DNA of 56,771 bases from Candidatus Rokuibacteriota bacterium (GTDB lineage: Bacteria > Methylomirabilota > Methylomirabilia > Rokubacteriales > CSP1-6): assembly GCA_040902295.1 (NCBI GenBank), contig JBBDXO010000308.1, positions 1-56,771 of the forward strand. The letters are read 5' to 3'. The notes beneath the pieces are model-generated. The model was not told where the DNA came from, searched no databases, and saw nothing but the letters and a program-made list of their open reading frames with translations. Both the position numbers and the translations under genes were made by a program. Shown here piece by piece: positions 1-56,771 of the stretch (position 1 is its first letter; each line of letters opens with the position of its first letter).

Positions 1-650
1 AGCTCGTCGGGCGCAAGGCGGTCATCGCCGCCACCGCCATCGGCTCCGGCACCTACGTGTACGGGCAGTACGTGCTCAAGCAGACGAAAGCGGCGGACGG
101 CAAAGCGGTGAACGAGCACGTGGAGTGGGTGGGCGGCGGCGCCTCCACCACCATGCTGGGCGGGCTGAAGGCCGGCAAGTTCGACGCCATCATGGTCGTT
201 CCGGAGTGGCAGTGGGCGGCGGAGGAGGAAGGCTTCGGCAAGGCGATCTACGACGTGCAGGACGAGAAGGCCTGGAACCGCGTCTTCGGCGGCAACATCC
301 CGGTCACGGTCGGCTACACGCTGCGGGAGACCATCGAGAAGTCGCCCGACCTCGTGCAGGCGTACGTGAACGCCAACTACCGCGCCCAGCAGTGGATCCG
401 CCGCGCCAAGGACGAGGAGATCGTGGAGCTGCTGCACAAGCCGTACATGGACACCTTCAGCCGCGACGTCGTGCTGAAATCGGTGAAGTACTACCGGACC
501 ATCTTCGACTGGGACTTCGTCATCGACGAGAAGGACTACGACAACGGCATGAAGGTCTTCGTGCCCCTCGCCATCGACAAGCCGCTGCCGTTCGCGAAGG
601 TGGTCGATCTCTCCTTCCTCCGCAAGGCGCAGGCGAAGTACAAGTCCTGA
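1..650 (+). CDS. ABC transporter periplasmic substrate-binding protein (NitT/TauT-like), 5'-truncated by the window edge
   Basis: Frame 3 is open from base 3 to TGA 648-650; track ORF 57-650 is its GTG-initiated tail. It is followed directly by a matching ABC ATPase and permease. Family is assigned by recall only. Confidence 0.6.
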   Translation, partial: LVGRKAVIAATAIGSGTYVYGQYVLKQTKAADGKAVNEHVEWVGGGASTTMLGGLKAGKFDAIMVVPEWQWAAEEEGFGKAIYDVQDEKAWNRVFGGNIPVTVGYTLRETIEKSPDLVQAYVNANYRAQQWIRRAKDEEIVELLHKPYMDTFSRDVVLKSVKYYRTIFDWDFVIDEKDYDNGMKVFVPLAIDKPLPFAKVVDLSFLRKAQAKYKS

Positions 651-1438
651 GCACCCGGCGCGCGCGCATCGTCCTCCGGGACCTCGACAAGGTGTTCCGT
701 GAGGGGAGCCGAGAGGTCCCGGCGGTGTCGCGCGCGTCGTTCGAGGTCTATCACCAGGAGTTCGTGGCCATCGTGGGCCCCTCCGGGTGCGGCAAGTCCA
801 CCATCCTGAACATGATCGGCGGGCTCGTGCCCCCCTCCGGGGGCGTCATCGAGATCGACGGCGTCGCCGTCAGCGGCGCCGCCCCGCCGCACGTCGGCTA
901 TGTCTTCCAGAAGGACACCGTGTTCCCCTGGCGCACGGTCGCCCGCAACATCGCGCTCGGCCTGGAGTACCGCGGCGTGCCCGCCCCCGAGCGCGAGCGG
1001 CGCGTGCGCGAGGCGGTGGCGCTCGCGGGCCTGGAAGGCTTCGAGGATGCCTTCCCCGCCACGCTGTCGGGCGGCATGCGCCAGCGCGTGGCCCTCATGC
1101 GCACGCTGGTGGTGGAGCCCGAGATCCTCCTCATGGACGAGCCCTTCGGCGCCCTCGACACCCACACGAAGATCACCCTGCACGACGAGCTGCTGCGGCT
1201 GTGGGAGGGGCGCCACCAGACGGTGGTGTTCGTCACCCACGACCTGTCGGAGGCCATCACGCTCGCCGACCGCATCGTGGTGATGACGCGCCGGCCCGGG
1301 CGCGTGAAGCTCGTGCACACCGTGAAGCTGCCGCGCCCGCGCGACGTCATCAAGCTGCGCGAGAGCCCGGAGTATGCGGAGGAGTACGGGCGGGTGTGGC
1401 ACGTGCTCGGCGAGGAGTTCGCGGGGACGCGCGCGTGA
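647..1438 (+). CDS. ABC transporter ATP-binding protein (NitT/TauT/SsuB-like)
   Basis: Walker A GPSGCGKST, signature LSGGMRQRV and Walker B ILLMDEPFGALD lie in track ORF 125-1438. The first ~170 codons of that ORF overlap the binding-protein gene and are Arg/Gly-rich shadow. The conserved first strand (IVLRDLDKVF) precedes the first canonical start (GTG 692), so the start is placed provisionally at CTG 647, forming a CTGA overlap with the upstream stop. Confidence 0.85.
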   Translation: MSTRRARIVLRDLDKVFREGSREVPAVSRASFEVYHQEFVAIVGPSGCGKSTILNMIGGLVPPSGGVIEIDGVAVSGAAPPHVGYVFQKDTVFPWRTVARNIALGLEYRGVPAPERERRVREAVALAGLEGFEDAFPATLSGGMRQRVALMRTLVVEPEILLMDEPFGALDTHTKITLHDELLRLWEGRHQTVVFVTHDLSEAITLADRIVVMTRRPGRVKLVHTVKLPRPRDVIKLRESPEYAEEYGRVWHVLGEEFAGTRA

Positions 1439-2259
1439 AGGCGGACGGAGACGGCATGCGGGTGTGGGCGTGGCGCGTCGCCATCTTCGTCGTCCTCGTG
1501 GGGGGGTGGGAGTGGCTCACGGGGATCAAGGCGATCTCGACCACGCCCGGCCTCTACTGGATCGACCCCTTCTTCATCAGCCGGCCCTCCGCCATCGCCC
1601 GGCGCTTCGTCTACCTCGCCTCGGGCGAGGTGCGGCTGTCCATCTGGCAGATGGCGCTCTCCACCGTGCAGTCCACGCTGTGGGGATTCCTCGTGGGCGT
1701 GTCCACCGGCTTCGTGGCGGGCCTCGTGCTCGGCCGCAACGACCGGCTCGCGCGCATCCTGGAGCCGTACATCATCGCCTTCAACTCGCTGCCGCGCATC
1801 GCGCTGGTGCCGCTCATCACGATGATCTTCGGCTTCGGCGTGGTGGCCAAGATCGTGCTCGCGTGGACGATCGTGTTCTTCATCGTCTTCTTCAACACGT
1901 TCCAGGGCACGCGCTCCGTGGACGCCGACCTCGTGCACGCCGCCCGCTTCCTCGGCGCCCGCGACCGTCAGATCATGCGCACGGTCATCGTGCCCTCCGC
2001 GCTCGCGTGGACCTTCGCCTCCCTCACGCCGTCCATCTCCTTCGCGCTCATCGGGGTGGTGGTGGGCGAGTTCCTGGGCGGCGAGTCGGGCGGGGGCCTC
2101 GGCTACCTCATCATCCAGTCGCTCGGCACGCTGAACGCGGCGGACATGATGGTGGCGCTGGTGACGCTCGGATTCATCGGCATCGTGATGGCGCTCGGCA
2201 TCAAGCAGGTGGAGCGGCGGTTGCTGCGCTGGCGCCCCGAGTACCGGGCGCGCGCGTGA
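1435..2259 (+). CDS. ABC transporter permease (binding-protein-dependent inner membrane component)
   Basis: GTG 1435 overlaps the ATPase stop (GTGA). The product is hydrophobic and multi-TM, with an EAA-loop-like segment AARFLGARDRQIMRTVIVPSAL. It is the tail of track ORF 787-2259. Confidence 0.85.
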   Translation: MKADGDGMRVWAWRVAIFVVLVGGWEWLTGIKAISTTPGLYWIDPFFISRPSAIARRFVYLASGEVRLSIWQMALSTVQSTLWGFLVGVSTGFVAGLVLGRNDRLARILEPYIIAFNSLPRIALVPLITMIFGFGVVAKIVLAWTIVFFIVFFNTFQGTRSVDADLVHAARFLGARDRQIMRTVIVPSALAWTFASLTPSISFALIGVVVGEFLGGESGGGLGYLIIQSLGTLNAADMMVALVTLGFIGIVMALGIKQVERRLLRWRPEYRARA

Positions 2260-2612
2260 CCCGCTGGGCGTTCGCGCTCACCGTCGTCCTCATCGCCGGC
2301 GCCGCCGCCGCCGTGTGGTGGGCGCGCGTGCGCGGCCGGTCGGGCTCGCGCGCCTCCGTGCTCGTGAGCGTGCTCTCCGGCTGGCTCGCGGCCTACGTGC
2401 TGTGGAGCCTGGCGGGGGGCCTCGCCGCCCGCTACGGCGTGCTGACGATCTACAACGGCCCGCTCTTCGCCGCCGTGGCGGTGGTCGCCGGCACGTGGCA
2501 ATACCACACGCAGGTGCGCCGGGGACGGGAGCGCGGGCTCACCATCTTCGTGGCCGCCCAGCTCGTCTGGCTCATGGTCGTCATCGTGCAGAACGGCGTC
2601 CTCACGCCCTGA
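2256..2612 (+). CDS. small hypothetical membrane protein (about 118 aa, 3-4 TM)
   Basis: GTG 2256 overlaps the permease stop (GTGA). It is the tail of track ORF 1374-2612 and has hydrophobic segments (FALTVVLIAGAAAAVWW, VLVSVLSGWLAAYVLWSLAGG, FAAVAVVAG, IFVAAQLVWLMVVIV) with GC3-rich codons. Confidence 0.5.
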   Translation: MTRWAFALTVVLIAGAAAAVWWARVRGRSGSRASVLVSVLSGWLAAYVLWSLAGGLAARYGVLTIYNGPLFAAVAVVAGTWQYHTQVRRGRERGLTIFVAAQLVWLMVVIVQNGVLTP

Positions 2613-2737
2613 GGGATGGGCGCCCGCCACCCGCCGGCCTCCCGGGAAGTTGTACTCTGGTTTGTCAGGCCGTCTTCCCGCTGACGTCCCGCACTTTGCA
2701 TTCATCCTGAAATCGAGGACTTACCGGGCGCCCTTTC

Positions 2738-2752
2738 TGGCACCGGCTTTGC
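2738..2752 (+). promoter_or_regulatory. sigma-54 type -24/-12 promoter, TGGCAC-cggct-TTGC
   Basis: Exact match to TGGCAC-N5-TTGC in the 153-nt intergenic region. The -12 C at 2752 is 14 nt from ATG 2766, and there is no Shine-Dalgarno in between. Confidence 0.45.
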
Positions 2753-2765
2753 TGTTTCCAACGGT

Positions 2766-3173
2766 ATGCAGACGACAACGGCCAACAAGCGAGTCCTGCT
2801 TGCCGAGGACGACCGCTTCCTTCGCCGCGCATGCGAGACGAGCCTGAGAGAGCGCGGGTTCACGGTGGCCACGGCCGCCGACGGTGAAGAGGCGCTACGG
2901 GCGGCGCTGGCCGACTGTCCCGACCTCATCGTGCTGGATATGCTGATGCCGAAGCTGTCCGGCCTGGACGTCCTGCGCGCGGTGCGCCGCGAGGCCTCCA
3001 CGAGCGCGGTGCCGGTGCTGATGATGTCCAGCTCCTCGAACGACCAGGACATCGAGGCCATGACCCGTCTGGGCGCCAACGGCTGCCTCGTGAAAGCCCG
3101 GCTCTCCCTGCAACAGCTCGGCGATCACGTCACCGCCTGCCTGGGCGGCCCCCCCGCTCGTAGCGCGATCTGA
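2766..3173 (+). CDS. stand-alone response regulator receiver (CheY-like REC only)
   Basis: RVLLAEDD acidic pocket, phospho-acceptor context DLIVLDMLMPKLSG, and conserved Ser/Thr and Lys regions (VLMMSSS, GCLVKA). 135 aa with no output domain. Confidence 0.85.
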   Translation: MQTTTANKRVLLAEDDRFLRRACETSLRERGFTVATAADGEEALRAALADCPDLIVLDMLMPKLSGLDVLRAVRREASTSAVPVLMMSSSSNDQDIEAMTRLGANGCLVKARLSLQQLGDHVTACLGGPPARSAI

Positions 3174-3755
3174 TCACGCCCTGCTGCCGGGCTTGATCGC
3201 CTCGCTGCCGCTCGTGCAGAGGGGGCATTCCTCGGGCTTGTAGGTGGCCGCGGTGATGGTGGCGAGCGCGGCGCGCTTGACGTCGAAGGCGGCGGCGCCG
3301 CGGCTGCGGTCGATCAACGAGCCCACACCCGCCACCACGCCGCCGTGGTCCTTCACGCACTGCACGACCTCGCGCGTCGACCCGCCGGTGGTGATGACGT
3401 CCTCCACCACCACGCAACGCTCGCCGGGCGCCAGGGCAAATCCGCGCCGCAGGCGCATCACGCCGCTTTCGCGCTCGCTGAACAGCGCGCGGGCGCCGAG
3501 CGCGCGCGCCACCTCGTGGGCGACGAGGATGCCGCCGATGGCGGGCGCCACCACCACCGCCGCCGCGTCGCCGGCGAAGGAAGCCGCGAGCGCGCGGCCG
3601 AGCTCGGCCGCGTGCGCCGGGTACTGGAGCACGAGGGCGGACTGCAGATAGACGTCGGAGTGCAGCCCCGAGGTGAGCTTGAAGTGGCCGCGCATGAGGG
3701 CGCCGGTCTTCTCGTACAGGGCCAGGGTCTCGCGCTCGGTCATCGGTGTCGTCAT
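3174..3755 (-). CDS. pyrE: orotate phosphoribosyltransferase
   Basis: GHFKLTSGLHSDVYLQ N-terminal motif and PRPP-binding loop VVVEDVITTGGST. 193 aa. Confidence 0.9.
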   Translation of the reverse strand: MTTPMTERETLALYEKTGALMRGHFKLTSGLHSDVYLQSALVLQYPAHAAELGRALAASFAGDAAAVVVAPAIGGILVAHEVARALGARALFSERESGVMRLRRGFALAPGERCVVVEDVITTGGSTREVVQCVKDHGGVVAGVGSLIDRSRGAAAFDVKRAALATITAATYKPEECPLCTSGSEAIKPGSRA

Positions 3756-3767
3756 GCCCCCATGATA

Positions 3768-3926
3768 TGTCAGCCGGTCCGGGCGCCGGCGGCGCCGGCC
3801 CCGACGTCCCCCTCGTCACGGCGAATTGGCCCGGGCATGTCACAACGGCCCCGGAGTGTCAGCGATGACGCGCCGCCCTCGGCCCTCGTGACAGTGTCAG
3901 TAGGTGTCCTGTTCGAATTCATGACA
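3768..3926. promoter_or_regulatory. cluster of TGTCA/TGACA pentamers (possible activator binding sites) between pyrE and the che-mgl operon
   Basis: TGTCA at 3768, 3838, 3857 and 3895; TGTCC at 3905; TGACA at 3889 and 3922. This includes the palindrome TGACAgTGTCA (3889-3899) and the inverted repeat TGTCCTG-N8-CATGACA (3905-3926). These AT-containing pentamers are clustered in otherwise very GC-rich DNA. Confidence 0.3.
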
Positions 3927-3934
3927 CATAGGTG

Positions 3935-3950
3935 TGGCCCCCCTGTTGCA
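3935..3950 (+). promoter_or_regulatory. sigma-54 type -24/-12 promoter, TGGCCC-ccctg-TTGCA
   Basis: GG and GC are correctly spaced, with one mismatch in the -24 hexamer. It lies 65 nt upstream of ATG 4015, which has a strong SD (AAGGAGG at 4000-4006). Confidence 0.4.
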
Positions 3951-4014
3951 CCTTCGACACCTCGCTGCGGGCGCCGACCCTCCAGTCGGCGCTCCCCCCA
4001 AGGAGGCAGTGCCG

Positions 4015-4377
4015 ATGGCGAAGGTGATGGTGGTCGATGACGCGGTGTCGGAGCTCAAGCTGATGGAAGCGATCCTCAAAGGCGCCGGTCATCAGGTCGT
4101 CTCCTTCGTCGACGGCGATGAGCTCGAGGACAAGTGCACGAAGGAGCGCCCCGACCTCGTCCTCCTCGACATCGTGATGCCCAAGCGCAACGGGTACGAG
4201 ATCCTCCGCTCCCTCAAGAAGGACGCGCGCACGCGCGCGACCCCGGTGGTGCTCGTGAGCTCGAAGAACCAGGAGAGCGATCGCGTGTGGGGCAAGCGGC
4301 AGGGCGCCGACGACTACCTGCCGAAGCCCTTCACCTCGGACCAGCTCCTCAGCATGGTGGGGCGATTTGTTCGCTGA
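4015..4377 (+). CDS. cheY: CheY/PilH-like single-domain response regulator
   Basis: MAKVMVVDDAVSELK, DLVLLDIVMPKRNGYE, PVVLVSSK, DDYLPKPF. ATG 4015 is preceded by AAGGAGG. The upstream part of track ORF 3934-4377 is leader sequence. Confidence 0.85.
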   Translation: MAKVMVVDDAVSELKLMEAILKGAGHQVVSFVDGDELEDKCTKERPDLVLLDIVMPKRNGYEILRSLKKDARTRATPVVLVSSKNQESDRVWGKRQGADDYLPKPFTSDQLLSMVGRFVR

Positions 4378-4888
4378 CGCCGTCGCCGATGCCGGCGTCG
4401 CGTCCTCCGCCCCCCCCGTACCCACCGAGTCGTTTGCGGAGCGGCGCCGGCGCGCCTGCGTGTTCATGCTCGGGGAGGGCACGTATGCCGTCGACGTGCG
4501 CGACGCGCGCGAGGTGGTGACGCTGGACGGCTATACACCGGTCCCCGGCGCGCCCGCCTCCGTGGTGGGCGTCTTCAACCTTCGCGGCACCGTGCTGCCG
4601 CTCGTGGAAGCCCGGCCGCTGCTGGCGCGCGCGGCCGCGATCCCGGGGCCGGGCACGGCGGCGGTGGTGCTCGCCGCCCGCTCGTGGCGGGCCGCCGTCG
4701 CCATCGACCGCGTGGTGGGTCTCGAGTGGTTCGACGACGCCACGCTGGCGGCCGGCGGCGGCCCTTTCGCCGCGGGCACGTTCGCGCACGGCGACAGCGG
4801 CACCATCACGCTCCTCGACGCCGACGGACTGCTGTCGGCGTTGCGGGAAGCCTGGACGTCCCCCCCCTTCGCCACTCCAGAGGTGTGA
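4367..4888 (+). CDS. cheW: CheW-like coupling protein
   Basis: CheW-fold motifs: FMLGEGTYAVDVRDAREVV, PGAPASVVGVFNLRGTVLPLVE, AVAIDRVVGLE. TTG 4367 overlaps the upstream gene by 11 nt. Confidence 0.8.
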   Translation: MFADAVADAGVASSAPPVPTESFAERRRRACVFMLGEGTYAVDVRDAREVVTLDGYTPVPGAPASVVGVFNLRGTVLPLVEARPLLARAAAIPGPGTAAVVLAARSWRAAVAIDRVVGLEWFDDATLAAGGGPFAAGTFAHGDSGTITLLDADGLLSALREAWTSPPFATPEV

Positions 4889-4890
4889 TC

Positions 4891-6177
4891 ATGCGACGAC
4901 GACGCTTTCTCCAGCTCCTCGGCGGCACGGCGCCCGCATGGCTCGGCACACGCGCGTGGGCGCAGGGCTCCGCGTCCGCCGGACGCGCCACCGGCGTGCC
5001 CGGCGTCACCACCACGGATATCCGGGTGGGCATGAGCGCCGCCTTCAAGAAGACGGCGGCGGGCCTGGGCACGGAGCTGTACCGCGGCGCGCAGGCCTAC
5101 TACGACGACGTGAACGCGCGCGGCGGCGTCAACGGCCGCAACATCTCGGTCATCGCCCTCGACGACGGCTACGAGCCGCTGCCGTGCGTGAAGAACACCA
5201 TCCAGCTCATCGACAAGGAGTCCGTCTTCTTCCTGTCGAATTACGTGGGGACGCCCACCCTCACGCGGGCGCTGCCCGTCATCAAGCGCTACGGCGACGC
5301 GGGCGTCGTGCTCGTGGGCAACTTCACGGGGGCGCAGCCGCAGCGCGAGCCGCCCTACGGCGACTACGTGTTCAACATTCGCGCCTCCTACCGGCAGGAG
5401 ATGATGGCGCTCGTCGACCGCTTCTGGCAGGCAGGCGCGCGCAACTTCGGCGTCTACTACCAGATCGACGCGTACGGCCGCAGCGGGACGGACGGCGTCG
5501 CGCGCGGGCTGGCCCAGCGCGGCGCGAAGATCGTGGCGGAGGCGACGTACCCCCGCGGCGCGAAGTTCGAGCAGGACGTGAGCCCCGCCGTGCACGCGCT
5601 ACGCAAGGCGGGCGCGGACGTGGTCCTGTGCACGGGCGCCTACCAGGGCTGCGGCGCCTTCGTGAAGACGGCGCGCGACCTCGGCTGGCCCGTACCCATC
5701 TCCAACGTGTCGTTCGTCGGCTCCGACGCCATGCTCGCGCTGCTCGTCAAGCACAGCAAGGTCACCGGGCGCGACTACACGCGTGCCCTCGTCAACTCGC
5801 AGGTGGTGCCCAGCTACGACGATCTCAGCCTGCCCGCCGTGGCCGAGTACCGGACGCTGATGGACCGTCACAGCCCGGTCGTCCCCGAGGAGCTGCGCGA
5901 CGCCGGCTATGTCCCGCAGCGCTACAGCTTCATCAGCCTCGAAGGGTTCATCAACGCCAAGGTGGTGGTGGAGGCGCTCAAGCGGACGGGCGCGGCGCCC
6001 ACGCGCGCGGGCTTCCGTCAGGCGCTCGAGTCGCTGCGGGCGTTCGACCTCGGCATCGGCGCCATGCTCACGTTCGGGCCCGAGCGGCACCAGGGTCTCG
6101 ATTCCGTCTACTTCACCCGCATCGAGGGTGATCGCTGGGTTCCGGTCGCCGATTGGACGGCGGCCGTGTCCGCCTAG
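4891..6177 (+). CDS. Tat-signal periplasmic binding protein, type-I (Leu/Ile/Val-binding / AmiC-like) fold
   Basis: MRRRRFLQLLGGTAPAWLGTRAWAQG is a twin-arginine signal. The body resembles LivJ/Peripla_BP_6 proteins (GVNGRNISVIALDDGYEP, FFLSNYVGTPT, GVYYQIDAYGRSG). ATG 4891 lies 2 nt after the cheW stop. It is the tail of track ORF 4684-6177. Confidence 0.8.
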   Translation: MRRRRFLQLLGGTAPAWLGTRAWAQGSASAGRATGVPGVTTTDIRVGMSAAFKKTAAGLGTELYRGAQAYYDDVNARGGVNGRNISVIALDDGYEPLPCVKNTIQLIDKESVFFLSNYVGTPTLTRALPVIKRYGDAGVVLVGNFTGAQPQREPPYGDYVFNIRASYRQEMMALVDRFWQAGARNFGVYYQIDAYGRSGTDGVARGLAQRGAKIVAEATYPRGAKFEQDVSPAVHALRKAGADVVLCTGAYQGCGAFVKTARDLGWPVPISNVSFVGSDAMLALLVKHSKVTGRDYTRALVNSQVVPSYDDLSLPAVAEYRTLMDRHSPVVPEELRDAGYVPQRYSFISLEGFINAKVVVEALKRTGAAPTRAGFRQALESLRAFDLGIGAMLTFGPERHQGLDSVYFTRIEGDRWVPVADWTAAVSA

Positions 6178-6189
6178 GGGAGAGGGACC

Positions 6190-7962
6190 ATGAAGAAGCC
6201 GCGCGCACGTTTCGGACTGCTGCCGAAGATCATCCTGTTCCTGGTCGCCGTGCTCATCCCGCTCGCCGCCGTCACGTGGTACGTCTCGGTGCGGACGCTG
6301 AGCGAGCGGATGACCGAGGAGTTCACCTCCAAGGGCACCGCCATCGCCAACAGCCTCGCGAGCTCGGGGGTGGACCTCGTGCTCACGCGCGACGCCTCCA
6401 CGGTGCAGGCGCTCGTCGACCAGTTCGTCTCCATCAGCGGCGTCGCCTACGTCATGGTGTACGACCCGCAGAACACGCTCATCGCGCACACCTTCCACCC
6501 CCTGGTGCCGGTGGGGCTGCTCGAGAAGAACCTGGTTCCCGGCGACGCCGCCAAGCAGGTGCGCGACATCGTGTACGAGCATCCGGTGACGGCGGTGCCG
6601 CAGCACATCATCGACATCGGCGTGCCCATGCTGGGCGGCCAGCTGGGGACGGTCCGTGTCGGCATGGACCGCTCGATCATCTCCGCTGCCGCCGCCCAGT
6701 CCGGCTGGTACCTCTTCGCCGTCTTCGGCGGCGTCGCCGTCCTCGCGGTGGTGGCGGGCGCCGTCTTCGCGCGCCGGGTGACGAAGCCCGTGGGCGACAT
6801 CGTCCGCATCGCGCAGCAGGTGGGCCGCGGCGATCTCTCGGAGACCCTCAGCCTCCGCCGGCGCGACGAGATCGGGCAGCTCGCGGACACCTTCAACGAG
6901 GCCGTGGTGCGGCTGCGCTCGCAGGTGCTCACGGAGACCGAGCGCGACGAGGAGCGGGCCCGGCGCGAGGCGCTGCAGAAGAACATCACCGCCTTCCTCG
7001 ACACCGTCATGGAGATCTCCCAGGGCGACCTTCGCCGGCGCGGCGAGGTGACGCCGGACGTCCTCGGCAACGTGGTGGACTCGATCAACGTCATGGTGGA
7101 AGAGATCGCCTCCACCCTCGGCGACGTCCGCCACGCCGCCCTCCAGGTGGCGTCCAGCGCGACGGACATGATCGGCGCTACCGAGCAGATGGCCGAGGGC
7201 GCCGTGTCGCAGTCACGCGAGGCCACCACCATCAGCCGCGAGCTGGAGACGATGACGAAGTCCGTGCGCCAGGTCGCGCACAGCGCCGCCTCCTCCGCCG
7301 TCGCCTCCCGCAAGGCGGTGGAGGCCGCGCGCAAGGGTGACGCGGCGGTGCGCGACAGCCTGGGCGGCATGCAGAAGATCCGCAGCGAGGTGCAGGTCAT
7401 CTCCAAGAAGATCAAGGGCCTCGGCGACCGCTCGCTGGAGATCTCCGAGATCGTCAACACCATCGAGGAGATCGCCTCCCATACGAACCTGCTCGCGCTC
7501 AACGCGGCCATCGAGGCGGCGGGCGCGGGCGAGGCGGGGGTGCGGTTCGCCGTCGTCGCCGACGAGATCCGCAAGCTCGCCGAGCGCGCCGCGAAGGCGA
7601 CGAAGGAGATCGCGGGTCTCGTGCGCACGGTGCAGACGGAGACGCACGAAGCGGTCATCGCCATGGAAGACGGCACCCGGGAGGTGGAAGCGGGCTACCA
7701 GGTCACCATCCGCGCCGAGGAAAGCCTCAAGGAGATCGCCGACGTGTCCGAATCGTCGGCCGAGATGGCGGAGAAGATCTCGGACGCCACCCGCGACCAG
7801 GTGCGCGGCGCCGAGGGTGTGACGACGGCCATGACCTCCATCGCCGCCGTCGCCGTGCGCACGGAGCAGGCGGTGCTGCAGACGCGCAAGACCGTCGAAG
7901 ACCTGGTGAAGCTCGCCGACGAGCTCACGCGCAGCCTGTCCCGATTCAAGCTGGCGAGCTGA
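6190..7962 (+). CDS. methyl-accepting chemotaxis protein (TM1, periplasmic domain, TM2, HAMP, signalling domain)
   Basis: TM segments [18 protein letters not shown] and [21 protein letters not shown]; [23 protein letters not shown]...IGQLADTFN; conserved hairpin tip [42 protein letters not shown]. Confidence 0.9.
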
Positions 7963-7977
7963 TCGGCGCGCACGGTC

Positions 7978-10944
7978 ATGGCCGAGCCGGCCGACCAGGA
8001 GCTTCTTCGGTCCATCTTCCTCATGGAAGCATGGGACACGCTCGCCGCCCTCGAGGGCGGCGCCGGCGTCCTCTGCCTCGATCCCGTCACCGCGGAGTCG
8101 GCGGAGGCCCTCTTCGTCGTCACCCACCGGCTCAAGGGCGCCGCCTCGCTCCACGGCTTCCCCGGCGTGGCCGCGCTCGCGGACGACGTCGGCCGCATCC
8201 TCGAGAGCCTGCCCGCCGCCGAGGCCCCCGAGCGCGACGGAGCGGCCCGCCGCATCGCCACCCTCGTCACCCGCCTCAAGACCGCCCTCGACACCATCGC
8301 CGCCACGGGCACCGACGGCATCGACACCGAGGACACCACCACCACCACCACCAACACCATCAACGGTCGAACGGCGTGGGGGGAAATGGGGGGGCCGTCC
8401 AGCCCCCCCATTGTGAACGATCGCGAGGGGGGGCCGTCCAGCCCCCCCATTGTGAACGATCGCGAGGGCGACCCCGTGCGGGTCGAGCTGCACACATTCT
8501 TTACCGACAACGCGGACGTGCTGTCCTACTTCGCGCCCGAGGCGTCGGAGCACCTGGACGCCATGGGCACCGCCTTGCTCGCGCTGCAGAGCGGCGGCGA
8601 TGCCGACGACATCGACATGCTCTTTCGCGCCGTCCACACGCTCAAGGGCGCCGCGTACGTGGTGGGGTGCCGGCGCGTGGGCGAGGTGGCCCACCGGATC
8701 GAGGACGTCCTCGTGGAAGCGCGCGACGGCGCCCTCGTCATGACCGCGCCCATGATCGAGAGCGTCTTCACCGCCATGGACGTCATGCGGCTGATGCTCG
8801 GCATGAGCGCCGATACCTCCGCCAACATGACGGCGCGGTCGGAGGCGGCCCTCGCCGCGCTCGCGGAGTCGTTCGCGAGCGCGCCCGCACCGCCGGTGAC
8901 CGCCCCCGTGGTCGTCGTCTCCGAGGCAGCGCCCTCCTCCCTCGTGCCCGGCCCTCCGCGAGAGGCGCGCGCGCATCCGGCGCCGGGGGCGCCGGCGCCC
9001 GAGCGCGGCGGCCGCCAGACCATTCGCGTGGGTCTCGACCGCCTCGACTCGCTGATGGATCTGGTGGGCGAGATGGTGATCGCGCGCAGCCGCCTCGAGC
9101 GCCGGCTCGCCGAGCTGGAGCGCGTGAGCGGCACGCTCTTCGCGAGCCGCGCGCGGATGCTGCAGGCGGTGGGCGAGTTCGAGCGCAAGCATCTTGACGC
9201 CCGGCTGCCCGGCACCGACGGCGCCGCCCTGCCCGCGGCGCCCGAGCCCTCGCTGCCCACGGCGTTGTCGGTGTCGGAGCTGTTCGCGGAGCTGGAGTTC
9301 GACCGCTACGACGACTTCAACATCTTCGCGCGGCGCGCGGGCGAGATCTCGTCCGACCTCTCCGAGGTGCACGCGGAGCTGGCCGGCCTCACGCGCGTGA
9401 TCGGCGACGATCTCGCCCACGTGCATCGGCTCACGGGCGGGCTGCGCGACGAGATCGCCCGCGCGCGGCTGGTGCCCATCGGCACCCTCTTCACCCGCTT
9501 CGTGCGCCAGGGCGGGGAGGCCGCCCGCGCCGCCGGCAAGAGCGTGCGGGTGGAGACGGAAGGCGATGCGGTCGAGCTCGACACCGGCATCATCGAGCAG
9601 ATCGTGGATCCCCTGCTGCACCTCGTGCAGAACGCGGTGGTCCACGGCATCGAGCCCGCCGACGAACGCCGCGCGCGGGGCAAGCCCGCGGAGGGGCGGC
9701 TCACGCTGGGCGCCCGCCACCAGGGCGGGTTCGTGTACATCGAGGTGAGGGACGACGGCCGCGGCATCGACGCCGACATCCTCCGAGGGCGCGCGGTGGC
9801 GCAGCGCTTCGTCGACGGCGGCGCGGCGGCGGCCCTCAGCGAGCGCGAGGCGCTCGAGCTCATCTTCCTGCCGGGCTTCAGCACGGCCGCGGCCGTCACG
9901 GCGGCCTCCGGCCGCGGTGTGGGCATGGACGTCGTGCGCACCAACGTCCGCCGGCTCAACGGCGACATCGAGGTGCAGACGGACCTTGGCGCGGGGACGC
10001 GCTTCATCATCAAGCTGCCGCTCACCGTGCTCGTCTCCGAAGCCCTGCTCGTTCGCGTGGCGGGCGAGACGCTGGCGGTGCCGCTGAACGCCGTGCAGAC
10101 GGTGCTCACCGTGGACGCGGCGGATGTGCGCAGGGACTCCGACGGGGAGTCGATCGTGGTGGACGGCGACGGCGTCCACCTCGTGCCGCTCGATCGCGTG
10201 CTCCTGCTCCCCATGCCGCCGCGCGGCCCCCACGCCCACGTGCTGGTGCTGCGCGCGCCGGGCGGCCCCCTCGCGGTCGAGGTCGACGAGATCCTCCGCA
10301 AGGAAGAGATGGTCATCAAGCCGCTCGGACCCTTTCTCGACGGCGTGGGGCCCTTCGCGGGCGCCACCATCGGGTCGGACGGCCGGGTCATGCTGCTGCT
10401 GGATGCGGTCAAGCTCTCCGAATCAAAGGCGGCGGCGACGGCGGCGCGGGCAGCCCCCGAGCCACCCCCGCCCGGTGCCGGGTCCCCCCTCGCTGGGAGC
10501 ACTCGCGCCACCGTCGCCGCCGCCAAGGTTCCGCCGGGTGCCACCGCGGGCCGCCTCGCGCGGGCGCGCGTGCTGCTGGTCGACGACTCGATCAGCGTGC
10601 GGCGCTTCGTGGGACGGATGCTGACGGTGGGCGGCTTCGAGGTCGTGACCGCCAACGACGGGGCCGAGGCCATCAGCAGGGTCGCGGAGGGCCGCTTCGA
10701 CGTCGTCATCACCGATCTCGAGATGCCGCGCGTGAACGGCTACGAGCTCATCGAGGACCTGCGCCGGCGCTCGTCGACGCGCCACGTGCCGGTCATCGTG
10801 CTCACCACGCGGGCGGGTGACAAGCACGTGTCGCTGGCGCGGCGCCTCGGCGTCGAGCACTACGTCACCAAGCCCGTGGACGAGACGACGTTCGTGCGCC
10901 TCGTCGGCTCCCTCGCGTCGCCTCCGGCGGACGCTGCCCGGTGA
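7978..10944 (+). CDS. cheA: hybrid CheA-type histidine kinase: Hpt, Hpt, dimerisation, HATPase, CheW-like, REC
   Basis: Two Hpt boxes (VVTHRLKGAASLHG; AVHTLKGAAYVVG); dimerisation region IRVGLDRLDSLMDLVGEMVI; N-box HLVQNAVVHGIE; G-boxes VRDDGRGID and GRGVGMDVV; CheW-like region LLVRVAGETLAVPLNAV; C-terminal receiver VLLVDDS...VVITDLEMPRVNGYE...VIVLTTR...YVTKP. Confidence 0.9.
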   Translation: MAEPADQELLRSIFLMEAWDTLAALEGGAGVLCLDPVTAESAEALFVVTHRLKGAASLHGFPGVAALADDVGRILESLPAAEAPERDGAARRIATLVTRLKTALDTIAATGTDGIDTEDTTTTTTNTINGRTAWGEMGGPSSPPIVNDREGGPSSPPIVNDREGDPVRVELHTFFTDNADVLSYFAPEASEHLDAMGTALLALQSGGDADDIDMLFRAVHTLKGAAYVVGCRRVGEVAHRIEDVLVEARDGALVMTAPMIESVFTAMDVMRLMLGMSADTSANMTARSEAALAALAESFASAPAPPVTAPVVVVSEAAPSSLVPGPPREARAHPAPGAPAPERGGRQTIRVGLDRLDSLMDLVGEMVIARSRLERRLAELERVSGTLFASRARMLQAVGEFERKHLDARLPGTDGAALPAAPEPSLPTALSVSELFAELEFDRYDDFNIFARRAGEISSDLSEVHAELAGLTRVIGDDLAHVHRLTGGLRDEIARARLVPIGTLFTRFVRQGGEAARAAGKSVRVETEGDAVELDTGIIEQIVDPLLHLVQNAVVHGIEPADERRARGKPAEGRLTLGARHQGGFVYIEVRDDGRGIDADILRGRAVAQRFVDGGAAAALSEREALELIFLPGFSTAAAVTAASGRGVGMDVVRTNVRRLNGDIEVQTDLGAGTRFIIKLPLTVLVSEALLVRVAGETLAVPLNAVQTVLTVDAADVRRDSDGESIVVDGDGVHLVPLDRVLLLPMPPRGPHAHVLVLRAPGGPLAVEVDEILRKEEMVIKPLGPFLDGVGPFAGATIGSDGRVMLLLDAVKLSESKAAATAARAAPEPPPPGAGSPLAGSTRATVAAAKVPPGATAGRLARARVLLVDDSISVRRFVGRMLTVGGFEVVTANDGAEAISRVAEGRFDVVITDLEMPRVNGYELIEDLRRRSSTRHVPVIVLTTRAGDKHVSLARRLGVEHYVTKPVDETTFVRLVGSLASPPADAAR
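8388..8465 (+). repeat. perfect 2 x 39-bp in-frame tandem duplication inside cheA linker
   Basis: Bases 8388-8426 equal 8427-8465 (gggggggccgtccagcccccccattgtgaacgatcgcga), and the next 3 nt (ggg) start a third unit. The repeat encodes GGPSSPPIVNDRE twice between Hpt1 and Hpt2. Confidence 0.95.
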
Positions 10945-11909
10945 AGATCCTCGTCGTCGATCCGGACCGCGCGCGGGCCAACGATCTCCAGGGCCTGCTC
11001 GCGGCGAGCGGCGCCGAGGTGTCGGTGGCGTCCAGCGGATCGTTCGCGCTCACGATGCTCGAATGGAACAAGCAGGACGTCATCGTGAGCCACGCCCGCA
11101 TCGACGACATGGACGGCCACGAGCTGTGCGGCATCGTGCGGAGCGATCCGTCGACGGAGGGCGTGCGCTTCGTCCTCATCGCCTCCGCCGAGCAGGCCAG
11201 CCCGGCCGAGACGTCGGCGGCCGGGATCGACCTGGTGCTGCCGTCGAGCATGACCGGCTCGATGATGGTGCCGCTCGTGGTCCAGCTCGTGCGGCACGAT
11301 CTCGGCGGCACGCCCGCGCACGATCCTCTCCCCTCGGCGCTCCCGGCGCCGGCTCCCGTGAGGGCGCCCCGCGCGGTGCCGCCGCCTGCGGCCGTACCCC
11401 CACCCCCCCCGGCGCCCGCGCCGGTGGTCGTGCCGAAGGCCGCCCCGGCGCCGCCGGTGCCCGTGCCCGCCGCCGCCGCGTCGCCGCCGGCACCCCGCGC
11501 GCCCGGGACGAACGGTGGCGCCGGCACCCTGCGGCTGAGCGATCTCGACGCCGTGGGCGCCGAGGGCGCGGTGAAGACGTTCCAGGGCTCGCTGGGCGTC
11601 ATGGAGATGGAGGAGCTCGTGCAGGCGATCTCGATGGGGGGCAAGAGCGGCCGCCTGCTGCTCGTGCTGGCGTCCGGCGGCGGCATGATCGTCTTCATGA
11701 GCGGCCGCGTCGTGCACGCGGAGTTCGGAGCGAAGTCCGGCGAGCCCGCCTTCGAAGCGCTCGTGACCACCGCGCACCGCGAGCGTTCGGGAAAGTTCTG
11801 CTTCATTCCCGGCGACGGGCGCGCGTCCTCCAGCGCCGCCGCGACCATCTCGAAGAGCACCGACCAATTGCTGCTCAGCGTCGCTACGGCGATGGACGAG
11901 GAGAGGTAA
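10941..11909 (+). CDS. response regulator: N-terminal REC, Pro/Ala linker, C-terminal DUF4388 (PATAN-like) domain
   Basis: REC region KILVVDPD...DVIVSHARIDDMDGHE...FVLIAS. Linker PAPAPVRAPRAVPPPAAVPPPPPAPAP. The C-terminal segment FQGSLGVMEMEELVQAISMGGKSGRLLLV...GMIVFMSGRVVHAEFG...GEPAFEALV matches the DUF4388 pattern as I recall it. GTG 10941 overlaps the cheA stop (GTGA). Confidence 0.75.
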   Translation: MKILVVDPDRARANDLQGLLAASGAEVSVASSGSFALTMLEWNKQDVIVSHARIDDMDGHELCGIVRSDPSTEGVRFVLIASAEQASPAETSAAGIDLVLPSSMTGSMMVPLVVQLVRHDLGGTPAHDPLPSALPAPAPVRAPRAVPPPAAVPPPPPAPAPVVVPKAAPAPPVPVPAAAASPPAPRAPGTNGGAGTLRLSDLDAVGAEGAVKTFQGSLGVMEMEELVQAISMGGKSGRLLLVLASGGGMIVFMSGRVVHAEFGAKSGEPAFEALVTTAHRERSGKFCFIPGDGRASSSAAATISKSTDQLLLSVATAMDEER

Positions 11910-11912
11910 CCC

Positions 11913-12767
11913 ATGCCCAAGGTGCTGGTGATCGACGACAGCGTGAGCGTGCGGAAAGTGGTGGAGCGGGCGCTCGCAGGCCGCCAGATCGACGTCGTCA
12001 CCGCCGCCTCCGGCGCGGAAGCCATCGACCGGCTGGAGAAGGAGGAGCCCGACATCGTCGTGTGCGACGTGGTCATGCCCGACCGCGACGGCTACGACAT
12101 CTGCGAGTTCGTGAAGAGCCACGCCCGTCTCGGGCTGACTCCGGTGCTCCTCATGTCGGGCATCGTCAACGACGAGGTCCGTCAGAAGGCGGCGGCGGCG
12201 CGGTGCGATGGCGTGCTCGCCAAGCCCTTCGCCGGCGAAGATCTCGTTCGCCATCTGGAAGCGCTTCTGCCGTCGAAGCTGAAGGTGGCCGCGCCGGCGG
12301 CGGCGGCCGCCCCCGCGCCGCCGGCCGCTGTGCCCGCTCCGGCGCGGGCCGCTGCTGCCGTCAGCATGCCCGTGCCCGCGTCCGCGACGAGCCCGCCCGT
12401 TGCACCGGAGGTCGCGGGCACGGCGCGGTCGATCCTGGTCACGATCGGCGCCATGGAAGGCGTGCAATGGGCCGTCCTCGCCGATCGCGAGGGCTACCTG
12501 ATCGAGGCCACCGCCGAATCGGGCGTGGACGCCGAAGTGGCGGGAGCGCTCAGCGCCTGCCTGGCGGAGTCCTCGGACGGGCTCGGCCGGGAGCTCGGAC
12601 GCGGAAACCTGCAGGGCATGATCCTGGAATACGAAAAGGGCATGGTGGTGCTGCACGGCGTGGGCGCGGGCGCCCTGCTCGCCATCGGCCTCTCGGAGCC
12701 CTCCGCCCTCGGCAAGGTCCGCTACTACGCCAAGAAGGCGCTCGCCGAGCTCGCACGAGTCATGTGA
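11913..12767 (+). CDS. response regulator: N-terminal REC, Pro/Ala linker, C-terminal Roadblock/LC7 (MglB-like) domain
   Basis: REC region KVLVIDDSVSVRK...DIVVCDVVMPDRDGYD...VLLMSG...GVLAKPF. The C-terminal ~110 aa (ILVTIGAMEGVQWAVLADREGYLIEATAESGVDAEVAGALSA...MILEYEKGMVVLHGVGAGALLAIGLSEPSALGKVRYYAKKALAEL) has the Roadblock alpha-beta-alpha pattern. Confidence 0.8.
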   Translation: MPKVLVIDDSVSVRKVVERALAGRQIDVVTAASGAEAIDRLEKEEPDIVVCDVVMPDRDGYDICEFVKSHARLGLTPVLLMSGIVNDEVRQKAAAARCDGVLAKPFAGEDLVRHLEALLPSKLKVAAPAAAAAPAPPAAVPAPARAAAAVSMPVPASATSPPVAPEVAGTARSILVTIGAMEGVQWAVLADREGYLIEATAESGVDAEVAGALSACLAESSDGLGRELGRGNLQGMILEYEKGMVVLHGVGAGALLAIGLSEPSALGKVRYYAKKALAELARVM

Positions 12768-12769
12768 CC

Positions 12770-14719
12770 ATGGCGCGCCACCGCCCGTCGCCGCCGCACG
12801 CCGGCCTGCGCGCGCTCGCCACCGCTTTCGCATGCGTCGCCCTCACGGCCGCCGTGCTGCGCTTCGACGTCGCCGGCGGGCTCACCGTGCCCGCGTGGAC
12901 GGCTGTCCTGCCCCTCCTCGTGTACGTGGCGCTCGCCGCCATCACGCTGGGGCGCGCTTCGCTGCGGCCTCGCCTGGTCTGGCTGGCCGGCGCGTGCGCC
13001 ACCCACGCGCTCGTCGTCGTCGCCACCGCCGCCGTCGTGGCCGCCGCCGGCGCCGACTCGCTGGCGACGGCGCTGCCGAGCGCGATCGTGGAGTCTCCGC
13101 TTGCGACCGTCATCTTCCTCGCCGGCGTTCCCCTCACGCTGCTGCCGTTTCGCGGTCGCCTGTTGCCGCGGCCCGCCGCGCGGGCGTCCTCCCCGAGGCC
13201 GGCCGCTCCGGCGCCGCCGCGGACGGGGCGGCCGGCGAGCGCGCCGGTGGCGGGGGAAACTCCGTTCGCGCGCGAGGCGCGGCGCCGGATGGCGGTGGCC
13301 GCGCCGCCGCCGGTGCAGGCCCCCGCCGCCGCCGCCGCCGTGCCCTCCCCGGCGCCGGTGCTTGTCCTGCGGCCGCCTGCGCGTCCGGTGGTGGCACCGA
13401 TGCCGGTCCGCGCCGCCGCCGAGCCGACGGTGACCATTGCCTTCGAGCGGATCGCCGCGCAGCTGCCCGCCGATGTCTTTCTGCTGCCGATGGACCGGCT
13501 CGCGGAGAGCATGCGCTCGCCGCACGAGCTGCTCGTGCCGCGCAGCCTCGTCGTGGCGCAGCTCGCCGAAGGGCAGGTCGAGGTGGCGTGGGCGCTCGTG
13601 GAGGACCAGTTCCCGACGCTGGCCTTCGCGCTCGAGGCCTCGGAGATCCGCAGGCGGTATCCGGAGCTGCGCCTGCTGCTGCCGCTCGACCTCGTCGTGT
13701 CGCAGCTTCCGCCGGCCGTCTTCTCGGCCGCCGCGCCCGTCGCCGAGCTCGGCGGCCTCGATCGCTACCCGGCGCCGTTTCAACCCTCCTCCGGCGCCAC
13801 CGTTCCCGCCGTCCCGCCCGCTTCGCGCCCGGCGACCCCGGCCGCCGCCCCGCCGCCGGTGGCGCCGGCCGCGCCTGCACCGTCGGTGACGCTGGCACCG
13901 GCGATCGTCGAGGCGCCGGTCGTCCCGCGTCCGCCGGCGGCGGCGCCCGCGAGCGCGGCGCCCGCCGTGGCCGTGACGGCCGTGCCCCCGTCGGAGGCGG
14001 CGCTGCTCGCGCAGGGGCAACGGCTGGCGACGCGCCTGGTGGCCTTCGGGCCGCTGGAGGTCGGGGTCCGGCGCCTGAACGGGACGACCGTGCTGTCGCT
14101 GGTGACGGCCGGGCGGCCGCACGAGGCGATCGAGCGCGCCGCGGCGCGGTGCGCGCCGCTGCTCGCCGCGGCGCACCAGGTGACCATCCACACCGACCGC
14201 GTGTCGATGCTCCTCACGCGCGTGTGCGGCGGCGTGCTGGTGATCGGGCTCCGGGCGGGCGCGCCGCTGGCGATGCTCGAGATCCTGGTGGTCCGCGCGT
14301 GCGGTGGGGAGCCGGCGGGGGGGGCGCCTGCAGGCGTCCCCCGTGGCCTGGCCGCCGCCGACGTCGACGGGCGGGTGGCCGCGCTGGGGGGTGCGCTGCA
14401 GGGCTTTGGTCCCGTGGTGCCGGCGGCATTCGTGGACCGTGCGGGCGGGCTCGACGTGTACGTCTTCTCGACGGCGGCGGAGGCCCAGGTCGCGGGTGAG
14501 GAAGCCCGGGTGGTCTGGCAGGCGCTCGTGCACGAGGGTGAGCGCGACCTCGGGCGGGCGCGGTCGGTGGTGCTGCGCGAGGGCCCGCGACGGACGGTCG
14601 TGTATCCGGTGGCCGCCGCACGGCGGCCCGCGATGCTGGCGGCGGCGGGCGTGCTCGCGTTGCCGGGCCTCGCCTACCGGCAGGCGGCGCGGGCGGCCGA
14701 GCGCCTGGCCGCGGTGTGA
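12770..14719 (+). CDS. 649-aa membrane-anchored Pro/Ala-rich protein with two Roadblock-like C-terminal segments
   Basis: ATG 12770 lies 2 nt after the upstream stop; it is the tail of track ORF 10817-14719. There are about four N-terminal TM segments and long AP-rich tracts. A central region carries the repeated motifs AQLPADVF and SQLPPAVF. Two C-terminal ~100-aa blocks (LATRLVAFGPLEVGVRRLNGTTVLSLV...VLVIGLRAGAPLAMLEILVVRA, and LGGALQGFGPVVPAAFVDRAGGLDVYVF...AMLAAAGVLALPGLAYRQAARAAERL) read like Roadblock folds; this is an inference. Confidence 0.6.
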   Translation: MARHRPSPPHAGLRALATAFACVALTAAVLRFDVAGGLTVPAWTAVLPLLVYVALAAITLGRASLRPRLVWLAGACATHALVVVATAAVVAAAGADSLATALPSAIVESPLATVIFLAGVPLTLLPFRGRLLPRPAARASSPRPAAPAPPRTGRPASAPVAGETPFAREARRRMAVAAPPPVQAPAAAAAVPSPAPVLVLRPPARPVVAPMPVRAAAEPTVTIAFERIAAQLPADVFLLPMDRLAESMRSPHELLVPRSLVVAQLAEGQVEVAWALVEDQFPTLAFALEASEIRRRYPELRLLLPLDLVVSQLPPAVFSAAAPVAELGGLDRYPAPFQPSSGATVPAVPPASRPATPAAAPPPVAPAAPAPSVTLAPAIVEAPVVPRPPAAAPASAAPAVAVTAVPPSEAALLAQGQRLATRLVAFGPLEVGVRRLNGTTVLSLVTAGRPHEAIERAAARCAPLLAAAHQVTIHTDRVSMLLTRVCGGVLVIGLRAGAPLAMLEILVVRACGGEPAGGAPAGVPRGLAAADVDGRVAALGGALQGFGPVVPAAFVDRAGGLDVYVFSTAAEAQVAGEEARVVWQALVHEGERDLGRARSVVLREGPRRTVVYPVAAARRPAMLAAAGVLALPGLAYRQAARAAERLAAV

Positions 14720-14720
14720 G

Positions 14721-15329
14721 ATGTCGATCATCAACTATGCGGCCAAGGTCATCAACTTCAAGATCGTGTATTACGGCCCCGGGATGGCGGGCAAGACGGC
14801 GAACCTCCAGTACGTGCACCGCTGCCTGCCCGACGCCAACAAGGGCCACATGATCTCGCTCGCCGCCGGCGACGACCGCACGCTCTTCTTCGATTTCCTG
14901 CCCGTGACCGCCCTCAGCGTGCGGGGCTTCACGACGAAGTTCCAGCTCTACACGGTGCCGGGCCAGAGCCACTACAACATGACGCGCAAGCTCGTCCTGC
15001 GCGGGGTGGACGGCGTCGTCTTCGTGGCGGACTCGCAGTGGGACCGGCTGCGCGAGAACGTGGAGAGCTTCCGCAACCTCGGCGACAACCTCAGGGAGTA
15101 CCAGCTCGATCTTGCCGCGACGCCGTACGTCGTCCAGTACAACAAGCGCGATCTCGGCAACGTGGCTCCCTGCGAGTACCTGGAGTACATGCTGAACCGG
15201 GGCGCCCGGCGGGCGCCGTCGTTCGAAGCGGTCGCGCTCGAGGGCAAGGGCGTGTTCGACACGCTGAATACCGTGTCGCGCATGGTCCTCGTCAGGGAGT
15301 TCGACGAGCGGCCGGAGGGAGCGTCCTGA
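14721..15329 (+). CDS. mglA: MglA, Ras-like small GTPase of the gliding/polarity family
   Basis: Near-colinear with Myxococcus MglA as I recall it: MSIINYAAKVINFKIVYYGPGMAGKTANLQY (P-loop), DRTLFFDFLP (intrinsic Arg), YTVPGQ (Thr in place of the DxxGQ Asp), GVDGVVFVADSQ, QYNKRDL (G4). 202 aa. ATG lies 1 nt after the upstream stop. Confidence 0.92.
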   Translation: MSIINYAAKVINFKIVYYGPGMAGKTANLQYVHRCLPDANKGHMISLAAGDDRTLFFDFLPVTALSVRGFTTKFQLYTVPGQSHYNMTRKLVLRGVDGVVFVADSQWDRLRENVESFRNLGDNLREYQLDLAATPYVVQYNKRDLGNVAPCEYLEYMLNRGARRAPSFEAVALEGKGVFDTLNTVSRMVLVREFDERPEGAS

Positions 15330-15811
15330 TGCGACACGATGTGGTCATTCACGAGAGCGATGCGGCGGGCATCGACGCCGTGCTGAGCCGCTTCCTCGCC
15401 GACTCGGGGGCGAGCGCCGCTCTCCTCATCGACCGCAGCGGCCAGCCGCTGGCGCAGTGCGGCACCTCGCCGGCGCCGGACACGGCGTCCATGGGCGCGC
15501 TCGCCGCGGGCGCCTTCAGCGCCACCGCCGCCCTCGCGCGGCTGCTCGGGGAAAGCGAGTTCTCCGTCCTCTTCCACGAGGGCAAGCACGAGAGCCTGCA
15601 CGTGTCCACCGTGGACGACTTCACGATTCTCCTCGCGGTCTTCGGCGACCACACCACCGTCGGCATGGTGCGGCTCTTTGCGCGCGAGACCAGCGCGTCG
15701 ATCGGCGTCATCCTCGAGGCCACGCGCGCGCGGCCGCGACGGACGGGCGCTCTCGCGGCGCCGCTCACGGCTGAAGAAGCCGGGCGCGCGATCGATCATC
15801 GTCCCGCGTAA
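15329..15811 (+). CDS. mglB: MglB, Roadblock/LC7-type GTPase-activating partner of MglA
   Basis: LLGESEFSVLFHEGKHESLHVSTVDD...TTVGMVRLFARETSASI parallels Myxococcus MglB (LIGENEFPNQFHEGAKDSLYMTIVG...TSLGLVRLRIKKASDEL). ATG 15329 shares one base with the mglA stop (TGATG). 160 aa. Confidence 0.85.
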   Translation: MRHDVVIHESDAAGIDAVLSRFLADSGASAALLIDRSGQPLAQCGTSPAPDTASMGALAAGAFSATAALARLLGESEFSVLFHEGKHESLHVSTVDDFTILLAVFGDHTTVGMVRLFARETSASIGVILEATRARPRRTGALAAPLTAEEAGRAIDHRPA

Positions 15812-15856
15812 GCGGCGGCCGCCGCCGTCCGGGCGCCGGCCGGGGGAGCGGCCGCG

Positions 15857-16684
15857 ATGCCGCTGCTGAGCCGGATGTGGGCGTCCCGCCGCGCCCTCAC
15901 GCTGGTGGAAGCGTTCCGCCGTGCCGACCGGTTCCGGCGCGAGGGCCGGCTGCCGGAGGCCATGGCGATGGTCGGGTACGGGCTGGGCCTCGATCCCGAC
16001 AACATCACGGGGCACCTGCTCGCGGCCTACCTTCATGCGGCCGGCCGCGCGATGGCGCCGGCGAAGGCGGAGTTTCAGTGGGTGCTTGGCCGCGATCCTC
16101 ACCACGCCCGAGCCCTTCTCGGCCTCGCCCGCATCGCGCTCGAGGAGGGCCAGCCCACGGGCTGCCGCGAGCTCCTCGGCCGGGCCCTGCGCTTCTACCC
16201 CGAGTTTCCGGAGGCGCAGGCCCTGCTGGGGGCCGTGACCGCGCTGGCCGCCCCCGCGCCGCCCGCCGTCGCCCCCGTCACCCTCGACCGGCTGCGCCTG
16301 CCCGACCACGGCCGGTCGCTCGTGGTCGCCCGCCACGACGGCGCGCTGGTGGGGACGGGCGACGGTGACGACGACGAGGCGACGCGCGCGGCCGCCCTCG
16401 CCCGCATCCTGGTGGTGGCGGCGGCGGCGCTCACGCGCGGAGGCTTCGGCGCCGTGCGCCGTGCCATCGTGGAGGACCGCGAGGAGGCCGTCTTCGCGCG
16501 CACGGACGGCGCCATGCTGGTCGCGCTCACGCTGCCACGCACGACGGCGATCACGCAGGGGCTGCTGGAGGTCAACCGGTTGTGGGCGGGAGTCCGGCAG
16601 GTCGACGCACCGGCGTCGTCTTCTGCGCCGGGGACGGCTGCGACGACCGCGCCCGAGAGCGCGTCGGACAGGAGAGCATCATGA
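15857..16684 (+). CDS. TPR-repeat N-terminal domain fused to a Roadblock-like C-terminal domain
   Basis: TPR-like helices: EAMAMVGYGLGLDPDNITGHLLAAYLHAAGR, AKAEFQWVLGRDPHHARALLGLARIALEEGQ, GRALRFYPEFPEAQALLG. The C-terminal half (SLVVARHDGALVGTG...AALARILVVAAAALTRGGFGAVRRAIVEDREEAVFARTDGAMLVALTL) is Roadblock-like. GGGGGAG SD lies before ATG 15857. Confidence 0.6.
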   Translation: MPLLSRMWASRRALTLVEAFRRADRFRREGRLPEAMAMVGYGLGLDPDNITGHLLAAYLHAAGRAMAPAKAEFQWVLGRDPHHARALLGLARIALEEGQPTGCRELLGRALRFYPEFPEAQALLGAVTALAAPAPPAVAPVTLDRLRLPDHGRSLVVARHDGALVGTGDGDDDEATRAAALARILVVAAAALTRGGFGAVRRAIVEDREEAVFARTDGAMLVALTLPRTTAITQGLLEVNRLWAGVRQVDAPASSSAPGTAATTAPESASDRRAS

Positions 16685-17130
16685 CGCCATCCCGACTCGT
16701 GCAATCGCCGGCCCCCCGGCTCACGCTGTCGCTCGAGAGTGAGACGGGCGCCCGCGGCCGTCACGTCTGCGACGTGGTGGAGCGGCTGGTGGACCTGCAC
16801 CTCGTCCGCGGCGCGATGATCGTGGCGCCCGACGGGTTCGTGATCGCCGCCCAGCTCCCGCCTGCGCTCGCCGTGGAGCCGCTCGCCGCGCTGGCGGCGA
16901 CGCTCGGCCGCGAGCTGGAGATCAACGCCGCCCGCCTCGGTGGCACGCCGTTCCAGACGGCGCTCTTCTCGGCCGACGACGGGACGCTGTGCCTGGGGAC
17001 GACGCGCATCGGCTTCGTGGTGGTGCTCGCCGAGCCGCACGCCAACCTCCACACCATCCGCGCCGCCGTTCGGGACGCCGTCGCGCGTATCGAAGCGGTG
17101 TGGCAGGAGGCGGCGCCGCCCCCCGCCTGA
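16681..17130 (+). CDS. stand-alone Roadblock/LC7 domain protein
   Basis: VVERLVDLHLVRGAMIVAPDGFVIAAQLPPALAVEPLAALAATLGRELE...QTALFSADDGTLCLGTTRIGFVVVLAEPHANLHTIR. ATG 16681 overlaps the upstream stop (ATGA). 149 aa. Confidence 0.7.
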   Translation: MTPSRLVQSPAPRLTLSLESETGARGRHVCDVVERLVDLHLVRGAMIVAPDGFVIAAQLPPALAVEPLAALAATLGRELEINAARLGGTPFQTALFSADDGTLCLGTTRIGFVVVLAEPHANLHTIRAAVRDAVARIEAVWQEAAPPPA

Positions 17131-17132
17131 GC

Positions 17133-19693
<2,561 letters not shown>

Positions 19694-19712
19694 GGCAGGA
19701 GCACGGCGGCGC

Positions 19713-20433
19713 TCACGGCGTGCCGTCGCTCTGCAGGGAAGCCACGAGGGTGGCCACGGCGGCGGCCGGCTCCGGCGCGCCCGTGATCGGCCGGCCGATG
19801 ACCAGGTAATCAGCGCCGGCGCGCACGGCGGCGGCGGCCGTCGCCACGCGCGCCTGGTCGTCGTCGGTGGCGGCGGGCCGGATGCCCGGCGTGACGATGA
19901 CCCAGGCGCTGCCGAGCGCGCGGCGCAGGAGCGTGATCTCGTGCGGGGAGGCGACGCAGCCATCGAGGCCGGCGGCGCGCGCGTGGTCGGCCAGGCGCAG
20001 CACGTGCGCGGGGACGTTGCCGTGCACGCCGAGCTCCGTCGCCAGCGTGCGGCCATCGAGGCTCGTGAGCACGGTGACCCCCAGGCACAGCGGGCGCGGG
20101 AGCTTGAACTCCGCCGCCGCCTCCGCCGCCGCCCCGGGGGGGGCGCGCATCATCGCGCGGCCGCCGCCTGCGTGCACGTTGAGCATGAAGACGCCGAGGC
20201 GGGTGGCCTCCCGCACCGCGCCCGCCACCGTGTTCGGGATGTCGTGGAACTTGAGATCGAGAAAGACGCGCACGCCGCGCTTGAGGGCCGCCTCCACGGC
20301 GGCGGGGCCGGCGGCGGTGAAGAGCTGGGAGCCCACCTTGACCCCGGTGACGGCGCCCGCGAGCCGGTCGAGGAGAGCCTCCGCATCCGTCAGGGACTCC
20401 ACGTCCAGCGCGACCAGGATGCGGTCGCGGGCG

Positions 20434-20441
<8 letters not shown>
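19713..20441 (-). CDS. pyrF: orotidine 5'-phosphate decarboxylase
   Basis: [42 protein letters not shown] motifs. The start overlaps the carB stop by 8 nt. Confidence 0.9.
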
Positions 20442-23637
<3,196 letters not shown>

Positions 23638-23657
23638 GTGTGCTCTCCCGGTCCCGG

Positions 23658-23924
23658 CTATTCCTCGACGAGCCCATACACGATCGAGGTCTCCGGCGCC
23701 GCCTCTTCGCGCTTGTACAGCACGTCGTCGAGGCGGCCGCTGCCGACCCAGACCACCTGGCCGTCGCCCCAGAGCTGCTCGCCGAGCACGCTCATCCGCT
23801 TGTCCACGCGCTCCTTGATGGCGTGCGCCTCCAGCGAGGCGTCGCTCTGCGAGGTGAAGGAGGCCCAGTCCGGCTTCTGCCCGCCGCCCTCGAGCTTGCG
23901 GTACGAGATCAGATATTTCGGCAT
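23658..23924 (-). CDS. hypothetical 88-aa protein inserted between carA and carB
   Basis: ATG lies 7 nt after the carA stop, and its stop lies 20 nt before the carB start. Codons are strongly GC3-biased like the neighbours. I recognise no family ([23 protein letters not shown]...). Confidence 0.55.
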
Positions 23925-23931
23925 CGCCCGC

Positions 23932-25058
23932 TCACGCTCCTTTCTTGCGTCCGGACATGAGAGTCGTAAACCGCTCGAAGAGGTAGCTCGCGTCGTGCGG
24001 CCCCGGCGAGGCTTCGGGGTGGTACTGCACCGAGAAGACGGGCCACTCGCGGTGGCGCATCCCCTCGCACGTGTCGTCGTTGAGGTTCATGTGCGTGGGC
24101 TCCCAGCCCCGGGCGGCCACGGAGGCGGGATCGACCGCGAAATTGTGGTTCTGCGAGGTGATCTCCACGCGGCCCGTCGCGATGTCCTTGACCGGGTGAT
24201 TGGCCCCGTGGTGGCCGAAGGGCAGCTTGTACGTGCGGCCGCCCGCGGCAAGGCCGAGGATCTGGTGGCCGAGACAGATGCCGAACACCGGCACCCGGCC
24301 GAGCAGCCCGCGCACGGACTCCACCAGGTACGGCACCCCCTCGGGATCGCCGGGCCCGTTGGAGAGGAAGACGCCGTCCGGCTTGCGCTCGAGCACCGCC
24401 TCCGCCGGCGTGGACGCCGGCACCACGGTCACCTCGCACCCGGCGGTGCGGAGCTGGCGCAGGATGTTGAACTTGATCCCGGCATCGTAGGCGACGACGG
24501 AGAAGCGCGACGCGGGGCCGGCCACGTAGCCGCGGGCCAGATCCCACTCACCCTCCGTCCACGTGAAGGGCGCCGCCGCCGTCACCTCGCTCACGAGATC
24601 CCGGCCCACCAGGCCGGGCAGCGCGCGCACGCGCTGCAGCACCCGCGCCTCGTCGGTATCGGCGGAGGAGATGATGCCGTCCTGCGAGCCGTGGTCACGC
24701 AGGTGCCGGGTGAGCGCGCGGGTGTCGATCCCCTGCAGCCCCACGAGGCCATGGGTCTTCAGGTACTGGTCGAGGCTCACCCGGCCGCGCCAGCTCGAGG
24801 GGCAGGCGGAGGCCTCCTTGACGATGAGGCCGTTGGCCCACGGGCGCGCGGACTCCACGTCCTCGTCGTTGAGTCCATAATTGCCGATCATCGGGTACGT
24901 CATCGTGACGATCTGCCCTCGATACGAGGGGTCGGTGAGTATCTCCTGGTAGCCGGACATCGCCGTATTGAAGATGACTTCGCCCGCGGTCTCTCCTTCG
25001 GCGCCGAGAGGGGCGCCGCGGAACACCCGGCCGTCGCGCAGGACGAGAATCGCCTCCT

Positions 25059-25062
<4 letters not shown>
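23932..25062 (-). CDS. carA: carbamoyl-phosphate synthase small (glutaminase) subunit
   Basis: [16 protein letters not shown]..., catalytic GICLGHQ and HGANHPV motifs. ATG 25062 forms an ATGA overlap with the pyrC stop. The rest of track ORF 23932-26067 is shadow over pyrC. Confidence 0.95.
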
Positions 25063-27265
<2,203 letters not shown>

Positions 27266-27267
27266 GC

Positions 27268-27871
<604 letters not shown>

Positions 27872-27895
27872 AAAGCGCGGTGCTAACCCGAGACG

Positions 27896-27925
27896 ACTCT
27901 ACATGCGCGTCGTGTCCGGTGTCAA
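27896..27925 (-). promoter_or_regulatory. sigma-70-like promoter for the pyr operon, TTGACA-18-TAGAGT
   Basis: On the minus strand, TTGACA (27925-27920) overlaps the stop of the upstream kinase gene, followed by an 18-nt spacer and TAGAGT (27901-27896). This would give a ~60-nt leader containing the PyrR hairpin. Confidence 0.4.
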
Positions 27926-29850
27926 CCGGGGCGCCTCCCGCTCGTGGAATCCATGAGCAGCGCCATGAGCTGATCGAGGTTGATGGGCTTCGTGAGGTGG
28001 GCCTCGAAGCCGGCCGCCATCGCCTGGCGCACGTCTTCGGCCTGGCCATACCCGGTGAGCGCGATGAGCCGCACGGCGGCGCCGCCGTGCGCGGCACGGA
28101 TGCGGCGCGCCACCTCCATGCCGTCGATGTCGGGCAGTCCGATGTCGCAGAGGACGACGTCGGGGTGCAGGGTGGCCGCCGCGCGCACCCCTTCCTCGCC
28201 GCGCTCGGCCGTGTCCACGTGGGCGCCTTCCACCTCCAGCATGAATTTGAGGACGTCGCGGGTGTCGGCGTTGTCCTCGATCACCAGCACGGAGCGGCGG
28301 CCGAGCTGCCCGCGCTCGGCGGGGTGGGCGCCGATGGGCGCCGACTTCGGCTGCGCCAGTGGCAGCGTGATGCGAAAGCGCGCGCCGCGCCCGACGCCCT
28401 CGGAGAACGCTTCCACGGTGCCGCCGTGCAGCTCGGTGAGCCGCTTGACGAGGTCGAGGCCGATGCCCAGACCACCGCGCCGGCTCGACTGGCTGCCCTG
28501 GCGGAAGGCCTCGAAGATGACGGGCAGGTCCTCGGGCATGATGCCCTCGCCGGTGTCCTCGATGTCCAGCCGCGCGCGCTCGCCCTCGGCGCTCAGCGCC
28601 ACGCTCACGCGGCCGCCGCCGGGCGTGAACTTGAGCGCGTTGGCGATGAGGTTGGTCGTGATCTGCTGCACGCGGGCGCCGTCGCCCCACATCGGCATCG
28701 GCTCCGCAGGCAGGGTGGCGGTGAGGCGGACGCGCTTGAAGGCGGCGCCCTCCTCGAACGACTCCACGGAGGCGCGTACCTGGTCGCGCAGGTCGAATGA
28801 CTCCAGGCGGAGGGCGAACTTGCCGTGCACGATGCGTGAGAGGTCGAGCAGGTCGTCGACGAGGCGCACCTGCTGCCGGATGTTGCGGTGGATCGCCTCC
28901 AGCGCGCGCGCGGTGACGTCGTCGAGGGTGCCGTGGCGCCGCAGCACCTCGGTCCAGCCGAGGATCGGCTGCAGCGGCGTGCGCAGCTCGTGGGAGAGGG
29001 CGGCGATGAACTCGTCCTTGAGCCGGCTCGCGGTCTCCGCCGTGACCCGCGCGCTCTCCAGCTCCGCGCGCGCGGCCACCTCCTCCGTGACGTCCTTCCA
29101 GGTGACGAGCGCCGCGTAGATCTCGCCGTCGGAACGACGCAGCGGGTGCGCGCTCGTGCGCATGCGGCGCGCATGTCCGGCCGCGGTCACCGCCATGACT
29201 TCGATGCCGTCCACGGTCTCCCCCCGCAGCGCGCGGGGGGAGGGATACTCGCCGGCGGGCAGCGCCCGCCCCTCGAGGTCGGTGAGCCGCAGGCTGCGCA
29301 TGCGCGCCTCCACGGTGCTGCCGGGCTGCAGGCCGAGCATCTCGCGGCCCACCGTGTTCGTGAAGCGCATGACGCCCTCGACGCCGATCATGAAGACGCC
29401 GTCGCTGACGAGGTTGACGATCGCCTCCAGCCGCGTGGCGTGGTCGGCCACCTCACGCTCGAGGCGGGCGGCGGTGGTGACGTCGTGGAACACGGAGACG
29501 GTCCCCGCCGTGCCGCCCTCGGCGAGCAGGGGCACGGTGTTCACGACGTACGTCGACTCCCCGTCGTCGGAGGCGATGGACAGCTCGGCGCCGATGACCG
29601 CCTGGCCCTGCGCGAGCGCGCGCGGGATGGGATGCAGCGCAGCGGGCAGAGGCTGGCCGTCGGTGGTGCGGATGCGCAGGCGGGCCAGGTGCTCGGCGAT
29701 GGGCCGTCCGATGTGCTTGTCGACGCCGAAGCAGCGGATGGCGATGGGGTTGGCGTACGTGATCACGCCGGCGCCGTCCGTGACGAGCACGGGCTCCACG
29801 AGCGCGTCGAGGACCGCATCGAAGATGGTGCGCGGATCTACAGGTGCCAA
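27922..29850 (-). CDS. multi-PAS hybrid sensor histidine kinase with C-terminal receiver
   Basis: Three PAS-like blocks; H-box FIAALSHELRTPLQPILGW; N-box QQITTNLIANALKFTP; DTGEGI and GGLGIGL boxes; REC VLVIEDNADTRD...VVLCDIGLPDIDGME...LIALTGY...HLTKP. TTG start at 29850. Confidence 0.85.
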   Translation of the reverse strand: MAPVDPRTIFDAVLDALVEPVLVTDGAGVITYANPIAIRCFGVDKHIGRPIAEHLARLRIRTTDGQPLPAALHPIPRALAQGQAVIGAELSIASDDGESTYVVNTVPLLAEGGTAGTVSVFHDVTTAARLEREVADHATRLEAIVNLVSDGVFMIGVEGVMRFTNTVGREMLGLQPGSTVEARMRSLRLTDLEGRALPAGEYPSPRALRGETVDGIEVMAVTAAGHARRMRTSAHPLRRSDGEIYAALVTWKDVTEEVAARAELESARVTAETASRLKDEFIAALSHELRTPLQPILGWTEVLRRHGTLDDVTARALEAIHRNIRQQVRLVDDLLDLSRIVHGKFALRLESFDLRDQVRASVESFEEGAAFKRVRLTATLPAEPMPMWGDGARVQQITTNLIANALKFTPGGGRVSVALSAEGERARLDIEDTGEGIMPEDLPVIFEAFRQGSQSSRRGGLGIGLDLVKRLTELHGGTVEAFSEGVGRGARFRITLPLAQPKSAPIGAHPAERGQLGRRSVLVIEDNADTRDVLKFMLEVEGAHVDTAERGEEGVRAAATLHPDVVLCDIGLPDIDGMEVARRIRAAHGGAAVRLIALTGYGQAEDVRQAMAAGFEAHLTKPINLDQLMALLMDSTSGRRPG

Positions 29851-29891
29851 GGCCTACCCGCTCGAGAAAGTGATCTGAGCATAACACGCCG

Positions 29892-30452
29892 TTACTCGAC
29901 GGCCGGCTCCGGCGCGGGCGTATTCCACACCCGCATGAGGTCCCACCCGAGCAGCGCCATCGCGGCCAGCAGCGTGAGCACGCCCACCATGAAGACGAGG
30001 CGGCCGAGCGGGTCCGCGGCGTCGCGCAGGCTCAGCTCGGAGAGGAGGTAGTTCCAGTCGTGCGTGAGCCCTTCCGCGAGCAGCGGCAGCTTCATGTCGC
30101 GTCCGTCCGCGACGTAGATGGCGACGCCGATGATGTTCTCGCCCGTCCAGAACACGGCCGCCGAGGCGGAGGCGGGCTGCTTCTGCCGCAGGAAGTGCAC
30201 GGCGCAGAGGGCGGGGATGAGCACCTGCATGAGCGAGCCGCCGAGGGCGGCGATGAAGGAGCCGAAGAACCCGAAGATGACGTGGCCCGCCTCGTGGAAG
30301 ACCAGATCGACGAGCCGGATGAAGGACAGGAGGCCGCTGCTCTCGAGGGTGAGGCCGCGGGCGGCGAGCTTCCAGCCCAGCACCGCCATCACGAGCAGCG
30401 CGATCGCTCGTCCGGCGACGGGCGCCGTCACGCGCGTCCGGGCTGCCGTCAC
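29892..30452 (-). CDS. polytopic membrane protein with HExxH motif (putative intramembrane zinc metalloprotease-like)
   Basis: VFHEAGHVIFGFFGS sits within a hydrophobic segment, with about 5 TM segments. GTG 30452 overlaps the stop of the upstream CoA-transferase gene (GTGA). The upstream part of track ORF 29892-30719 is shadow. Confidence 0.55.
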   Translation of the reverse strand: MTAARTRVTAPVAGRAIALLVMAVLGWKLAARGLTLESSGLLSFIRLVDLVFHEAGHVIFGFFGSFIAALGGSLMQVLIPALCAVHFLRQKQPASASAAVFWTGENIIGVAIYVADGRDMKLPLLAEGLTHDWNYLLSELSLRDAADPLGRLVFMVGVLTLLAAMALLGWDLMRVWNTPAPEPAVE

Positions 30453-31654
30453 CGCGCCTCCGCGACCACGCCCAGCGCGAGCAGCTCGTCCACCCGCGCG
30501 CCGTCGTACCCCGCCACCTCCGCGAGCACCGCGCGCGTGTGCTCGCCCACGCGGTAGGGGGGGGGGCCGGCCGGCACGAGGCCGTGGCCGTCCACGTGGA
30601 AGGGCACGGCGCTGATGCGCACGCGGCCCCGCGCCGGGTGTGCCACGTCGGTGAAGGCCCCGCGCGCCTGCAGGTGCGGATCGGCGATCACTTCCTCCGG
30701 CGAGCGCACGGGTGCGCACGGGATGCGCCCGGCGCTCAGCGCGGTGACGGCATCCTCCACGGTCTTGAACGTGTCCAGCCAGCCCGTGATGCGCGCGCGC
30801 AGCAGCGGCCAGTGCGCGCGGCGCGCATCAGGCGTTGTGAAGCGCGCGTCGTGCCGGATATCGGGCGGTCCCAGCAGCGCGGCCAGGCGCGGGAAGAGGT
30901 CGGGCGCTCCCACCGTCTGCAGCGCGAGATAGCGGCCGCCCACTGCGTGCACCACCATGCCCGGCCGCGGCCCGGGGTACTCGGCGCCGCCGTTGAGCAC
31001 GCTCGGCATGCTGATGTCTTCCGCCGCCACCAGCGCCTCCAGCATGGAGACGTCGAGGTAGGCGCCCGCTCCCGTGCGGCCGCGGCGCAGGAGCGCGGCG
31101 AGGATGACGCCGAAGGCGTGGGTGCCCGCCAGCACGTCCGCCGTCTGCAGGTAGCCGACCGCGGGCGCCGCCGCCTCCTGCTGCTCGAGGTGCATGACGC
31201 CCGAGATGGCGTTGACGATGTGCGCGAACGCGGGCCGCCCGCGCATCGGCCCCGTCTGCCCGAAGCCGGAGATGGAGCAGTAGACGAGATCGGGCTTCAC
31301 TCCGGCCAGCGCGGGGTAATCGCAGCCGAAGCGCGCCATGATGCCCGGCACGAAGTTCTCGACCACCACGTCGGCGTGGCGGGCGAGATCGGCGACGACC
31401 GCGCGCGCCCGGGGCGTGGTGAGATCGATGGCCACCGAGCGCTTGCCCGCGTTCAGGCGCGTGAAGTACGTGGACTGGTCGTCACGGCCCGGCTCGAGCT
31501 GCAGGTAGCCGCGCCGCATCTCGTCGCCGTCGCGGGGCCGCTCCACCTTCAGCACGCGCGCGCCGAGATCGGCCATGAGCCGCGTGCAGTAGGGGCCGGC
31601 GAGCACGCGCGTGAAGTCGAGGACGGTGACGCCGGCGAGCAGGGAGCCGGTCAC
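30449..31654 (-). CDS. family III CoA-transferase (CaiB/BaiF-type)
   Basis: GVTVLDFTRVLAGPYCTRLMADLGARVLKVERP N-terminal Rossmann motif and LNAGKRSVAIDL motif. 401 aa. Confidence 0.85.
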   Translation of the reverse strand: MTGSLLAGVTVLDFTRVLAGPYCTRLMADLGARVLKVERPRDGDEMRRGYLQLEPGRDDQSTYFTRLNAGKRSVAIDLTTPRARAVVADLARHADVVVENFVPGIMARFGCDYPALAGVKPDLVYCSISGFGQTGPMRGRPAFAHIVNAISGVMHLEQQEAAAPAVGYLQTADVLAGTHAFGVILAALLRRGRTGAGAYLDVSMLEALVAAEDISMPSVLNGGAEYPGPRPGMVVHAVGGRYLALQTVGAPDLFPRLAALLGPPDIRHDARFTTPDARRAHWPLLRARITGWLDTFKTVEDAVTALSAGRIPCAPVRSPEEVIADPHLQARGAFTDVAHPARGRVRISAVPFHVDGHGLVPAGPPPYRVGEHTRAVLAEVAGYDGARVDELLALGVVAEAR

Positions 31655-31770
31655 CTCGTGACGAACCGGTGGGCCCGGGCGCGCAGGGCAGCGATCATCG
31701 CGCCTAATCTACCCCAACGTGGCGGTATGATGCCCGGCATGACGCGGCATCGTCCTCTTCGCGGCGGGGC

Positions 31771-32961
31771 ATGACGGCGCCGCTCGCCGGCTATCGCGTG
31801 CTCGAGCTCGCGCACCTCATCGCGGGTCCCGTGTGCGGGCTGTACCTGGCCGACATGGGCGCCGACGTCATCAAGGTCGAGCATCCGGTGGGTGGTGATG
31901 CCTCACGCACCTCGTACGGCGCGCACCTCAACGACGAGAGCGCCGTCTTCGTCACCGTCAATCGCAACAAGCGCAGCGTCGCCCTCGACCTCTCGCATCC
32001 CGAGGGCCAGGCGGTCTTCGCGCGCCTCGTGCGCGGCGCCGACGTCGTGATCGAGGCGTACCGCGGCGGCGTCGCCGAGCGCCTCGGCGTCGACTATGCG
32101 CGCCTGGCGCCGCTCAATCCCCGCCTCGTCTACTGCTCGGTGTCGGCCTTCGGTCCCGACGGCCCCTGGCGCGAGAAGCCCGGTCTCGACATGCTCGTGC
32201 AGGCCATGGGCGGCCTCATGTCGGTGATGGGCGAGGCCGACGGTCCGCCCGTGCTGTGCGGAGCGCCGGTGCTCGACACCATCGGCGCCCTCATGGCGGG
32301 CCAGGGCATCGTCACCGCCCTCCTGCACCGCGAGCGAACGGGCGAAGGCCAGCGCGTGGATGTCTCGCTCCTCAACGGGGCGCTGCTCGCGCACGCCGCG
32401 CGCCTGAGCATCTTCCTCGCCACGGGACAGGAGCCGGGACGCTGGGGCAGCGGCCATCCCTACATGGTCCCCTTTCAGGCCTTCGCGGCCCGCGACGGCG
32501 CCGTGTACGTGGCCGTGTGGGTGGACCGCCTGTGGCGGCCGTTCTGCGAGGCGATCGATCTCCCGGCGCTGGCGGACGACCCGCGCTTCGCGACGCGCGC
32601 CGGCCGGCTGCAGCGCCGCGCCGAGCTCACGGCGCTGCTCGCGGACGTGTTCGCGGGCGCACCCGTGCAGGAGTGGATGGCGCGGCTGGAAGCGCGCGAG
32701 GTGCTGTGCGCTCCCGTCAACGACTACGGCGATCTTGCCGACGATCCCGCCGTGCGCGCCAGCGGCATGCTGGTCGAGCAGGATCATCCCCGTGCCGGGC
32801 GGTTCACCACGCTCGATACGCCGATCCGGCTGTCCCGCACACCGGGGACCATCCGGACACCGTCGCCGATGCTCGGCGAGCATACCGAGGCGGTGCTGCG
32901 GGAGGCGGGGATGGCGGTCGAGGACGTCGCACGACTGCGCGAGGCGAAGGTGATCGCGTGA
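31771..32961 (+). CDS. family III CoA-transferase (CaiB/BaiF-type), divergent paralogue
   Basis: YRVLELAHLIAGPVCGLYLADMGADVIKVEHP, VNRNKRSVALDL, GHPYMVPFQAF motifs. 396 aa. Confidence 0.85.
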   Translation: MTAPLAGYRVLELAHLIAGPVCGLYLADMGADVIKVEHPVGGDASRTSYGAHLNDESAVFVTVNRNKRSVALDLSHPEGQAVFARLVRGADVVIEAYRGGVAERLGVDYARLAPLNPRLVYCSVSAFGPDGPWREKPGLDMLVQAMGGLMSVMGEADGPPVLCGAPVLDTIGALMAGQGIVTALLHRERTGEGQRVDVSLLNGALLAHAARLSIFLATGQEPGRWGSGHPYMVPFQAFAARDGAVYVAVWVDRLWRPFCEAIDLPALADDPRFATRAGRLQRRAELTALLADVFAGAPVQEWMARLEAREVLCAPVNDYGDLADDPAVRASGMLVEQDHPRAGRFTTLDTPIRLSRTPGTIRTPSPMLGEHTEAVLREAGMAVEDVARLREAKVIA

Positions 32962-33043
32962 CCGGGGTGACACTTGGCGTCGGCCAGGCCGACACCGGAC
33001 ACTCGATCCGTCCGTAACTGCGCGGACTATCGAGGTGACGGCT

Positions 33044-33059
33044 GGGCACCGTGCTTGCA
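33044..33059 (+). promoter_or_regulatory. sigma-54 type -24/-12 promoter, GGGCAC-cgtgc-TTGCA
   Basis: GG-N10-GC spacing is correct. The -12 C at 33058 is 17 nt from ATG 33075, with no SD. The element occupies the 5' extension of track ORF 33051-33440. Confidence 0.4.
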
Positions 33060-33074
33060 CATTGCCCCACCGGC

Positions 33075-33440
33075 ATGCCGAAGCGCGTCCTCGTGGTCGA
33101 CGACCAGAAGTACCTGCGCGACATTCAGGTGCTGCTCCTGGAAGAGGCCGGCTACGCCGCCACCGCCATGGCCTCCGCCGTCGAGGCGCTCGCGCGCATG
33201 TCCGACCTGAGCCCTGACCTGATCGTGCTCGACATGTCGATGCCGGTCATGGACGGGCCCCAGTTTCTCGCCCACCTCCGTGACAGCGATCGCTGGGCGA
33301 GGATCCCCGTCATCCTGTCCTCCGGCCACGATGTGGAAGAGATGGAAGCGCTGCGCGAGCCCATCGTCGACGTCCTCCACAAGCCCTTCAGCGACCGCAC
33401 CCTCCTCGAGCGCGTCCGCAAAATGATCGGCGAGGCCTAG
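33075..33440 (+). CDS. stand-alone response regulator receiver
   Basis: MPKRVLVVDDQKYLRD, DLIVLDMSMPVMDG, PVILSSG, VLHKPF. 121 aa with no output domain. Confidence 0.8.
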   Translation: MPKRVLVVDDQKYLRDIQVLLLEEAGYAATAMASAVEALARMSDLSPDLIVLDMSMPVMDGPQFLAHLRDSDRWARIPVILSSGHDVEEMEALREPIVDVLHKPFSDRTLLERVRKMIGEA

Positions 33441-33470
33441 GAACCAGCACGCGCTCGGCCTGACGTCGAG

Positions 33471-34844
33471 TCAATCCGCGAGGCCTTCGAGCGCCTGCGT
33501 GAAGCACGCCAGCGGTGCCCGCACCACGCCCGCGCCCACCTGGCCGGTGCCCGCCTTCCTGCCCGCGATGCCCGTGTTGATGAGAGGCGTGATGGAGGTC
33601 TCGACGACCGCCCGCACGTCGATGCCGACGGGCGTGCCGCGGTCGTCGAGGGCGGGGACGCGAAAGTGGGGATGCTCGCCGGCGCTGATCTCGCGCATCT
33701 CCGCGGTGGCCGCGAGCGCGTGCGCGACGCCGCCCGCGCCCACGAAGCGGGCGACGGCAGGCGCGGCCGCCATGGCCACGCCGCCGAGGCCGATCGTCTC
33801 CACGATTGCGCTGTCGCCCATGTCGGGGTTGGCGTCGTCGGCGCCGAAGCCGGGGAAGTACAGTCCCACGGGTGTGTTCACCGGGGCCGTGAGCCACCGC
33901 TCGCCGAGGCCGGAGACGCGGATGCCGAAGTCGGTGCCGTTGCGCGCCATGGCCGTGACCAGCGTCGAGCGCGGCACGCCGTTCGCCGGATCCGCCATCG
34001 CCTTGCCCGCCGCCATCGCGAGGTTCAGGAAGAACTGGTCGTTGGCGGCGATGAACTCGGCCAGGCGCGCCACCGCCTGGTGCTTGCCGCCCGCGCGCGC
34101 CAGGTGCGGCATCAGCGCGCGCGCGAGCAGCGCGGAGGCGGCGAGGTTGCGCTGGTGCATCTCGTCGCCCATGCGCAGCGCCTGCGCCATGAGGTGGCGC
34201 AGGTCGATGCCGCCGCTCTGCCGCAGCGCCGCGCCGAGGAGCGGGCCCGCCTCCGTGGCCATCCAGCGCAGCCGCGCGATGACGGAGGCGTCGTTGGCGC
34301 CGAAGCGCAGCACCTTGCCGAGCCCCTCGTTGATGGTGGCGTGGGCGTGGTTGCCGTGCGCGCGGTTGTCGACGACGAAGACGGGCATGGAGGCGGTGAT
34401 CACGCCCGTCATGGGGCCGACCGCGCGCCAGCGGTGGCAGGGCGCCAGCGTGACCGCGCCCGATGCCACCAGGGCGGCGGCCGCGTCGTCGTTGGCCGCC
34501 CACTCCTCGTAGCGGGTCGCGCACAGGATCGCCGCGCGCATGGGCGCGCACATCCGCTCCCACGCGATGGGCGGCCCCGCGTGCAGCACCGTGCGGTCGG
34601 GCAGCTCCAGCGCCTCGCGCGCCGGGCGGCAGTCGACGAGCACCGGCTCGCCGTTGACGAGGCGGTCGAGCGCCACCCCGTTGGCGCGCTCGACGCTGTC
34701 GCGTACGCGTTCCAGACGGGCGCGGGGGGGGGCGTGGGGGGGGGCGCCGCCCGCCGGCGGCGTCCACGCCACGTGCGCCACGGGGACGGCCAGCCGCGTC
34801 AGCTCGTGCGCGAAGATGTCGAGCCCCACGCTCACCACGCGCAC
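33471..34844 (-). CDS. DUF1116 (YlbE-like) protein
   Basis: Long conserved body (HAGPPIAWERMCAPMRAAI, GPMTGVITASMPVFVV, HATINEGLGKVLRFGAN, GDEMHQRN, NGTDFGIRVSGLG) as recalled for YlbE/DUF1116. The start is uncertain: GTG 34844 was chosen, 15 nt after the fdrA stop. Confidence 0.7.
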   Translation of the reverse strand: MRVVSVGLDIFAHELTRLAVPVAHVAWTPPAGGAPPHAPPRARLERVRDSVERANGVALDRLVNGEPVLVDCRPAREALELPDRTVLHAGPPIAWERMCAPMRAAILCATRYEEWAANDDAAAALVASGAVTLAPCHRWRAVGPMTGVITASMPVFVVDNRAHGNHAHATINEGLGKVLRFGANDASVIARLRWMATEAGPLLGAALRQSGGIDLRHLMAQALRMGDEMHQRNLAASALLARALMPHLARAGGKHQAVARLAEFIAANDQFFLNLAMAAGKAMADPANGVPRSTLVTAMARNGTDFGIRVSGLGERWLTAPVNTPVGLYFPGFGADDANPDMGDSAIVETIGLGGVAMAAAPAVARFVGAGGVAHALAATAEMREISAGEHPHFRVPALDDRGTPVGIDVRAVVETSITPLINTGIAGRKAGTGQVGAGVVRAPLACFTQALEGLAD

Positions 34845-34858
34845 GTCCGCGGGCAGGC

Positions 34859-36385
34859 TCAGGGGCGGCTCCCGCCCGCCACGCGCGCGGCCATGCGCGC
34901 CGCCAGCCGCGCCGCCTGGGCGTTGGACGGCATGACGCACACGCCATGCGCGGCCAGCGTGGCCGTCTGGCGGCGGCGGTCCTGGATATCGCCGTCGGTG
35001 CCGCACACGCTCGCCACCACCGCCACCGCGCGCTCGCGTCGTACGGCGTCGAGCGCGGGCAGGATCTCGCCCGCCGGGTCGGGATGCGCGCCGTAGCCGA
35101 GGATGACGTCGAGCAGGAGCACGGCGGTGGCGGGGTCTCGGCCCTCACGCTCGATCCACTCGCGGCGCACGCCGCCGTCGATCATCGGGTGCGGCCGGCC
35201 CACCGTGAACACGTCCTCGCCGAGGTCGACCACGCGGTGACCGGCGCCGCCGCCCGCCACGCCGGGCGTGACGTCCGGCAACAGCGCCGCGAGCAGGCCC
35301 ACCGCCTCCCAGGCGAGGGTGCCGCCCGCGTACACGCCGCGCACGTAGCGCTGGGCCGGCGCGAGCGCGCGTACGCCGGTCTCCACCATGGCCTCGATGT
35401 CGCCGGCGGGCAGCGTGAAGTGGGCGGCGCGGGGGCGCGTGCCGCGGGCGAGCGCGACGGTGGCGCGCGCGGCGTCCTCGAGGGTGGCCGCGGAGTGCCA
35501 GGAGGGATCGGGCGACGGCGGCACGCCCATGAAGTGAACGACGCACGGCTTGCCGAGGCGGCCCGCCTCCTGCGCGATGCGCGCGGCCACGATGGCGCCC
35601 GGCGGCTTGCCGATGATGCCGATGACTGCCGTGGCCGGATCCTCGGCGAGCGCGGCGAGCGCCTGCGTGAGCATGAGGCCGCCCACGGCGTCCGAGAGAT
35701 CGCGGCCGCCGAGCCCGATCGCCTGCGACACGCCCTCGCCCTGCGCGGCGATGAGCGACATGACCTCCTGCAGACCGGTGCCGGAGGCGGCGGCAAGGCC
35801 GATGCGCCCGCGCGGCACGGCGTTCGCGAACCCCAGCGGCACGCCGTCGATGAGCGCCGTCCCGCAGTCCGGCCCCATCATCAGCAGCGACCGCTCCGCC
35901 GCATACCGCTTCAACGCCACTTCCGTCTCGACGGGGACGTGATCGCTGAACACCATCACGTGCAGCCCCGCCCGCAACGCCTTCCATGCCTCCGCCCCCG
36001 CATACATCCCCGGCACCGAGATGAGCGCCAGATTCGCCCCCGGCAGCATGGCGATCGCCGAGCCCAGCGTCCGCGGCCGCGCCCCCTGACCGCGCGCCTC
36101 GCCCGCCCCGCGCACCGGCGCCAGCGCCGCCCCCGCCGCCGCCCGCGCCCGCTCCGCCGCGCGCTCGTCCGTCGCCATGACCGCAATGACGAGATCGCCG
36201 GGCCCCGCGGACTCGCCCTCCACCGCCAGCAGCCCCGCCTGCCGCATCAACGCGACATTCGGCGGCGTCCCCATCATCGCCGCCCCCAGCGTCACACCCT
36301 CGACCGCTTGCATGTCGTTGGACAGCCGCATGAGCGTCACCGAGTCGTGATACACCCCCCGCACCACGAAATTCCAGACAGGCAC
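34859..36385 (-). CDS. fdrA: FdrA-family protein (succinyl-CoA-ligase-alpha-like / acyl-CoA synthetase NDP-forming fold)
   Basis: VRGVYHDSVTLMRLS N-terminus, CoA-binding NLALISVPG, IGLGGRD and GIIGKPPG motifs. GTG start at 36385. Confidence 0.8.
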   Translation of the reverse strand: MPVWNFVVRGVYHDSVTLMRLSNDMQAVEGVTLGAAMMGTPPNVALMRQAGLLAVEGESAGPGDLVIAVMATDERAAERARAAAGAALAPVRGAGEARGQGARPRTLGSAIAMLPGANLALISVPGMYAGAEAWKALRAGLHVMVFSDHVPVETEVALKRYAAERSLLMMGPDCGTALIDGVPLGFANAVPRGRIGLAAASGTGLQEVMSLIAAQGEGVSQAIGLGGRDLSDAVGGLMLTQALAALAEDPATAVIGIIGKPPGAIVAARIAQEAGRLGKPCVVHFMGVPPSPDPSWHSAATLEDAARATVALARGTRPRAAHFTLPAGDIEAMVETGVRALAPAQRYVRGVYAGGTLAWEAVGLLAALLPDVTPGVAGGGAGHRVVDLGEDVFTVGRPHPMIDGGVRREWIEREGRDPATAVLLLDVILGYGAHPDPAGEILPALDAVRRERAVAVVASVCGTDGDIQDRRRQTATLAAHGVCVMPSNAQAARLAARMAARVAGGSRP

Positions 36386-36495
36386 GCCGCGAATACTACA
36401 CGAGGCAAGAGGAGCTCACGCATACGAGATGGGGATGGATGAGCCAGGTCGGGCGCCGCCCGCAGTGATCACGAGACGCCGAGAGTCCGGAGGCT

Positions 36496-37863
36496 CTACT
36501 TCGGAGGCGTGATGCCGTACGCCTTGATCTTGCGGTACAGGTGGCTGCGCTCGATGCCGAGCCGCTCGGCCGTGCGCGTCATGTTCCACTCGTGCGCGCG
36601 CAGCTCGGCGAGGATGTACGCGCGCTCGAAGCCGTCGCGCGCGTCCTTGAGCGAGCGCGCCCGCCCGTCGCCCGCCGGCGCCCCCGCATCCTTCGGCCGC
36701 AGCGGTACGGGCAGGTCCTCCGGCGTGATGACGTCCCCCGCCGTCATGATCACGAGCCTTTCCACCATGTTGCGGAGCTCGCGCACGTTGCCCGGCCAGT
36801 CGTAGGCGAGGAAGTAGGCGAGAGCCTCGCCGTCGAGGGTCTTGGCCCGCTTGCCGTTCTCCGCGCAGAAGAGCGCGATGAAGTGATCGACGAGGAGCGG
36901 GATGTCGTCCCGGCGCGCGCGCAGGGGCGGCACCTCGATGGGGATGACGTTGAGGCGGTAGTAGAGGTCCTCACGGAACTGGCCGAGGGCGATGAGGGAT
37001 GACAGGTCACGGTTGGAGGCGGCGATCACGCGGACGTCCACCTTCACCGTATCGCGGCCGCCCACGCGCTCGAAGGACTGCTCTTCGAGCGCGCGGAGGA
37101 CCTTGGCCTGCGTCTTGACGCTCATGTCGCCGATCTCGTCGAGGAAGAGGGTGCCGCCGTCGGCGGTCTCGAACTTGCCGCGCCGCCGTGCCACCGCTCC
37201 CGTGAAGCTGCCCTTTTCGTGGCCGAACAGCTCGGATTCGATGAGTTCCTCGGGGATGGCCGCGCAGTTGACCTCCACGAAGGGGTTCTCGCGCCGCGCC
37301 GACAGCGCATGCACCGCGCGCGCCACCAGCTCCTTGCCGGAGCCGTTCTCGCCGTGGACGAGCACGCGCCCGCTGGAGGGGGCGGCGGTGGCGATCTGCT
37401 CCCGCAGGGCGCGGATCGCCTCGCTGACGCCGATGATCTCCGTGTGCGCCTGCAGGCGCGCGCGCAGCGTCGCGTTCTCGCGCGCGAGCCGGCCGTGCTC
37501 GAGGGCCCGGCTCACGGTGATGAGGGTCTTCTCCAGCGACAGGGGCTTTTCGATGAAGTCGTAGGCGCCCAGGCGCGTGGCCTTGACCGCCGTCTCGATG
37601 GTGCCGTGCCCGGAAATCATCACCACGGTGGCGTCGGGACGCAGGCGCTTGATCTCCGAGAGCGCCTCCAGGCCGTCCATCTTGGGCATCCAGATGTCCA
37701 GGAAGATGAGGTCCGGCGCCTCGTCACCCACCGCGCGCAGCGCGTCCGCGCCGCTGCCGGCCGTCGTCACCCGGTAGCCCTCGTCCTCCAGCACGCCCTT
37801 GAGGGCCGTCTGGATGGCACGCTCGTCGTCCACGATGAGCACGTGCTCGCCCCCCACCGTCAC
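36496..37863 (-). CDS. ntrX: sigma-54-dependent response regulator (NtrX/NtrC family): REC, AAA+, HTH
   Basis: REC region VLIVDDERAI...LIFLDIWMPKMDG. Walker A GENGSGKE; sigma-54 contact loop ELFGHEKGSFTGA (GAFTGA variant); Walker B GTLFLDEIG; WPGNVRELRN; C-terminal HTH. GTG 37863 overlaps the ntrY stop (GTGA). Confidence 0.9.
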   Translation of the reverse strand: MTVGGEHVLIVDDERAIQTALKGVLEDEGYRVTTAGSGADALRAVGDEAPDLIFLDIWMPKMDGLEALSEIKRLRPDATVVMISGHGTIETAVKATRLGAYDFIEKPLSLEKTLITVSRALEHGRLARENATLRARLQAHTEIIGVSEAIRALREQIATAAPSSGRVLVHGENGSGKELVARAVHALSARRENPFVEVNCAAIPEELIESELFGHEKGSFTGAVARRRGKFETADGGTLFLDEIGDMSVKTQAKVLRALEEQSFERVGGRDTVKVDVRVIAASNRDLSSLIALGQFREDLYYRLNVIPIEVPPLRARRDDIPLLVDHFIALFCAENGKRAKTLDGEALAYFLAYDWPGNVRELRNMVERLVIMTAGDVITPEDLPVPLRPKDAGAPAGDGRARSLKDARDGFERAYILAELRAHEWNMTRTAERLGIERSHLYRKIKAYGITPPK

Positions 37864-40088
37864 GCCTCCACCACCACCGGCGTGCGCGCCACGGGGATCT
37901 CGATGATGAAGCGGCTGCCGGAGGGCAGGTTGTCCTCCACGCGGATGGTGCCGCCGTGCTCGCCGACGATCTCGCTCACGATGGGCAGGCCGAGGCCCAT
38001 GCCGGTGACCTTCGTCGAGAAGTACGGCGTGAACAGCTTGTCCTTGTCCTCGGCGGCGATGCCCGGGCCCGTGTCGCTCACGGTCACCCGCACGTGCGCG
38101 GCCTCGGGCAGGTACTCGGTGTCGACGGTCACGTCGCCACTGCCGGCCACCGCCTCCACCGCGTTGTCCACGAGGTTGAGGACGGCGCGCTTGATGTGGT
38201 CGGGATCGACCTCGAGGGGCGGCACGTCGTCGCCGAAGCGCGTCACCAGCCGCAGACCCGGATGCGACTCGCGGTACAGCGTGGCCACGGCCTCGATGAG
38301 CGGCGGCAGATGGGTGGCGCGCGGCACGAGGGCGGGCATGCGCGCGAAGCGCGAGAACTCGTCGACGAGCCGCTTGAGGCCGTCGACCTCCTGGATGATC
38401 GTCTCCGTGCACTCGACCACGAGCTGCTGCTCCTCGCCCGTCATGCGCGACAGCCGGCGGCGTAGCCGCTGCGCGGAGAGCTGGATGGGCGTGAGCGGGT
38501 TCTTGATCTCGTGCGCGATGCGCTGCGCCACCTCGCGCCAGGCGGCGAGGCGCTGCGCCTTCAGCAGCTCCGTGAGGTCGTCGAACACGACCACCGCCCC
38601 CGTGTAGGCGCCGTCGGGCCCGCGCAGCGCGGTGGCGGAGGCCACGAGGGAGATGGCGGCGCCGCCGCGCCGCATGTGCAGCTCCACCGACGCGCTGGGC
38701 GACTTGGGCCGCCGCGTGCGGTGCACGAGCGCCACCACCTCACGCGCCTCCGCCGCCGCGAAGATCTCCTCGATGAGCCGGCCCACGCTCGCCGACTCGC
38801 TCACGCCGAACATGCGGGCGGCGGCGCGATTGATGGTGGTCAGCCGTCCGAGCGGATCGAACGACACCACGCCGGTGGTGATGGCCTCCAGCACCGTCTC
38901 GATGTAGCGGCGGCGGTCCTCCACTTCGGTCTGCTTGTCCTGGAGGTCGACGTACGCCTCTTCCAGCTGGCGCTTGGACTGCGAGAGGTCGTCCGTCATG
39001 TGGTTGAAGGAGTCCACGAGGACGCCGATCTCGTCGTCCGCGCGCGCCTGCACCTTGTAGGACAGGTTGCCCGCCGCCACCTCGCGCGTGCCCTCGGCGA
39101 GCTGCTCGATGGGGCCCGTGATGCCGCGCGCGAGGTAGAGGGCGAACCACGTGAAGGAGAAGACCACGATGAGGGTCATGAGCAGGAAGAGCAGGATATA
39201 GATGCCCTTGATCGGATTCTTGAGCAGCTTGAGCTGCTTGTAATCCTTGAACGCCTGGGAGATGCCCCGCACCTTGGCTTCCAGCCGCTCCGTCACGTGC
39301 GTGCCCACCACCACCGCGCCCGCCGCCTCGCGCTCGCCGTCGCGCAGGCGCCACACGGGCGTCACCGCCTCGATGAGATCGCCCGAGGCCAGCTCCCGCA
39401 CGGTGGTCACGTCCTGGCCCGTGAGCGCCCGCCGCAGGTGCGTCTCGTTGAGGTCGCGGGTGGCGAGATCGGCCAGGATCGGATCCTTGACGTGCACCAG
39501 CTCCGTGCCCCCGGCGCCGAAGACGGTGATGGTGCTGATGGAGAGGAGGTCCTGCTGCTCGACGAGGAAGGCGGCGAGGGCCTCCCGGCGGTCTTCGGCG
39601 AGCAGGTTGTCCCGGTCGAGGACGCGCGCGATGTGCTGGCCGTGGCGCAGCGCCGTCCGCTCCAGGTTCGTGTAGTAGGTCTGGGCCACGGACAGCGCCT
39701 GGTCGAGCGGCCGCTCCACCTGCGGCTTGAACCACCCCTCGATGGACGTGTTGATGAAGTTGGAGGCGATGAGGAAGATCAGGATGGCGGGCACCACCGA
39801 GAGGACCAGGAAGCCGAGCACGAGCTTCGACTTGAAGCGGGCGCCGATCACCTTCTGCCGCCGCTCGAAGCCGAGCTTGACGAGGTTGCGGAAGAGGAGC
39901 AGGAGCAGGAGCAGGAAGACGATCAGGTTCAGGTTGAAGAGGGCGAAGATGACGATGTTGGAGGCCACGGGCAGGTCGGGGGCGAAGGTGGCGAGGTCGA
40001 CCGCGCTCGCGCCGCCGATGAGCAGCAGGAAGGCGGCGATGATGAACAGGTGGCGCTTGCGCCGGTTCTGCTCGCTCAGCAGCGGCAC
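37860..40088 (-). CDS. ntrY: NtrY-like sensor histidine kinase (multi-TM, HAMP, PAS, HisKA, HATPase)
   Basis: H-box region VAQRIAHEIKNPLTPIQLSAQRL is typical of NtrY. HAMP GPIEQLAEGTREVAAGNL; N/G boxes NLVDNAVEA, DTGPGI, GMGLGL. GTG 40088 shares one base with the upstream TAG. The upstream part of track ORF 37860-40436 is shadow. Confidence 0.85.
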   Translation of the reverse strand: MPLLSEQNRRKRHLFIIAAFLLLIGGASAVDLATFAPDLPVASNIVIFALFNLNLIVFLLLLLLLFRNLVKLGFERRQKVIGARFKSKLVLGFLVLSVVPAILIFLIASNFINTSIEGWFKPQVERPLDQALSVAQTYYTNLERTALRHGQHIARVLDRDNLLAEDRREALAAFLVEQQDLLSISTITVFGAGGTELVHVKDPILADLATRDLNETHLRRALTGQDVTTVRELASGDLIEAVTPVWRLRDGEREAAGAVVVGTHVTERLEAKVRGISQAFKDYKQLKLLKNPIKGIYILLFLLMTLIVVFSFTWFALYLARGITGPIEQLAEGTREVAAGNLSYKVQARADDEIGVLVDSFNHMTDDLSQSKRQLEEAYVDLQDKQTEVEDRRRYIETVLEAITTGVVSFDPLGRLTTINRAAARMFGVSESASVGRLIEEIFAAAEAREVVALVHRTRRPKSPSASVELHMRRGGAAISLVASATALRGPDGAYTGAVVVFDDLTELLKAQRLAAWREVAQRIAHEIKNPLTPIQLSAQRLRRRLSRMTGEEQQLVVECTETIIQEVDGLKRLVDEFSRFARMPALVPRATHLPPLIEAVATLYRESHPGLRLVTRFGDDVPPLEVDPDHIKRAVLNLVDNAVEAVAGSGDVTVDTEYLPEAAHVRVTVSDTGPGIAAEDKDKLFTPYFSTKVTGMGLGLPIVSEIVGEHGGTIRVEDNLPSGSRFIIEIPVARTPVVVEA

Positions 40089-40675
40089 TACGGCGCCCTT
40101 GGCAGCGTGCGGTGCGGCGAGCGGCTGCTCGTCTGCTCCGCCGTGCCCGCGATGCGCCCGATGAGCGTGTTCTCCCCATTGAGGGCCGCCTCCGCGATGA
40201 CGCGGACGTAAAAGACTTCGGCGGGGTCGAGGGCGGTGGCGGGAGCGAGCGTGAGCCCGCGAATCTCCGACAGCATGCGCTGCGCATCGTGGATCTCGCG
40301 GGTGGCGAAGGGCGCGCGCGATTCGCCGGCCACGGAGACCACCTTGTACTCCTTGCTCACCACGTTGTACGTGAGGTGCCGCTCGACGACCCGGGTGACG
40401 ACGAGGGTGTCGCGCCACAGCCGGTTGTTCTGCCACAGCTCCACCGTGTAGCGCACGTGGGCGGCCAGCCCGCTCTCCAGTCCCTCACGAAAGGCGGGCG
40501 GCACCGCTCCCAGCGCCATGACGTGGACGGTGACGGCGCGGTCGTGCAGGGAGAGGTCGAGGTCGCTGATCCGGATGGCGGCGCGGGCCGAAACGGCCGC
40601 CCCCGCCAGCACGACGAGTGCGAGCACGGCGATGACGGCGACGGCGGCTGGAGTCCTCACACGCATACGAAACAC
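40088..40675 (-). CDS. secreted DUF4390-like protein preceding ntrY
   Basis: Signal-like N-terminus AAVAVIAVLALVVLAGAAVSARA. Its position directly upstream of ntrY is typical of DUF4390; the family is assigned by recall. The start is GTG 40675 or ATG 40666. Confidence 0.55.
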   Translation of the reverse strand: MFRMRVRTPAAVAVIAVLALVVLAGAAVSARAAIRISDLDLSLHDRAVTVHVMALGAVPPAFREGLESGLAAHVRYTVELWQNNRLWRDTLVVTRVVERHLTYNVVSKEYKVVSVAGESRAPFATREIHDAQRMLSEIRGLTLAPATALDPAEVFYVRVIAEAALNGENTLIGRIAGTAEQTSSRSPHRTLPRAP

Positions 40676-40724
40676 GTCATTATAGCGCCCGGCCGCCCTG
40701 CGGGCCGCCGGGTTGCTGCGGCGG

Positions 40725-41642
40725 CTACAGGGCGGCGAGACCGGGAGTGGCGACGTACTCCGGGCGCTCGGCCATCTCCGGCTTCGGCACCAGGCGGAGG
40801 GCGGCTCCCGCGGGCCGGCGCTCGAGGCCGAGCGCGCGCTGGATGGCCACCACCAGCTCGAAGTTCAGCGCGTGGCCGGCGTTGCGGGCGATGACGTGGC
40901 CGAGCAGGGGCCGCCCCAGCAGCGCGAGGTCACCGATGAGGTCGAGGATCTTGTGCCGCACGAACTCGTCGCGATAGCGCAGGCTGTTGATGGTGCCGCG
41001 CTTGCCGACGACGATCGCATTGTCCAGGGAGCCGCCGAGCGCGAGTCCGTTCTTGCGGAGAACGCCGAGGTCCTTGAGGAACCCGTAGGTGCGCGCCGGC
41101 GCGTAGTCGCTCACGAACATCTCCTCCGTGGGCACGCACGTCAGGACCTGGGTGCCGATGGCGGGATGGTCGTTGTCGAGGGTGTAGCTGATTTTGAAGG
41201 TGTTGCAGGGCACGATCTGCAGCCACCGGCTGCCGGTGCCCACCTGGACGGGTTGCGGAATCTCGATGGGACGCCGCCGCGCGCTCTGCTGCGTGCGGCC
41301 CGCGCCTGCCAGCAGGGCCACGAAGGGCTTGGCGCTGCCGTCCGTGGCCGGGACCTCGGTGCCGTCGATCTCCACCTCGAGATTGTCGATGCGGAGCCCG
41401 GCGGCCGCCGCCATCAGATGCTCGACGGTCTGGATGCGCGCGCCGTTGCGGCCGAGCGTGGTCGCGTAATACGAATCCACGACGCTCTCGGGAGCGGCGG
41501 GAATGGGATCGCCCTGTGGACCCACCCGGAAGACGATGCCGGAGTTCGCGGGAGCGGGAGAGAGTGTCAGACGCGCCGGCTTGCCGGAGTGGAGCCCGAT
41601 GCCTTCGAGAGTCACGATTTTGCGGATCGTCTGCTGTCGCAT
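40725..41642 (-). CDS. lpxC: UDP-3-O-acyl-N-acetylglucosamine deacetylase
   Basis: MRQQTIRKIVTLEGIGLHSGKP aligns with the E. coli LpxC N-terminus (MIKQRTLKRIV..GVGLHTG). TVEHLMAA, RHKILDLIGDL and GHALN motifs are present. Start is set at the internal ATG 41642 rather than 41705. Confidence 0.9.
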   Translation of the reverse strand: MRQQTIRKIVTLEGIGLHSGKPARLTLSPAPANSGIVFRVGPQGDPIPAAPESVVDSYYATTLGRNGARIQTVEHLMAAAAGLRIDNLEVEIDGTEVPATDGSAKPFVALLAGAGRTQQSARRRPIEIPQPVQVGTGSRWLQIVPCNTFKISYTLDNDHPAIGTQVLTCVPTEEMFVSDYAPARTYGFLKDLGVLRKNGLALGGSLDNAIVVGKRGTINSLRYRDEFVRHKILDLIGDLALLGRPLLGHVIARNAGHALNFELVVAIQRALGLERRPAGAALRLVPKPEMAERPEYVATPGLAAL

Positions 41643-41657
41643 GCCGTCGGATACTTG

Positions 41658-41673
41658 AGCAACATGTTTGCCA
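41658..41673 (-). promoter_or_regulatory. sigma-54 type -24/-12 promoter, TGGCAA-acatg-TTGCT
   Basis: On the minus strand there is one mismatch to TGGCAC-N5-TTGCW. The -12 C at 41659 is 17 nt from ATG 41642, with no SD. Confidence 0.35.
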
Positions 41674-41799
41674 TGCTCGGCCAGGTCAATAACCCCCTGT
41701 TTCAACGCGTAAATATGCTAACAGGGAAATCTTGTAACCCTTTCACCGTCCCATGTATGACACGCTGCGGCCAAGCCCAAGTCTCGCTTTTGAGACACT

Positions 41800-42225
41800 T
41801 CAGACGTCGACGACGAGGCGCGTTTCGTGGCCGTCGGCGAGGGCGGTCACCGCCACCCCGTGCAGGGTTGCCGCCTTGACCACGCTCCCCAGGCGGTGCC
41901 GCGCGGGGTCGAGAGGCTCGCCGTGGAGCACGCCGTGGACGAAGGCGCCCGGGATGACGGTGACGCTGACGCGATGGACGGCGAAGCCCTCGATCTCGTG
42001 CACGTACAGGCACTCGTTGATCCAGCTCACGAGCAACGTCTCGAGACCGTCGCCCTGGGCGCGCACCTCGCGCGTCTCACGTTCGGCGACGTCCTCCGGC
42101 GGCACGATGAGGGCAAAGACGCCGAGCGCCGTCTGGGCGAACGCCTCGGCCAGGCTCGGCGCCCACGCCCGCACGCCGACGTCCGCTTCCACATCGAAGT
42201 GCTCGTAGCCTGCGGGCTTGTTCAC
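41800..42225 (-). CDS. archease
   Basis: YEHFDVEADVGVRAWAPSLAEAFAQTALG matches the archease N-terminal signature (YE.FDHTADIG..A). 141 aa. The start overlaps the rsmE stop by 4 nt. Confidence 0.8.
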   Translation of the reverse strand: MNKPAGYEHFDVEADVGVRAWAPSLAEAFAQTALGVFALIVPPEDVAERETREVRAQGDGLETLLVSWINECLYVHEIEGFAVHRVSVTVIPGAFVHGVLHGEPLDPARHRLGSVVKAATLHGVAVTALADGHETRLVVDV

Positions 42226-42995
42226 GTGGGGGGCCCCGATATGGCCCCCCGCCTACGCGGTCCGCCGAGATCACCGAAGCGTGCCTGGAGTACCGCGAGC
42301 ATCGCGGGCCCCGCGGTCTCCGTTCTCAGGATCCGCGCGCCGAGACTGACGGTCGTCCAGCCGTGGGCGCGCGCAGCCGCCACTTCGTCGTCGGCGAGCC
42401 CCCCTTCGGGACCGATGAGCAGCAGCGCCGTGCGCGGACTGGAGGCGGCGTCGAGGGCGCGCTCCAGGGCGGGGCCGTCACCCTCCCACACGCAGAGCGC
42501 CAGATCGGCGGCCGCGGCGAGGGGCAGGTGCTCGGCGAGCGGGCGAGGCTCGTCGACGTGGGGAACGACGGCGCGGCGGCATTGCTTGGTGGCCTCGCGC
42601 GCCACGCGCTGCCAGCGTCGCGTGCGCTCGCGCCAGGCCGCGGCATCCAGCCGCACCACGGTGCGGGCGCCGAGGGCGGGCAGTACGCGCGCCACGCCGA
42701 GCTCGGTGGCGGCGCGCACGATCGTCTCCATGCGGTCGCCCTTCGGCACCACCTGCACGAGGGTGACGGCGAGCGGCGACTCCGCCTCGCGCGCGGCCAC
42801 CTCCAGGACGCTGCCGGTGGCCTGCGCCCCCACCGTGTCCAGGCGCACCGTGTAGTCGTGGCCGGCGCCGTCGGTGGCGATCACGGTGTCGCCGGGACGC
42901 AGGCGCAGCACGCGGCAGAGGTGGCGCGACTCGTCCGCGTCGAAGGCGACGTGGCCGCGCGTGATGCGCTCAGGGGCGATCGTGAACCGGCGCAT
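42222..42995 (-). CDS. rsmE: 16S rRNA (uracil1498-N3)-methyltransferase
   Basis: MRRFTIAPERI...ESRHLCRVLRLRPGD PUA-like N-terminus, and C-terminal SPOUT knot LLIGPEGGL...VSLGARILRTETAG. Confidence 0.85.
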   Translation of the reverse strand: MRRFTIAPERITRGHVAFDADESRHLCRVLRLRPGDTVIATDGAGHDYTVRLDTVGAQATGSVLEVAAREAESPLAVTLVQVVPKGDRMETIVRAATELGVARVLPALGARTVVRLDAAAWRERTRRWQRVAREATKQCRRAVVPHVDEPRPLAEHLPLAAAADLALCVWEGDGPALERALDAASSPRTALLLIGPEGGLADDEVAAARAHGWTTVSLGARILRTETAGPAMLAVLQARFGDLGGPRRRGAISGPPT

Positions 42996-43860
42996 CGTGC
43001 CGCAGCTCGAGGCTGGTCCACCCCTCGACGGAGAGCGCGCGCCCCGCGCGCAAGCCGTGCCCGGCGAGGGTGGCCACCACGCCGTCGCGCTCGGCGTCGA
43101 GGATGCCGCCGAGGACGAGGGCGCCGCCGGCTTCCAGGTACGTGCGGTAGCGCGCGCCCAGCCGGCGGTGCGCCGCGGCGAGCAGGTTGGCGAGCACGAG
43201 CGGCGCCGGCTCCGTCGTGAACGTCTCCACGTCGGCCACCCGCGCGCTCACGCGCTCGGCCATGCCGTTGCGCGCGGCGTTGCCGGCCGCCGCCGCCACC
43301 GCGTCCGGATCGCTGTCGATGGCGATGGCTGACGCCACGCCCAGCTTCACGGCGGCGATGGCGAGGATGCCGGAGCCGGTGCCGATGTCGAGCGCGCGGG
43401 GGGGCCGGTCGCGCTCGACGATGTCCTCGACCAGCCGCAGGCATCCCGAGGTGCTGCCGTGCTGCCCCGTGCCGAAGGCGCGGCCGGGCTCGATCGTGAT
43501 CACCGCGCGCCCGTTGGGGGCGGGCTGCTGCCACGGGGGCGTCACCAGCAGCGAGCGGCCGACCTCCATGGGGGCGAAGTGCGCGCGCCACGCCTCCGCC
43601 CAGTCCTCGTCGGCGATGGGGGCCAGCCGCGGGCCGCCGCCGCCGGCAAAGCCGAGCGCGCGCAGGCCGTCGAGGTACTGCTGGACGCGCGCGGGCAGGG
43701 TGTCCGTGTCGTGGGCGTCCGGAAAGAAGGCGCGCAGGCGCGGCCGCTCCCCCGGGCGCTCGTCCTCCACCACGCCGAGCGCACCGAGCTCCCACACGAA
43801 GTTGGTCAGCCCTTCAGAGGCCTCGTCGGGGACGGCCACCGTGAGCTCCCAGTAGCGCAC
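42970..43860 (-). CDS. prmA: ribosomal protein L11 methyltransferase
   Basis: ITIEPGRAFGTGQHGST and SAM motif ALDIGTGSGILAIAA. 296 aa. Confidence 0.88.
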   Translation of the reverse strand: MRYWELTVAVPDEASEGLTNFVWELGALGVVEDERPGERPRLRAFFPDAHDTDTLPARVQQYLDGLRALGFAGGGGPRLAPIADEDWAEAWRAHFAPMEVGRSLLVTPPWQQPAPNGRAVITIEPGRAFGTGQHGSTSGCLRLVEDIVERDRPPRALDIGTGSGILAIAAVKLGVASAIAIDSDPDAVAAAAGNAARNGMAERVSARVADVETFTTEPAPLVLANLLAAAHRRLGARYRTYLEAGGALVLGGILDAERDGVVATLAGHGLRAGRALSVEGWTSLELRHDAPVHDRP

Positions 43861-44958
43861 CTAGCCGAAGAGCTTTTTCATGCGCTCGAAGAAGGCGCTG
43901 GCGAGGGGCCCGCGCTCGCTCCGCGAGGCCGTCTCGAATGCCTCCAGCGCTTCCCGCTGCTTGGCGTTCAGCTTCTGCGGCACCTCGAGGATCAGCCGGT
44001 AGCAGGCATCGCCGTGACCGCGGCCCCGCAGGTGCGGCATGCCCTGGCCGCGCAGGCGGAGGACCTGATGCGGCTGGCTGCCGGCGGGGATCTTCAGCTT
44101 CTCCGTCGACGACAGCGTGGGCACCTCCGCCTCGTGGCCGAGGGCGAGCTGCGCGAAGCTCACGGGCAGGTCGCAGACGATGTCGTGCCCGTTGCGTGCG
44201 AACATCGCGTGCTCGCGCACGCGCACCTGCACGTACAGGTCCCCGGCGGGCCCGCCGTTGAGGCCGCTGGAGCCTTCGCCGCTGACGCGCAGCTGCATGC
44301 CGTCCTCGATCCCGGCGGGGATCTTGATGGACAGCAGCTGCTCCCGGCGCTGACGCCCCTCGCCGCGGCAGTCCTTGCACGGGCTCTCGATCGTCTCGCC
44401 CTCGCCGCCACACTTGGGGCACGGGCGCGCCATCGTGAGCGGGCCCAGCCGCGACGCCACCTGGCCGCGCCCGCGGCAGACATCGCACGTGGCGCGGCGC
44501 GAGCCCGGCTCCATCCGGCTGCCGCTGCACTTCTTGCACGTCTCCATGCGCGGGATCTGGATCTTCGTCTCCACGCCCGCCGCCGCCTCTTCGAGCGTGA
44601 TCTTCATGTCGTAGGGCAGATCCTCGCCGCGCATGGCGGAGGAGCGGCGGCCGCGGCCGCCCCCCATGAAGCCGAAGCCCTCGAAGATGTCGTTGAAGAG
44701 GCTGCCGAGGTCGCCCTCGAAGCCGCCGCCGCCGCCCGGCACGGCGGTGCCGAAGCGGTCGTAGTGCGCGCGCTTGTCGGGGTCGGAGAGGACGGCGTAC
44801 GCCTCGCCCAGCTCCTTGAAGCGCTCCTCGGCTTTCTTGTCGCCGGGGTGGCGGTCGGGGTGGCACTGCATGGCGGCGGTACGGAACGCCTTCTTGATCT
44901 GCCCGTCGTCAGCCTCGCGCGGCACGCCGAGGACCGCGTAATAGTCGCGCGTCGCCAC
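43861..44958 (-). CDS. dnaJ: molecular chaperone DnaJ
   Basis: J-domain DYYAVLGV...HPDR...YAVLSDPDKRAHYDRFG, Gly-rich linker, and four CxxCxGxG zinc-finger repeats. Confidence 0.95.
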   Translation of the reverse strand: MATRDYYAVLGVPREADDGQIKKAFRTAAMQCHPDRHPGDKKAEERFKELGEAYAVLSDPDKRAHYDRFGTAVPGGGGGFEGDLGSLFNDIFEGFGFMGGGRGRRSSAMRGEDLPYDMKITLEEAAAGVETKIQIPRMETCKKCSGSRMEPGSRRATCDVCRGRGQVASRLGPLTMARPCPKCGGEGETIESPCKDCRGEGRQRREQLLSIKIPAGIEDGMQLRVSGEGSSGLNGGPAGDLYVQVRVREHAMFARNGHDIVCDLPVSFAQLALGHEAEVPTLSSTEKLKIPAGSQPHQVLRLRGQGMPHLRGRGHGDACYRLILEVPQKLNAKQREALEAFETASRSERGPLASAFFERMKKLFG

Positions 44959-45485
44959 TAGGCCGCGTCCTCGTCCGGGGCCGCCGCCACCGCCACCATG
45001 GCCGGGCGCAGGACGCGGCCGTGGAGCAGGTAACCCGGCGCCGTCTCGGTGATCACGGTGTCCGCGGGCTGGCTGGGGCTCACGATTCGTGCGATCGCCT
45101 CGTGGCGCGTCGGATCGAAGCGCTGTCCGACCGCGCTGTAGCGGGTGACGCCCGCCCGCTCGAGCACGCGCAACAGCTCGCGCTGGATGAGCTCGACGCC
45201 TTCCACCACGCCCGCGGCGTCGTCCTTGGCGCGGGCGGCGGCCAGCGCGCGTTCGAGATTGTCCAGCACCGGCACGAGGTCCTTCAGCAGGGACTCGGCG
45301 GCGTACTTGACGTACTCCTCACGGTCGCGCTGGGCGCGCCGGCGCACGTTTTCGGTCTCGGCGAGCGCGCGCAGCAGCTTGTCCTGGCGGTCGTCGAGCT
45401 GGCGGCGGAGGTCATCGCCCTCCGCGGACGAGGCCAGGGGCTCGTCGGGGGACGCGACGGTGTCGTGGGGCTCGGCATTCTCCAT
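44958..45485 (-). CDS. grpE: nucleotide exchange factor GrpE
   Basis: Coiled-coil LRALAETENVRRRAQRDREE and C-terminal PGYLLHGRVLRPAMVAV. Its stop shares one base with the dnaJ start. Confidence 0.9.
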   Translation of the reverse strand: MENAEPHDTVASPDEPLASSAEGDDLRRQLDDRQDKLLRALAETENVRRRAQRDREEYVKYAAESLLKDLVPVLDNLERALAAARAKDDAAGVVEGVELIQRELLRVLERAGVTRYSAVGQRFDPTRHEAIARIVSPSQPADTVITETAPGYLLHGRVLRPAMVAVAAAPDEDAA

Positions 45486-45519
45486 ACGGTGAATTATAGC
45501 AGCGGCGCCGCGGCGCCCC

Positions 45520-46542
45520 TCAGGAGGGCAGGTACAGGTCCTGCCGCACCCGCGAGAGCGCCTCGGAGACGTGGCGGGCGGTCTCGTCGACCACCGTGAT
45601 GACCTCCGGATACGGCAGCCGGCGCGGGCCCACGATGCCCAGGATGCCGAGCACCTGGCCGCGGTACAGGTAGGTGGAGGTGATGAGCGTGCACTCGCGC
45701 ATGGCGGTGACGGGGTTCTCGTCGCCGATGAGGACGCGCACGCCGGGATCGCCGGCGAGGGAGGTCATGAGCTCCGCGAGCCGCTCCTTGTGCTCGAACG
45801 TGCGCAGCAGCTCGCGGGTGGTCTCGATGTCCCAGAACTCGGGATGGTCGAGCATGTTGATGGCGCCGCTCACGTACAGCGTGCGCCCGCCGAGCAGGGC
45901 CACGATCTGCTCCGTCACCGCGCGCGCGCGGGTGTGGAGGGCGTCCAGCGGATCGTTGGGCGCGCGCTCCATGTGCACGATCTCCTGCACGGTGCGGTCG
46001 CGAAAGCACCGGGTGAGCTCGCGGCCGATGGCACGCACGTCCTCGCCGGTGAGCGGCGGGTCGACGGTGACTTCGCGCACCGTGATCCAGCCGGCGTCGG
46101 TGATGACGACGGCGAGCGCGCGGTCCTCCTCGAGGGGGATGAGGTCGATGCGCGCGACGGTGGTGTGCTGCAGCGGCGGGGCGAGGAGCAGCCCCGTCAG
46201 CTTCGTCACCGACGACAGGTGCGCGGTGGTGCGCTCCATGAAGCCGTCGATACCCGAGCGCCGGGTGGGCAGCGTGGCGTCGGTGGCGGGCCGCGCGCTC
46301 GAGGGCGGCGGGAACGACTCCACGTAGAACCGGTACGCCTTGTCGGTGGGGACGCGTCCCGCGCTCGTGTGGGGCTGCACGAGATAGCCCATCTCTTCGA
46401 GGTCGGCCATCGCATTGCGGATGGTCGCCGGCGACAGGGCCGGAAAGTGCCGCTTGGACAGCACGCGGGAGCCGACCGGCTCCGCGGAGTCGATGTATTC
46501 GCGGATAACCGCGATCAGCACGTCACGTTCACGAGCGTCCAC
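45520..46542 (-). CDS. hrcA: heat-inducible transcription repressor HrcA
   Basis: RERDVLIAVIREYIDSAEPVGSRVLSK winged-helix N-terminus, and HTSAGRVPTDKAYRFYV. GTG 46542 was chosen; the upstream 105 codons of track ORF 45520-46857 are unconserved. Confidence 0.88.
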   Translation of the reverse strand: MDARERDVLIAVIREYIDSAEPVGSRVLSKRHFPALSPATIRNAMADLEEMGYLVQPHTSAGRVPTDKAYRFYVESFPPPSSARPATDATLPTRRSGIDGFMERTTAHLSSVTKLTGLLLAPPLQHTTVARIDLIPLEEDRALAVVITDAGWITVREVTVDPPLTGEDVRAIGRELTRCFRDRTVQEIVHMERAPNDPLDALHTRARAVTEQIVALLGGRTLYVSGAINMLDHPEFWDIETTRELLRTFEHKERLAELMTSLAGDPGVRVLIGDENPVTAMRECTLITSTYLYRGQVLGILGIVGPRRLPYPEVITVVDETARHVSEALSRVRQDLYLPS

Positions 46543-46548
46543 TAACCT

Positions 46549-46577
46549 GTTGTAACTTTTCGCGCGGGGCGCGTCAA
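46549..46577 (-). promoter_or_regulatory. sigma-70-like promoter TTGACG-17-TACAAC ending 6 nt before the hrcA GTG (leaderless candidate)
   Basis: On the minus strand: TTGACG 46577-46572, 17-nt spacer, TACAAC 46554-46549, then aggtta and GTG 46542. Confidence 0.35.
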
Positions 46578-46849
46578 GAACGGTTGCGTTGCGCCGGGAC
46601 AGAGGCGACGCCTCGCATCGATGTTGCTCTCGCAGGGGCCGCTTCACACCGTCCGGCCGGAGGCGGTTCCTCGACACCATCGCGTCCATCCTTCGCGAGA
46701 ATCCTGCTGCCGCACGGCGGTTGAGCTGGCGAGAGCCGTCGGTCCATTTGACGGCCACCGCATCATCGACCAGTGATCTCGCAGTACGTCCCGATGGCCT
46801 CGACGCTCGTGCGCGAGCCCTTCCACCGCCTCGGGGAGGACATTGCCGC

Positions 46850-46887
46850 CGCGGCACGTTCGCTGCTACGCGGCACGTTCGCTGCTA
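46850..46887 (+). repeat. perfect 2 x 19-bp tandem repeat, each unit carrying a -24/-12-like element CGGCAC-gttcg-CTGCT
   Basis: Bases 46850-46868 equal 46869-46887 (cgcggcacgttcgctgcta). GG-N10-GC spacing is kept in each unit. The repeat lies 61 nt upstream of ATG 46948, at the edge of the low-GC segment. Confidence 0.9.
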
Positions 46888-46947
46888 ATATGAGACTCCC
46901 CCGCGCAGTGAACCGTCCCGACCGGCAACCGAGAGGGCTCGACCACG

Positions 46948-47802
46948 ATGGCGCTGATCGCATGTCTCTTCATCGCTAGCGTCATAGCGCTTGCCCCAGC
47001 GACCGTGAGTGCTCAACTCACCCTGTATGACGACTTCAACGGCCAGGCGGTCATCGACGCGTCGAAGTGGCGCGGTGGCGAAGACGTCGTCGACCCGAGC
47101 CAGCCCGCTCCCGCGGTCTTCAATTCGGATATCCGGCGCGAAATCGTGACCGACCAGCTTCGTCTGTTGCTCACCAGTCACGGACCCGAGGGCTCAAGCG
47201 AGTTCGACAATGGAACAGGAATCTCGCGGAACCGCCTCGTCCTCGCCCACAAGGGCTTCATCGATGGCGCTCCCAAGATCGGACTGATCGAAGCCGCCGT
47301 GACCGTCGCGGCGGCAGAAGCGGTGCCGTGCGTCTCGCACGCCGAATTGATGGAAGCGCGAGCGGGAGTGCAGGGAGCGTTCTTCAGAACAAGCGCGCTG
47401 GGAAACCCAGAGCGAGACATGCACGCGGGGATCTATCTCGTTCAGCGTTCGAACGGAGATGAGCAGATCGTCGCCTTCACACATGACTTCCTTACTGGTG
47501 ATCGGGTCGCTCGGATCTTCGACGAGACCTGGACAATCGGTACTCCGGTTGTCTTAACGATCAGGTACCAGCCGACGCTCAACAGATTCCGATTCACCGC
47601 CAGGAACGGCACCAATGCCGCAGAAGAAAAGTTCATCACGTACACGGCCAACGACGCCCCCAGGCGTCTTTGTTTCGCCAAACAGGTCCAGGTCGAGAAC
47701 GTGGTCCACGTGTGCTTCGGCACGAGCGTGATGGCGACGATGGATGCGCGCTTCGACAACGTGAGGATTTCCAAGGGGGCCGTCGAATCAATGGTTGAGT
47801 GA
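46948..47802 (+). CDS. secreted hypothetical protein, possibly concanavalin-A-like lectin/glucanase fold
   Basis: Signal peptide MALIACLFIASVIALAPATVSAQ. LYDDFNG....D.SKW resembles the start of ConA-like/DUF1080-type domains (weak recall). G+C is clearly lower than in the flanks. Confidence 0.6.
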   Translation: MALIACLFIASVIALAPATVSAQLTLYDDFNGQAVIDASKWRGGEDVVDPSQPAPAVFNSDIRREIVTDQLRLLLTSHGPEGSSEFDNGTGISRNRLVLAHKGFIDGAPKIGLIEAAVTVAAAEAVPCVSHAELMEARAGVQGAFFRTSALGNPERDMHAGIYLVQRSNGDEQIVAFTHDFLTGDRVARIFDETWTIGTPVVLTIRYQPTLNRFRFTARNGTNAAEEKFITYTANDAPRRLCFAKQVQVENVVHVCFGTSVMATMDARFDNVRISKGAVESMVE

Positions 47803-47978
47803 GGCTCGATGAGGCGTTTGCAGCGGACGCCGGACCGCGAAATCACGGAGGGCGGGCGGACGCGCCGCGATAGGGGCTGGCGCGGGGATCATGGCGCTCA
47901 GATTCCTCAGGAGCCGAGGCCGGGCGGCTGACCCGCGCTCGCTCGCGCTGGCATCGGCACGTGCCCTCGTCCGGATTC

Positions 47979-49199
47979 TTACAGCAGCTCGATGAAGAGG
48001 GTGTCGGAGACGAGGAAGCCGGATTCGGTGAGGGCGATGGCGTCCCCGCGGTCGGCGAGGAGGCCGGCCTCGCGCCAGGTCGTGATGCGGTGCCGGAGAT
48101 CGCGGTCGGCGGCGAGACGCTCTTCCAGCAGCGAGCGGGGGATGCCGTCGTGGGTGCGCAGACCGAGGATGAGCTGCTCGGCGAGGCGCTGGCGGGGGGT
48201 CAGGCCTTCGCAGGTGTCGATCGGCAGCGTGCCCGCTTCGAGGGTCGCGCAGTAGCGAGCGACGGGCTTGGTGTTGCCGTAGCGGGTGGCGCCGATGAAG
48301 CCGCAGGCGCCGGGGCCGGCGGCGAGGTATTCGGCGGCGCGCCAGTAGGTGAGGTTGTGGCGCGAGCGGTGGCCGGGGCGCGCGTAGTTGGAGATCTCGT
48401 AGTGCTCGAAGCCGCGCGCGCCGGCCGCGCGTGCGAGCGCCCAGTACTGCTCGACCACCGCGCCCTCGGGGGGCAGCCCCGCCACGCCGGTCACGCCCCA
48501 CAGGCTGCCCGCGTCCAGCGTGAGCCCGTAGGCCGAGAGGTGATCGGGCTGCCAGTCGAGGACGGCCTGCACGGCGCGGGACCAGCCGGCGACGTCGAGG
48601 CCGGGCAGCCCGTACATCACGTCGACGCTGACGTTGTCGTGCCCGGCCAGTCGCGCGGCGTCGAAGGCGGCGTGCGCCTGGCCGGCGCTGTGCAGCCGGC
48701 CGAGCCGGGGCAGGATCGCGTCGTCGAGCGCCTGCACGCCGAGGCTGATGCGGTTCACCCCCGCCGCCCGGTATCCCTCCAGCTTGTCGCGGTCCACGCT
48801 CTCCGGATTGCACTCGACCGTGATCTCGGCCCCGGGCGCCACCGACAGGCGCGCGCGCAGCTCGTCGAGGAGGGCGGCGAGGTCGCTCACGTCGAGCAGC
48901 GACGGTGTGCCGCCCCCGAGAAACACCGAGGCGATCGTCACCTCCCCCGCCCACGGCAGCTCGCCCAGCAGCGCCAGCTCGCGCCGCACCGCGCTCACGT
49001 ACCGGCGCATGCCGCCGTCATCGAGCGGCGCCGTGTTGAAGCTGCAGTAGTAGCAGCGCTTGGCGCAGAAGGGGACGTGCAGATAGAACCCGAGCTGACG
49101 GGAGGCCGGCCGCGCTCCATGCAGGACGCGCGCGTGCGAGGGATCGGCGACGGCGGCGTCGCGCGCGGGGATCAGGGGATGTAGCGGCCGAGACGCCAC
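47979..49199 (-). CDS. hemW: radical SAM heme chaperone HemW (HemN-like, oxygen-independent coproporphyrinogen oxidase family)
   Basis: YLHVPFCAKRCYYCSFN CxxxCxxC cluster motif, FLGGGTPSLL, ISLGVQ. GTG 49199 overlaps the lepB 3' end by 28 nt. Confidence 0.85.
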   Translation of the reverse strand: MASRPLHPLIPARDAAVADPSHARVLHGARPASRQLGFYLHVPFCAKRCYYCSFNTAPLDDGGMRRYVSAVRRELALLGELPWAGEVTIASVFLGGGTPSLLDVSDLAALLDELRARLSVAPGAEITVECNPESVDRDKLEGYRAAGVNRISLGVQALDDAILPRLGRLHSAGQAHAAFDAARLAGHDNVSVDVMYGLPGLDVAGWSRAVQAVLDWQPDHLSAYGLTLDAGSLWGVTGVAGLPPEGAVVEQYWALARAAGARGFEHYEISNYARPGHRSRHNLTYWRAAEYLAAGPGACGFIGATRYGNTKPVARYCATLEAGTLPIDTCEGLTPRQRLAEQLILGLRTHDGIPRSLLEERLAADRDLRHRITTWREAGLLADRGDAIALTESGFLVSDTLFIELL

Positions 49200-49870
49200 C
49201 AGCGCAGCCAGTGCTTGGCGCCGTCCCAGGACCAGTAGATGAGGAACGCCTTGCCCTTGATCTTGTCGCGCTTCACGAAGCCCCAGTACCGCGAATCCTG
49301 CGAGTTGTCGCGGTTGTCACCCATGACGAAGTAGGAGTCGGCCGGCACCCGGGTGGGCTCGCAGCCGTAGGCGTACCCGCAGTACGAGGGCTGGCCGCTG
49401 TGGCCGAGGGGGGAATCGACCTTCTTGACGTACGGCTCCACGAGCGGCCTGCCGTTGACGCTCACCTGCGCGCCGCGGATCTGGACCTGCTCGCCGGGCA
49501 GCGCCACGATGCGCTTGATGAAGTCACGCTTCTCGTCCTGAGGATACTTGAACACGATGATGTCGCCGCGCTCGGGATGGCGCAGGGCGGGCAGCCGGTA
49601 GTCGGTGAGGGGCAGCTCGGGGCCGTACAGGAACTTGTTCACCAGGATGTAGTCGCCCACGAGCATCGTGTCCATCATGGAGCCGGAGGGGATGGTGAAG
49701 GCCTGGACGATGAGGGTGCGGATGACGAGGGCGAGGAGGATCGCGATGGCGATCGCTTCCGCGTACTCGCGGACGACCGACTTGCGGCGGCGGGGGACCG
49801 CGGCGGGCTGCGCCCCTGCCTCCGTCACCGCCTCCGCCGGCTTGTCGGCGTGCCCTTCGCGGACGTCCAT
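49172..49870 (-). CDS. lepB: signal peptidase I
   Basis: IPSGSMMDTMLVGDYILVNK (catalytic Ser box), RGDIIVF, IKRIVALPGE, FVMGDNRDNSQDSRYWG (Lys box region). ATG 49870 shares one base with the lepA stop. Confidence 0.9.
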   Translation of the reverse strand: MDVREGHADKPAEAVTEAGAQPAAVPRRRKSVVREYAEAIAIAILLALVIRTLIVQAFTIPSGSMMDTMLVGDYILVNKFLYGPELPLTDYRLPALRHPERGDIIVFKYPQDEKRDFIKRIVALPGEQVQIRGAQVSVNGRPLVEPYVKKVDSPLGHSGQPSYCGYAYGCEPTRVPADSYFVMGDNRDNSQDSRYWGFVKRDKIKGKAFLIYWSWDGAKHWLRWWRLGRYIP

Positions 49871-51660
49871 CAGCTCTTGAGCACCGAGAGAAACGCCTCC
49901 TGGGGAACCTCCACCCGGCCCACCTGCTTCATCCGCTTCTTGCCCTCTTTCTGGCGCTCGAGGAGCTTGCGCTTGCGTGAGATGTCGCCGCCGTAGCACT
50001 TGGCGGTGACGTTCTTGCCCATCGCCTTCACCGTCTCCCGCGCGATGACGCGGCTGCCGATGGCGGCCTGGATGGCGACCTCGAAGAGCTGGCGCGGGAT
50101 GACCTTGCGCAGCTTCTCCACGAGCAGCTTGCCGCGCTCGTACGACTTGTCGCGGTGGACGATGATCGACAGCGCGTCCACGGGCTCGCCGTTGAGGAGG
50201 ATGTCGAGCTTCACGAGGTCCGAGGGGCGGAAGTCCGCCAGCTCGTAATCGAAGGAGGCGTAGCCCTTGGAGATGGACTTCAGCCTGTCGTAGAAGTCGA
50301 TCACGATCTCCGCGAGCGGGAAATCGAAGCGGATGTGCACGCGCTTGCCGATGTACTCCAGCGACTTGTGCACGCCGCGCTTTTCCTGCGCGAGGTTGTA
50401 GATGGCCGTCATGTACTCCGTGGGCACGTACACGGAGGAGGTGACGAAGGGCTCGTCCATCTGCTCGATGCGGTCCGGGGAGGGCAGCTTGGCCGGGTTG
50501 TCCACTTCCAGCACCTCGCCCGCCGTCGTCAGCACCTTGTACTGCACGGAGGGGGCGGTCACGATGAGCGAGAGGTCGAACTCGCGCTCCAGCCGCTCCT
50601 GCACGATCTCCATGTGCAGCATGCCGAGGAACCCGCAGCGGAAGCCGTAGCCGAGCGCCAGCGACGTCTCCGGCTCGAAGCTGAAGGCGGGATCGTTGAG
50701 GCGCAGCTTTTCCAGCGCGTCGCGCAGCGACTCGTACTCGGTGTCCTCGATGGGGAAGAGGCCCGAGAAGACCATCGGCTTGGCGTCGCGGTAGCCGGGG
50801 AACGCCTCCGCGGTGGGCCGCAGCGCCTCCGTGATGGTGTCGCCCACCTTGGCGTCCGCCACGCGCTTGATGGCGGCGGTGACGTAGCCGACCTGGCCCG
50901 CCGACAGCTCCTCCACCGGCCGCATGTCGGGGCTGAACACGCCTACCTGGGCCACGTCGTACTTCTGGCCGTTCGACATGAGGAGGATCTTCGTGCCCAC
51001 GCGGACCCGCCCGTCCGTGATGCGCACGTAGATGACCACGCCCTGGTAGGAGTCGTAGTAGGAGTCGAAGACGAGCGCCTTCAGCGGCGCCTCCTCGTCG
51101 CCCACCGGAGGCGGGATGCGCGCCACGATCGCCTCCAGCACCTCGGGCACGCCGGTGCCGTGCTTGGCGGAGATGGCGATGGCCTCGTCGCCGTCGAGAT
51201 CGAGCTGCTCGGTGATCTGCGTGCGCGTGCCCTCCACGTCGGCGGCGGGGAGGTCGATCTTGTTCAGCACGGGCACGATGGTGAGACCGGCGTCGGCGGC
51301 GAGGTAGAAGTTCGCCAGCGTCTGCGCCTCGATGCCCTGCGCGGCGTCCACGATGAGCACGGCGCCCTCGCAGGCGGCGAGCGCGCGCGACACCTCGTAG
51401 GAAAAGTCGACGTGCCCGGGGGTGTCGATGAGGTTCAGCGTGTACTCGTGACCGTCGTTCGCCTTGTACAGGAGGCGGACGGTGTGCGCCTTGATGGTGA
51501 TGCCGCGCTCGCGCTCGAGGTCCATGGAGTCGAGGACCTGGTCCACCGCCTTCTTCGCATCCATCGTGCCCGTGAGGGACAGGAGGCGGTCCGCCAGCGT
51601 CGATTTGCCGTGGTCGATGTGGGCGACGATCGAAAAGTTACGGATGCGGGACAGACTCAT
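49870..51660 (-). CDS. lepA: translation elongation factor 4
   Basis: [36 protein letters not shown], and the LepA-specific C-terminal domain. 596 aa. Confidence 0.97.
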
Positions 51661-51701
51661 CAGCCCAGTCTAACACGCTGCGTCGTCGGGCCTTTCGGCC
51701 G

Positions 51702-52805
51702 TCAGCGCGGCGCGGCGGTGAGACGGGTGCGATCGGGAATGACGGCGCCCGATTCGAGGATGACGTCCCGGCCGATGTCGGCGTGGGCGCCGATCGTCAC
51801 GTCGGCGCCCACCACGCACTCGCGCAGCACGGCGCCCGCGCCCACCTCGACGCGCTCCCACAGCACGGCGCCCTCGATGCGCGCGCCCTCGCCGATGCGG
51901 CTGCGCTCACCCACCACGCTGAGCGGGCCCACGCGCGCGCCCGCCATCACGTGCACGCCGGCGCCGACGACGGCCGGCGCCAGGATGTGAGCGCCGGCGT
52001 CGATGGTGGCGGAGGCATCGACCCAGCCGCCGTCGCGCGCCTCGCCGGGCGGCGGGAGCGGCATGCGCGCGCGGCCGAGGAGCAGGTCCGCCTGCGCCTC
52101 GCGGTACGCCTTCGGGCTGCCGATGTCGCGCCAGTACGCGTCCGCCCGCCAGCCGTAGGCGGGGATGCCGTCGGCGATGAGGCTGGGAAAGAACTCGCGC
52201 TCGATGGAGACGACCTCGCCGCGCGGCATGCGGCTGAGCAGGGCGGCGTCGATCAGATAGACGCCCGCGTTGATGGTGTCGGTGGTGATGACCTCGTCGG
52301 GTCCCGGCTTCTCCCGGAACCGCAGCAGCCGGTCGTCGGGCGCGGTCTCCACGAGTCCGTACGCGCGCGGATCGGCCACCCGCGTGAGGTAGATGGTCGT
52401 GCGCGAGCCGCGCGCCTCGTGGAAGTCACGCATGGCGGAGAGGTCGACGTCGCTGAGCACGTCGCCGTTGAGGACGAATACCGTCCCCGCCGTGAGGTCG
52501 GCCGCGTTGCGGATGCCGCCCCCCGTGCCCAGCGGCTCCGCCTCGATGACGTAGCGCAGCCGCACGCCGAGATGCTCGGCCTCGCCGAGAGCCGCCCGCA
52601 CGTCGTCCACCCGGTACGAGCAGGCGAGGATGACGTCGGTGACGCCGTGCTCGCGCAGCAGCGCGAGCTGGTAGGCAAGGAAGGGCCGGTTGAGCAGCGG
52701 CACTACCGGCTTCGCGCGCGCGAGCGTGAGCGGGCGCAGGCGGGTGCCCTGGCCGCCGGCGAGGATGACGGCCTGGGTGGCGCGCGCTACGTGCCGGGGG
52801 CCCAG
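51702..52805 (-). CDS. NDP-sugar pyrophosphorylase (mannose-1-phosphate guanylyltransferase-like) with C-terminal left-handed beta-helix
   Basis: The track ORF starts at GTG 52703, but the essential N-terminal loop AVILAGGQGTRLRPLT is encoded in-frame upstream (52772-52725). There is no ATG/GTG/TTG between it and the in-frame stop at 52844-52842. The only near-cognate candidate is CTG 52805, so the 5' end is unresolved. The C-terminal part has hexapeptide repeats. Confidence 0.75.
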   Translation of the reverse strand: MGPRHVARATQAVILAGGQGTRLRPLTLARAKPVVPLLNRPFLAYQLALLREHGVTDVILACSYRVDDVRAALGEAEHLGVRLRYVIEAEPLGTGGGIRNAADLTAGTVFVLNGDVLSDVDLSAMRDFHEARGSRTTIYLTRVADPRAYGLVETAPDDRLLRFREKPGPDEVITTDTINAGVYLIDAALLSRMPRGEVVSIEREFFPSLIADGIPAYGWRADAYWRDIGSPKAYREAQADLLLGRARMPLPPPGEARDGGWVDASATIDAGAHILAPAVVGAGVHVMAGARVGPLSVVGERSRIGEGARIEGAVLWERVEVGAGAVLRECVVGADVTIGAHADIGRDVILESGAVIPDRTRLTAAPR

Positions 52806-52957
52806 GGCTGCGCCTCGTTGATCAGCATCACGGGTATGCCGTCACGGATCGGATAGGCCTTGCGGCAGGCCGCGCAGATGATGCGCGTCTCCTCGAACGT
52901 CAGCTCGCCCTTGCACGCCGGGCACACCAGGATCGCCTTCAGCTCGTCATCGAGCAT
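52787..52957 (-). CDS. Trm112-family small zinc-ribbon protein (UPF0434)
   Basis: LVCPACKGEL....CAAC..AYPIRDGIPVML. ATG 52957 is preceded by GGAGG (52968-52964). 56 aa. Confidence 0.7.
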   Translation of the reverse strand: MLDDELKAILVCPACKGELTFEETRIICAACRKAYPIRDGIPVMLINEAQPWAPGT

Positions 52958-52981
52958 GCTCCACCTCCTCTCCACGGGATC

Positions 52982-53917
52982 TCACCCGTGAATCTTGTCA
53001 CGAAACCACTTCAGCGTGTGGCGAAGCCCCTCGTCGACATCCACGCGCGGCTCCCATCCCAGCACCGCCCGCGCGCGCCCGATGTCGGGCTGGCGCACCT
53101 TGGGATCGTCCTCGGGCAGCGGGCGGAAGACGATGGGGCTGCGCGAGCCGGCGAGCGCGATCACGCGCTCGGCGAGCGCGAGCAGCGTCATCTCCTGCGG
53201 GTTGCCGATGTTCACGGGATCGTTCGTGGCGCTGCCCATGAGGCGCCACACCCCGTCGATGAGGTCGGTGATGTACTGGAACGACCGCGTCTGCGAGCCG
53301 TCGCCGAACACGGTGAGCGGCATGTCCGTGAGCGCCTGGCTCATGAAGGCGGGGATGGCGCGGCCGTCGTTGATCCTCATGCGCGGGCCGTGCGTGTTGA
53401 AGATGCGCACGATGCGTGTGTCCACGCCATGCACGCGATGGTAGGCCATCGTGATGGCCTCCGCGAAGCGCTTGGCCTCGTCATACACGCCGCGCGGGCC
53501 CACGGGATTGACGTTGCCCCAGTAGTCCTCGCGCTGCGGGTGCACGAGGGGATCGCCGTACACCTCGGAGGTGGACGCGAGCAGGAAGCGGGCGCCCGTG
53601 GCCTTGGCGAGCCCGAGCGCGTTGTGCGTGCCGAGCGCGCCCACCTTCAGCGTCTGGATGGGCATCTCCAGGTAGTCGAGGGGGGAGGCGGGGCTCGCGA
53701 AGTGCAGCACCCAGTCGAGGGGGCCCGGCAGGTCGATGTACTCGGTGACGTCGTGGCGGACGAGCGTGAAGCGCGGGTCGCCGGTCATGGCGGCGACGTT
53801 GTCGGCGGAGCCGGTGCAGAAGTTGTCCATCGCCACCACCGCGCACCCGTGCCCGAGGAGGAACTCGCACAGGTGCGATCCGATGAACCCCGCGCCGCCG
53901 GTCACGAGCACTCGCAT
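52982..53917 (-). CDS. UDP-glucuronate decarboxylase (UDP-xylose synthase-like SDR)
   Basis: [31 protein letters not shown] catalytic motif, [10 protein letters not shown]. It lies next to ugd. Confidence 0.88.
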
Positions 53918-53938
53918 GGCGCTGGCCCCCGGGAGCGA

Positions 53939-55249
53939 CTAGGCGGGGAGGACCGGTTTCCGGCCCACGGAGTGGTACTCGAAGCCCAGGCGGCGCATGC
54001 GCTCGGGCTCCCACAGGTTGCGGCCGTCGAAGACGAGCGCGCGGCGCATGACGGAGCAGAGCCGCTCGAGGTTGAGGAACTTGAACTCGTTCCACTCCGT
54101 GAGCAGGGCCACCCCGTCGGCGCCGGTGGCGGCGTCGTAGGGCGAGTCACAGTAGACGACGGAGGCGGGCAGCATGCGCCGGGCATTCTCCGTGGCCACC
54201 GGATCGTAGGCGCGCACGGTGGCGCCCATCTGCGTGAGACGTGAGATGACCTCCACCGACTTCGCCTCCCGCATGTCGTCCGTGTTGGGCTTGAAGGCGA
54301 GCCCGAGCATGCCAATCACGCGGCCATCCATGGGGTTGAGCGTCTTTTCTATCATCTGCACGAAGTGGCCCGCGCGCTCGCGATTGATCTCCACCACGGC
54401 TTTGAGGAGGCCGAAGTCGTAGCCGAGCGTGGCCGCCGTGTGCACGAGGGAATCCGTGTCCTTCGGAAAGCAGCTGCCCCCGTAGCCGAGGCCGGCGGAC
54501 AGGAAGGCGGGCCCGATGCGCGCGTCGAGGCCCATCGCCTTCATCACCTGCGTCACGTCCGCGCCCGCCAGCTCGCAGATGTTGGCGATGGCATTGGTGA
54601 ACGAAATCTTGGTGGAGAGGAAGGCGTTGGACGCGTACTTGATCATCTCGGCCGACGGCACGTCGGTGATGATCATCGGGCGCTCCAGCGGCGCGTACAG
54701 CTCCAGCAGCGACATGGCGACCTGCTGCGTGGGGGCGCCGATCACGATGCGATCGGGACGCAGCGTGTCCTCGATGGCCGAGCCCTCCCGCAGGAACTCG
54801 GGATTGGACACCACGTCGAAGGGCACGGGCTGGCGCTGGTGCCCCTCGATGACCTCACGGACGAAGTCCCCCGTCCCCACCGGCACCGTCGACTTGTTCA
54901 CGACCACCGTGTAGCGGTCCATCGACTGGCCGATCGCGCGCGCCACCTCGCGCACGGCCGTGAGATCGGTCTGGCCGTCGTCCTTGGGCGGCGTGCCCAC
55001 CGTGATGAAGACGATGACGGAGCGCCGGACGGCGCCGGAAAGGTCGGTGGTGAAGGCGAGCCGGCGGTCGGCGACATTGCGCGCCACCATCTCCTCGAGC
55101 CCGGGCTCGTAGATCGGCATCCGCCCCGCCTTCAGATCCTCGATCTTCGAGGCCTGGTTGTCGACGCAGATCACCTCGTTACCGAGGTCGGCGAAGACGG
55201 CGCCGGTGACGAGCCCCACGTAGCCGGTGCCGACGACACAGATGTTCAT
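53939..55249 (-). CDS. ugd: UDP-glucose 6-dehydrogenase
   Basis: MNICVVGTGYVGLVTGAVFADLG, GGSCFPKD catalytic Cys motif. 436 aa. Confidence 0.93.
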   Translation of the reverse strand: MNICVVGTGYVGLVTGAVFADLGNEVICVDNQASKIEDLKAGRMPIYEPGLEEMVARNVADRRLAFTTDLSGAVRRSVIVFITVGTPPKDDGQTDLTAVREVARAIGQSMDRYTVVVNKSTVPVGTGDFVREVIEGHQRQPVPFDVVSNPEFLREGSAIEDTLRPDRIVIGAPTQQVAMSLLELYAPLERPMIITDVPSAEMIKYASNAFLSTKISFTNAIANICELAGADVTQVMKAMGLDARIGPAFLSAGLGYGGSCFPKDTDSLVHTAATLGYDFGLLKAVVEINRERAGHFVQMIEKTLNPMDGRVIGMLGLAFKPNTDDMREAKSVEVISRLTQMGATVRAYDPVATENARRMLPASVVYCDSPYDAATGADGVALLTEWNEFKFLNLERLCSVMRRALVFDGRNLWEPERMRRLGFEYHSVGRKPVLPA

Positions 55250-55261
55250 GGAACCGCGGTC

Positions 55262-55292
55262 ATCATATCAGGCAAGCCACATCAGGCAAGCC
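55262..55292 (-). promoter_or_regulatory. direct repeat GGCTTGCCTGAT x2 containing a sigma-70-like promoter (TTGCCT-16-TATGAT) upstream of ugd
   Basis: On the plus strand, atcaggcaagcc occurs at 55267-55278 and 55281-55292 (14-nt period). On the minus strand: TTGCCT 55289-55284, 16-nt spacer, TATGAT 55267-55262, then 12 nt to ATG 55249 with no SD. Confidence 0.35.
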
Positions 55293-55353
55293 CGCCGGAT
55301 CGGGGCAAGAGAGTGGGAGGCGTTGGAGGATTTACGCCGGGGCGCCGGCCGTC

Positions 55354-55575
55354 CTAGGCTGCGTAGGGGCCGTCGTCGTCGCCGTCGTCGTCGCCCACGA
55401 GGACGTCCAGCTGGGTGCGGGCGTGGCGCACGGCATCACCGAGCGAGTCGAAGCGCTGTCCGGAGATCGCGATGGTGTTGCTCTCATCCCGGGCCTTCCA
55501 CATCCACTCGCGGCGGTTGCGACCGACCGGCTTGAACTGGACCTTGACCGGGGCGACCTGTCCCAGGTTCTGCAT
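55354..55575 (-). CDS. small DUF1508 (YegP-like) protein with acidic tail
   Basis: ATG 55575 is preceded by GAAGGAGAG. WMWKARDESNTIAISGQRFDSLGDAVRHARTQL resembles a single YegP repeat (recall only). The tail is GDDDGDDDG. It is the terminal 73 codons of track ORF 55354-56646. Confidence 0.5.
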   Translation of the reverse strand: MQNLGQVAPVKVQFKPVGRNRREWMWKARDESNTIAISGQRFDSLGDAVRHARTQLDVLVGDDDGDDDGPYAA

Positions 55576-55626
55576 GTTGCTCTCTCCTTCATCGCTGCCT
55601 GACCTTCGGCCGGCGGCGCCCTTCAC

Positions 55627-55642
55627 TGCAATGGCAGTGCCA
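55627..55642 (-). promoter_or_regulatory. sigma-54 type -24/-12 promoter, TGGCAC-tgcca-TTGCA (exact consensus)
   Basis: On the minus strand at 55642-55627, about 52 nt upstream of ATG 55575. It is embedded in the inverted repeat GGCAGTG-agtg-GCACTGCC. Confidence 0.5.
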
Positions 55643-55688
55643 CTCACTGCCATGTGAGGGCCCCGGGCGATCTGGACGCGGCGGCCGC

Positions 55689-56498
55689 TCAGGCGTCGGC
55701 GTCCGCCTCGGCGGCAACCCAGCGGAAGAACACGAGAGAGAAGACGAGGACCGGAATGATGGCGGCGGGCACCCACATGATCACGCCGCCGAGCCGCTGG
55801 TCCGTCAGCGGCGTGATGTCGAAGATGCGCGGGGCGGCAGCGTAAAAGGGATAGAGCACCTGGTCGGCGCCGGTGACGAAGGCGGCCACCACCGTCATGG
55901 GCATGCCGAAGACGAAGAGATAGAGGAGCTGGGCGCCATAGGGCAACGCGGGCGCCCGCGTGGAGGGCGACAGGATCGGCCACCAACCCAGCACGGCGGT
56001 GGCGATGAGCACCACGTGCTCGACGACGTGCCACGCGTGCGTTTCGAGCGCGGCGTTGTAGGGGCCGGGCAGATGCCAGGCGATCAGGGCCACCGCATAG
56101 CAGACGAACGCGGGCAGCGGGCGCGTGAGCGTGCGGACGAGCGCGTCCAGCGGCTGGTAGCGCGTGATGGCGCCGAGGACCGCGTCCGCCATCCATGCCG
56201 GCGTGCCCGCCAGGAGCAGCGGCGGCACCACGAGGGTGAGCACGAGGTGCTGCACCATGTGCGCGGAGAACAGGTAGTAGTCGCTCAGGTCGTGCAGGGG
56301 GCCGTTGAGGGCCGCCACGAGGGCGAGCAGGCCGGCCATGAACATGAGGGGCCGCGACGGGCCCCCCAAGCCCCCCGGGCGCGCCGCTCCGGCTGTCAGC
56401 CACGCGCCCAGATACGCGCCGGCCAGCAGTCCGGCGCCCACGATGACGTCGAGATGAACGGCGCCGCTGGTCCACGAGAAGGGAGGCGGTGCGGCCAT
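55689..56498 (-). CDS. ctaG: cytochrome c oxidase assembly factor CtaG (caa3-type, polytopic membrane protein)
   Basis: HMVQHLVLTLVVPPLLLAG, WHLPGPYNAALETHAWHVVEH and GGVIMWVP motifs are characteristic of Bacillus-type CtaG. 269 aa. Confidence 0.75.
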   Translation of the reverse strand: MAAPPPFSWTSGAVHLDVIVGAGLLAGAYLGAWLTAGAARPGGLGGPSRPLMFMAGLLALVAALNGPLHDLSDYYLFSAHMVQHLVLTLVVPPLLLAGTPAWMADAVLGAITRYQPLDALVRTLTRPLPAFVCYAVALIAWHLPGPYNAALETHAWHVVEHVVLIATAVLGWWPILSPSTRAPALPYGAQLLYLFVFGMPMTVVAAFVTGADQVLYPFYAAAPRIFDITPLTDQRLGGVIMWVPAAIIPVLVFSLVFFRWVAAEADADA

Positions 56499-56500
56499 CG

Positions 56501-56771
56501 CTACCGCTTGAAGAGGAGGAAGGCCCCGGTGAGCGTGGCGAGGGCGACGGCGAGGCCGATGGCGAGGATGAGCGGCCCCACGAAGAGCGCGGTGAGCGCC
56601 CGCGAGTCGTAGCGCAAATGCATGAAGAAGAGCACGACCAGGGCAAACTTGCCCGCCGACATCACGATGAGCAGCGGCACGAGGATGGGGGTGAGGGCGC
56701 GGATGTAGATCACCGCGAACTCGAGCGCGGTGACGACGGTGAGGATGGCCGCCACCTTGACGTAGGTGCCG
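56501..56771 (-). CDS. cytochrome c oxidase subunit IV family protein, 5' end beyond window
   Basis: Two-TM small protein. The frame remains open to the window edge (…GTYVKVAAILTVVTALEFAV…FFMHLRYD). It sits immediately upstream of ctaG. Confidence 0.6.
   Translation of the reverse strand, partial: GTYVKVAAILTVVTALEFAVIYIRALTPILVPLLIVMSAGKFALVVLFFMHLRYDSRALTALFVGPLILAIGLAVALATLTGAFLLFKR

Follow-up and report, generated by a model that had tools for sequence, protein, structure and literature searches.

In Myxococcus xanthus, a receiver and two Roadblock proteins form the RomR/MglC/MglB complex, on which the Frz chemosensory system acts. The GTPase MglA of this species acts via the TPR protein SgmX. 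The usual order of the GTPase genes is mglB-mglA (Table S2, PMC4316618). In cyanobacteria, PilB1 is a binding partner of PATAN regulators, and genes for PATAN proteins also occur beside mglAB. In Chloroflexi, Chlorobi and Aquificae, the domain adjoins mglA/mglB of group 1, and fusions of a receiver (REC) to Robl_LC7 were noted to exist, without an assigned function (Makarova et al. 2006; Wuichet and Sogaard-Andersen 2014). Here, a complete chemosensory pathway, a Ras-like polarity GTPase, Roadblock helpers and a new membrane protein are found together in one conserved block. Its individual parts are known, and both the PATAN-MglAB linkage and the REC-Robl fusions had been mentioned in passing; a literature search retrieved no description of the whole architecture or of the membrane protein (g8), in agreement with a first-pass annotation of this DNA that did not place the intermediates among characterised proteins.

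Layout of the putative operon and chemosensory genes

The window (the entire stretch of DNA analysed, 56,771 nt, from an uncultured soil bacterium of the Rokubacteria) contains a putative operon of 12 co-directional, closely packed genes, g1 to g12, on the + strand (4015-17130). The 12 ORFs delimited by the first-pass annotation are clean, and its junctions were correct: g1/g2 overlap by 11 nt, g5/g6 by 4 nt (GTGA), g9/g10 by 1 nt (TGATG) and g11/g12 by 4 nt (ATGA), while the widest gap, of 45 nt, separates g10 and g11. Pfam largely matched its domain list as well (REC, CheW, Peripla_BP_6, MCPsignal, two Hpt, HATPase_c, DUF4388 and Robl_LC7), and did not find DUF742 in the 12 products. GC3 is 0.89-0.96 across all 12 genes, and the DNA covered by the promoter/terminator scan has 72% GC. 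Genes cheB and cheR were not found in the 56 kb window, which abounds in orphan REC and histidine kinase (HK) genes. Directly downstream of the operon, and convergent to it, lies a gene for a GAF-PAS hybrid HK (17133-20149).

The first five genes make up the chemosensory half. Gene g1 (4015..4377), with an AGGAGG ribosome-binding site 5' of it, encodes a single-domain CheY-like receiver (Pfam Response_reg, 91 bits) with D12/D13/D57/S87/K109 intact in an alignment to E. coli CheY. It is followed by a CheW coupling protein (g2, 4367..4888; Pfam CheW, 78 bits; TTG start), and the overlap between both genes also occurs in relative L001, from an independent gene call. The product of g3 (4891..6177) is a LivJ-like periplasmic solute-binding protein (Peripla_BP_6, 164 bits) with a twin-arginine leader (MRRRRFLQ); the gene is kept in L001 and L003 and missing at the P0046 locus, whose chemoreceptor has a dCache_1 domain instead. 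The transmembrane chemoreceptor of the operon (g4, 6190..7962) combines sCache_3_2, HAMP and MCPsignal domains (Pfam; NCBIfam MCP models). Finally, g5 (7978..10944) encodes a hybrid CheA (NCBIfam CheA, E=4e-101) with the Pfam order Hpt, Hpt, H-kinase_dim, HATPase_c, CheW-like and C-terminal REC; both Hpt domains contain the H-x-x-KG motif and the catalytic residues of the REC are intact.

Two further receivers follow, each joined by a Pro/Ala linker to a different domain. In g6 (10941..11909), a weak REC (33.6 bits) precedes a PATAN domain (DUF4388, 48 bits). This REC has lost the phospho-acceptor Asp (D57 is H, and R, Y or G in homologues) together with D13, T87 and K109; because the acceptor and K109 are missing, it is, judged by these residues, a conserved pseudo-receiver that should not be phosphorylatable. 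Conversely, g7 (11913..12767) has a canonical REC (82 bits) with D57/S87/K109 intact, and a C-terminal Roadblock/LC7 domain (37 bits) that matches the PDB Roadblock 9jue_D (E=4.8e-6), Thermus MglB (about 1e-5) and, in hhalign, MglB (90%). Thus, the four receiver domains previously counted in the operon do exist, but only three of them, those of g1, g7 and the CheA C-terminus, are predicted to be phosphorylatable.

The GTPase genes, their Roadblock partners and the membrane protein

Gene g9 (14721..15329) encodes a true MglA small GTPase of the group-1 type (3t12_A, E=3e-67; M. xanthus MglA, E=3e-63) in which the P-loop G21/T26, R53, T78 and Q82 (M. xanthus numbering) are conserved, and g10 (15329..15811) its Roadblock GAP MglB (Pfam Robl_LC7, 58.7 bits; 6izw_B, E=2e-22; NCBIfam MglB, E=3e-19), which bears out the identities initially given to both products. 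The order mglA-mglB is the reverse of the usual one. Gene g12 (16681..17130) encodes a single-domain Roadblock protein that scores 26.5 bits with Robl_LC7, over the Pfam cut-off of 23 bits, and 87-95% (hhalign) with the C-terminal domain of g7. The product of g11 (15857..16684) contains a TPR region (about aa 20-130; Pfam TPR_19) and a conserved C-terminal domain in which Pfam detected no Roadblock and for which Foldseek gave no significant match in the PDB. Nevertheless, this domain is probably Roadblock-like, as suggested by profile and model comparisons of moderate strength: profile comparison gave 74%/35% against the g12 profile and 46% (E=2e-4) against a merged Roadblock profile, and its homologue P0053 is labelled Roadblock/LC7/MglB family by JGI.

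The lineage-specific membrane protein g8 (649 aa; 12770..14719; 47 homologues) had zero sequence matches in Pfam, NCBIfam or the PDB. A 669-aa antisense ORF over this gene was rejected (GC3 0.83, Arg/Gly-rich nonsense), the + frame, with a GC3 of 0.925, being the coding one. The AF2 model of the whole protein (pLDDT 78.6) starts with a predicted four-helix transmembrane bundle (aa 11-131, 12800..13162; helices 11-32, 42-59, 65-92 and 98-131). The C-terminal part would be cytoplasmic by the positive-inside rule, since the N-terminus and the segment after the transmembrane helices are both Arg-rich. Alignment A1 defined a new conserved domain at aa 218-340 (13421..13789), modelled with a pLDDT of about 95 as beta-alpha repeats with QLP/QFP ends, in which R227, Q231, P233, G268, W274, Q280, P282, P305, D307, Q312 and P314 are invariant. 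This domain is rare (232 clusters in 1.84e9 proteins, with 1-8 copies per protein), and profile comparison linked it to neither PATAN nor Roadblock.

The C-terminal half of g8 (AF2 pLDDT 92, pTM 0.90) contains two modules, D1 (aa 409-511, 13994..14302) and D2 (aa 534-648, 14369..14713), which are probably Roadblock-like. Pfam found Roadblock nowhere in g8, and a Foldseek search of the PDB returned no significant match for the modules; the assignment, moderately supported, comes from AF2 topology (alpha-beta-beta-alpha-beta-beta-beta-alpha in D1) and from profile comparison, which gave 55-60% (hhalign) for D1 against D2 and 65.6% (E=5.8e-5, 105 columns) for both merged against the Roadblock profile. 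Additionally, profile A4, spanning both modules (aa 403-649), matches CvnB5 (3leq) at E=0.09, with the aligned stretch (profile positions 41-112) lying within D1. The proposal of up to five further Roadblock-type domains in the operon is thus plausible, as the domain of g7 is solid and g12 passes the Pfam cut-off, with moderate support for the C-terminus of g11 and the two modules of g8. As for the domain assignments themselves, Pfam recovered DUF4388 in g6 and Robl_LC7 in g7 and g12, but not the Roadblock assigned to g11.

Conservation of the linkage and the presence of pilB

The DNA pattern of the g8 domain was found in 40 species genomes, 36 of them from Rokubacteria/Methylomirabilota, so that the system is nearly all within this one phylum-level lineage; all organisms compared are uncultured MAGs. 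The genes for CheA, REC-PATAN, REC-Robl, g8, MglA and MglB are syntenic in about 40 species-representative genomes, and the order is retained even in divergent homologues (26-33% identity). Counting only loci whose flanks were visible, g7 was upstream of g8 in 32/32, REC-PATAN in 26/28 and CheA in 22/23, and MglA was downstream in 27/32; the fifth of these synteny counts was 21/24. No MglA accompanies the g8-like gene in L016 and L029. The pair g11-g12 is inverted in L003 and L007 and therefore at least this pair is a separable unit.

A fortuitous adjacency of two operons, che and mglAB, on one contig is highly improbable and already contradicted by the conservation data: about 40 species keep the order, across g8 identities as low as about 26-30%, the overlaps of stop and start codons at the boundary recur (e.g., the 4-nt CheA/REC-PATAN overlap, in independent gene calls), and the flanking housekeeping genes vary between loci. 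The che and mgl halves are a genuinely linked, conserved unit, as the first-pass annotation had proposed for this contig.

Among the about 24 loci whose flank was visible, about 14 have a pilB gene right after mglB (roughly 60% of relatives). The product of this gene is a true type IVa PilB, a full-length orthologue of that from M. xanthus (3jc8, E=9e-195), and probably the output of the system. Neither the lineage confinement nor PilB figured in the first-pass annotation. In the 56 kb window, pilB was not found in the operon or elsewhere, nor were other pilus genes. This, and the about 10 relatives in which mglB also lacks a following pilB, would fit the same linkage serving another polar process (gliding, division-site or pole identity, secretion or DNA uptake), with pilB as an optional passenger; MglA-family outputs do vary (e.g., Bdellovibrio predation or Streptomyces conservon development). 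We consider this unlikely, however, with pilB as the sole recurring effector-type gene in the block, abutting or overlapping mglB (by 26 nt in L001), PATAN domains tied to PilB independently, and twitching-motility genes widespread in Rokubacteria.

Proposed pathway and comparison with described systems

Our preferred reading, with a probability of roughly 0.6, is that of a Rokubacteria-specific supermodule in which a chemotaxis-type pathway is wired to MglA/MglB and most likely controls where or when type IVa pili extend and, with it, surface motility. Ligand binding by g3 and/or the sCache domain of g4 would modulate the autophosphorylation of CheA, which could then pass phosphate to g1, to g7 and to its own REC, which, by analogy with FrzE-type kinases, may be a sink or an autoinhibitor. 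Phosphorylation of g7, probably the link between kinase and GTPase cycle, might alter its Roadblock pairing with MglB or with g12, the g11 C-terminus and the g8 modules; in turn, MglB GAP activity or the placement of the complex at the membrane or pole would shift, and with them the level of MglA-GTP. The cytoplasmic membrane anchor of this Roadblock assembly would be g8. Finally, MglA-GTP may act on PilB together with g6, as a PATAN adaptor, and with the TPR protein g11, as suggested by the precedents of PATAN-PilB1 binding in cyanobacteria and MglA-SgmX in M. xanthus.

The direct path from phosphorylation to the GTPase cycle thus envisaged assumes, from gene adjacency, phosphotransfer from CheA to g7. 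The halves might instead be co-expressed and not directly wired, CheA serving only g1 and its own REC, and g7 depending on another kinase or on no phosphorylation at all; the adjacent hybrid HK could be an alternative donor, and orphan kinases and receivers are plentiful in the window. This seems quite unlikely to us: the hybrid HK is missing from L001 and L003, where pyrF/carB or other genes come after g12, CheA and g7 occur together in 22/23 visible loci, and the retention of phospho-acceptor residues in g7, lost in its neighbour g6, argues for selection on g7 phosphorylation.

Wired in this manner, the operon would resemble eukaryotic Ragulator/LAMTOR-Rag in that several Roadblock domains on a membrane anchor regulate a small GTPase. 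The analogy is architectural only (g7 C-terminal domain against LAMTOR2, E=0.06, no significant sequence link); the anchor is a polytopic g8 instead of the lipidated LAMTOR1, and the GTPase is MglA instead of a Rag heterodimer. Actinobacterial conservons (CvnA-D) likewise unite a kinase-type sensor, Roadblock protein and MglA-family GTPase in one membrane-associated operon unit, but with a membrane HK-like CvnA, a DUF742 protein and a group-2 GTPase, and no Che proteins, PATAN or PilB. Cyanobacterial Tax/Pix operons share a chemotaxis-like set (CheY, CheW, MCP and hybrid CheA), a PATAN protein and the PilB target, although they lack MglA/MglB and Roadblock proteins, and their PatA-type regulators carry an N-terminal PATAN and a phosphorylatable C-terminal REC, whereas in g6 the two domains stand the other way round and the receiver is dead. 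The PATAN-MglA-MglB neighbourhoods recorded earlier, with Rokubacteria unsampled, comprised 2-4 genes, none of them recorded as a che gene, pilB or a counterpart of g8. M. xanthus Frz with MglA/MglB/MglC/RomR has the same hybrid CheA-REC, CheY-type receivers, MglA, Roadblock GAP MglB, extra Roadblock paralogue(s), TPR protein (there SgmX) and PilB target (here, pilB in relatives). In M. xanthus, however, the genes are dispersed, with mglA not near frz or romR and in the order mglB-mglA. A RomR-like protein, with a Glu-rich region at its C-terminus, was not observed in the operon block, where a receiver and a Roadblock domain are fused in g7, and to which the PATAN pseudo-receiver protein and g8 are additions over M. 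xanthus.

Composition and conservation of the che-mgl block

The first-pass annotation had described twelve ORFs on the + strand (4,015–17,130, here g1 to g12), and all of them proved to be clean, with correct coordinates and junctions and with a GC content at third codon positions (GC3) of 0.89–0.96 in each gene, as determined from codon-position GC. An antisense ORF of 669 aa running across g8 was discarded for its GC3 of 0.83 and its Arg/Gly-rich nonsense product, and the gene for g8 is therefore that of the + frame. Pfam assigned a receiver domain (REC) to g1, CheW to g2, Peripla_BP_6 to g3 (a periplasmic binding protein, PBP, whose sequence also contains the twin-arginine leader MRRRRFLQ), a weak REC plus DUF4388/PATAN to g6, REC plus Robl_LC7 to g7, Robl_LC7 to g10 and to g12, and TPR to g11; Pfam and NCBIfam together defined g4 as an MCP with an sCache_3_2-HAMP-MCPsignal architecture and g5 as a CheA with two Hpt domains (HxxKG in both), dimerisation, HATPase_c and CheW-like domains and a C-terminal REC. 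The previous domain calls for g1–g7, g10 and g12 (the che half and the PATAN, REC-Roadblock, MglB and Roadblock proteins) were supported by Pfam and NCBIfam, and the expected Roadblock and DUF4388 domains were found by Pfam within 10,941–12,767 (DUF4388 in g6, Robl_LC7 in g7) and 15,857–17,130 (Robl_LC7 in g12).

Homologs of g8, a 649-aa membrane protein, with 26–41% identity lie in neighborhoods with the same gene order and the same tight junctions. A degenerate DNA pattern, hand-built from the invariant residues of g8 and validated locally before scanning species-representative genomes, matched 40 out of 185,579 of them, with 36 of the 40 labelled as Rokubacteria/Methylomirabilota and three as Binatia. 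Neighbors of g8 were counted using tblastn with the window proteins, considering only loci with visible flank: the REC-Roadblock gene g7 was directly upstream of g8 in 32 of 32 visible loci, the REC-PATAN gene g6 was upstream in 26 of 28 and cheA (g5) in 22 of 23, and mglA (g9) and mglB (g10) were found downstream in 27 of 32 and 21 of 24, respectively. The proposed co-occurrence of REC-Robl, REC-DUF4388 and g8 with mglAB and cheA in other genomes consequently held in most of the loci with visible flank. Likewise, the 4-nt overlap between cheA and the REC-PATAN gene recurs in the independent gene calls of two of these loci, L001 and L003, and the housekeeping flanks of the block vary from locus to locus. 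The conserved order, the recurring overlap and the differing flanks indicate, from sequence comparison, that the che-mgl linkage is real and selected. The pair g11-g12 is inverted in L003 and L007, so that at least these two genes constitute a separable unit.

The same REC-Robl/g8/MglA/MglB(/PilB) block occurs in loci L024, L027 and L039, labelled as Candidatus Binatia; these copies could result from horizontal transfer, mis-binning or taxonomic mislabelling. Additionally, L016 (679–2,554) and L029 (3,480–7,304) contain REC-Robl, short g8-like, MglB-like and g12-like genes with no MglA match between them, a variant that may be a paralogous GTPase-less cluster.

About 14 of the approximately 24 loci with enough downstream sequence carry after mglB, and often overlapping it, the gene for a 680–760-aa ATPase that is a full-length ortholog of type IVa PilB (3jc8, E = 9e-195); in these loci, g11 and g12 come after pilB. 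The PilB encoded in these loci has an N-terminal extension of ca. 115–190 aa, without counterpart in PilB from M. xanthus or Geobacter, that consists of a conserved helical/TPR-like segment followed by a Pro/Ala-rich linker (L001, 13,253–13,840; L005, 7,961–8,300) and that hhalign found unrelated to PATAN, Roadblock or TPR profiles. Neither pilB nor other pilus genes were found in the window, where the block is flanked by pyrimidine-biosynthesis, CoA-transferase, chaperone and translation genes, as annotated by GC3-based ORF choice and Pfam. Convergent with g12 there is a hybrid histidine kinase gene (17,133–20,149, − strand), apparently split by a frameshift into GAF-PAS-HisKA (17,879–20,149) and HATPase_c-REC (17,133 to ca. 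17,915) frames, which makes it a pseudogene unless the frameshift is a sequencing error of the MAG; it is absent at the same position in L001 and L003. The window is dense in other two-component genes, at 2,766–3,173 (+), 27,922–29,853 (−), 33,039–33,440 (+) and 37,860–40,484 (−); they encode two orphan receivers with a single domain, a hybrid HK-REC with PAS and an NtrY-like kinase with HAMP and PAS, and are possible cross-talk partners.

The chemosensory half and its receivers

According to Pfam and NCBIfam, the block contains a complete core Che pathway, with MCP, CheW, CheA and CheY; no CheR or CheB turned up in the operon or elsewhere in the window as far as Pfam covered it, and the variant from L005 and L026 includes CheB plus additional CheW genes. 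The sensory end also differs among loci, with a PBP and an sCache MCP in the window and a dCache MCP without PBP in the locus of the homologous protein P0046.

We aligned every receiver of the block to E. coli CheY. Residues D12, D13, D57, S/T87 and K109 (CheY numbering) are intact in g1, in the REC from CheA and in g7, whereas the REC from g6 has a His at the phospho-acceptor position (D57) and has lost D13, T87 and K109. In more than 25 Rokubacterial homologs of g6 the phospho-acceptor position is occupied by Arg, Tyr or Gly. The loss of the acceptor Asp and of K109 in g6 and its homologs makes this REC a conserved pseudo-receiver, to which phosphotransfer cannot occur. The phosphorelay had been credited with four receiver domains, of which that of g6 is thus dead and those of g1, CheA and g7 are intact; g7 is the sole receiver of the block physically fused to a GTPase-regulator fold.

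In the divergent relative L046 (3–717), PATAN is a stand-alone protein of 114 aa preceded by a separate ORF of 111 aa, and the pseudo-receiver and PATAN halves are therefore separable. Within the stretch of cheA for the Hpt1-Hpt2 linker, GGPSSPPIVNDRE is encoded twice by a perfect 39-bp tandem duplication (8,388–8,468; 2.1 copies, 100% match), which lies just 3′ of a (CAC)n/Thr run (8,334–8,364) and has the appearance of very recent slippage or of an assembly artefact.

The GTPase, its putative GAP and candidate Roadblock partners

MglB is the GAP of MglA, and the identification of g9 as a true MglA and of g10 as MglB was borne out by sequence matches in the PDB. The g9 product matched MglA from Thermus (3t12_A, E = 3e-67, residues 1–192) and from M. 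xanthus (E = 3e-63), and its motifs GPGMAGKT, DDRTLFFDF and YTVPGQ are at identical numbering to M. xanthus MglA. It has the P-loop residues G21/T26, the intrinsic Arg finger R53, Thr78 replacing the Asp of DxxGQ, and the catalytic Q82; its full-length similarity, these signature residues and the adjoining cognate mglB gene fit a group 1 small GTPase of the MglA family. For g10, Robl_LC7 scored 58.7 bits in Pfam (cut-off, 23), M. xanthus MglB (6izw_B) was matched in the PDB with E = 2e-22, and the NCBIfam MglB model gave E = 3e-19, under the equivalog cut-off of that model; these values suggest that g10 is a putative MglA GAP of the MglB/Roadblock-LC7 kind. In the window (14,721–15,811), mglA precedes mglB with a 1-nt overlap, and this order is kept across Rokubacterial loci. 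It is the reverse of the usual mglB-mglA order, which is that of nearly all the group-1 loci in part 1 of Table S2 from Wuichet and Sogaard-Andersen (2014; PMC4316618).

Up to five further Roadblock-type domains had been proposed for the block. Those of g12 (Robl_LC7, 26.5 bits in Pfam) and of the C-terminal domain of g7 are significant. For the latter, Robl_LC7 (36.9 bits, Pfam) and PDB matches to Roadblock structures (E ca. 5e-6) and to Thermus MglB (E = 1e-5) make a solid sequence-based case for a Roadblock domain. The remaining candidates, the C-terminal domain of g11 and the two C-terminal modules of g8 (D1, aa 409–511, and D2, aa 534–648), reached only moderate profile matches, and Pfam gave no Roadblock match in any of them. 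The g11 domain is probably Roadblock-like, with hhalign values of 46–74% against Roadblock profiles.

Sequence searches of Pfam, NCBIfam and the PDB gave no match for g8, and its architecture was deduced from an alignment of 24 homologs and an AlphaFold model. As proposed before, it is a membrane protein with Pro/Ala-rich disordered linkers, with four transmembrane helices at aa 11–131; the Arg-rich segments before and after these helices imply that the C-terminal part is cytoplasmic. A strongly conserved and very well predicted domain of ca. 120 aa (aa 218–340) comprises beta-alpha units ending in QLP/QFP. This domain is rare (232 clusters in 1.84 billion representatives, with 1–8 copies per protein) and unrelated by hhalign to PATAN, Roadblock or TPR profiles. 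Its tandem copies occur in proteins of up to ca. 1,650 aa (e.g., P0179, P0180 and P0182; L003, 10,784–12,985; L011; L040), and their number differs even between close relatives.

The C-terminal half of g8 alone was modelled by AlphaFold with a pLDDT of 92 and a pTM of 0.90, and D1 and D2 both show the order alpha-beta-beta-alpha-beta-beta-beta-alpha in the AF2 model, with 55–60% in their mutual hhalign comparison. A merged D1+D2 profile matched a merged Roadblock profile with 65.6% (E = 5.8e-5, 105 columns in register), versus 0.1–0.4% for control domains. The profile of aa 403–649 had a single Roadblock-type match in the PDB, CvnB5 (E = 0.09), and Robl_LC7 was touched by Pfam, weakly (E = 0.018), in one of the 24 homologs. 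Foldseek searches of the PDB with the whole model and with the C-terminal half retrieved nothing at E ≤ 0.001, with TM ≤ 0.17 among the 50 matches listed, and the Roadblock-like nature of D1 and D2, suggested by profiles and models, is therefore probable and not proven. The Foldseek matches listed were to HPPD and meaningless (rmsd of 18–20 Å). Together, g8 defines a new, rare protein family with a new domain.

A candidate polarity module and its relation to known systems

In Myxococcus, it is still a matter of debate by what route phosphorylation in the chemosensory system alters the MglA/MglB polarity switch; FrzX, FrzZ, RomR, MglC and RomY are encoded at scattered genomic sites there, and the view of their roles continues to be revised. 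With a probability of roughly 0.6, we consider the block to encode an MglA/MglB module under Che control that serves pilus polarity or motility. One conserved block contains the kinase, the REC-Roadblock protein, the GTPase with its putative GAP and, in most cases, the pilus motor as well, which is strong comparative evidence for receiver-Roadblock coupling as the probable point where the phosphorelay meets the G-protein cycle. In the mechanism that we propose, CheA~P would phosphorylate g7, and phospho-g7 would alter Roadblock pairing with MglB, g12, g11 or g8, changing GAP activity or location; the assembly would be tethered to the membrane by g8, and MglA-GTP would act on PilB in concert with g6 as PATAN adaptor and with the TPR protein. 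A more specific version, which we put forward as a rather doubtful one, would have g8, g7, MglB, g11 and g12 form a platform with multiple Roadblock domains, anchored in the membrane. Phosphorylation of g7, dependent on CheA, would switch the composition of this platform and so gate GAP (or GEF) activity toward MglA, and the QLP-repeat domain of g8 would be the docking site for PilB or the pole. If true, the platform would parallel the Ragulator-Rag arrangement in prokaryotes, under the control of phosphorylation, and would amount to the Frz-to-MglA connection in a minimal and genetically compact form. The soluble proteins of the block are a small, defined set that could be reconstituted in vitro, and the block also yields the first specific hypothesis on the steering of surface motility in Rokubacteria, which are globally distributed and uncultured.

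Rokubacteria carry twitching-motility genes, and we found no work connecting this group with MglA. Nor did the literature covered, which did not extend to the 2006 PATAN paper, include a characterised regulator of the receiver-Roadblock type or an operon with the layout che-PATAN-Roadblock-mglAB(-pilB), and this architecture appears to be previously undescribed. The survey of small GTPases in prokaryotes from 2014 (PMC4316618), which is older than the Rokubacterial genomes, contains only short PATAN/MglB/MglA neighborhoods, devotes one sentence to REC-Robl fusions and states that, in the organisms it studied, mglA lies away from its signalling partners.

In M. xanthus, the receiver protein RomR is in complex with the Roadblock proteins MglC and MglB, and Frz acts on the polarity module; pili are activated by MglA via a TPR protein. 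RomR consists of REC, a Pro-rich region and an acidic C-terminal helix and FrzZ is a dual receiver; judging by domain layout alone, neither arrangement occurs in the twelve products (g7 is REC, linker and Roadblock; g1 is a single REC). PilB1 is a binding partner of PATAN regulators in cyanobacteria. Genes for PATAN proteins are found next to mglAB. The PATAN of g6 is well supported (DUF4388/PatA_N, 48 bits; cut-off, 25 in Pfam). PatA-type regulators carry PATAN at the N-terminus and, behind it, a receiver that can be phosphorylated, whereas in g6 a dead REC precedes PATAN. Actinobacterial conservons are four-gene operons for a CvnA membrane kinase, a CvnB Roadblock protein, a CvnC DUF742 protein and a CvnD GTPase; the block does not belong with them, as it lacks DUF742 and a CvnA-type kinase and its GTPase is group-1 MglA-like. 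By layout only, it resembles the Pil-Chp/Tfp class in the CheY-CheW-MCP-CheA order, in the pair of Hpt domains and the C-terminal REC of CheA, and in the linkage to PilB. The parts are of known kinds. What is new is the combination of a conserved architecture with a pseudo-receiver-PATAN protein, a REC-Roadblock link and the g8 family.

Follow-up and report, generated by a model that had tools for sequence, protein, structure and literature searches.

Introduction

In Myxococcus xanthus, the polarity protein RomR consists of a receiver, an intrinsically disordered region and a C-terminal helix, and through this helix it binds MglC, a Roadblock protein that itself associates with MglB (PMC10329633, PMC12719032). 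From the chemosensory output regulators FrzX and FrzZ, the signal passes to the MglA/MglB/RomR polarity module "by unknown mechanisms" (PMC10329633). In MglB itself, Arg at both contact residues (A64 and G68 in M. xanthus, Mx; A68 and A72 in Thermus thermophilus, Tt) lowers GAP activity, and the TPR proteins SgmX and Bd2492 are effectors of MglA-GTP (PMC7519303). Histidine kinases, too, can have Roadblock proteins as partners, the conservon pair CvnA/CvnB being an example, and PATAN genes have been found near mglA/mglB (PMC4316618). PATAN response regulators bind PilB1 in Synechocystis (bioRxiv 10.1101/2021.06.11.447907).

The combination of a receiver with an MglB-like domain has already been remarked on (Wuichet & Søgaard-Andersen 2014), and homologues of the protein described here bear the JGI name "CheY-like / Roadblock-LC7-MglB". 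The REC–Roadblock fusion is already catalogued and widespread, and is not a discovery in itself. The catalogues give the architecture without genomic context or function; in the literature we found census mentions only, and no functional study of REC–Roadblock regulators.

Here we report on such a fusion, REC-Robl, encoded on contig JBBDXO010000308.1 of a Candidatus Rokuibacteriota bacterium (assembly GCA_040902295.1), whose 56,771-nucleotide stretch is referred to as the window. The reading we favour, with a probability of roughly 0.5, is that REC-Robl is a conserved terminal output regulator of a PATAN-associated, Tfp-control-like chemosensory pathway, and that its Roadblock domain docks on the MglAB module.

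Results

A phosphorylatable receiver tethered to a Roadblock domain

The gene and its parts map as follows.

11913..12767, + strand: REC-Robl gene, 284 aa, receiver, disordered linker and Roadblock/LC7 domain (ORF, Pfam, homologues)
11913..12272, + strand: CheY-like receiver, residues 1-120 (Pfam, CheY alignment, 36 orthologues, Foldseek)
12288..12416, + strand: Pro/Ala-rich disordered linker, residues 126-168 (pLDDT <50; orthologue alignment, columns ~130-305)
12423..12764, + strand: Roadblock/LC7 domain, residues 171-284 (Pfam, PDB profile matches, AlphaFold2, Foldseek)

The open reading frame runs on the + strand from the ATG at 11913 to the TGA at 12765-12767, with a GGAGAGG Shine-Dalgarno-like motif about 7 nt 5' of the start codon, and its GC3 of 0.89 is usual for the genes of this contig (72% GC). 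Its homologues number more than 1000, the best 120 of which all contain both PF00072 and PF03259. REC-Robl is a genuine protein in which a phosphorylatable receiver is tethered to a Roadblock (MglB-like) domain. The fusion called in a preliminary description of this DNA is borne out by Pfam, by a PDB profile search, by an AlphaFold2 model and by Foldseek; the C-terminal part is Roadblock and the receiver keeps its Asp, the two points on which that call had been made to hinge.

Specifically, Pfam Response_reg (PF00072) matched residues 4-115 (E=5.4e-23, 81.7 bits against a cut-off of 30.2). Alignment to E. coli CheY placed the phospho-acceptor D52, in VVCDVVMPDRDG (codon 12066-12068), at CheY D57, with D8/D9 at D12/D13, S82 at T87 and K104 at K109, and D8, D9, D52, S82 and K104 are all invariant in the 36 orthologues aligned. 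The catalytic residues of the canonical receiver proposed earlier (DD pocket, Asp, T/S and K) are complete. In the AlphaFold2 model, residues 1-120 adopt the (beta-alpha)5 receiver fold, which matched CheY4 (4h60) with a Foldseek TM of 0.91 and a probability of 1.00.

The linker of about 45 residues, with pLDDT <50 at residues 126-168, is hypervariable in length and sequence, and in the orthologues aligned it measures anything between about 20 and about 150 residues. Because it is long, disordered and variable, direct allosteric control of Roadblock dimerisation is unlikely, and the earlier proposal of direct phosphorylation control over this step hardly applies as rigid allostery.

Pfam Robl_LC7 (PF03259) matched residues 178-258 (E=3.1e-9, 36.9 bits against a cut-off of 23), and the conserved motifs of the domain are GVQWAxxxDREG, ALSACLAESSDGLGRELGRG and LGKVRY. 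When the profile of the C-terminal domain was searched against the PDB, it found Asgard Roadblock proteins (2e-7), T. thermophilus MglB (2e-6), CvnB5 (4e-5) and M. xanthus MglB (8e-4); no MglC structure appeared at E<=0.01. Residues 171-283 were modelled with an alpha-beta-beta-alpha-beta-beta-beta-alpha topology. The Foldseek comparison with MglB/LC7 structures, suggested earlier as a check, gave matches at a probability of 1.00 both to Roadblock3 (9jue; TM 0.86, rmsd 1.5 A) and to MglB (6hjm, 6h5b and 3t12; TM 0.71-0.83). No BLASTP similarity was found to either the operon's MglB or its fourth Roadblock protein, and a recent copying of one of these genes was rejected as the origin of the domain.

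In the orthologue alignment, beta3 (LEY) and alpha2 of the Roadblock domain are conserved. E219, invariant in the family, stands at the position of Mx A64 / Tt A68, and G223 matches Mx G68. In addition, REC-Robl ends where helix 3 ends, and the MglB of the window runs on for about 30 residues more. On the NCBIfam MglB model NF052242, the Roadblock domain scored 29.2 bits against a cut-off of 200, and the operon's own MglB, with 69.8 bits, likewise fell under it. The description "MglB-like" thus stands for the fold, but not for the contact position occupied by E219, the C-terminal extension or the NCBIfam score. REC-Robl is probably not itself a GAP.

Organisation of the operon

REC-Robl shares one tightly packed operon with CheA and MglA/MglB, which comprises 12 genes on the + strand, from cheY to the last Roadblock gene, with overlaps or gaps of <=45 nt. 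As stated in the preliminary description, cheA lies one gene upstream, and mglA and mglB follow downstream after one intervening gene. Besides REC-Robl, the operon contains the following genes.

4015..4377, + strand: stand-alone CheY-like regulator, the operon's first gene (Pfam E=1e-25; alignment; synteny)
4367..4888, + strand: CheW-like coupling protein, start codon uncertain (ORF; matches the CheW genes of related loci)
4891..6177, + strand: periplasmic binding protein (Peripla_BP_6) inside the Che operon (Pfam E=1.5e-47; position conserved)
6190..7962, + strand: methyl-accepting chemotaxis protein, sCache_3_2-HAMP-MCPsignal (Pfam)
7978..10944, + strand: hybrid CheA with two Hpt, dimerisation, HATPase, CheW and C-terminal receiver domains (Pfam)
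10941..11909, + strand: pseudo-receiver and PATAN (DUF4388) protein, directly 5' of REC-Robl (Pfam; alignments)
12770..14719, + strand: 649-aa membrane protein between REC-Robl and mglA (no Pfam; homologues; AlphaFold2)
14721..15329, + strand: MglA small GTPase, 202 aa (similarity to Thermus and M. xanthus MglA)
15329..15811, + strand: MglB, 160 aa (M. xanthus MglB E=2e-22; Pfam Robl_LC7 4.5e-16; alignment)
15857..16684, + strand: TPR protein with a weakly Roadblock-like C-terminus (Pfam TPR_19 1.5e-10)
16681..17130, + strand: fourth Roadblock/LC7 protein, 149 aa (Pfam Robl_LC7 5.6e-6; alignment)

The receiver of the PATAN protein is without the acceptor Asp, the second acidic Asp and the Lys, and is degenerate in all lineages examined. 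It is a pseudo-receiver, and REC-Robl is therefore the only multidomain regulator of the operon that CheA could phosphorylate. The stand-alone CheY (4015-4377), syntenic in all related loci, and the C-terminal receiver of the hybrid CheA both have an intact active site in alignments. They are equally phosphorylatable and were overlooked when REC-Robl was named the most economical candidate for transmitting CheA output to MglA; they may carry the main output instead. PATAN was also considered as a cryptic Roadblock domain and heterodimer partner of REC-Robl, but this found no support: the hhalign probability was 0.1%, and the search gave no meaningful PDB relative.

The window MglA matched T. 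thermophilus MglA with E=3e-67 and M. xanthus MglA with E=3e-63, and keeps the Arg of DRTLFFDF and the Gln of TVPGQ. MglB has small residues (S/A) at the MglA-contact positions and a C-terminal extension. The fourth Roadblock protein shows bulky R/I at the positions of MglB A64/G68, and the C-terminal part of the TPR protein matched Robl_LC7 with E=0.086. In NCBIfam, neither REC-Robl nor the membrane protein nor the fourth Roadblock protein has a family of its own.

The membrane protein has 47 homologues, and those with an organism name belong to Rokuibacteriota/Methylomirabilota. In its AlphaFold2 model there are five TM helices, a middle domain of the 4x(beta-alpha-alpha) type and, in the C-terminal part, two modules with a Roadblock-like topology, which may be Roadblock domains. 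Robl_LC7 was detected in one of 25 family members (E=0.018), and the window sequence had no Pfam match. A profile search of the PDB found nothing, the hhalign comparison with the Roadblock profile of REC-Robl stayed at <=1.7%, and whole-chain Foldseek returned HPPD matches only, which are meaningless.

Elsewhere the window carries housekeeping and sensor-kinase genes, and the ORFs scanned included none of the pil or gliding type.

The conserved partner of REC-Robl is the chemosensory operon

From Rokubacteria to Meiothermus, the gene order CheY-CheW-(PBP)-MCP-CheA-REC-pseudoreceiver/PATAN-REC-Robl is conserved. Genes for CheA-REC and a pseudo-receiver protein lie 5' of REC-Robl in the window, in all eight Rokubacteria-type loci with upstream sequence and in 8/10 distant members, Meiothermus among them (28-37% identity). 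A PATAN gene adjoins REC-Robl in the majority of loci whose contig extends upstream (L003-L005, L021-L023, L027-L029, L031); the others have a homologous upstream gene without a PatA_N match, or a tblastn match over the pseudo-receiver alone. Two family members are orphans, with neither Che nor PATAN neighbours. The chemosensory class that includes REC-Robl is represented in Rokubacteria and Deinococcota, as well as in sequences bearing the labels Binatia and Thermoanaerobaculia. Two acidobacterial loci (L008, L009) were rejected as family members, since the match covered the receiver only and the proteins consist of REC, a long disordered tail and a short C-terminal helix.

Only the Rokubacteria-type clusters run on into membrane protein-MglA-MglB-(PilB-like ATPase)-TPR protein-Roadblock protein. 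The membrane protein gene lies 3' of REC-Robl in every locus of this type with downstream sequence, and MglB-like and Roadblock4 genes come after it wherever the contig extends far enough; in L021, a gene for a PilB-like ATPase (MshEN+T2SSE) stands between mglB and the TPR gene. MglA is encoded in five of seven Rokubacteria-type loci and missing from L005 and L007, in which the Roadblock alpha2 motif is unchanged. In eight distant loci, the downstream sequence was free of mglA and mglB over as much as 10 kb, or up to the end of the contig where that came sooner. The linkage to mglA proposed in the preliminary description is therefore present in most Rokubacteria-type loci, the window included, while the neighbours kept family-wide are the Che genes and PATAN. 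The deeply conserved partner of REC-Robl is the chemosensory operon, not MglA. Since mglA is missing in the distant loci and in L005 and L007, the ancestral function need not involve a co-encoded MglA.

Discussion

A proposed route from CheA to the MglA/MglB module

In the reading we favour, the co-operonic hybrid CheA would phosphorylate D52 of the REC-Robl receiver, a phosphotransfer that the CheA-REC synteny makes likely. A long flexible Pro/Ala tether would join this receiver to a probably dimeric Roadblock domain, and phosphorylation would most likely shift the binding partner of the receiver or the location of the protein, or lift a tethered auto-inhibition. In the Rokubacterium, the tethered Roadblock dimer would dock on the downstream Roadblock-rich module, made up of MglB and the 149-aa Roadblock protein and possibly also the membrane and TPR proteins. 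In this way the activity of CheA would tilt the MglA/MglB polarity switch, which governs pilus-motor placement, and REC-Robl would resemble a covalent version of M. xanthus RomR bound to MglC. We hold tentatively, at slightly less than even odds, that REC-Robl acts on the MglA/MglB module at all; that it does so by Roadblock–Roadblock docking, rather than by direct GTPase contact, is a doubtful point on which we would not insist. As the link between the chemosensory operon and the MglA/MglB polarity switch, REC-Robl is plausible but unproven.

A first alternative, which we consider unlikely though worth weighing, is that REC-Robl works independently of MglA. It could have a role with PATAN that is internal to the Che system or directed at a pilus motor, or it could be a phosphate sink whose Roadblock domain only dimerises or scaffolds. 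Specifically, REC-Robl could supply in trans the phosphorylatable receiver missing from the PATAN protein, whose own receiver is degenerate in every lineage examined, and the pair could control the ATPase of the type IV pilus or position the chemosensory array. This idea gains from the presence of CheA-REC and an upstream PATAN-type gene in 16/18 related loci with upstream sequence (PATAN itself being detected in most, not all, of them), from the binding of PATAN regulators to PilB1 in Synechocystis (bioRxiv 10.1101/2021.06.11.447907), and from the pairing of Roadblock and histidine kinase in CvnA/CvnB (PMC4316618), CvnB5 being among the profile matches. However, the hhalign result for PATAN against Roadblock gives nothing hinting at a heterodimer, and the two orphans have no Che or PATAN neighbours. 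In addition, the Rokubacterial operon continues straight to mglA/mglB, which argues for an at least lineage-specific GTPase connection.

The mechanism favoured in the preliminary description, in which the Roadblock domain contacts MglA or heterodimerises with MglB and makes REC-Robl a phosphorylation-controlled GAP, GEF or co-GAP, appears improbable to us. The domain is MglB-like along its whole length, including the helix 3 motif LGKV(R/K) shared with Thermus MglB; helix alpha2, which contacts the GTPase in MglB, is the most conserved surface of the family; G223 corresponds to Mx G68; and mglA is one gene away in 5/7 Rokubacteria-type loci. Against this, the invariant E219 occupies one of the two positions whose joint replacement by Arg cuts GAP activity (PMC7519303), the MglB-type C-terminal extension is missing, and the domain reaches a mere 29 bits on the NCBIfam MglB model. 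Moreover, a true MglB is already encoded in the operon, and both of its contact residues are small; L005, L007 and all distant loci lack mglA; and a disordered, variable linker cannot pass on a rigid conformational change.

More speculative, and in our estimate a long shot, is the view of the operon as a bacterial "Ragulator-like" assembly of stacked Roadblock dimers with REC-Robl as its phospho-switchable layer. Its parts would be a membrane anchor with a tandem Roadblock pseudo-dimer (12770-14719), MglB, the Roadblock protein, a TPR-Roadblock effector and REC-Robl; the latter would be a natural functional fusion of RomR and MglC, through which CheA would directly gate whether the GAP complex is recruited to MglA at the membrane. 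If true, this would supply the missing physical link from chemosensory output to the MglA polarity switch.

Finally, an artefact of annotation or assembly (for instance two genes merged through a missed stop or a frameshift) or a chance Pfam match has next to no chance of being right, although one might be led to it by at least one apparent frameshift on the contig, in the histidine-kinase gene near 17920-17945. Conservation across assemblies rules it out: more than 1000 proteins share this two-domain ORF, and they come from independent assemblies, isolate genomes of Meiothermus included. Conservation is strong in the two domains on either side of the variable linker, both Pfam matches exceed the gathering thresholds, and structure prediction and Foldseek concur with the domain calls.

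The favoured reading draws its interest from the bringing together, in one transcription unit, of a hybrid CheA, a receiver–Roadblock fusion and MglA/MglB; sister loci add a PilB-like ATPase. The operon yields a concrete, testable coupling hypothesis, that of a receiver-tethered Roadblock layer between CheA and MglA/MglB, and genetics and biochemistry are feasible because the family occurs in culturable Meiothermus. Even without the MglA link, the pseudo-receiver/PATAN and REC-Roadblock proteins are a conserved and so far undescribed output pair.

Comparison with known signalling systems

With MglB (T. thermophilus 3T12/1J3W, M. xanthus 6H5B/6HJM), the REC-Robl Roadblock core shares the fold and can be aligned across the core, including the LGKV motif of helix 3, and both genes lie in one operon with mglA. 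REC-Robl differs in the receiver fused through a disordered linker, in the invariant Glu and in having no C-terminal extension.

CvnB of the actinobacterial conservon also joins two-component signalling to an MglA-like small GTPase through a Roadblock domain, and CvnB5 was matched at E=4e-5. It is, however, a single-domain protein of a four-gene conservon with a membrane histidine kinase, without a receiver and without a Che system.

The cyanobacterial PatA-type PATAN-REC proteins PixG, PixE and PilG are encoded in chemosensory operons of the Tfp type, which include a hybrid CheA, and their output goes to the pilus motor PilB (bioRxiv 10.1101/2021.06.11.447907). They combine PATAN and receiver in one protein, whereas here the PATAN protein is separate, with a dead receiver N-terminal to PATAN, and the live receiver is encoded by the next gene and carries a Roadblock domain.

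By its architecture, the window protein belongs to the bacterial group of Pfam Response_reg + Robl_LC7 proteins (Wuichet & Søgaard-Andersen 2014). The archaeal REC-NitrOD3 regulators (Galperin et al. 2018) have the same combination, NitrOD3 being a thaumarchaeal Roadblock-related domain that we liken to it by description only.

FrzX and FrzZ, as CheA-phosphorylated receivers presumed to pass chemosensory output to MglA/MglB, are comparable to REC-Robl in position; they are receiver domains alone, and REC-Robl adds a Roadblock output domain.

The likeness to RomR and MglC of M. xanthus is an architectural analogy only. As in RomR (PMC10329633), an N-terminal receiver is followed by a Pro-rich disordered region, and REC-Robl unites in one chain the receiver, disordered region and Roadblock module that RomR and MglC provide together. 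RomR and MglC work alongside MglA/MglB under a chemosensory system, as REC-Robl would. The two M. xanthus proteins are held together by the C-terminus of RomR, which is Glu-rich and alpha-helical, oligomerises and binds MglC; in REC-Robl the C-terminus is the Roadblock domain instead. The genes for RomR and MglC lie outside the frz and mglBA operons, unlike REC-Robl, which is encoded within a Che-MglAB operon.

Domain architecture of REC-Robl

The window has a GC content of 65–76% per 2-kb segment (overall ~71%), and the nearest related genome locus, also from Rokuibacteriota, shows 86% identity. Preceded by a Shine–Dalgarno-like GGAGAGG motif, the ORF extending from an ATG at 11913 to a TGA at 12767 (+) encodes a protein of 284 aa (REC-Robl), in which Pfam recognises, both above the gathering score, a Response_reg domain at residues 4–115 (E=5.4e-23) and a Robl_LC7 domain at residues 178–258 (E=3.1e-9). 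Following alignment to E. coli CheY (canonical numbering), residues D8/D9, D52, S82 and K104 correspond to D12/D13, D57, T87 and K109, and none of them varies across 36 orthologues. The AlphaFold2 model (mean pLDDT 77) displays an N-terminal (beta-alpha)5 receiver, a stretch with pLDDT <50 at residues 126–168, and an alpha-beta-beta-alpha-beta-beta-beta-alpha domain at residues 171–283. Foldseek matched the first domain to CheY4 (TM 0.91) and the second to Roadblock3 (9jue; TM 0.86, rmsd 1.5 A) and to MglB structures (TM 0.71–0.83). Profile searches with the C-terminal domain retrieved Asgard Roadblock proteins (2e-7) and Thermus MglB (2e-6) and, more weakly, CvnB5 (4e-5) and Myxococcus MglB (8e-4). 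All together, these data support the preliminary description of a receiver fused to a Roadblock/LC7 domain and encoded between cheA and mglA-mglB, which proves real and correctly described. An artefactual fusion is excluded by its conservation across assemblies.

A search of 5.8 billion proteins yielded 1023 homologues; both Pfam domains are present in all of the best 120 of these, and many bear the JGI name CheY-like / Roadblock-LC7-MglB. After 50% clustering, inspection of the list gives a minimum of about 40 clusters whose match spans both domains, with identities as low as 33% and REC-REC-Robl variants among them; a profile built from distant members also reached Thermoanaerobaculia and cultured Meiothermus. 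The fusion is a known, previously catalogued architecture: Response_reg and Robl_LC7 fusions are present in Pfam, five such proteins were found by Wuichet & Søgaard-Andersen 2014 (PMC4316618), and Galperin et al. 2018 (PMC5847659) list, in archaea, a receiver whose output domain is related to Roadblock. NCBIfam holds no model for the family, and literature searches retrieved no functional study of REC-Roadblock regulators.

The Roadblock domain can be aligned over its full length with Thermus MglB, the helix 3 LGKV motif included, and it lacks the C-terminal extension of MglB. In MglB, an Arg on helix alpha2 at A64/G68 (Myxococcus) or A68/A72 (Thermus) lowers GAP activity (PMC7519303). The residues at the A64/G68 positions are E219 (invariant) and G223 in REC-Robl, S and A in the MglB of the operon, and R and I in the fourth Roadblock protein of the operon, the last pair resembling the reduced-GAP mutant. 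Against the NCBIfam MglB model, REC-Robl reaches 29 bits where the cut-off is 200, and BLASTP detects no similarity between its Roadblock domain and the adjacent Roadblock proteins of the operon. For all these reasons, REC-Robl is not classed as MglB.

Organisation of the operon

Twelve genes on the + strand, overlapping or separated by at most 45 nt, form a single unit.

Genes of the operon (coordinates, strand, product)
4015–4377, +, CheY
4367–4888, +, CheW
4891–6177, +, periplasmic binding protein (Peripla_BP_6, LivJ-like, Tat signal)
6190–7962, +, sCache-HAMP MCP (sCache_3_2)
7978–10944, +, hybrid CheA-REC
10941–11909, +, pseudo-receiver + PATAN
11913–12767, +, REC-Robl
12770–14719, +, 649-aa membrane protein
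14721–15329, +, MglA (Thermus MglA match, 3e-67)
15329–15811, +, MglB (Myxococcus MglB match, 2e-22)
15857–16684, +, TPR protein
16681–17130, +, fourth Roadblock protein (149 aa)

Neither cheB nor cheR was seen in the Che cluster. The binding-protein gene lies directly 5' of the sCache_3_2 MCP gene, as it does at the homologous loci L021, L025 and L027–L029, which reach into distant lineages; this conserved position suggests ligand sensing by a binding protein–chemoreceptor pair. The TPR protein gene overlaps the fourth Roadblock gene by 4 nt, and the C-terminal 150 aa of its product are weakly Roadblock-like (Pfam E=0.086). Convergent to the operon, a GAF-PAS-HisKA-HATPase-REC hybrid kinase (17133–20056, −) is split into two overlapping ORFs. 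When the orthologue from L021, which is intact, is aligned to it, the match lies in frame −2 down to ~17918 and switches to frame −1 from ~17945. The sequence at the break, near 17920–17945 (…ACG AGC TCG ACC… versus the expected …ACG CAG CTC GAC CAG…), would fit the deletion of 1 nt, through an error of assembly or in a pseudogene.

In the PATAN protein, the receiver-like domain lies N-terminal to PATAN (DUF4388), the reverse of the order in cyanobacterial PatA. Neither the acceptor Asp nor the second acidic Asp nor the Lys is found in this domain, be it in the window or in any of the orthologues examined (L001, L002, L006, L021 and L023–L025, including Meiothermus); the acceptor position is occupied by His, Arg, Thr or Gly, with an offset Asp in L024. 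Judging from these residues, it is a conserved pseudo-receiver, which leaves CheY, the CheA receiver and REC-Robl as the phosphorylatable receivers.

Neither Pfam nor NCBIfam gives a match for the membrane protein. Its AlphaFold2 model (pLDDT 77) comprises five TM helices, a disordered region, a 4x(beta-alpha-alpha) repeat domain at residues 220–318 with the motif LPxxxFxLPxxRLxESLxxPH...QLP, and two C-terminal modules predicted with exact Roadblock topology (pLDDT >90); one homologue bears the JGI name Roadblock/LC7/MglB. Since no significant match came from PDB profile searches, from hhalign or from Foldseek with the whole chain, the Roadblock identity of these modules is putative.

Conservation of the locus

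Among the Rokubacteria-type loci (L001–L007, L021 and L022), all those with upstream sequence have the CheA-REC and pseudo-receiver/PATAN genes 5' of REC-Robl, and all those with downstream sequence have, 3' of it, the gene for the membrane protein, which in the window separates REC-Robl from mglA; MglB-like and Roadblock genes come next wherever the contig extends that far. The window, L003, L004, L006 and L021 carry mglA; L005 and L007 do not, and the alpha2 motif of their REC-Robl is identical. L005 (10072–12721) and L007 (1152–3906) carry a variant operon devoid of mglA and the TPR gene, in which a short MglB-like Roadblock protein (134 aa, lacking the C-terminal extension) comes directly after REC-Robl and the membrane protein, and the fourth Roadblock protein after that. 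Between mglB and the TPR gene, L021 encodes a PilB-like ATPase (MshEN + T2SSE; 14540–16288); a 2.2-kb gap occupies that position in L003 (10889–13133) and L004 (8345–10586), while in the window the ATPase gene is absent and the gap is only 45 nt.

Eight distant loci (28–37% identity; L023–L029 and L031, where L023 is Meiothermus and L024 carries a Deinococcus-type RecJ) keep the order CheY-CheW-(PBP)-MCP(s)-CheA-REC-(CheW)-PATAN-type gene-REC-Robl, with the PATAN domain proper detected in most. REC-Robl is the final gene, except on the short contig L031, where another + strand gene comes next, and no mglA or mglB was found within up to 10 kb 3' of it (or a shorter stretch on contigs that stop sooner). 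Another two family members are orphans. Thus, REC-Robl has its deep, family-wide association with the hybrid-CheA/PATAN chemosensory system, which we take to be Tfp-like; linkage to MglA is particular to the Rokubacteria-type lineage. In Meiothermus (L023, 17177–20344), a Ras/Arf-like GTPase of 164 aa, with 22% identity to the MglA of the window, lies ~8 kb 3' of REC-Robl, flanked by an unannotated 436-aa protein and a TPR protein; this proximity may be a coincidence. The closest non-family receivers, acidobacterial L008 (9992–12439) and L009 (9992–11005), show 36–37% identity, share the DGYDICEFVK motif and have a long acidic/Pro-rich disordered tail with a short conserved helix at its end, a RomR-like architecture.

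Proposed role and comparison with RomR–MglC

We propose that REC-Robl would act, under the control of CheA, as a Roadblock layer within the local MglA/MglB module, its Roadblock domain being a constitutive docking part. The TPR protein could be an MglA effector, in the manner of SgmX and Bd2492 (PMC7519303), and PATAN/PilB the motor-proximal output. The domains and the synteny of REC-Robl are direct observations; phosphotransfer to REC-Robl, like every interaction of this scheme, is what we infer. A role with PATAN inside the Che system or at the pilus motor fits the family-wide synteny better, but leaves the Rokubacterial super-operon unexplained. The preliminary description put forward direct binding to MglA or heterodimerisation with MglB, which is possible but disfavoured by E219 at the contact position, the missing C-terminal extension, the canonical MglB already in the operon and the loci devoid of mglA.

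Among aligned orthologues, the disordered linker varies in length from ~20 to ~150 residues, so that phosphorylation of D52 cannot reach the Roadblock dimer interface by rigid transmission; this argues against the direct phosphorylation control of dimerisation put forward initially, if taken as rigid allostery. More plausibly, phosphorylation would shift the partners or localisation of the receiver, or free a tethered intramolecular contact. In conclusion, the initial reading of REC-Robl as the link from CheA to MglA is plausible but only partially supported, given the lineage-specific MglA linkage, E219 and the missing extension. To it, the present analysis adds the family-wide Che/PATAN context, a pseudo-receiver partner and an analogy with RomR–MglC.

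In Myxococcus, RomR is composed of a receiver, a Pro-rich disordered region and a C-terminal helix; its partner is MglC, a Roadblock homodimer that in turn binds MglB through a contact disrupted by MglA-GTP (PMC10329633, PMC12719032). RomR–MglC is the nearest arrangement understood by experiment, and the analogy makes an open question of bacterial polarity control testable. REC-Robl unites parts of the same kinds in a single chain, encoded between CheA and MglA/MglB.
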